Shown: piece by piece, positions 1-26,606 of the stretch
Layout of the letters: each line of letters starts with the position of its first letter
How positions within the stretch are numbered: position 1 is the first letter of the stretch
Assembly (NCBI GenBank): GCA_039588275.1
Contig: JBDHAC010000049.1
Location: 1-26,606, forward strand
DNA from: Gemmatimonadota bacterium
Lineage (GTDB): Bacteria; Gemmatimonadota; Gemmatimonadetes; Palauibacterales; Palauibacteraceae
Direction: 5' to 3'
DNA: 26,606 nt
Translations under genes and position numbers: made by a program
Notes under the pieces: model-generated
Database searches by the model: none
The model's input: the letters and a program-made list of their open reading frames with translations, nothing else
What the model was told of the DNA's origin: nothing

Positions 1-116
1 ATGAAAGGATCACGAAACGTGAAGTCGTCGGTGAGTAGATCGCGGACTGCCGCATGCCGGGCCTTACCGGAGAAGAACTTCGCCAGGTAGGCGCGCACCG
101 TTTCGACGTTGGACAT
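1..116 (-). CDS. NTF2/SnoaL-like family protein, N-terminal part (runs off window edge)
   Basis: Manual translation from ATG at 116 gives MSNVETVRAYLAKFFSGKARHAAVRDLLTDDFTFRDPF. The 'VRAY...LLTDDFTF-DP' pattern is typical of SnoaL-like N-termini. It starts 13 nt after the stop of the upstream minus-strand gene and is not in the ORF track. Confidence 0.7.
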   Translation of the reverse strand, partial: MSNVETVRAYLAKFFSGKARHAAVRDLLTDDFTFRDPF

Positions 117-129
117 GTGTTTCACCGAC

Positions 130-762
130 CTAGTCCCGTGGGCAGGGAGAGGTTTCGGGATGGGCGGTCCAGGTGTCGAAAACCTCTCCCCCGGTCGGCA
201 GCTCGACAGCCGTCGTTTCACCGGGTGGAAGATCCGTTCGCCCCGTTGGCCCCAACTCGGTGCCAGTGGACAGGTGGACCTCGACCCGAACGGCACACAG
301 CGTCCGTTCGGTCGTGTTCTCGACGGTCCCTGCGAAGGCGTTGGACTGGGGATCGAACGACAAGACGAGCCTCGCCCCGTTCCGCGTCGTATCCCAGGTG
401 TCGTCCGGCCCGATCTGCACGCCCGACTCTTCGCCTGCTTCTCCCGATCCGTGCTCACCCCCCTCGCCTTCTTCGCCATGCTCCCCCTCGCCCTCGGAGC
501 CCGAGTGCTCGCCTTCGCCCTCCGAACGCGAGTGCTCGCTTTCGCCTTCGCTACCGCCCTCGGGCATCGCGCGCTCACCGCTGCCTTCAGGGCCAGGTTG
601 CTCAACACCTCCCTCGGACCGAGCCTGTTCACCCGCTCCCTCGAGAGCGGCGGCTGGCTCAGCCTCCGCTTCCGCACGCGGTTCTTCTGTGCACGCGGCT
701 ATCCCAAGGGACACGATTACTACGGCGACGGTCGCGAGACACTTCCAGGTCGATTCCCTCAT
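130..762 (-). CDS. Lipoprotein with Glu/Gly/His-rich repeat linker and C-terminal beta-sandwich (FxLYD-like) domain
   Basis: Signal peptide with lipobox IAA-C, then a low-complexity SEGEGEH repeat, then a beta-rich domain (GTVENTT...VRVEVHL...DLPPGET). Confidence 0.75.
   Translation of the reverse strand: MRESTWKCLATVAVVIVSLGIAACTEEPRAEAEAEPAAALEGAGEQARSEGGVEQPGPEGSGERAMPEGGSEGESEHSRSEGEGEHSGSEGEGEHGEEGEGGEHGSGEAGEESGVQIGPDDTWDTTRNGARLVLSFDPQSNAFAGTVENTTERTLCAVRVEVHLSTGTELGPTGRTDLPPGETTAVELPTGGEVFDTWTAHPETSPCPRD
430..560 (-). repeat. Imperfect coding tandem repeat (~27-nt unit, SEGEGEH[S/G])
   Basis: Protein EGGSEGESEHSRSEGEGEHSGSEGEGEHGEEGEGGEHG. On the + strand, gagtgctcgc and ctcgcc/ttcgcc units recur. 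Confidence 0.8.
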
Positions 763-813
763 GGTCTGGTCTCACTTCCGTGGATCAGTCCGTCCTTCAT
801 GTCGGGCTCGCGC

Positions 814-1077
814 TCACGATCGGGGCGGGACCTCTTCGTCGTCGATGACCGGTACCGTCCGGTGCTCGACCAGGTCGTTCCAGCCCGACAGATGTTTGGC
901 GACGGCCGCCGGGTCATCTGCCTGGACGAGGATGAAGCCGCGGCTCGAGCCGGGCTCGTGCCAGCGACCCAGCAGCTCTACACCCGGTGGTGTGGGAGCG
1001 CCCTGCGTCTCGAAGCGATCGAGCGCCGCCGCGTAGTGCTGCGGCGGGATATGCCAGGTGATCATGTACTTGGCCAA
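814..1077 (-). CDS. DUF3303 family protein
   Basis: KYMITW...RF...G.P.PPGVELLGRWH...GFILVQADD...W.DL....VPVIDDEE is characteristic of the family. Start moved to TTG at 1077, which has AAGGAGG 8 nt upstream (1086-1092). Confidence 0.85.
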   Translation of the reverse strand: MAKYMITWHIPPQHYAAALDRFETQGAPTPPGVELLGRWHEPGSSRGFILVQADDPAAVAKHLSGWNDLVEHRTVPVIDDEEVPPRS

Positions 1078-1224
1078 GGTCAGTACCTCCTTCTGGGGTT
1101 TCGACCCTCCGCCGGCTTGGCTCCGCTCAAAGTTGTCGGCCAACCGGCCGTGGTTGTGGAGGCTATCGGCCTGCGGACGAGGGATCGATGACGCGACAGG
1201 TTAGAGCCCCGGCGCGGCTCCGCG

Positions 1225-1767
1225 CTAGGCGTTGCGGTTGACGGCGGCTATGAGCGTTAGCTCTTCGTCGGTGAAGCCGGTTTCCGCGAGCACCCCGAGG
1301 ATGAAATCCGTCTTGCCATCGATGTAGGCATCGATATCCGAGGCGAAACGTGCGGCGAGCTTCTTCTTGAGCTCTCCATAGGCGGTCGCCGTGTCGGGGT
1401 GAGATCGCAGATAGTCGCGGACGGCCAGGTGGTTGAGCAGTCCGAGGTTCCCCTCCGGGCAGACGTACAGATTGTGGGCCGGTAACCCGGGAGGGTTGTC
1501 GAACGCCTCGCGCCCTTCGACTCCCAGGTTGCCTCGATGCCGGTAGCCCAGTTTCGCCAGCCGGTCGATGGCCGCGGGGACGTCGGCGTCGAACGCGACC
1601 ACGACGCTCATGTCGATGACGGGTTTGGCGACCAGCCCGGGTACCGACGTGCTGCCCACGTGCTCGATGGCGACCGCGAGCGGTCCGAGTCCCTCCGATA
1701 TCGTCGCGCGCAGCCGCGCGAAAACCTCGGGCCACTTCGGCTCGTAGTCGACGACGAGCGTGCTCAT
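1225..1767 (-). CDS. GrpB/UPF0157 family protein (nucleotidyltransferase-like fold)
   Basis: Motifs VVDYEPKWP..F, IEHVGSTSVPGLVAKPVID, HL..RDYLR.HP...Y..LK..LA, Y..GK..FI. Start placed at ATG 1767 (MSTLVV). Confidence 0.9.
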   Translation of the reverse strand: MSTLVVDYEPKWPEVFARLRATISEGLGPLAVAIEHVGSTSVPGLVAKPVIDMSVVVAFDADVPAAIDRLAKLGYRHRGNLGVEGREAFDNPPGLPAHNLYVCPEGNLGLLNHLAVRDYLRSHPDTATAYGELKKKLAARFASDIDAYIDGKTDFILGVLAETGFTDEELTLIAAVNRNA

Positions 1768-1940
1768 TCGGCTCCGTGTCAATGCGGTACCCTGGACCGC
1801 TAGGGGCAATGCCTGCCGGGGGTCGACATGTGCACGTAAGCTGTACACGGCTGACTCCAGACCGGATCCTGGAGTGGCGAAGGGGTTTCGAGCGGCACGT
1901 TGCGGATGACTGAATCGAGAACGGACGGGCGTATCCGCTG

Positions 1941-4169
1941 ATGGACGGCGAACGACATCTGGGCCTGTTCGGTGCGACCGCGCTCGGGGTCGGTGCCATC
2001 GTGGGCGGCGGCATCCTGGCCCTGGCGGGCGTCGCGTTCGCCACGACTGGACCCGGCGCTATCGTGGCGTTCGCAGTCAACGGCGGCATCGCGTTCCTGA
2101 CCGTCGCCAGCTTCGCGCAGCTGGCGCGTCGCTTCCCTGAATCGGGCGGCATCTACACGTACGCGAAGAAGGTGCTCTCGATCGAGGTGGCCTTCGTCGT
2201 GGGGTGGATAGTATGGTTCGCCTCGATCGTCGCTGGCGTCCTGTACGCGTTGGGGTTCTCAGCGTTCGCGGCCGAGGGACTCGAGCGGGGCCTGCGGCTG
2301 CTCGGGCAGTCGCCGGAGTGGATCCAGGGGTCCGCGCTTCGGACCGGGATCGCGATCGGGGTCATCGTCCTGTACACACTGGGACTCGTTCGGCGCGCGG
2401 CCGGCGCCGGTTCCGGCGCCTCGATCGGCAAGGTCATCTTCTTCGCTATCCTGATTCTGGGCGGAGCGTGGACCTTGATCGGCAAGTCCCCGACGGAGCT
2501 TTTTGACCGGCTGACGCCGTTCTTCTCGGCCGGCCCGGTCGGGCTGCTCCAGGCCATGGGGTACACGTTCATCGCGCTTCAGGGCTACGACCTGGTGGCC
2601 GCGGTAGGCGGAGAGGTGAAAGACCCCGAACGGACGTTGCCGCGCGCGATGTACCTGTCGCTCGCGATCGCCCTCGCCATCTACATCCCACTCCTCTTTC
2701 TGATCGCGACCGTCGGGGCGCCGGGGCAGGGAGGCATCAGGGCGGCCGCAGCGGCGAATCCCGAAGCGCTGGTGGCGAACGCGGTGGAGCACTTCATGGG
2801 TCCGGGCGGTTACTGGCTCGTGATCGGGGCCGGGATCCTTTCGATGCTCTCGGCGCTGCACGCGAACCTTCTGGGTGCCTCGCGCGTGGCCTTCGCGATG
2901 GCGCGCGACCGCACGCTGCCCCGCCGATTGGGCCAGGTGCACGGGACGACCGGGACGCCGGCCGTGTCGGTCGCTGTCACGGGAGCGATGGTGCTGCTCA
3001 TCGCGGTCGTGATCGGTGAGGTGGCGGCGGCCGGGGCAGCATCGAGTCTCATCTTTCTGATCTCGTTCGCGATCGTGCATTTGGCGGCGATCCTAGTGCA
3101 ACGGCGCTCCGGTGCGCGAGGATCGATACGCCTTCCTGCGCTGGGTGCCACGTTGTGCCTCGGCCTGGCGATCTTTCAGGCTTTCGCTGTCCCCGAGGCC
3201 GGCAGCGTGATCGCGATGTGGCTGGCAATCGGTGGTGTCCTGTATCTGACACTGTTCGCGCCGGGAGCTAGGCTAGCCGACGCCAGCGCCCAGGCGCGCG
3301 ACCCGGATCTGGCACGGCTGCGCGGCCGGAGCCCACTCGTGCTGGTCCCGATCGCGAACCCGGCGAGCGCCGCAAGCCTCGTCGACGTGGGCGCCACGCT
3401 GCGAACGCCGGGTGTGGGACGGATCTTGTTGCTCTCGGTGGTTCGGACCACGGATCAGGCTCTCGCAGAGGGGGACCTGGCCATGCGCGACGCGCGGGAT
3501 GTACTCGGAGAATCGCTGCAGCGCAGCTTCGAGCACTCGCTGGTCGCGGAGACCTTGTTCACGGTCGCGCCCGACGTATGGAGCGAGATCGCACGCGTGG
3601 CGCGCGGGCACGATTGCGAAACTGTGCTGTTGGGGCTTCCGAACCTCACCGAGCCGGGTGTCGAGGGGAGGCTCGAGAGCCTGATCGCCGAGCTGGATAC
3701 GGATGTGGTGGTCCTGCGAGCTCCGCACCGGTGGCGGATGAACGAGGCGCAGAGCGTCCTGGTGCCCATCGGCGGAAGGCGCGCGCACAGCCACTTGCGT
3801 GCCCGCCTCCTCGCGAGCCTGTCGAGGTCTGGCGCGCGGTCGGTCACCTACCTGCGCACGCTGCCAGAGAGGACGTCCGCCGATGCCCGTCGTCGTGCGG
3901 AGCGCGAGTTGAGGAGCCTTGCGCGCGACGAGGCGACCGGTCAGCACGAGGCCGTGTGCGAGTTCGCGGAGGCTCCACGCGAGGCGATCGTCCGGCACGC
4001 GGCCGTCGCCGACCTGGTGGTGATGGGCATGCAGGGGCGCAGCCGCCGGGGTAAGCACCTGCTGGGCGAACTGCCGCTGGCGATCGCGCAAGAGACCGAC
4101 GTCCCGCTCGTGCTCATCGGCCGCCGACCAACCCGCTCGCGGTCGTGGTCGGGGAGCCGTTCGCTCTAG
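1941..4169 (+). CDS. APC-family amino acid permease fused to two C-terminal universal stress protein (USP) domains
   Basis: About 12 hydrophobic helices with GVGAIVGGGI, FPESGGIYTY, GEVKDPERTLPRA and SRVAFAMARD. Then VLVPIANPASA and VLVPIGG...DLVVMG...DVPLVLI USP patterns. Confidence 0.92.
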   Translation: MDGERHLGLFGATALGVGAIVGGGILALAGVAFATTGPGAIVAFAVNGGIAFLTVASFAQLARRFPESGGIYTYAKKVLSIEVAFVVGWIVWFASIVAGVLYALGFSAFAAEGLERGLRLLGQSPEWIQGSALRTGIAIGVIVLYTLGLVRRAAGAGSGASIGKVIFFAILILGGAWTLIGKSPTELFDRLTPFFSAGPVGLLQAMGYTFIALQGYDLVAAVGGEVKDPERTLPRAMYLSLAIALAIYIPLLFLIATVGAPGQGGIRAAAAANPEALVANAVEHFMGPGGYWLVIGAGILSMLSALHANLLGASRVAFAMARDRTLPRRLGQVHGTTGTPAVSVAVTGAMVLLIAVVIGEVAAAGAASSLIFLISFAIVHLAAILVQRRSGARGSIRLPALGATLCLGLAIFQAFAVPEAGSVIAMWLAIGGVLYLTLFAPGARLADASAQARDPDLARLRGRSPLVLVPIANPASAASLVDVGATLRTPGVGRILLLSVVRTTDQALAEGDLAMRDARDVLGESLQRSFEHSLVAETLFTVAPDVWSEIARVARGHDCETVLLGLPNLTEPGVEGRLESLIAELDTDVVVLRAPHRWRMNEAQSVLVPIGGRRAHSHLRARLLASLSRSGARSVTYLRTLPERTSADARRRAERELRSLARDEATGQHEAVCEFAEAPREAIVRHAAVADLVVMGMQGRSRRGKHLLGELPLAIAQETDVPLVLIGRRPTRSRSWSGSRSL

Positions 4170-4292
4170 CTCCTCTTCCGTCGCAAGGTTGCCGGCCTGG
4201 CCAGGGAATGCAGATATTCCGGTCGGCGTGTCCTCAATCCCACGAGGCTGGAACAGAGAGGACGGCCGGTCACACATCGGGGAGAAGACTGG

Positions 4293-7200
4293 ATGAGCCA
4301 GTCGGAGCGCGGCGGCCGTGTCGACTGTCCTTCCTGTGGCAGCGATGTGGCCGCGACCTATCGATACTGCCCACAATGCGCCGCCCCCGTCTCCGGGGCG
4401 GGTGGCTTGTTCTGCGAAGCGTGTAAGTCACCGAACCCCGCGGGCGCGCACTTCTGCTACCACTGCGGTGCCATGCTGGGCGCGTTGGCCGATGCGGATC
4501 GCCGCATCATCACCGTGCTGTTCGCGGATCTGTCCGGCTTCACCCCCCTGACCGAGCAACTCGACGCGGAGCACGTCCGGCAGCTCATCGCCGGGTGCCT
4601 CAACCCCCTGTGCGACAGCGTCACCCGCTGGGGCGGGCACGTCGACAAGTTCATCGGCGACTGCGTAATGGCACTCTTCGGTGCGCCGGTGGCGTACGAG
4701 AACGAAGAGGAGCGCGCGATCCGTGCGGCGCTCGACATGCACGACGCGCTCGAGCGTTGGTCCGAGCACGGAGGTATGGGCAGCTCGTCGGCCTACCCCA
4801 AGTTCGGACTGAAGGTGGGGATCAGCACCGGGCCCGTGGTGACGGGTGCGTTCGCCGGTGGCGGGGCACACAACTACACGGCCATCGGGGATGCGGTGAA
4901 TGTGGCGGCCCGTCTCCAGGGCCTGTGCGAGCCGGGCCAGATTCTGGTGGGGCCGAAGACCTACGAGCTCACGCGGCACATCTTCGAGTACGGAGATGAG
5001 CGAGCGCTCCAGGTGAAGGGGAAGCAGAAGCCGGTTCGCGCTCATGCCGTGCTGGGTGTACGCGCCCGCCGCGCTCCGCAGCGTGGTGTAGGGGGGCGGT
5101 TGACGCCTCTCGTGGGGCGGGAAGGAGAGATGTCGAACCTCGAGGCAGGCTGGACGGCTCCCGCAGGAGAGGGGGTTCGGCACCGCCTGATCATCGGGGC
5201 TCCCGGAATCGGCAAATCGCGACTCGCGCACGAGTTTCTCTCGAAGCACGAGATCGCGGAGGAGGAAGTGGCGGTCGGCCGCTGCTACCCCTACGCGCGC
5301 AGCACGCCCTGGGAACCCATGTCGGAGCTGCTTTGCGACCTGTACGACGTGCCCGCCGGGCTCGATCCCACCGAGGCGACGGCCACGGTCGTCGAGCGAG
5401 CGCCGGGAAGCTGGTCGCCCGGGACCGCCTCCGCCCTCAGCGTGGCTCTCGGCGCCCCCGTCACCGAGTCGCATGCCCTGGCCGGTTACGATCCGAGGGA
5501 GCGCCAGGAGCGGATCGCGGAGGTGGTGGCTCGCGCGTTACGCGAGGGCGCGGGCAGGGCTCGGGTCCTCGTGCTCGAAGATCTCCAGTGGGCGGACCAT
5601 GCGACGCTCGAATTTCTGGCTTCGCTCCCGACGCGCGAGCTGGACGATTCGGTCTTCTTCCTTCTGACGGCTCGCTCACCTCTGCCCGGCGAAGAGTACC
5701 TCGACATACTCCACCGCGGTCTCGAGCACAGCGTCGAGCTCGCTCCGCTGTCGCACGCAGACTCCGGCATGCTCATCGAGGCGGCGCTCGGAAAGCATCG
5801 CCTCCCGCGAGAGTTCGTGGAGCTGATCATCGAACGGACGGAAGGAAATCCGCTTTTCGTCGAAGAGATGCTCAAGACGCTCGTCGGGCTCGACGTCATC
5901 CGCAGAGACGACGGTTGTTGGCGCGCGACCGCCGGACTGCGCGAAGTGCACGTTCCGGACAACGTGGAGAGCCTGCTCAGCACGCGTCTTGACGGCCTTG
6001 AGCCCCGTACGAAGCGCGTCGTCCAGTGCGCGGCGATCGTCGGCCGGCGCTTTTGGTCCGGCGTCCTGGCGGATGCGCTGGTGGGTCGCCAGGTGGACTC
6101 GGAGCTCGACGAGCTGGTGGCGAGCGAGATGTTCCGACCGCGCTCGGAGTCGTTCATCCTGGGCGACCGCGAGTACATGTTCGAGAATCGGCTCTTGCAG
6201 GAGGTCGCCTACCGGGGCCTCCTGCGGGAGTTGCGCGCCGAGCTGCACGGCGCCGCGGCGGGCTGGCTGGAGGAGCGGTTGAAGGACCAGTCGGCGGAAT
6301 CGGACGACCTGATCGCGTTCCACCATGAGCGGTCGACCGAACCGGCGCGAGCGGTTCCGTTCCTCGAGCGGAGGGCCGAGCGCGCGCGCGGGCGAGGTGC
6401 GTTGTCCGACGCCCTCGACCTCGCGCGGCGAGCGCTCAGACTCTCCCCACCTGAGACCACACCGGCGAGCCTCCTGTACCTGGCCGAGGAGATCGCGGGG
6501 GAAAGTGGAGAGGCGGAGTTCCGGCTTCAGGCGATCGAGCGGTTGGAAGCGACGCGGGGAGCGGACGATCCGGAAGTCAAAGCCGAGGCCCGATCTCGAC
6601 GTGCTCGATACCTGCTCTCCGTGGGCGAGCTGGCCGCGGCGAAGGACGCAGGTGAGGAGGCGTTGGAGCTGTCTCGTCGGTTAGGGAACCGGTCTCGCCA
6701 GGGTCACGTCCATTCGCTACTCGGTCGGGTGGCCCATCTGTGGGGCGACTACCCGGTGGCGCGCGACCACTACCAGGCGTCACTCGAGCTTCAGCGCGAA
6801 TCGGGCGACCGCCGGGGCGAGGCGGAGATCCTGGACCGTTTAGGGCTCGTTGAGGTGGATATCGATGATTTTTGCCGGAGCCTGGACTTCTTCGATCAGG
6901 CCATGGCGCTCGCGGAGGAACTGGGCGACCGGACGCTCGAGGTGAAGGTGCTGTCGCACCGAGCTACCGCCCTCCGGTGGCTGGGAAGTTACGAGGAGGC
7001 CGGGGAGGCGGCTCGGCAAGCCCTGGAGCTGGCGCTCGGGTCCGGATCGCGACGACTGCGCTCGACCGCGCAGATGACGCTCGGGTTCGTCCTGGCCGGT
7101 GCCGGTCGTGAGGTCGAGGCTCGACAGACACTAACCGATGCTCTCGAGCTCGCCGGTGAGATCGAGCGCCCCGCGCTCGAGGCACGCATATGGCTGGAGC

Positions 7201-7655
7201 TGGCGGGCCTGGTCGGCGACGAGGAGGCCATTAGGTGCGCGCGGCGCGCCCGAGAATTGGCCGCGAAGACTGGCCTCGTACACGTGGACATTCTCGGGCA
7301 GACAATAGAGGCCGACCTCGCGCTTGCGGACGGCGACCTGAGCGCCGCGGACGAGGCCTCCGCGGAGGCCGTGGACAAGCTTCGCGTGCACGGGAGCGTG
7401 CAGGGTCAGGAGGAGCTCGTTCTCTTCGTGCGAAGTCGGATCCTCGACGCGCTCGACCGGGCGGACGAAGCCGCCGCCTTCGCCCAGGAGGCCCGTGAGC
7501 TCGTCGAGGGCAAGGCGGCCTGGATTACCGACCCCGATCTCCGGGCCTCTTTCCTCGAGGGGGTGAGCCCCAACCCGGAGATCCTGAGCGTCGAGAGACG
7601 GGAGGCGCTGACCCCAGAGCCCGTGGACCCGGAAATCGTCGAGAGGGTGCCGTGA
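4293..7655 (+). CDS. Double zinc ribbon + class III adenylate/guanylate cyclase + STAND-type AAA ATPase + TPR protein
   Basis: Four CxxC (CPSC, CPQC, CEAC, CYHC). Cyclase motifs VLFADLSGFT, DKFIGD, YTAIGDAVNVAARLQ. Walker A GAPGIGKS, Walker B LVLEDLQWAD, GNPLFVEE. C-terminal helical TPR-like repeats. Confidence 0.95.
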   Translation: MSQSERGGRVDCPSCGSDVAATYRYCPQCAAPVSGAGGLFCEACKSPNPAGAHFCYHCGAMLGALADADRRIITVLFADLSGFTPLTEQLDAEHVRQLIAGCLNPLCDSVTRWGGHVDKFIGDCVMALFGAPVAYENEEERAIRAALDMHDALERWSEHGGMGSSSAYPKFGLKVGISTGPVVTGAFAGGGAHNYTAIGDAVNVAARLQGLCEPGQILVGPKTYELTRHIFEYGDERALQVKGKQKPVRAHAVLGVRARRAPQRGVGGRLTPLVGREGEMSNLEAGWTAPAGEGVRHRLIIGAPGIGKSRLAHEFLSKHEIAEEEVAVGRCYPYARSTPWEPMSELLCDLYDVPAGLDPTEATATVVERAPGSWSPGTASALSVALGAPVTESHALAGYDPRERQERIAEVVARALREGAGRARVLVLEDLQWADHATLEFLASLPTRELDDSVFFLLTARSPLPGEEYLDILHRGLEHSVELAPLSHADSGMLIEAALGKHRLPREFVELIIERTEGNPLFVEEMLKTLVGLDVIRRDDGCWRATAGLREVHVPDNVESLLSTRLDGLEPRTKRVVQCAAIVGRRFWSGVLADALVGRQVDSELDELVASEMFRPRSESFILGDREYMFENRLLQEVAYRGLLRELRAELHGAAAGWLEERLKDQSAESDDLIAFHHERSTEPARAVPFLERRAERARGRGALSDALDLARRALRLSPPETTPASLLYLAEEIAGESGEAEFRLQAIERLEATRGADDPEVKAEARSRRARYLLSVGELAAAKDAGEEALELSRRLGNRSRQGHVHSLLGRVAHLWGDYPVARDHYQASLELQRESGDRRGEAEILDRLGLVEVDIDDFCRSLDFFDQAMALAEELGDRTLEVKVLSHRATALRWLGSYEEAGEAARQALELALGSGSRRLRSTAQMTLGFVLAGAGREVEARQTLTDALELAGEIERPALEARIWLELAGLVGDEEAIRCARRARELAAKTGLVHVDILGQTIEADLALADGDLSAADEASAEAVDKLRVHGSVQGQEELVLFVRSRILDALDRADEAAAFAQEARELVEGKAAWITDPDLRASFLEGVSPNPEILSVERREALTPEPVDPEIVERVP

Positions 7656-8035
7656 GCGCCGAGGCCGTGTGGGTTCTCGTCAGCTTGCTCACCGCCCACT
7701 ATCTAGGCGATTTCACGCCCTTGTTGACCGACCGCATGCTGGCCGCCAAGCGCGAGGGACGGCCAGTGGGCCCGATCGCGCTGCACGGCGCCATTCATGG
7801 GGTGCTGGCTGCCGTCGCGATCGCCGTCGTCGCGTCTCCACCACCCCGCACGCTGGGAACCGGGGCCGCGATCGTGCTCGTGTCGCACTTCGCCATCGAT
7901 CTCGGGCGGGCTCAGTTCTCGGCGCGCTTCCCGGCGCTGCGCGACTCCGGCCGCGGCGCGTTCTGGTCCGCGCTGGGCTTCGACCAATTCCTCCACGGAT
8001 TGGTGCTCATCGCGGTCGCCGCGGTGGTCCTGTGA
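7652..8035 (+). CDS. DUF3307 family membrane protein
   Basis: AHYLGDF, HGAIH, SHFAID and DQFLH motifs in hydrophobic helices. The GTG start overlaps the cyclase stop (GTGA). Confidence 0.88.
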   Translation: MSAEAVWVLVSLLTAHYLGDFTPLLTDRMLAAKREGRPVGPIALHGAIHGVLAAVAIAVVASPPPRTLGTGAAIVLVSHFAIDLGRAQFSARFPALRDSGRGAFWSALGFDQFLHGLVLIAVAAVVL

Positions 8036-8052
8036 GCGTCGGGAGGTCGCGC

Positions 8053-9567
8053 GTGAAGACCTCGACGCGCGACGACCTGTCGGGCCGGTTGATCCCGCGT
8101 CCCGAGGAGGAGCCGACGCTCGAGCTGGAGGACGGAGGCAGGGTGGCGGTGATCGGCGGCGGCCCGGCCGGTAGCTTCTTCTCTTACTTCCTCCTCAAGC
8201 TGGCGGAGACGATCGACCTGGACGTGTCGGTCGATATCTACGAGCCGCGCCACTTCATCCACTGCGGTCCGGCCGGGTGCAATCACTGCGGTGGGATCGT
8301 TTCCGAGTCGCTCGTACAGATCCTGGCCGCGGAAGGCATCAACCTCCCGCCCAGCGTCATCCAGAGGGGCATCGAGTCCTACGTCGTGCACATGGATGTG
8401 GGCAGCGTCCGGATCGAGAGCCCGCGCCGCGAGCAGCGGATCGCGGCCGTGTACCGAGGGAACGGACCGCGCGACGCGACCGACATGCCGTGGGAGAGCT
8501 TCGACGGGCACCTGCAGGGATTGGCCGCCACGCGGGGCGCCCGGATCGTGCGGAAGCTCGTGAGCGGGATCCGGTGGGTGGGCGGTCTCCCGATTCTCGA
8601 CCACCCGGACGGCCGCTCGGGACCGTATGACCTCGTGGCCCTGGCCACGGGGGTGAACAGCAATCTCTTCCAACTCCTCGACGGGTTGGACGGCGTGGAC
8701 TTCGGCTCACGGCCGCTCAAGACGACGCGCACCTACATCTGCGAGTTCCACACCGACCACGAGACGATCCGCCGCGTGCTCGGAAGCTCGATGCACGTCT
8801 TCCTGCTGAGCTTGCCCCGCCTGGAGTTCGCGGCCCTGATCCCCAAAGGGGAATACATCACGCTCGTGCTGTTGGGGGAGGGGATCGACGCCGAGCTCGT
8901 GCGCAGGTTCCTCGAAACCCCCGAGGTGTCTCGTTGCCTCCCACCAGGTGTCGAGCCGCGGGTGTGCAATTGCTCTCCGCTCATCAATATGCGCGGCCCA
9001 TCGCGTCCGTTCGCGGATCGGATGGTGCTCGTCGGGGATTGCGGGATGACGCGGCTGTTCAAGGACGGGATCGGCGCGGCGTACCGGACGGCCAAGGCCG
9101 CCGCGGAGACTGTGGTCTTTCACGGGATCGCGCTCGACGACTTCCAGAAACACTACTGGCCGGCCTGCCGCACGATCGACGCCGACAACAAGATCGGGAA
9201 GCTCATCTTTTCGACGACCGACTTTCTGAAGGCGGTGCGGCTGTCGCGGCGCGCCATCCTCCGCATGACCCGGAAGGAGCAGGAGAAGGACGGCGCGCGC
9301 CGGATGAGCCAGGTGTTGTGGAACCTGTTCACGGGGAGCGCGCCGTACCGCGAGGTGTTCATGAACACGCTTCACCCGGCGTTTCTCGCGGGGCTGGCGT
9401 GGAACGTGGTGACCGCGCTCCCGCCGGGCGGCAACGGTACGCGCGGCCGTCGCCGCGGTGGGAAAGGCGCGAGTCGGAATGGAGCCTCCCGGGCCACCGC
9501 CGAGGCGCCCCCGGCCGAGGCAGCCGTGGACGAGCCTGCGGTGGACGGGCCGACCGTAGATCGGTAA
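8053..9567 (+). CDS. FAD-dependent oxidoreductase (geranylgeranyl reductase/flavin monooxygenase-like fold) with Cys motif
   Basis: Rossmann VAVIGGGPAG, ATG motif, LVGD...DGIGAA FAD motif and CGPAGCNHCGG. Start GTG 8053 has GGAGG at 8042-8046. An alternative GTG at 8032 overlaps the upstream stop. Confidence 0.85.
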   Translation: MKTSTRDDLSGRLIPRPEEEPTLELEDGGRVAVIGGGPAGSFFSYFLLKLAETIDLDVSVDIYEPRHFIHCGPAGCNHCGGIVSESLVQILAAEGINLPPSVIQRGIESYVVHMDVGSVRIESPRREQRIAAVYRGNGPRDATDMPWESFDGHLQGLAATRGARIVRKLVSGIRWVGGLPILDHPDGRSGPYDLVALATGVNSNLFQLLDGLDGVDFGSRPLKTTRTYICEFHTDHETIRRVLGSSMHVFLLSLPRLEFAALIPKGEYITLVLLGEGIDAELVRRFLETPEVSRCLPPGVEPRVCNCSPLINMRGPSRPFADRMVLVGDCGMTRLFKDGIGAAYRTAKAAAETVVFHGIALDDFQKHYWPACRTIDADNKIGKLIFSTTDFLKAVRLSRRAILRMTRKEQEKDGARRMSQVLWNLFTGSAPYREVFMNTLHPAFLAGLAWNVVTALPPGGNGTRGRRRGGKGASRNGASRATAEAPPAEAAVDEPAVDGPTVDR

Positions 9568-9582
9568 GGAGCACGGACTCCC

Positions 9583-9966
9583 ATGCGCAAAGAGGGGCTC
9601 GGAAAAACGTACGCGGACGGCGACGCGATCATCACACAGGGTGACGTTGGCGATTGCATGTTTGTCGTGCAGGCGGGGGAGGTCGAGGTGCTACAGGATG
9701 CCGATGGCGACTCCGTGCGGCTCGCCGTGCTCGGGCCGGGCAGCTTCTTTGGCGAGATGGCTATCTTCGAGCGCGAAACGCGATCGGCTACGGTGCGCGC
9801 CAGGGGAGAGGCCCGGGTGCTGACGGTCGACAAGCGCACGCTGCTGCGGCGGATCAAGAAGGATCCACTGCTGGCGTTCAACATCCTGCGAACCATGTCA
9901 GGCAGGATCCGCGAGCTTAACGCTGAGCTGCTCCGCACCGGGGCCCGACACGCCAAGGGCGAATAG
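9583..9966 (+). CDS. Stand-alone cyclic nucleotide-binding domain protein
   Basis: IITQGDVGDCMFVVQAGEVEV and phosphate-binding cassette FFGEMAIF...RSATVRA. No HTH follows. RBS AAGGAG overlaps the upstream TAA. Confidence 0.95.
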   Translation: MRKEGLGKTYADGDAIITQGDVGDCMFVVQAGEVEVLQDADGDSVRLAVLGPGSFFGEMAIFERETRSATVRARGEARVLTVDKRTLLRRIKKDPLLAFNILRTMSGRIRELNAELLRTGARHAKGE

Positions 9967-9968
9967 AG

Positions 9969-11591
9969 ATGGAGGGGAGCGGTCCGATCTTCAGGCCTCA
10001 GCAGAAGACAAAGCCGGCTCCGTGCATGACGGCTTGTCCGAACTGCGGCGACATCCGCGGTTGGATCGGAACCATCGCGCAGCGGCGCAAGACCGGACTG
10101 GGGCGCGAAGAGGCGTACCGGCAAGCCTGGCAGATGATCACGGACGTGAACCCCTTCCCGAGCGTGCTCGGCCGCGTGTGCCCCCACCCGTGCGAGACGC
10201 ACTGCAACCGTGAAGGGAACGACGGCGCCGTGGCCATAAACGCTTTGGAGCGCTTTCTCGGCGACCGGGCCATCGAGGAGGGGTGGTCGCTGGAGCGGCT
10301 CGAGGCCGATTCCAAGCCCGAGTCGCTGGGCGTGATCGGCGCTGGCCCATCCGGGCTGTCGTTCGCGTACCAAACGGCGCGGCGCGGATACCACGTCACG
10401 GTCTATGAGCGTCTGCCGAAGCCCGGCGGAATGCTCCGCTACGGGATCCCCAACTACCGGTTGCCCGCATCGGTCCTGGACGCTGAAATCCAGCGGATTC
10501 TGGATCTGGGCGTCGAGCTGAAGCTCGACACGGCCGTGGGCCGGGACGTCACGCTCGATGACCTGCAGGCCGAGCACGAGTTGCTGTATCTGGGAATCGG
10601 CGCGCACAAAGGCCGGGCACTCGGTGTATCTGGCGAGTCCGGACCCGGCGTCTGGAGCGGCATCGCCTACCTCGCCCGCATCAACTGCGGAGAGGCCGTG
10701 GACCTGGGCCAGCACGTGGTCGTGATCGGCGGCGGTGACGTGGCGATCGATGCCGCACGCGCGGCGCGTCGCTTTGGCAGCGCGGTCACGATCGCGTACC
10801 GGCGAACGCGCGATGAGATGCCGGCGATCGAAAGCGAGATCGATGCCGCGCTGGAGGAGGGAGTCCGCATCGAGTTTCTGCTCTTGCCGCTACAGGTCTA
10901 CCGGGAAAACGGACGCGTCCGTGCACTCGGGGTGCAGCGGATGAAGCTGGGCGCCCCCGACGAATCTGGGCGTCGCCGACCGATCCCGGTGGATGGGTTG
11001 GGGCACCGCATCGGAGCCGACGCCGTGATCGCTGCCGTCTCGCAGGAGCCGGATTGGGAGGGGACCTTCGACACGCTGATCTCCTCCCGCTGGATCGATG
11101 CGGACGATTCGGGCGAGGTGGTCGATGGCTTGTGGGCGGGTGGGGATGTACGGGGCCTGGGGATTGCGGGCATGGCGATCGTCCAGGGACGCACGGCGGC
11201 CGAGACGATACATGCCCGTCTTCGCGGGGTGCCGCCGCCAGCCCGTGCCGACGGACCGCCCATCCAGACGGACTCGGTGAAACCCGATTTCTACGGGACC
11301 AGGCCTCCCTTGGTCCGCGAGCACCTGAGCGTGGGCGAGGGCCTCGCAGACCCGGACGCGGAGGTGGCGCTCCCGATTACCGAGACGCAGTTCCTCGAGG
11401 AGATCTCTCGCTGCTACTCCTGCGGCCTCTGCTTCGGGTGTCAGCACTGCTGGATGTACTGCTCGGCACAGTGTTTCACCCATGTGGAGGAAGCGGGGCC
11501 CGGAGCTTACTTCACGCTCGCGCTGGACAGATGCGAAGAGTGCGGAAAGTGCGTCGAATTGTGTCCGTGCGGCTACCTGGGGCTGGTCTAG
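9969..11591 (+). CDS. dsrL: DsrL-like iron-sulfur flavoprotein, NAD(P)H:acceptor oxidoreductase (GltD/SudA superfamily with C-terminal ferredoxin)
   Basis: PC...CP...DIRGW..TIAQ, NPFPSVLGRVCPHPCE..CNR, GAGPSG (FAD), GGGDVA and YRR (NADP-type). C-terminal CYSCGLCFGCQHCWMYC...CEECGKCVELCPCG ferredoxin resembles DsrL rather than GltD. The gene symbol is tentative. Confidence 0.75.
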   Translation: MEGSGPIFRPQQKTKPAPCMTACPNCGDIRGWIGTIAQRRKTGLGREEAYRQAWQMITDVNPFPSVLGRVCPHPCETHCNREGNDGAVAINALERFLGDRAIEEGWSLERLEADSKPESLGVIGAGPSGLSFAYQTARRGYHVTVYERLPKPGGMLRYGIPNYRLPASVLDAEIQRILDLGVELKLDTAVGRDVTLDDLQAEHELLYLGIGAHKGRALGVSGESGPGVWSGIAYLARINCGEAVDLGQHVVVIGGGDVAIDAARAARRFGSAVTIAYRRTRDEMPAIESEIDAALEEGVRIEFLLLPLQVYRENGRVRALGVQRMKLGAPDESGRRRPIPVDGLGHRIGADAVIAAVSQEPDWEGTFDTLISSRWIDADDSGEVVDGLWAGGDVRGLGIAGMAIVQGRTAAETIHARLRGVPPPARADGPPIQTDSVKPDFYGTRPPLVREHLSVGEGLADPDAEVALPITETQFLEEISRCYSCGLCFGCQHCWMYCSAQCFTHVEEAGPGAYFTLALDRCEECGKCVELCPCGYLGLV

Positions 11592-11634
11592 CGTGCCCCG
11601 AAGGCCACCTGGAGTACCGGTCGAGGTGACGTCG

Positions 11635-12099
11635 ATGCGAGAGGTCGCGCGCCAGATCGAGATCGACGCTCCACGCGAGCGAGTGTGGGCCCTGCTGGCC
11701 GATCTCGAGGGCGTCGCGGCGTGGGCACCCAACATCGTGGAGTGCCGGTTGCTGTCCCGGGTCCGCCAGGGCGTGGGGGCCGCTAGACGCGTGCGGCACG
11801 CCACGGGGATCGTGCTGGACGAGGAAGTCGTCGCCTGGGACGAGTGCAGCGGATATACGTACGAGATCCGCGGTCGGTTGGGTCCGCTCAGAGAGCTGCG
11901 GGAGAGCTGGACGGTGGCGCCTGCGCCGTCGAGTTGCGTGGCGTCCGCGACAATCCGGTATGACCTCCGATTCGGAATGCTGGGCCGGGTGGTGGACCGG
12001 CTCCTTCTGCGGCTGCTGCTACGGCGTCAGATGTCCTTGGGACTGTCGGGCTTGAAACGACACGCCGAGTCACGGAATGCCCCGCAGAACGCCCCATAA
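11635..12099 (+). CDS. SRPBCC (START/polyketide cyclase-like) family protein
   Basis: IEIDAPRERVWALLAD...W.P, GVGA.R, EEVVAWD and a C-terminal amphipathic helix L..LK..AE. ATG 11635 is preceded by GAGGTG. Confidence 0.88.
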   Translation: MREVARQIEIDAPRERVWALLADLEGVAAWAPNIVECRLLSRVRQGVGAARRVRHATGIVLDEEVVAWDECSGYTYEIRGRLGPLRELRESWTVAPAPSSCVASATIRYDLRFGMLGRVVDRLLLRLLLRRQMSLGLSGLKRHAESRNAPQNAP

Positions 12100-12242
12100 C
12101 AGTCGGCCTGTTTCCAGAGCACCGGGCGACTGCCGCGTTGGGACTCGTTGACACCGTTCCTACACCTGCCCATCGTCCACCACCACCGGGTCCGCGGCGT
12201 TTGGCTTGCCCAGCCTGAAGTCAGCGGGAAAGCTCGAGGATC

Positions 12243-14069
12243 ATGTCTATCTGGAAGAACCTTCGCGAGCGCCGAATCATCCAGATCTTCGTCGCCTACA
12301 TGGCCGCAGGCTGGGTCGCGCTGGGTGTTCTCGATCAGTTCGCGGATCGGCAGGTCGTTCCGGAGCTCATGTACAAGTTGGCGCTCGTCGCCTTCCTCGC
12401 CGGGATCCCCGCAAGCCTGATCCTCGGGTGGTATCACGGGGAGAAGGGCGCCCAGAAGGCCACCCTGTCGGAAGTCTTGCTCCTGGCGGTCGTGGCCATC
12501 GGCGGGATCGGGGCGGGCGTCACCGTCATCAACGCGAACACGACCGAAGATCTTGCCGACGTCTCCACGCTGGACCTCAGCCGCATCGCCGTCCTCTACT
12601 TCGAGGACGCCGGCCTGGGCGAGGAGCAGGCCTTCCTGGCGGACGGCCTCACGGAGGCGCTGATCGATCAGCTAGCCCAGGTGTCCGGCCTCGATGTCGT
12701 GTCCAGAAACGGCGTCGCGCCGTTTAGAGACACGGGGTTGGCGCCCGACAGCTTGGCGCGGACGCTCCAGGCCGGCACGCTGATCACGGGGAGCCTGGAG
12801 CCCGCCGGAGACGATCTGCGGGTCTCCGTCCGCCTGCTTGACGGGGCGAGCGGAACGGATATCCACCGCGAGAGCTTCGACTGGCCGGCCGAGAATCTCC
12901 TGGCCATCCGTGAAGACCTCGCCTCTGAGACCGCGCTCCTGTTGCGGGAATGGCTCGGGGAGGAAGTCCGACTGCGGGAGCGGCGCGCGGGGACGACGAG
13001 CGTGCCGGCCTGGGTGTTGCTGCAGCGGGCGGAGCGCGAGCGGAAGACGGCCGAAGCCCTGGCGTCGGACGAGGACTTCGAGGGCGCCTTCCTGGCCTTC
13101 TCACGGGCCGACTCGCTGCTCGATCAAGCGGTGAATCAGGATACCGCGTGGGCGGAGCCCGTGGCCCTCAAAGCGCAATTCGACTACCGGCGCTCTCGAC
13201 TCTCGTACGTCATGCAGGACCTGGCGCAGACCGTGGAATGGGCACGGCGGGGCCTGGACGAGGTGGACCACGCGCTGGGTATCGAGTCCAATCACGCCCG
13301 TGCTCTCGAGATCCGGGGCACGCTGCGCTACTGGACGTGGCTCCTGAATGTGACGCCGGATCCTGCGGCGCGGGACCGGTTGTTCGAGACCGCTCAGGCC
13401 GATCTCGAGAGAGCGGTACAGATCGAGCCTGCGCTGGCTTCTGCGCACGGGACGCTCAGTCACCTCTATTACGGAGACGACATCGCGTCCGCCGTGCTCG
13501 CGGCACGCAAGGCCTACGAGGAGGATGCGTATCTCGACAACGCCGATGTGATCCTCTGGCGGCTGTTCAACGGTTCCTACGACATGGCGCAGTTCACCCA
13601 GGCGCAGCGCTGGTGCGACGAAGGCGCGAGACGATTCTCGGGCGATTATCGGTTCACGCTCTGTCAATTGCTTGTCATGACGATGCCGGCCAGCGAGCCG
13701 GACGTCGGCCAGGCGTGGAGCGCGCTCGCGCGCCTGGATACCGTTTCGGCGCCCGAGTACCAGCGAGTGTACGCCGAGATCATCGTCGGTGGGATCCTCG
13801 GGCGGGCGGGGCTCAGGGACAGCTCGGCGAGCGTGCTGCTACGGGCTCGGGCGAAGGCCGACCCCCAGCTCGATCCTACGCAAGAACTCCTCTCCTACGA
13901 GGCCGCCATGCGCGTGATCGCGGGGGACCAGGACGAAGCCATCGAGCTTCTCAAACGATACATCGCGGCGAACCCTGACCACGCGTTCGACCCCCAAGAA
14001 GAGATGGGGTGGTGGTGGCGCCCCCTCCAGGACCATCCCCGTTTTCGCGAGTTGATCTCCGCGCCGTAG
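12243..14069 (+). CDS. Membrane-anchored TolB-like/TPR protein (3 N-terminal TM helices, no catalytic domain)
   Basis: LRERRIIQ..AY..GW TM block, IAVLYF...LADGLTE.LI..L.QV.GL.V.SR (TolB_N/FlgO-like), TPR-like helices and C-terminal L..HPRF..L. Confidence 0.82.
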   Translation: MSIWKNLRERRIIQIFVAYMAAGWVALGVLDQFADRQVVPELMYKLALVAFLAGIPASLILGWYHGEKGAQKATLSEVLLLAVVAIGGIGAGVTVINANTTEDLADVSTLDLSRIAVLYFEDAGLGEEQAFLADGLTEALIDQLAQVSGLDVVSRNGVAPFRDTGLAPDSLARTLQAGTLITGSLEPAGDDLRVSVRLLDGASGTDIHRESFDWPAENLLAIREDLASETALLLREWLGEEVRLRERRAGTTSVPAWVLLQRAERERKTAEALASDEDFEGAFLAFSRADSLLDQAVNQDTAWAEPVALKAQFDYRRSRLSYVMQDLAQTVEWARRGLDEVDHALGIESNHARALEIRGTLRYWTWLLNVTPDPAARDRLFETAQADLERAVQIEPALASAHGTLSHLYYGDDIASAVLAARKAYEEDAYLDNADVILWRLFNGSYDMAQFTQAQRWCDEGARRFSGDYRFTLCQLLVMTMPASEPDVGQAWSALARLDTVSAPEYQRVYAEIIVGGILGRAGLRDSSASVLLRARAKADPQLDPTQELLSYEAAMRVIAGDQDEAIELLKRYIAANPDHAFDPQEEMGWWWRPLQDHPRFRELISAP

Positions 14070-14111
14070 CCACCACGCCCTGACCAGGTCGGCCGCCGGC
14101 AAAGGGGCGGT

Positions 14112-14159
14112 GCAAAAGGCGAAGGCTCCCTAAGCAAAACGAAGGCTCCCCAGGCAAAA
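14112..14159 (+). repeat. Short direct repeat: CGAAGGCTCCC x2 (20-nt period) with GCAAAA x3
   Basis: cgaaggctccc at 14120-14130 and 14140-14150. gcaaaa at 14112, 14134 and 14154. Confidence 0.75.
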
Positions 14160-14482
14160 AAAGGACAAGTCGTATCCAATAAAAGACAAACGGGTCTGGA
14201 CGGGGCCCGATTGGACGGTCTAGATTACCGCTTGTCTCCGGTGGGGTGGGATGGCTCGGGCGCGCGCTACTCGTGCAGAATACGAGCTATGACTTCACGG
14301 TCCCATGCAGTATACGCTACGAACGCCTTGCAGTATCCCTCACTCCGCCGATCCCGACCAACCGCGTCGGGTCTCCGCAGTTCGGCTCGCACGGCCAGGA
14401 TGAGCATCAAGGTAGTCCATCCGGCTGGGTGCCCCATTCCCGGGGGCGAGTTCTAGTGGCCGTACCCAAAGGAGTCCTCCCC

Positions 14483-17050
14483 ATGAAACGGTTGCTCTTC
14501 ATATTGGCGATGTTGCCGCTGATGAACGCCTGCCGGGACATGGAGTCCCCGACCCAGCCGCCTACGACCGGAGACCTGCCCGGTCCGTCGTTGGCGATCT
14601 CGGATGCAGCCCACGACGGCCTGGACGGCTTCTGGTTTCTCCCCCCGCTCGTGTCCAACCCGAACACGGACGGTCCGTTCAACCCGGACATCTCGCCGGT
14701 GATGGAGGTCTGGGACATCGGCCCGACTGCCGGGCCGGCCGTCCTTCCCCCGGCATGCGTGGCGGGGGACCGGACCGAGGCCCCCTTCCCGGTAACGGTG
14801 TTTCGCGGTGATGACGTGGTGGTGGAGGAAGACCACTACAAGATCGAGTGGGACACGGGGGACTCCAACTTGGACACGAACAAGAACTACCAGCTCCGGA
14901 TCTGCGTCGGAGAGTTGGAGCTGGGCTTCGCGGATGTGGACCCGGCCGCGACCGGGAAAGAGATGAAGAACGCGGCTGACGAGGTGATCCCGCTGAAGGA
15001 TGGCCGGACGCTGCCGGTTAAGTTCTTCGTCACCGACGTCGCCTTCGGGTGCGAGGATCCGGCCGAGTGCATCGTCAAGACCATTACCCAGGCCGCCGGT
15101 GGAAGCGGCGCGACGGACGACGGTCACATCGCGTTCGACGTGGATCCGGGCTTTCTGCCTCAGGACGTCGTCGACCTGGGAATCACAGAGGTGACCTTCA
15201 ACATCCAGCCACTCCCTCTGCCCTGTCTGGACCAGGGGCTCAACCTTCCGCTCCAGGAGCGGGACCAGTGCGTCAGGGGGGAGACAGAGCCCGATCTGAC
15301 CGCGCTGCCCGAGTTCACCCAGTTCGAGACGACGACGGGCGGCGACTCGAAGGTGCGGGTCGGGATGTGCTTCGATGATACCGGCCTCACCCCGACCGAG
15401 GCAGGCCAGTTCCAGGGGTGGAGCATCGACGAGACCACCCTCGTGCAGACCCCCCTCCGGAACCTCCCGGACCCGTCGGGGCTGGATTGCTCCAACTTCC
15501 CGCCCATGGGTGCCAGCCGGATCCCGATAGTGAATCTGGCCAGGGCGACCTGGCGGACCGTGACCGACCTGTTCAGGCCGAGCCCGCTCGCGGCCACCCA
15601 CCGGGGGAACGGGAACTCGATCGGGACCTTCAGCCGGATCGTGTGGGCCCGATCGCTCATCATCCAAGAGAACGCCGGAAACAATCAATCCGGCGCGCCG
15701 GGCGCCACGCTCCCCAACCCCGTCGAAGTGAAGGTCACCACGCCGGTCAACCACCTGGAGCCAGGCGATGACCCGTTCCAGGTAGCTGCCGTCGCGGCAG
15801 TGAACGTGCCGGTGACGTTCGTGCCCAGCGGCGACGGCAGCGTCGGGTCCAGCGTGGTCAATACAGACGGTTTGGGGCTCGCTTCCACGAGCTGGACGCT
15901 GCCCACCACGGGCACGAGTGCGACGCTCGAGGCAACTGCGGCTGCCATCGGCTCGCCCGTGACCTTCACGGCGAGTGTCGTGATTCCGGTCGCGTCGTGT
16001 GGAGGAGGATTGATCGACGGCATCAACAGCCCGGGTGAATGGGCCCAGGCCGCTCAGATCCAACCGAGCGGAACGGGGTCACTCGCCGGGTCGACGGTCT
16101 ACGTGACGAGCGACTCGCAGAACCTGTGCATGGCCATCGACGTGCCGGACGCCACCCTGTCCACCAGCGATAACTTCGAGGTCCGTTTCGACAACGCGAA
16201 CGACGATGTGGCGTCAACGGGTGACGACGAGTTCTCGGCCACGCCCTTCGGACTGACCGACACCCACTTCAACGGGTTTTGGGGACTCGCTGACACCCAG
16301 CAGGATGGCGTCTCGGCTGGCCGAAACGCCGCCGGCCGCAACTTCATCGAAGTGAGCAAGCCGTTGAACAGCGGGGATTCGGACGATTTCTCGCTGACCG
16401 CGGGGCAGATCCCACCCTTCTGTGTTCGGTATTTCCTCGATGGGACCGCGACAGGCGACTTCCCGTTCGCGTGCTTCACGACTTCAGCCGGTTCGGATCA
16501 GAGTGGGTACCTGGAGCTGATCGATTTCGAGACACCCGCGATCTCAACTCCCCCGAGGGAGATCAGCGACCCATATACGGACGCGACGACTGGGGTGATC
16601 TTCACGGCCGAGCCGTCTGGTTTCGGCGATGAGGTCATTGTCCTCGCTCAGAATCAGGCGGGTGGTACGAGCGCGTGCGCCGACCCAACAAGCACCAACC
16701 AGAAGCTCGCCACCTGGCGCTCATCGCTGTTCGCTGGAGGGGGTGGCGGGAGCGATTTCCCGATTCGGGCGACCTTCCCCTCACCCCTGTCAGGAGCCAC
16801 TGTCGCGGCCGAGTTTCAGGTGCAGGCGGGACAGACCGCACGGATCCGACTGTTTGATGGCAGCGCCACGCTGGTTGGTTCGTCAACTGTCGTCGCCGGA
16901 CCGGCAAGCGGAACTTGCGGCAACCCTGGGCTTCCACGAGCCCGAAGTACGGTGACCGTGTCGTCGACGAGCTCGGTGGCGTACGCGATTCTAGACGGCC
17001 CCTCTGGCGGATTCGTCTTCGTCATCGACAACTTCATCTTCACCCCGTAG
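14483..17050 (+). CDS. Large surface lipoprotein with Ig-like (Big_1-type) and CBM9/DOMON-like modules
   Basis: AAGGAG RBS then MKRLLFILAMLPLMNA-C lipobox. GNNQSG.PG.TLP.P..V.V...VTF....G.....TD..G.AS..WTL Ig pattern. IDG...GEW...D..NL..A..V.D...F.E...PL CBM9-like pattern. Confidence 0.8.
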   Translation: MKRLLFILAMLPLMNACRDMESPTQPPTTGDLPGPSLAISDAAHDGLDGFWFLPPLVSNPNTDGPFNPDISPVMEVWDIGPTAGPAVLPPACVAGDRTEAPFPVTVFRGDDVVVEEDHYKIEWDTGDSNLDTNKNYQLRICVGELELGFADVDPAATGKEMKNAADEVIPLKDGRTLPVKFFVTDVAFGCEDPAECIVKTITQAAGGSGATDDGHIAFDVDPGFLPQDVVDLGITEVTFNIQPLPLPCLDQGLNLPLQERDQCVRGETEPDLTALPEFTQFETTTGGDSKVRVGMCFDDTGLTPTEAGQFQGWSIDETTLVQTPLRNLPDPSGLDCSNFPPMGASRIPIVNLARATWRTVTDLFRPSPLAATHRGNGNSIGTFSRIVWARSLIIQENAGNNQSGAPGATLPNPVEVKVTTPVNHLEPGDDPFQVAAVAAVNVPVTFVPSGDGSVGSSVVNTDGLGLASTSWTLPTTGTSATLEATAAAIGSPVTFTASVVIPVASCGGGLIDGINSPGEWAQAAQIQPSGTGSLAGSTVYVTSDSQNLCMAIDVPDATLSTSDNFEVRFDNANDDVASTGDDEFSATPFGLTDTHFNGFWGLADTQQDGVSAGRNAAGRNFIEVSKPLNSGDSDDFSLTAGQIPPFCVRYFLDGTATGDFPFACFTTSAGSDQSGYLELIDFETPAISTPPREISDPYTDATTGVIFTAEPSGFGDEVIVLAQNQAGGTSACADPTSTNQKLATWRSSLFAGGGGGSDFPIRATFPSPLSGATVAAEFQVQAGQTARIRLFDGSATLVGSSTVVAGPASGTCGNPGLPRARSTVTVSSTSSVAYAILDGPSGGFVFVIDNFIFTP

Positions 17051-17085
17051 GAGTGCGCGAAGTCCTCGGGCTTCTCGCAGGAAAT

Positions 17086-17121
17086 GAAGGCGGGCTCGCC
17101 GATTCGGGCGAGCCCGCCTTC
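17086..17121. terminator. 15-bp perfect hairpin between convergent genes (probable bidirectional terminator)
   Basis: GAAGGCGGGCTCGCC-gattcg-GGCGAGCCCGCCTTC. Confidence 0.8.
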
Positions 17122-17257
17122 GTTGATCCTGGCTGCCAGGACTAGCCGGTGACAGGGACCCGAGCCCACCTGCACGCGCCAACGTATTTGTCTTGGTCCC
17201 AGACCTGATCGCCCCCGTTCGACAGCACGTTGCATCCGACCCTGGTCGTCGCGCCGG

Positions 17258-18826
17258 TCACGCGGCGTCCTCCGACATCGCCTGGTGGAGGGCCTCCGCA
17301 TCCTCGGGGGGCCGGGTCAGAAGCGACACCACCACCGTCGCCAGCAGGGCGAGCGCGAACGCCGGTACCAGTTCGTACAGGTGCGATTTGAGCGCCGGCA
17401 CGAGGTACCAGATGACGGTGGTCGCGGTCCCCGTCAGGATCCCGGCGATCACTCCCGCCCTGGTGGCGCGCGGCCAGAAGAGGGCCAGGATGGAGGTGGG
17501 GCCGAGCGAGGCGCCGAGCCCCGCCCAGGCGAATAGCACGAGCCAGAACACCACCTGCTCGGCCACCATCCCGAACCCGACGGCCAGGGCGACGAGCAGC
17601 ACGACGACAGCCCGGCTGAGGAACACCAACCTCCGCTGCGACAGCGTCTCGCCACGGTGGAGCACCTTCTCGTACACGTCCCGCACCACGGCCGAGGCCG
17701 CCACCAACAGCTGCGAGTCGGCGGTGGACATGATCGCCGCGAAGATGGAAGCGACCACGATGCCGAATAGCACGGGAGGCAGGTGCTGCTGGGCGAGGAG
17801 GGGGTACAGGTTCTCGGTGTCACCCGCGGGAAGCAGGCTCGCCTCGGGGAAGTAGGCGCGGCCCACCAGGCCGATGAACACTGCCCCACCGCTCATCACG
17901 ACGTTCCAAATCGTTCCGATGACCGCCGAGTAGCGAAGCTGAGCCGGGTCATCGATCGACATGTAGCGGGCGAGGATGTGAGGGTTGCCGGGCGAGCCCA
18001 GGCCGATCCCCACGAACCCGATCGCGGCGCCGGCGGAGAGTGCGAACGGATCGACCAGCGAGGGATCGAGCGCCGAGAGCTGCTCCAGCACCAACGACAG
18101 CCCGCCCCGGTCAGCGATGGCGATCACCGGGAGCAGCACCAGCGCGAAGATCATGAACAGGGCCTGGACCATGTCGGTGAGGCTTACCGCCAGAAAGCCT
18201 CCCAGCATCGTATAGACGAGGACGATCGCGGCCGTGAGGAGTACGCCCGTGGTGGGCGTGAGACCGAACCCCGCCGCGAACGCCTTGCCGCCCCCCACAA
18301 ACTGAGCCGCCACGTAGCCCACCATGAACAGGAGGATCACGATCACGAGCACGACGCGGAGCGAGCCACGCTCGTCTTCGAAGCGGGTCGCGAAGAAGTC
18401 GGGTACGGTGATGCAGTCGTATCGGGCGCTGAAACGGCGGAGTCGCGGGGCGTAGTAGAGGAAGAGGAACAGCTCTACGACGGTGTAGCCCACCGTCGCC
18501 CACAGGGCGGACGGCCCGATCGCGTAGGCCATCCCGGTGACGCCGAGGAGCAGCCAGGCGCTGCGCCCCGACACGACTGCCGACAGCGCCACGACGAAGC
18601 GGTTCATACGCCGTCCGCCGATGAAGAACTCCGACACGCCCGCGGACGAGAAGCGGGTCGCGTAGACACCGATGCCGACCACCAGCAGGAGGTAGGCGAT
18701 GAACGCGCCCACGGCCCACGGGTTGGCCCTGACCGCGACTTGGAGGCCGCCCTCGGCGACGAGGTCCTCCTGGGGCGCAGCGGCATAAAATATTGACAAA
18801 TAATGTGCTAGTGAGCGTGATATCAT
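17258..18826 (-). CDS. putP: Sodium/proline symporter (SSS family); start codon uncertain
   Basis: EFFIGGR, ALSA..SGRSAWLLLG..G, YT.LGGFLAVS.TD..Q, G.PHIL.RYM, AAIMSTADSQLL, LV.FAWAGLGAS.GP and YELVPAF. Confidence 0.9.
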   Translation of the reverse strand: MISRSLAHYLSIFYAAAPQEDLVAEGGLQVAVRANPWAVGAFIAYLLLVVGIGVYATRFSSAGVSEFFIGGRRMNRFVVALSAVVSGRSAWLLLGVTGMAYAIGPSALWATVGYTVVELFLFLYYAPRLRRFSARYDCITVPDFFATRFEDERGSLRVVLVIVILLFMVGYVAAQFVGGGKAFAAGFGLTPTTGVLLTAAIVLVYTMLGGFLAVSLTDMVQALFMIFALVLLPVIAIADRGGLSLVLEQLSALDPSLVDPFALSAGAAIGFVGIGLGSPGNPHILARYMSIDDPAQLRYSAVIGTIWNVVMSGGAVFIGLVGRAYFPEASLLPAGDTENLYPLLAQQHLPPVLFGIVVASIFAAIMSTADSQLLVAASAVVRDVYEKVLHRGETLSQRRLVFLSRAVVVLLVALAVGFGMVAEQVVFWLVLFAWAGLGASLGPTSILALFWPRATRAGVIAGILTGTATTVIWYLVPALKSHLYELVPAFALALLATVVVSLLTRPPEDAEALHQAMSEDAA

Positions 18827-19059
18827 GTTACTTGTTAACAGTGCGCGTCGTAGCCGGCCCCGAATCTACGCCCCTGACGGTCGTATCAGCGTGCGACCGT
18901 TTCGGCAACCGACCGGTGGGGCGAGGTCTGGGCAAAGAGGGTCGAGAGACAGGGCAAAGAAGTCTCCCCGTCGGCTGTCATGGGCGCTATTTTAGGTGCG
19001 GTCGAGGCCCGCGATTCGGTTCCCTGACGGCGGATCGAACTCGGCAGGTATGAGGTTCG

Positions 19060-19785
19060 ATGTTACCCGAACGGCTCGCCATCCTGACCCTTGTAAGCGT
19101 CGCCACGAGTGCCTGCGGACGGACCCCTTCGGCTCGCGCGGAGGGGGACCCGGGGCCGGGTGCTGACTCGACCGCCTCCCTCCGCGTGGGGGCGCCCATC
19201 AACGCCCACGTGCTACCCGCACCCCGTCCCGCAGGAGAGATGTCCCTCGAAGAAGCGCTCGCGCAGCGACGGTCGGTTCGGGAGTTCGAGGCGACGGCGC
19301 TGACCGAAACCGAGATCGCACAGCTCTCCTGGGCGGCACAGGGGCGCACGAGCGCCGAGGGACTGCGCACGGCGCCATCCGCGGGCGCGCTCTATCCGCT
19401 GGAGCTCTACGTCGCGCTGCCGGCCGGGCTGTATCGGTACGACTCGGGCGACCACCACCTCGAGGTGCGGTCCGACGTGGACCTGCGTGGGGAGCTGCAA
19501 CGGGCCGGACTCGGACAGGGTGCGATCGGGGAAGCGCCGGCGGTGTTCGTGATCACCGGTGTCCACGAGCGAACGGCGATCAAGTACGGCCAACGTCGAG
19601 CGCCTCGATACGTGCACATGGAGGCCGGACACGCCGCGCAGAATCTCCTCTTACAGGCTGTCGCGCTCGGCCTGGGGGCGGTGTCGATCGGGGCGTTCTA
19701 CGACGACAGCGTTCGCGAAGTGCTTTCGCTCCCGGCGGGCGAAACGCCCCTTTACCTGATTCCGGTGGGTCACCCGCGTCGCTGA
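19060..19785 (+). CDS. SagB/ThcOx-family nitroreductase-like FMN protein with probable lipoprotein signal
   Basis: SLEEAL..RRSVREF, WAAQG, RTAPSAGALYPLE, EAGHAAQN..LQA..LGLG...IGAF.D. N-terminus LAILTLVSVATSA-C. Confidence 0.92.
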   Translation: MLPERLAILTLVSVATSACGRTPSARAEGDPGPGADSTASLRVGAPINAHVLPAPRPAGEMSLEEALAQRRSVREFEATALTETEIAQLSWAAQGRTSAEGLRTAPSAGALYPLELYVALPAGLYRYDSGDHHLEVRSDVDLRGELQRAGLGQGAIGEAPAVFVITGVHERTAIKYGQRRAPRYVHMEAGHAAQNLLLQAVALGLGAVSIGAFYDDSVREVLSLPAGETPLYLIPVGHPRR

Positions 19786-19798
19786 GCGGCGGTGGCCC

Positions 19799-20986
19799 CT
19801 ACCAGCCGTCGAACAGGCCTCCGTCGAACCAGTCCCACAGCACGTATACGAGGAGCTCCGTGCTCCGCGACTCCGCATGGTTGAGCGGGAGCCGCACCCC
19901 CACGTTCAGCATCACGTGCTGTCGCGCGTTCAACGTCACCTGGACCTGCGGGATCAGGTCCCAGGCCACCTCGTTCTCGTCCGCGAACTCCGCGACGCCG
20001 AGCACCTCGATCATCGGTGACCAGGCGCGCCCGAACTCGCCCTGCGTCCAGGTGCGCCCGAGAACCGCGCGCCAGAACAGCTCGTTCGACGCGTCATCCG
20101 TGTCCACGGGGAACTCGGCCCCTCCCTGCGCGTGGAGGAAGGCGTCCGGGCCCAGCAACTGGCCGAAGGAGACGAAGGGCTCCAACACGACCGTGCCCTT
20201 GCCGAAGCCGTCGTCCTGGTCCCCGGTCGGAAGCTTCACCTCTCCACCGAGGCTGAAGATCGAGCCCGATTCGAGCCCGTGGAAGAGCGCCGTCTTCCAC
20301 CCGAGCACGATGTCCCCCAGCCCCGCCTTCCAATCGGAGGACGAGCCATCGAGGACGTCGGGATCGGCGGCGTTTCGGAACCCGAACGGCACGATGACCT
20401 CGACCTGATGACGCGCGCCGATGCGGCGCTCGTACACGAGCTCGTTCCCGACAGCGCCGGGCGACTCGAGGCTGAAGTCGGTGGCCCATACCAGCTCGTC
20501 CTCGGGGTACGCCTTCTCGGTGACGAGCGGCCGGGGCAGGTTCAGTTCGCCGCGCGGCCACCTGTCGTCCTCGCAGAAGGTGCGGACGTGGCCCATGATC
20601 GCCTGGAGCTGATCGTCGTCGAAGGCGTCACCGAACGCGGGCATGCTCTCATCGAACCCGCGCCCCGGCCCTCCGTCGTGCGTGACAGCGATCCAGTCGG
20701 CGTCCGGCTCACGCGATGCGAAGCTGCAATCCGTGAAGTCCGGCACGGGCACCGGCAGCTGCAGGTTCGGGGTTCCGGCGCCATCCTGGCCGTGGCAACT
20801 GGCGCACACCGCGTACAGAACCGCACCGTCGGGTGCTTCCTGACTCCGCGTGAGGGTGTCGGTCGCGACCCCGTCATGCTCCCACCAGTCGAGGCGTTGG
20901 GGGTCGGGTGGCATGTCGGAGGGCCCTACAGCGCCAGCTGCCGCAATCGCCACCGCGAGGCTGAGGAGGGAGATTCCCGCGGTCAT
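19799..20986 (-). CDS. Monoheme c-type cytochrome fused to a putative outer-membrane beta-barrel
   Basis: Signal peptide, CASCH with distal MPAF, then GLGDI.LG.K, LPTGD..G.G.G and alternating beta strands ending WDWFDGGLFDGW. Confidence 0.82.
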   Translation of the reverse strand: MTAGISLLSLAVAIAAAGAVGPSDMPPDPQRLDWWEHDGVATDTLTRSQEAPDGAVLYAVCASCHGQDGAGTPNLQLPVPVPDFTDCSFASREPDADWIAVTHDGGPGRGFDESMPAFGDAFDDDQLQAIMGHVRTFCEDDRWPRGELNLPRPLVTEKAYPEDELVWATDFSLESPGAVGNELVYERRIGARHQVEVIVPFGFRNAADPDVLDGSSSDWKAGLGDIVLGWKTALFHGLESGSIFSLGGEVKLPTGDQDDGFGKGTVVLEPFVSFGQLLGPDAFLHAQGGAEFPVDTDDASNELFWRAVLGRTWTQGEFGRAWSPMIEVLGVAEFADENEVAWDLIPQVQVTLNARQHVMLNVGVRLPLNHAESRSTELLVYVLWDWFDGGLFDGW

Positions 20987-21197
20987 ATGGCTACTCTCCG
21001 GTCGTTCGGCGTTTAGAGTCAGGGACAGATTGCGAGCGGTCGCGGCGCCTGTAAAGCGGTTGAGTCGATCCGCTATTCAGCGAGACCTCAGCGGGGCGTC
21101 GAGCGCGCGTCTGAACGTCGCGCGGCGGCCTTGCGCCGAGACCTCGTGCGATCGAGTGTGGAGCAGATCGTAGTGTGGCCCGGATGAGAGGTTGGCC

Positions 21198-21881
21198 ATG
21201 AAGTATCCGCTGTCCGGCACAGTTGTCGTGCTTTCCCTCACGTCGGTTTCGTGCGCGACTTCACCTCCCCCCGTGCAGCTGGACATGAGGGAGCACTTCA
21301 GTCGTGCCAGAGGGGTCCATACGGCCGTCGCGCACGGCGATCTCGCTCTCGCGCGCGAGTCGGGCCGCCTCCTCGCCGAGCCCCGGCCCGATCCGGGGCT
21401 CCCGGAGGGTTCGGAGCTTCACATCGCCGCCATGCGAACCGCCGCACGCTCGGTCAGTCGTGCGCCCAGCCTGGCCGAGGCGGCGGTAGGCGCCGCGGAG
21501 ATCGCTCAGGCTTGTGCGGGCTGCCACCGGACGTATGGAGCCGGTCCCGCCATCGAGGTCGCTTTCCAGCCCGCTGCGGGCGAGTCGGTGGGGGCGCACA
21601 TGGCCCGTCACCGATGGGCGCTCGATCGGCTGTGGGAGGGTATCGTGGGCCCATCCGATGCCTCGTGGGTCGCCGGTCTCCGAACCCTCGAGGAGCAGCC
21701 CATCGATGTGGGCGAGCTCGCCGAGCGTGGCGGGAACGCGGCGATCGCGCTCGGCAGGCGTCTGCACGAGCTGGGCTCCACGGGCATGCTCGGGGCGAGC
21801 ACGCGTGAGCGGGCGCGGGTGTTCACCGAGGCGCTCCAGACCTGCGTCGAGTGCCACGAGTTGACGGCGGACGCGCCCTAG
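21198..21881 (+). CDS. Diheme c-type cytochrome lipoprotein (two cytochrome c'-like helical halves)
   Basis: Lipobox-like SVS-C. CAGCH and CVECH each sit at the end of a helical half that begins with M..H (MREHF, MARHR). Confidence 0.82.
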   Translation: MKYPLSGTVVVLSLTSVSCATSPPPVQLDMREHFSRARGVHTAVAHGDLALARESGRLLAEPRPDPGLPEGSELHIAAMRTAARSVSRAPSLAEAAVGAAEIAQACAGCHRTYGAGPAIEVAFQPAAGESVGAHMARHRWALDRLWEGIVGPSDASWVAGLRTLEEQPIDVGELAERGGNAAIALGRRLHELGSTGMLGASTRERARVFTEALQTCVECHELTADAP

Positions 21882-21914
21882 AGGGATCCTCCTCGCCGAA
21901 TCCATCCTCCCCTC

Positions 21915-21952
21915 TCCCGCTCGAGCGTTGTCTCGCGGGCGGGATCTTTCTC
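21915..21952 (+). terminator. Probable intrinsic terminator
   Basis: TCCCGCTCG...CGGGCGGGA stem (one G-U pair) followed by TCTTTCTC, downstream of the stop at 21881. Confidence 0.5.
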
Positions 21953-22020
21953 CGCTCAGGCCGCGTTTGGCCGGGTTGTCGGCATTACTCATGACCGTGT
22001 GAACGGGAGGAGGAGTAGGG

Positions 22021-22593
22021 ATGCAACGATTGGCTACTGCTGTATTGGTGACCGTTCTACTGGCCGCCGCCCCGATGGCCGTGCAGGCACAGGACAGGGG
22101 CTTCGGAATCGCTGGAAGCGCCGGAGCGATGATTCCCGGAGGTGAAGACTTCGAGGAGCTGGAGTCCGGGTTTGGCGCCGAAGGCGCCTTGAGCTGGGGG
22201 TGGGCGAGCGGCTTCGAGCTCGGCGCCGTCCTCGGCTGGAGCACCCACGACGCCGAAGACGAGAACGTCGACCTGATTCGACTTTTCGGGGAGGCCGGGT
22301 GGCGCTTCAACTCGCGCCCGGTCAATTCCGCGGTTGTCATGCCGTTCGTGAAGGCTCGCGGAGGATACGCGCGCGCCAGCGTGGACTCGGCCTCGGACGG
22401 TTTGGACTTCGACGGCTACGGGGTGGGCGGCGCAGCCGGTGTCGAGGTGTGGCTTTCACGGGGATTCGCCCTGACCGGCCAGGCCTCGCTCGATTTCCTC
22501 TCGCTCGAGGGGGACGAGAACGACGCGGACGCCGAGCGATCGACCGGGACGCTCGTGGGCGTCACGGGTGGCGTGAAGATTCGCTTGAACTAG
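22021..22593 (+). CDS. Small outer-membrane beta-barrel protein (OmpA/OmpW-like 8-strand)
   Basis: GGAGGAG RBS, signal peptide VQA-Q, alternating strands, PFV...GGY and G.G...GVE motifs. Confidence 0.85.
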   Translation: MQRLATAVLVTVLLAAAPMAVQAQDRGFGIAGSAGAMIPGGEDFEELESGFGAEGALSWGWASGFELGAVLGWSTHDAEDENVDLIRLFGEAGWRFNSRPVNSAVVMPFVKARGGYARASVDSASDGLDFDGYGVGGAAGVEVWLSRGFALTGQASLDFLSLEGDENDADAERSTGTLVGVTGGVKIRLN

Positions 22594-22621
22594 GCGTCGG
22601 TGTCCGTAGCACTCCGTCAGG

Positions 22622-22661
22622 AAAAGAGAAGGGCGGCCACGCGGGCCGCCCTTTCTCATTT
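22622..22661. terminator. Bidirectional intrinsic terminator
   Basis: AAGGGCGGCC-acgcg-GGCCGCCCTT flanked by A-rich and T-rich tracts, between convergent genes. Confidence 0.85.
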
Positions 22662-22713
22662 GGCCTTCACGAAGACCGGCGGGCGCTGGCCCGGATCTCC
22701 GTCGGCAAGCGGG

Positions 22714-23511
22714 TCAATTCCCGGCATCGCCCTCGTCATCGCCCGCACCCGTGCGCGGGCCCAAGATGTAGATGCCGTCCCTATGCACGGGGCACGCCTC
22801 GCCGAGCGCGTTGGCTGGCGAGCCCGCGGCCTCCACGGCCTCGCCGACTCGTTGGTTGGATTCCTGCCAGGCATCCATGAAGGTGTTGACGTCCTCCGCG
22901 ACCCAGTAGAACCCGACGTTCCACTCGGACGCCCACGTGTGCGCGAACGTGCCGGCGCCACGCAGCTTGCCCTCCTGGATGAGCGCCTCCTGCACCGGAA
23001 GCGAGAACTCGGAGTACTGGTCGAATACGTCGCCGATCCGGCCGTAATCGCACTGGTACATCGAGATCACGAGAGCGGGGTTGCCGCCTGTCGGGGCGCC
23101 CTCGCTGTCCGCGACGGGCCCGAACTGGTAGAAGTTATCGCGGTGCACGGGGCACGCCTCACCGAACGCGTTCGCGTCGGGGTGACGCTCGGCGAAGCGA
23201 CTGTTGGCCTCGGCGTTGGCCGCGACTGCCGCTTCCATGCTCTCTGCGATTCTGTAGATGCCGACGTTCCACTCATCCGCCCATTGGTGGACGTAGGAAC
23301 CGGCGTCCAGGAGCATCCCTTCCGCGATCAGCTCCTCCCAGATCGGAACGTTGAGCTCGAGCTCGGGGCCGATGTCACTCAGGCGGTTCCAGTCGCACTG
23401 GAAGTAAGACAGAACGAGCGTGGCGGGCGGAGCTTCCTCCTGCGCGTTCGCCGCCTGGGGCGTTACGAAGGCGAGCAGGAGACACAACAGGATGAGCGGG
23501 ACTTTCCTCAC
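22714..23511 (-). CDS. Secreted protein with two tandem homologous ~115-aa domains, function unknown
   Basis: GAGGA RBS and GTG start, signal ANA-Q. Repeat pairs YFQCDW/MYQCDY, HQWADEWNVGIY/HTWASEWNVGFY and GEACPVHRD twice. Confidence 0.85.
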   Translation of the reverse strand: MRKVPLILLCLLLAFVTPQAANAQEEAPPATLVLSYFQCDWNRLSDIGPELELNVPIWEELIAEGMLLDAGSYVHQWADEWNVGIYRIAESMEAAVAANAEANSRFAERHPDANAFGEACPVHRDNFYQFGPVADSEGAPTGGNPALVISMYQCDYGRIGDVFDQYSEFSLPVQEALIQEGKLRGAGTFAHTWASEWNVGFYWVAEDVNTFMDAWQESNQRVGEAVEAAGSPANALGEACPVHRDGIYILGPRTGAGDDEGDAGN

Positions 23512-23712
23512 GGTTTCCTCCTGTGGCGGTGAGGGAGGGAGGGCCCGCGGCCCTCCGACCGATCCAAGCGACCTCGCGACGCTTGAGACGACGGCCGAAC
23601 GTAGCTTGTATCGGCAATCGGCCGCCAGATGACTAGATGATAAGTGGACCAGTGGATCCTAGATTGGCGGCATCACGAACAGCCCAGCTCTCGATGAACG
23701 AAGGGGCCACTC

Positions 23713-25152
23713 ATGGATTGGATGCGATTTGAACGGGCGATCACTCACTGTGGCCGGGAGCTCGGACGCCCGCTCACCGGGGTCGGAGGGTCGGTCGCCG
23801 TCCTCGCTCTCACGGGTCTCATCGCACTTCCCACAGCGGGGACGGCGCAGTCTCCCGGGGCTCGGGCGCCGACGCACGGGGCGTACGCCGAAGCGGAGCC
23901 GGGCCCCCCGTTCGAGGCCCCCTCGGCCGAAACCCTGAGCGCGCGTCGGACCGCGCTTCTGGATGCCATCGGTGAGGGCGTCGTGCTTCTCAAATCAGCC
24001 TCGATGAAGTCCATCGAGGGCGATTATCCGCAGGATTCCGATTTCCGGCAGCACAACGATTTCTTCTATCTGACCGGCCTCGAGACGGCGGATTCGTGGC
24101 TGCTGTTGAGCGCCGACGCGAACGGCTCGCGCTCGGAGGCGCTCTTCATACCGGAGAGGAACCCGGACCAGGAGCAGTGGACGGGCCGCAAGCCCTCTTT
24201 CGAGGAGGCGGCCGCGATCTCCGGTATCGCGGGCGTTCGCGCCGCGCCCGAGTTCATGCGCGCGCTCCAGCGCGGGGTCTTCTTCCGGCGCTCGGCCCCG
24301 GTCGTGTACGCGCCGCTGAATCGCCACACGCGGGACGACGAGATCGTTCAGCGACTCGTGTTCGAGGTCGGGGTCACGGTCCAGGACGTGGAGCCGGTGA
24401 TGGCGGAGCTCCGGCTGGTCAAGGATCAGCACGAGATCCGCATGCTCCGGCGAGCGATCGACATCACGACTGCGGCCCACCGCGCGGCCATGCGTTCGGC
24501 TCGGCCGGGCATGCACGAGTACGAGCTCGAGGCGGTCATCGAGTTCAACTTCCGGCTCGGCGGTGCCGAGCGGGTCGGCTTCCCGAGCATCGTCGGATCC
24601 GGCCCGAATTCGGTCGTGCTCCACTACGACAAGAGCCGCCGGATGATGGAAGAGGGCGACCTGGTGGTGATGGACATCGGCGCGGAGTACAGCTACTACA
24701 CTGCGGACGTGACCCGGACCATCCCGGCCTCGGGGCGGTTCACGGAGCGGCAGCGGCGGATCTATACGCTCGTTCTCGGCGCGCAGCAAGCCGTTCTGGA
24801 TGCGATTCGACCTGGTGTGACCGTAGGGAATCTGACGCGGATCTCGCGGACGTGGCTGCGGGAGAACTCCGGCGGAGCGTGCGGCGAGCAGACCTGCGAC
24901 GCGTACTTCATCCACGGCTTGAGTCACTGGCTCGGGATGGACGTGCACGATGTGGGCAGCTACGAAACGCCGCTCCAGGCGGGGATGGTGCTCACCATCG
25001 AACCCGGGATCTACCTGCCCGGCGAGAACCTCGGCGTGCGGATCGAGGATGACATCCTCGTGACGCCGACCGGATACGAGAACCTCTCGGCCGCCGCGCC
25101 GAGAGATCCCGACCAGATCGAGGCGCTCATGGCGGACGAGGTCGCGCAGTAA
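23713..25152 (+). CDS. pepP: Xaa-Pro aminopeptidase (M24B, aminopeptidase P); start uncertain
   Basis: AMP_N motif FRQ..DF.YLTG. Metal ligands MDIGAE...ADVTRT, HGLSHWLGMDVHD, TIEPGIY and GVRIEDD. Confidence 0.93.
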   Translation: MDWMRFERAITHCGRELGRPLTGVGGSVAVLALTGLIALPTAGTAQSPGARAPTHGAYAEAEPGPPFEAPSAETLSARRTALLDAIGEGVVLLKSASMKSIEGDYPQDSDFRQHNDFFYLTGLETADSWLLLSADANGSRSEALFIPERNPDQEQWTGRKPSFEEAAAISGIAGVRAAPEFMRALQRGVFFRRSAPVVYAPLNRHTRDDEIVQRLVFEVGVTVQDVEPVMAELRLVKDQHEIRMLRRAIDITTAAHRAAMRSARPGMHEYELEAVIEFNFRLGGAERVGFPSIVGSGPNSVVLHYDKSRRMMEEGDLVVMDIGAEYSYYTADVTRTIPASGRFTERQRRIYTLVLGAQQAVLDAIRPGVTVGNLTRISRTWLRENSGGACGEQTCDAYFIHGLSHWLGMDVHDVGSYETPLQAGMVLTIEPGIYLPGENLGVRIEDDILVTPTGYENLSAAAPRDPDQIEALMADEVAQ

Positions 25153-25277
25153 CTGCCGACGGTCGCGGGATCTCGGTTCGGGAATCGATGTCGCGCGGAC
25201 GTGGCTTCCAAACGTGCTCTGTGGTCAAGGGAAAATGCAGGCCTCACGAGAGGCCTCACGGACCGCGGAGCGAGACA

Positions 25278-25400
25278 ATGGAGATGCTCTTTCACGTAGC
25301 CCTGGACGTCCTGATCGTGGCCGGCTTCTGGTGGGCCCGGCCCCGAATCTCGGAGATGGCGGAGGCGTCGCTGTCGACGTGGGATACTCCACCCGTCTGA
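25278..25400 (+). CDS. Putative 40-aa single-pass membrane microprotein
   Basis: GGAG at 25267-25270, ATG at 25278. MEMLFHVALDVLIVAGFWWARPRISEMAEASLSTWDTPPV. Confidence 0.5.
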   Translation: MEMLFHVALDVLIVAGFWWARPRISEMAEASLSTWDTPPV

Positions 25401-25458
25401 GCCCGCGGTCAGCGCCGCGCTGTTGATTCCGACGGAACGAGCCGGCGGGCGCGAGACG

Positions 25459-25498
25459 AAAAGAAAGGCCCCGTGGAGCGTGCTGCTCCCGGGGCCTT
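25459..25498 (-). terminator. Intrinsic terminator downstream of oxidase gene
   Basis: AAGGCCCCG.GGAGC-loop-GCTCC-CGGGGCCTT. The AAAAGA on the left reads as a U-tract on the minus strand. Confidence 0.75.
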
Positions 25499-25551
25499 CG
25501 CTCGTGTAACGGCCGAGCCTGCGGTCGCCCCCGGAGGGGCGCCGTGCGCGT

Positions 25552-26531
25552 TTAGAACATCCGAAAGCCCGGCGCCCCGAACCGCTCCATCCCCAGGTGC
25601 TGGATGATTGGCCACGCGTACGCCGCTACGATCAAGACCACCGCGATCACCACCCACAGCCACAGCTTGTCCAGGATCCGCGCCTTGTCGCCGGGTTCCT
25701 CCAACGGCTCCGCGAACTCGATGGGCTCCTGGGTCTGCTTTCGGCCGGCGAACGCGGTCCCGAGCATCACCGCGATGAAACAGGTGGCGCTCACATACAG
25801 GAAGATGCCACCGAGCGCGGAGATGCCGGTCGCCGCCAGCCATTCCTGCGCGATGGGGCTCCCGCCGTACTCGAAGTTGTAGATCCGGCGCGGCATGCCC
25901 TGGAGCCCCGAGAGGTGATTCGCGACCGAGAACAGCAGCATGCCACCGAACCACAGGTAGGGTTGGATCCGGGCCAGGAGCGTGAGCTCCAGCTCCCGGT
26001 TCATGAGCTTCGGGATCAGCCAGTAGGCGCCGCCCATGAACGTGAGCGCCGTAGCGGTACCAACCGTCAGGTGGAAGTGCCCCTGCACCCACGCCGTGTT
26101 GTGGACCATGGCGTTCATCCCGAATGCCGCGTTGATCGCACCCCCGAATCCGCCGACCGCGAAGATCAGCATGGCGAGCGCCACGCTGGAGAATTGCGGC
26201 TCGCCCCACGGGAGCTTCTCGAGCCAATCGAACCAGCCCTTCGCGCCCTTCATCCGTCCGGCCACCTCGAAAGAGGCGACGATCGTGAACGCCGTGATCA
26301 GACTGGGGAACAGGATCGCCTGCGTGTTCATCGCGTGGAACAGCTTCCAACCGGCCTCGATCCCGGGATCCAGGAACTGATGGTGAAAGCCGACAGGGGT
26401 CGAGAGCACGAGAACACGACCCGGGCCAGCGGGTCGCTGAACAGCTTCCCGCCAGCCACCCGGGGTGTGACCGTATACCAGATCACGTACGCCGGGATCA
26501 GCCAGGAGTAGACGAGTGGGTGCCCGAACCA
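25552..26531 (-). pseudogene. cbaA: B-family (ba3-type) heme-copper oxidase subunit I, 3' half; frameshift near 26410 and 5' truncation (pseudogene or assembly artifact)
   Basis: WFGHPLVY.W.IPAY...GGKLFSDPLAR (26531-26412) is in a different frame from LSTPVGFHHQF.DPGI...HNTAWVQGHFHLTVG...GMPRR (26409-25552). Homology ends at about 26531. Confidence 0.85.
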
Positions 26532-26606
26532 GCGGGCCCTTGTATCAGCTCAGCACCTTGGCCGTTAGCTCTTGCAAATTAAAACAGGTAACATAGCGGT
26601 CAATCG

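Follow-up and report, generated by a model that had tools for sequence, protein, structure and literature searches.

Related systems

Cyclic AMP in bacteria has mostly been studied through CRP-type gene control, and to our knowledge only a few enzymes are under the direct control of a CNB domain. Pycsar systems consist of a pyrimidine cyclase with a fused TIR or transmembrane effector. FixC/EtfC is a flavoprotein fed by a two-cluster ferredoxin and encoded together with etfAB and fixX, flavin-dependent halogenases carry a WxWxIP motif, and both Coq10 and DUF2867 have a START fold. Many geranylgeranyl reductase (GGR) genes neighbour ferredoxin-type genes (PMC10821996), and DsrL proteins act in oxidative as well as reductive sulfur metabolism (PMC7596348). 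Enzymes with an attached CNB domain include 'Bact_Pyrredox', in which tandem CNB domains are joined to a pyridine nucleotide-disulphide oxidoreductase (Kannan et al. 2007; PMC2246266), the Bd1971 EAL enzyme and the Mycobacterium Pat acetyltransferase.

The locus described here likewise combines a CNB domain with an enzyme. It differs from Bact_Pyrredox in its cassette sequence, in the predicted GGR/FixC fold of the enzyme and in supplying the CNB domain in trans. With Pycsar (PycC cyclase plus cNMP-gated effector) it shares the logic of a cyclase and a cNMP receptor, but it has purine-type cyclase residues, a stand-alone receptor without TIR or transmembrane part, and redox enzymes in place of effectors. 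The locus likely points to a new bacterial control of a redox enzyme directly by cAMP. A search of a literature collection with few subscription papers found no publication describing this module by title or beginning of the abstract.

Organisation of the locus

The window, that is the whole stretch of 26,606 nucleotides analysed from a Gemmatimonadota bacterium, contains six plus-strand ORFs that make up the locus. They are given below together with the predicted docking helix; Pfam matches above cut-off are in brackets.

4293 to 7655, plus strand: putative STAND adenylate cyclase with double zinc ribbon, class III cyclase domain, AAA_16 NTPase and TPRs (DZR, Guanylate_cyc, AAA_16, TPR)
7652 to 8035, plus strand: DUF3307 membrane protein with invariant H16, D20, H49, H79, D83, D111 and H115 (DUF3307)
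8053 to 9567, plus strand: core FAD enzyme of an uncharacterised family, geranylgeranyl-reductase/FixC/halogenase fold, from motifs and predicted fold
8308 to 8337, plus strand: helix in the FAD enzyme (aa 86-95) that immediately follows C76/C79 and lies in the middle of the surface predicted to dock the cNMP protein
9583 to 9966, plus strand: stand-alone cyclic-nucleotide-binding protein of 127 aa, intact phosphate-binding cassette at aa 56-70, no HTH (cNMP_binding)
9969 to 11591, plus strand: DsrL-like Fe-S flavoprotein with N-terminal Fer4_20, FAD and NAD(P) Rossmann folds, YRR at 277-279 and a C-terminal two-cluster ferredoxin-type Cys set (Fer4_20, Pyr_redox_2)
11635 to 12099, plus strand: SRPBCC/START-fold protein, candidate carrier of a hydrophobic substrate (Polyketide_cyc2)

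The first two ORFs overlap in GTGA at 7652, the following gaps measure 17, 15, 2 and 43 nt, and Shine-Dalgarno-like purine runs precede 8053, 9583 and 11635. A promoter and terminator scan of the locus stayed at chance level (0 promoters and 4 terminators, versus 0.8 and 4.6 in shuffled sequences). A previous sequence-only reading had described six co-directional genes with this overlap, these gaps and intact catalytic motifs, which ORF coordinates, residues and Pfam bear out. Its further view of the six genes as one system needs correcting, as they are not a conserved unit: the exact co-directional order occurs in 3 of 61 related genomes, all from the window's genus, and the core is widespread. 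Neighbourhood analysis of homologues of the FAD enzyme did recover the expected co-occurrence with cNMP, DsrL-like and cyclase genes, as well as fusions to the first two. The distribution of the FAD enzyme itself is patchy (22/61 related genomes, 25/301 in a phylum sample). The six genes are three modules side by side, namely the FAD enzyme with the cNMP protein, the DsrL-like protein, and an exchangeable cAMP-making pair.

The FAD enzyme

The protein encoded at 8053-9567 displays GGGPAG (35-40), C76-x2-C79-GG, C305-x-C307 and LxGD (326-329), the four Cys (C76, C79, C305, C307) being near-invariant, and beyond approximately aa 460 it continues into a low-complexity tail. All profile matches are below threshold (DAO in Pfam; GG-red-SF with 26.4 bits versus a cut-off of 158.8), and a sequence search for a solved structure of a relative gave none. 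The family comprises 438 clusters at 50% identity (E up to 1e-30) and is represented in no fewer than eight phylum- or class-level groups within our first locus set.

A natural FAD+cNMP fusion is predicted to fold at pLDDT 87 and pTM 0.89. It replaced a poor first model of the FAD enzyme (20-row alignment, pLDDT 63), whose Foldseek ranking, led by monooxygenases and halogenases, was set aside. For the homologous fusion model (homologue P0181), a second structure search, which re-aligned Foldseek's top 1000 chains only, placed GGR first (Ta0516, 3oz2; Sulfolobus GGR, 3atq; Z 29.9, rmsd 3.2, 358 residues aligned), followed by FixC/EtfC of Fix/EtfABCX (7koe chain C; Z 28.4, rmsd 4.6, 357 aligned). 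Halogenases and monooxygenases score close to these (Z 24-27), and therefore the fold leaves the chemistry unfixed. The halogenase motif itself was not found, since FAALIP of the profile aligns to WVWQIP of Mpy16 (5buk) in an alignment lying outside the region of the catalytic Lys.

With GGR the enzyme shares GxGxxG (G35-G40), Cys-Gly-Gly (C79-G80-G81) and LxGD (L326-D329), but identity is only 13-18% and the TIGR02032 score is far below 158.8. Moreover, the cavity motif PxxYxWxFP reads PRLEFAALIP at 255-264, the Arg of RxxFD is missing (WESFD at 147-151), and there are three extra near-invariant Cys and a cNMP partner. Unlike FixC, the enzyme would be under cNMP control; ETF or fixX genes were found neither in the window nor among recurring families or scanned neighbours, and the two-cluster ferredoxin might have its counterpart in the C-terminal domain of the DsrL-like protein. 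We lean slightly towards the four Cys holding a metal or an Fe-S relay at the flavin.

In distant homologues the docking surface described below is absent, yet every FAD-binding motif and all four Cys persist, in keeping with a more ancient role in catalysis; 5 of 34 scanned have another kind of NAD(P)H flavoprotein as fusion partner. L169 is the one independent clade I-specific residue, being Arg or Lys in 84/84 clade II rows. H78, Y134 and N137 were discarded as clade I markers owing to circularity, as they were already part of the homologue search patterns, and P0130 (FAD+FecR), which resembles a frameshift read-through, was left out of the fusion counts.

The cNMP protein and its predicted docking

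The cassette of the small cNMP protein is intact (F56-G57-E58, R67-S68-A69-T70), with F56, G57, E58 and R67 invariant in 53 homologues. Pfam assigns cNMP_binding only, without the C-terminal HTH of CRP/FNR transcription factors, as the sequence-only reading had stated. Its gene adjoins the FAD gene in 73/80 genome loci (72/72 with room) and in 64/80 metagenome loci (62/68 with room); gene order is shuffled in seven loci, and the cNMP gene is missing from six clade II loci with room. Of the long homologues listed for the cNMP protein, 120 in all, 99 are fusions to the FAD enzyme (69 FAD+cNMP, 30 FAD+cNMP+cNMP).

In complex modelling, which the sequence-only reading had proposed, the two proteins docked with a score of 0.84, the best of three controls reaching 0.00; the mark applied is reached by 116/157 solved pairs and 2/215 mismatched pairs. 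Runs agreed in at least 93% of contacts, with partner pLDDT of at least 86. As the model pairs two halves of a split gene, using alignments built for this analysis, this pass reports likeness of fit and not binding. The predicted surface on the FAD enzyme comprises helix 86-95 plus aa 125-131 and 345-352. Of the conserved positions, those lost in distant homologues include 10/12 at this interface versus 34/124 elsewhere, while the four Cys stay.

According to these predictions, the cNMP protein would serve the FAD enzyme as a detached regulatory domain, and we consider it very probable that the two form one physical unit. The earlier idea of a protein-level switch acting on both flavoproteins thus stands for the FAD enzyme (fusions, predicted complex, conserved docking surface), but not equally for the DsrL-like protein, with 99 fusions versus 2.

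The DsrL-like flavoprotein

The product of 9969-11591 has the domain order of DsrL (N-terminal ferredoxin, FAD/NAD(P) Rossmann folds, linker, C-terminal ferredoxin). It shares 48-50% identity with the DsrL proteins encoded in dsr operons by relatives from the same taxonomic order, and in the tree it groups as the sister of true DsrL. Y277-R278-R279 is invariant in 48 rows; YRR also occurs in non-DsrL paralogues and is hence not diagnostic alone. Domain order and YRR are shared with DsrL-2, an NADP(H):acceptor oxidoreductase and DsrAB partner (PMC7596348). In contrast to DsrL-2, the linker has about 60 instead of about 100 residues, the gene is fixed beside the FAD enzyme, and a dsrA search of the source genome (G000, 85.8% complete) gave no match. 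As expected for DsrL, the gene has no link to pyruvate:ferredoxin oxidoreductase genes, of which the window holds none; the C1 paralogue is located among such genes (translations read by eye).

A DsrL-like gene is present at 70/70 clade I loci with room, but at 0/80 loci of the sister clade (0/47 with room); in G039 (95% complete), FAD enzyme, cNMP protein and STAND cyclase are present and a DsrL-like match is absent at E 1e-60. Two FAD+DsrL-like and two cNMP+DsrL-like fusions were detected; a triple fusion was not among the matches listed, which is weak evidence. That the DsrL-like protein is the redox partner of the FAD enzyme appears fairly likely, at least for clade I, where it is a fixed companion; the sister clade of the enzyme works without such a gene close by. 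This near-DsrL clade (~49% identity to true DsrL, YRR), occurring in genomes like G000 in which no dsrA was found, could mislead the annotation of sulfur metabolism in metagenomes and bears on the origin of DsrL.

Proposed function

Our account of the locus runs as follows. A ligand sensed by the TPRs may activate the adjacent STAND cyclase, as the sequence-only reading proposed. This cyclase likely makes cAMP, which would bind to the cNMP protein docked on the FAD enzyme at helix 86-95, beside C76/C79, and likely switch the enzyme on or off. Electrons from NADPH would travel through the Fe-S clusters of the DsrL-like protein to the FAD enzyme, which would use them to reduce a hydrophobic compound carried by the SRPBCC protein, the likeliest candidates being a quinone or an isoprenoid lipid. 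As a whole, this reading of a cAMP-gated flavoenzyme that uses NADPH electrons for the reduction of such a lipid or quinone is the one we cautiously favour. Among its parts, cAMP rather than another nucleotide is probably the ligand, a reductive direction of electron flow seems somewhat better founded than the reverse, and the choice of quinone or isoprenoid as substrate is tentative.

The carrier is suggested by START-fold genes, which occur in several forms in 49/80 loci, other members replacing SRPBCC elsewhere, so that this association claimed by the sequence-only reading recurs. SDR-DUF2867 and SRPBCC-YfcH genes accompany the family, four homologues are SDR-DUF2867+FAD fusions, and START-fold and atypical SDR genes recur even next to distant homologues. 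By analogy only, this resembles the fusions of an atypical SDR with the lipid chaperone Coq10 (Coq11-Coq10) of coenzyme Q synthesis, reported from five fungal genomes (PMC6056717).

Alternatively, the FAD-cNMP unit could be a redox-signalling node, in which the DsrL-like protein adjusts the redox state of the Cys/flavin site to the NADPH/NADP+ ratio, with either a conformational signal or quinol/lipid oxidation as its output. Neighbours in our second locus set, mostly cyclases, phosphodiesterase-like MBLs, SpoIIE, STAS, kinases and hemerythrin, would suit such a node, as would the altered GGR cavity motif, the two metabolic directions of DsrL and the fact that no biosynthetic pathway recurs among the neighbours of FAD-enzyme loci. 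However, the retention of FAD motifs and Cys in distant homologues without docking surface, and the START-fold and SDR genes beside them, speak for catalysis, and we regard the node as unlikely.

More speculative, and in our view doubtful, is the generalisation to respiratory or lipid redox machines gated by cAMP that would form a common but so far undescribed class, with a GGR/FixC-fold enzyme, its own four-Cys metal centre by the flavin and a CNB subunit docking on the helix carrying those Cys, in one clade wired to the sister lineage of DsrL as NADPH:quinone (or prenyl) oxidoreductase. Such a class would place membrane electron carriers directly under cAMP and reveal the role of DsrL's nearest relatives beyond sulfur metabolism. 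The family is large, a sequence search gave no solved relative, and its loci bring along cyclases that replace one another as well as phosphodiesterase-like genes; with its three compact proteins, the window lends itself to a direct test.

The cyclase pair and the probable source of cAMP

The STAND cyclase has a zinc ribbon with 8 Cys (aa 12-58), a cyclase domain (aa 73-246) and a Walker A motif at aa 302. Its D79, K119, D123, T196, N203 and R207 align with CyaB and CyaC; we take D79/D123 to be the metal Asp, K119/T196 the Lys/Thr pair and N203/R207 the catalytic Asn/Arg. As judged from its sequence, the protein is a class III adenylate cyclase (two metal Asp, Lys/Thr(Asp), Asn/Arg), and the residue set named by the sequence-only reading is complete. 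For DUF3307, the His/Asp pattern permits the guess of a metal-dependent phosphohydrolase; structure searches gave best atlas values of 0.77-0.78 and zero matches in the PDB.

The claimed association of cyclases with the redox genes recurs, in 34/80 genome and 29/80 metagenome loci with many unrelated architectures. Of the 22 related genomes having the FAD gene, 14 show a PF00211 match no more than 10 kb away from it (hand-matched), compared with about 0.2 expected from 41 PF00211 matches and genomes of ~3.7 Mb; this is more than chance, kin not being independent. The STAND cyclase and DUF3307 are nevertheless a separate, movable pair, replaced by other cyclases elsewhere. In other genera the pair lies on the opposite strand, facing the trio, and is thus not co-transcribed with it there.

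This mobility raises the possibility of a mere rearrangement, in which the trio is real, the STAND pair acts on something else and the cNMP protein responds to another cyclase or ligand. DUF3307 directly follows the STAND cyclase in 14/15 further loci, 8 of these 15 being from genomes without FAD-enzyme match; the cyclase stands behind CRP in 8/8 loci listed, usually also with an HlyD/M50 export cluster. In addition, the source genome has a second class III cyclase, on C19, and only 6/45 non-Gemmatimonadota loci of the first set include a cyclase. On the other hand, the STAND pair adjoins FAD-cNMP genes in three different arrangements, and the source genome (85.8% complete) has two cNMP domains beside its two cyclases, with neither CRP nor the export cluster found; the evident reader there is the stand-alone cNMP protein. 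We deem a rearrangement improbable and the window's cyclase a fairly plausible working source of cAMP in its organism. In a quick tree, 12 FAD-adjacent STAND cyclases and one other share a branch whose support of 82 is too weak to use (L031, L035, L139 and L147 were lost at the motif filter, and seven duplicate loci were left out).

Quite unlikely is a Pycsar-/Avs-like defence, in which STAND-TPR senses phage and the cyclic nucleotide activates the flavoenzyme pair for NADPH drain or membrane damage: STAND, TPR, cyclase and cNMP-gated effector do follow the logic of such systems, the distribution is patchy, and PADLOC matches PycC and PycTIR models at domain level, but these matches cover generic cyclase and cNMP domains only, with none for FAD enzyme, DUF3307 or SRPBCC, the Lys/Thr pair of the cyclase is of the purine type, the partner cyclases at other loci carry CHASE2, GAF and FHA sensors, with class II phosphodiesterase-like genes at some loci, and a single defence-type gene (AbiEii, L225) occurs among 176 flanking proteins scanned.

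A candidate seventh gene

Downstream of the six genes lies one further feature:

12243 to 14069, plus strand: membrane-anchored TPR-like protein without cyclase domain, candidate seventh member

Pfam and NCBIfam searches with its product returned zero matches. It may belong to the locus and shares 36-44% identity with the C-terminal region of the cyclase-TPR proteins encoded next to the trio in related genomes.

Gene set and its conservation

The following genes of the window are considered:

4293-7655, + strand, STAND cyclase
7652-8035, + strand, DUF3307 protein
8053-9567, + strand, FAD enzyme
9583-9966, + strand, cNMP protein
9969-11591, + strand, DsrL-like protein
11635-12099, + strand, SRPBCC protein

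ORF, domain and alignment checks agreed throughout with the sequence-only reading as to the gene set, the intergenic distances and the motifs of cyclase and cNMP protein. Its interpretation as one cAMP-gated redox system was correct in outline but too unitary, as only the FAD enzyme and the cNMP protein form an invariant unit, and STAND cyclase and DUF3307 are a separate module.

Matches to the window's FAD enzyme were found in 22 of 61 related genomes, and its profile gave matches in 25 of 301 genomes of a phylum sample. Among the related genomes, the co-directional six-gene order was seen only in the source genome G000 (4.1 Mb, 85.8% complete; the window is its entire contig C49) and in G001 and G002. 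Two locus sets were compiled: a first set from a genome scan, which overlaps the related genomes and used search patterns biased to one clade, and a second set from metagenome contigs, collected with a fusion-based alignment.

In the first set (best 80 of 270 relatives), 73 of 80 loci have the cNMP gene next to that of the FAD enzyme, as do 72 of the 72 with room, defined post hoc as at least 300 nt after the FAD ORF. The DsrL-like gene is present in 70 of these 80 loci (best 80 of 270); the ten others have 0-642 nt of contig remaining. The order of the trio (FAD enzyme, cNMP protein, DsrL-like protein) is shuffled in 7 first-set loci. Hand-sorting of the record titles places the trio of this set in Gemmatimonadota, Actinomycetota, Gamma-, Beta-, Alpha- and Deltaproteobacteria, Bacteroidetes/Rhodothermales and Acidobacteriota. 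In the second set (best 80 of at least 375 relatives), the cNMP partner was found in 64 of 80 loci (62 of 68 with room) and is fused to the enzyme in 19, but the DsrL-like gene was found in none of the 80, including 47 with room for it (at least 1.2 kb downstream of the FAD gene). A FastTree phylogeny of 172 enzyme domains separates the same two groups. Clade I (support 88) has 82 rows, the window's among them, of which 74 are accompanied by the DsrL-like gene; clade II (support 87) has 80 rows, none of them accompanied by this gene. Of the neighbours for which co-occurrence had been anticipated, the cNMP gene adjoins the enzyme in most loci of both sets, whereas the DsrL-like gene is restricted to clade I and a cyclase accompanies only part of the loci. 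From the neighbourhood counts and the clade split we therefore conclude that the invariant unit is the FAD enzyme plus the cNMP protein, the DsrL-like gene being a fixed partner of clade I.

The cNMP protein as a detached enzyme domain

The cNMP protein is a detached domain of the FAD enzyme. The 120 long cNMP-profile homologues listed comprise 69 FAD+cNMP, 30 FAD+cNMP+cNMP and 2 cNMP+DsrL-like proteins as well as 19 others; 14 long enzyme homologues include 2 fusions with a DsrL-like part, 4 SDR-DUF2867+FAD proteins, 7 tandem enzyme pairs and 1 likely read-through. The predicted structure of one natural FAD+cNMP fusion (P0181) has a pLDDT of 87.4 and a pTM of 0.89, with a disordered linker. 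Docking of the free cNMP protein on the enzyme beside it is also predicted by a complex model of the two proteins from the window, with FAD and cAMP included, which scored 0.84 against 0.00 for the best of 3 controls; of 157 solved complexes 116 reach the mark for this score, and of 215 mismatched pairs 2 do. Contacts agreed to at least 93% between runs and partner pLDDT was at least 86. As the two are halves of a split gene, folded with our own alignments, the model supports binding of the cNMP protein to the FAD enzyme at the level of a prediction.

The predicted interface involves enzyme residues 86-106, 125-131 and 345-352 and cNMP residues 2-8, 26-31 and 80-101. Enzyme helix 86-95 directly follows C76 and C79 and, judging from the model, could plausibly provide a path between nucleotide and flavin site. 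Positions with at least 85% conservation across 113 close homologues were compared with 121 distant homologues, in which 10 of 12 such positions at the interface are lost, versus 34 of 124 elsewhere (groups were formed by score, and kin are non-independent). No adjacent cNMP gene was present at the ten distant-homologue loci inspected.

Some cNMP partners carry a C-terminal PilZ domain or repeated Arg-Arg-x-x-x-Asp/Glu-like tails (L090:4231-4917, L100:13489-14127, L103, L104, L108, L110, L117). Through such ends, c-di-GMP may possibly be a second input. Acetate kinase, ion channel and mechanosensitive channel effectors fused to cNMP domains also adjoin the module (L167:3786-4817, L209:5511-7844, L112:5016-6335, L190:1887-3401). 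Several of the homologues P0172-P0193 combine tandem family-related cNMP domains with a hydrogenase small-subunit-like domain (PF01058), a candidate cNMP-gated redox protein.

Fold and relatives of the FAD enzyme

No family matched the FAD enzyme above cut-off, nor was a solved relative found by sequence (best profile match E 0.006). The top structural matches of the fusion model were the GGR Ta0516 (Z 29.9, rmsd 3.2, 358 aligned), FixC of EtfABCX (Z 28.4, rmsd 4.6, 357 aligned) and Sulfolobus GGR (Z 27.5); halogenases and monooxygenases reached Z 24-27. Compared with GGR as described in the available part of PMC10821996, the enzyme shares GxGxxG, Cys-Gly-Gly and LxGD but lacks the GGR cavity motif. 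The halogenase WxWxIP motif is absent as well.

Four cysteines (C76, C79, C305 and C307) are conserved in 83/83 clade I and 84/84 clade II rows; the full set of four is kept in 110 of the 121 distant domains, but in 0 of 40 rows that are second tandem copies or very distant. They may form a metal or Fe-S site beside the flavin. Five of 34 scanned homologues have a C-terminal Pyr_redox_2 domain, three of them with an NDH2_C match (one above cut-off). That another, unrelated NAD(P)H flavoprotein is fused to the enzyme in these cases fits a need for an external electron source. Five distant homologues among the 34 (P0340, P0343, P0362, P0369, P0375) bear an N-terminal DUF7530.

At L120-L129, distant homologues occur as tandem FAD-enzyme pairs or fusions, the second copy without three of the four cysteines and no cNMP gene adjoining; such pairs could possibly be heterodimers of a catalytic and a structural subunit.

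The putative electron feeding of the FAD enzyme resembles that of FixC and ferredoxin-dependent GGR, and the proposed mode of working that of CNB-regulated enzymes, as far as covered by the accessible text of PMC2246266. By the membership tests run, the system falls outside GGR, FixC, halogenase, DsrL and Pycsar, and no description of the module was found in the literature searched.

The DsrL-like protein

The DsrL-like protein has the domain order of DsrL plus the YRR motif, which marks NADP(H) use in DsrL (PMC7596348, in the part available). Matches in relatives that are 48-50% identical to it are located in dsr operons, with dsrA above cut-off in L231. In a 51-row tree, with a single DsrL lineage sampled and one row (L066_8975) wrongly labelled a partner and grouping with other paralogues, the 32 partners of the enzyme group together (SH-aLRT 100) as sister clade to the 5 DsrL proteins of these dsr operons (99), separate from the other paralogues. 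Because no dsrA match was found in G000 (85.8% complete), its DsrL-like protein would not be classed as DsrL by published criteria. By analogy it should work in DsrL fashion, passing electrons from NADP(H) via flavin and Fe-S clusters to the partner enzyme. In G039 (95% complete), enzyme, cNMP protein and STAND cyclase are present, and a DsrL-like gene was not found. The portion of PMC10591310 at hand makes no mention of DsrL relatives of this kind.

The family f2 relatives at L231-L235 have dsrA-dsrB-dsrD-like-dsrL operons (dsrA confirmed in L231), interpreted as reductive sulfur metabolism within this bacterial order. In L232, other genes apparently take the place of dsrA upstream of dsrB.

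Cyclases and the STAND-DUF3307 module

In 14 of the 22 genomes, versus about 0.2 expected, the enzyme gene has a PF00211 match no more than 10 kb away. With our own profile, made from these very cyclases, a cyclase was detected in 34 of 80 first-set loci (28/35 Gemmatimonadota, 6/45 others; best 80 of 270) and in 29 of 80 second-set loci (best 80 of at least 375). Architectures of nearby cyclases include STAND-TPR, cyclase-TPR, FHA, FHA-GAF, GAF, CHASE2 and small stand-alone forms, several of the FHA and small ones falling below PF00211 at the thresholds used. Metallo-beta-lactamase genes, two of them with PDEase_II above cut-off, stand beside 8 second-set and 2 first-set loci.

STAND cyclase and DUF3307 constitute their own module: DUF3307 directly follows the cyclase in 14 of 15 further STAND loci (the remaining locus is cut), and 8 of the 15 belong to genomes without an enzyme match. 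A CRP-like gene and an HlyD/M50 cluster precede the STAND cyclase in 8 of 8 loci listed. Neither CRP nor this cluster was found in G000 (85.8% complete), and the sole other cNMP domain found there ends a 1079-aa frame on contig C83; the stand-alone cNMP protein is therefore likely the reader in G000, despite a second cyclase on C19. The latter (C19:1938-3740), read by eye from translations, has a membrane part, a ferredoxin-like Cys motif and a class III domain.

In L134-L146 (e.g. L140:11-8740, L144:1-8544) the cluster is conserved, with the order GAF-HlyD, HlyD lipoprotein, M50 peptidase-HlyD (with a weak daptide metalloprotease match), CRP, STAND cyclase and DUF3307, and L140 has a short precursor-like ORF (4732-4947) between CRP and cyclase. 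This cluster has the look of a peptide export system under cAMP control.

An amino-acid permease fused to USP domains (1941-4169, + strand) is encoded 123 nt upstream of the window's cyclase on the same strand and is retained in G001 and G002. Some mycobacterial USPs bind cAMP, according to the section of PMC11107214 available.

Lipid-binding genes and the substrate

START-fold genes, one included by hand from clustering, are no more than 4 kb away in 49 of 80 first-set loci (best 80 of 270) and are present in 16 of 80 second-set loci (best 80 of at least 375). They comprise two SRPBCC types, Polyketide_cyc, DUF2867 alone and SDR-DUF2867; DUF2867, presumably a START fold, was counted as such. 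Some distant tandem homologues are adjoined by SRPBCC-YfcH or YfcH genes. Together with the GGR/FixC fold and the analogy of START-fold/SDR genes near the enzyme to Coq11-Coq10 (PMC6056717, as far as its available text goes), the START-fold genes would point weakly to a quinone or isoprenoid substrate. Elsewhere in G000 (C18:11781-13292), an SDR-DUF2867 gene lies among MerR-, fasciclin- and photolyase-like genes, as read by eye from translations.

Other features of the window are:

14246-17050, 934-aa frame without Pfam match
19799-21881, cytochrome c and beta-barrel protein, with an adjoining CxxCH protein
25552-26409, heme-copper oxidase subunit I fragment close to the contig end
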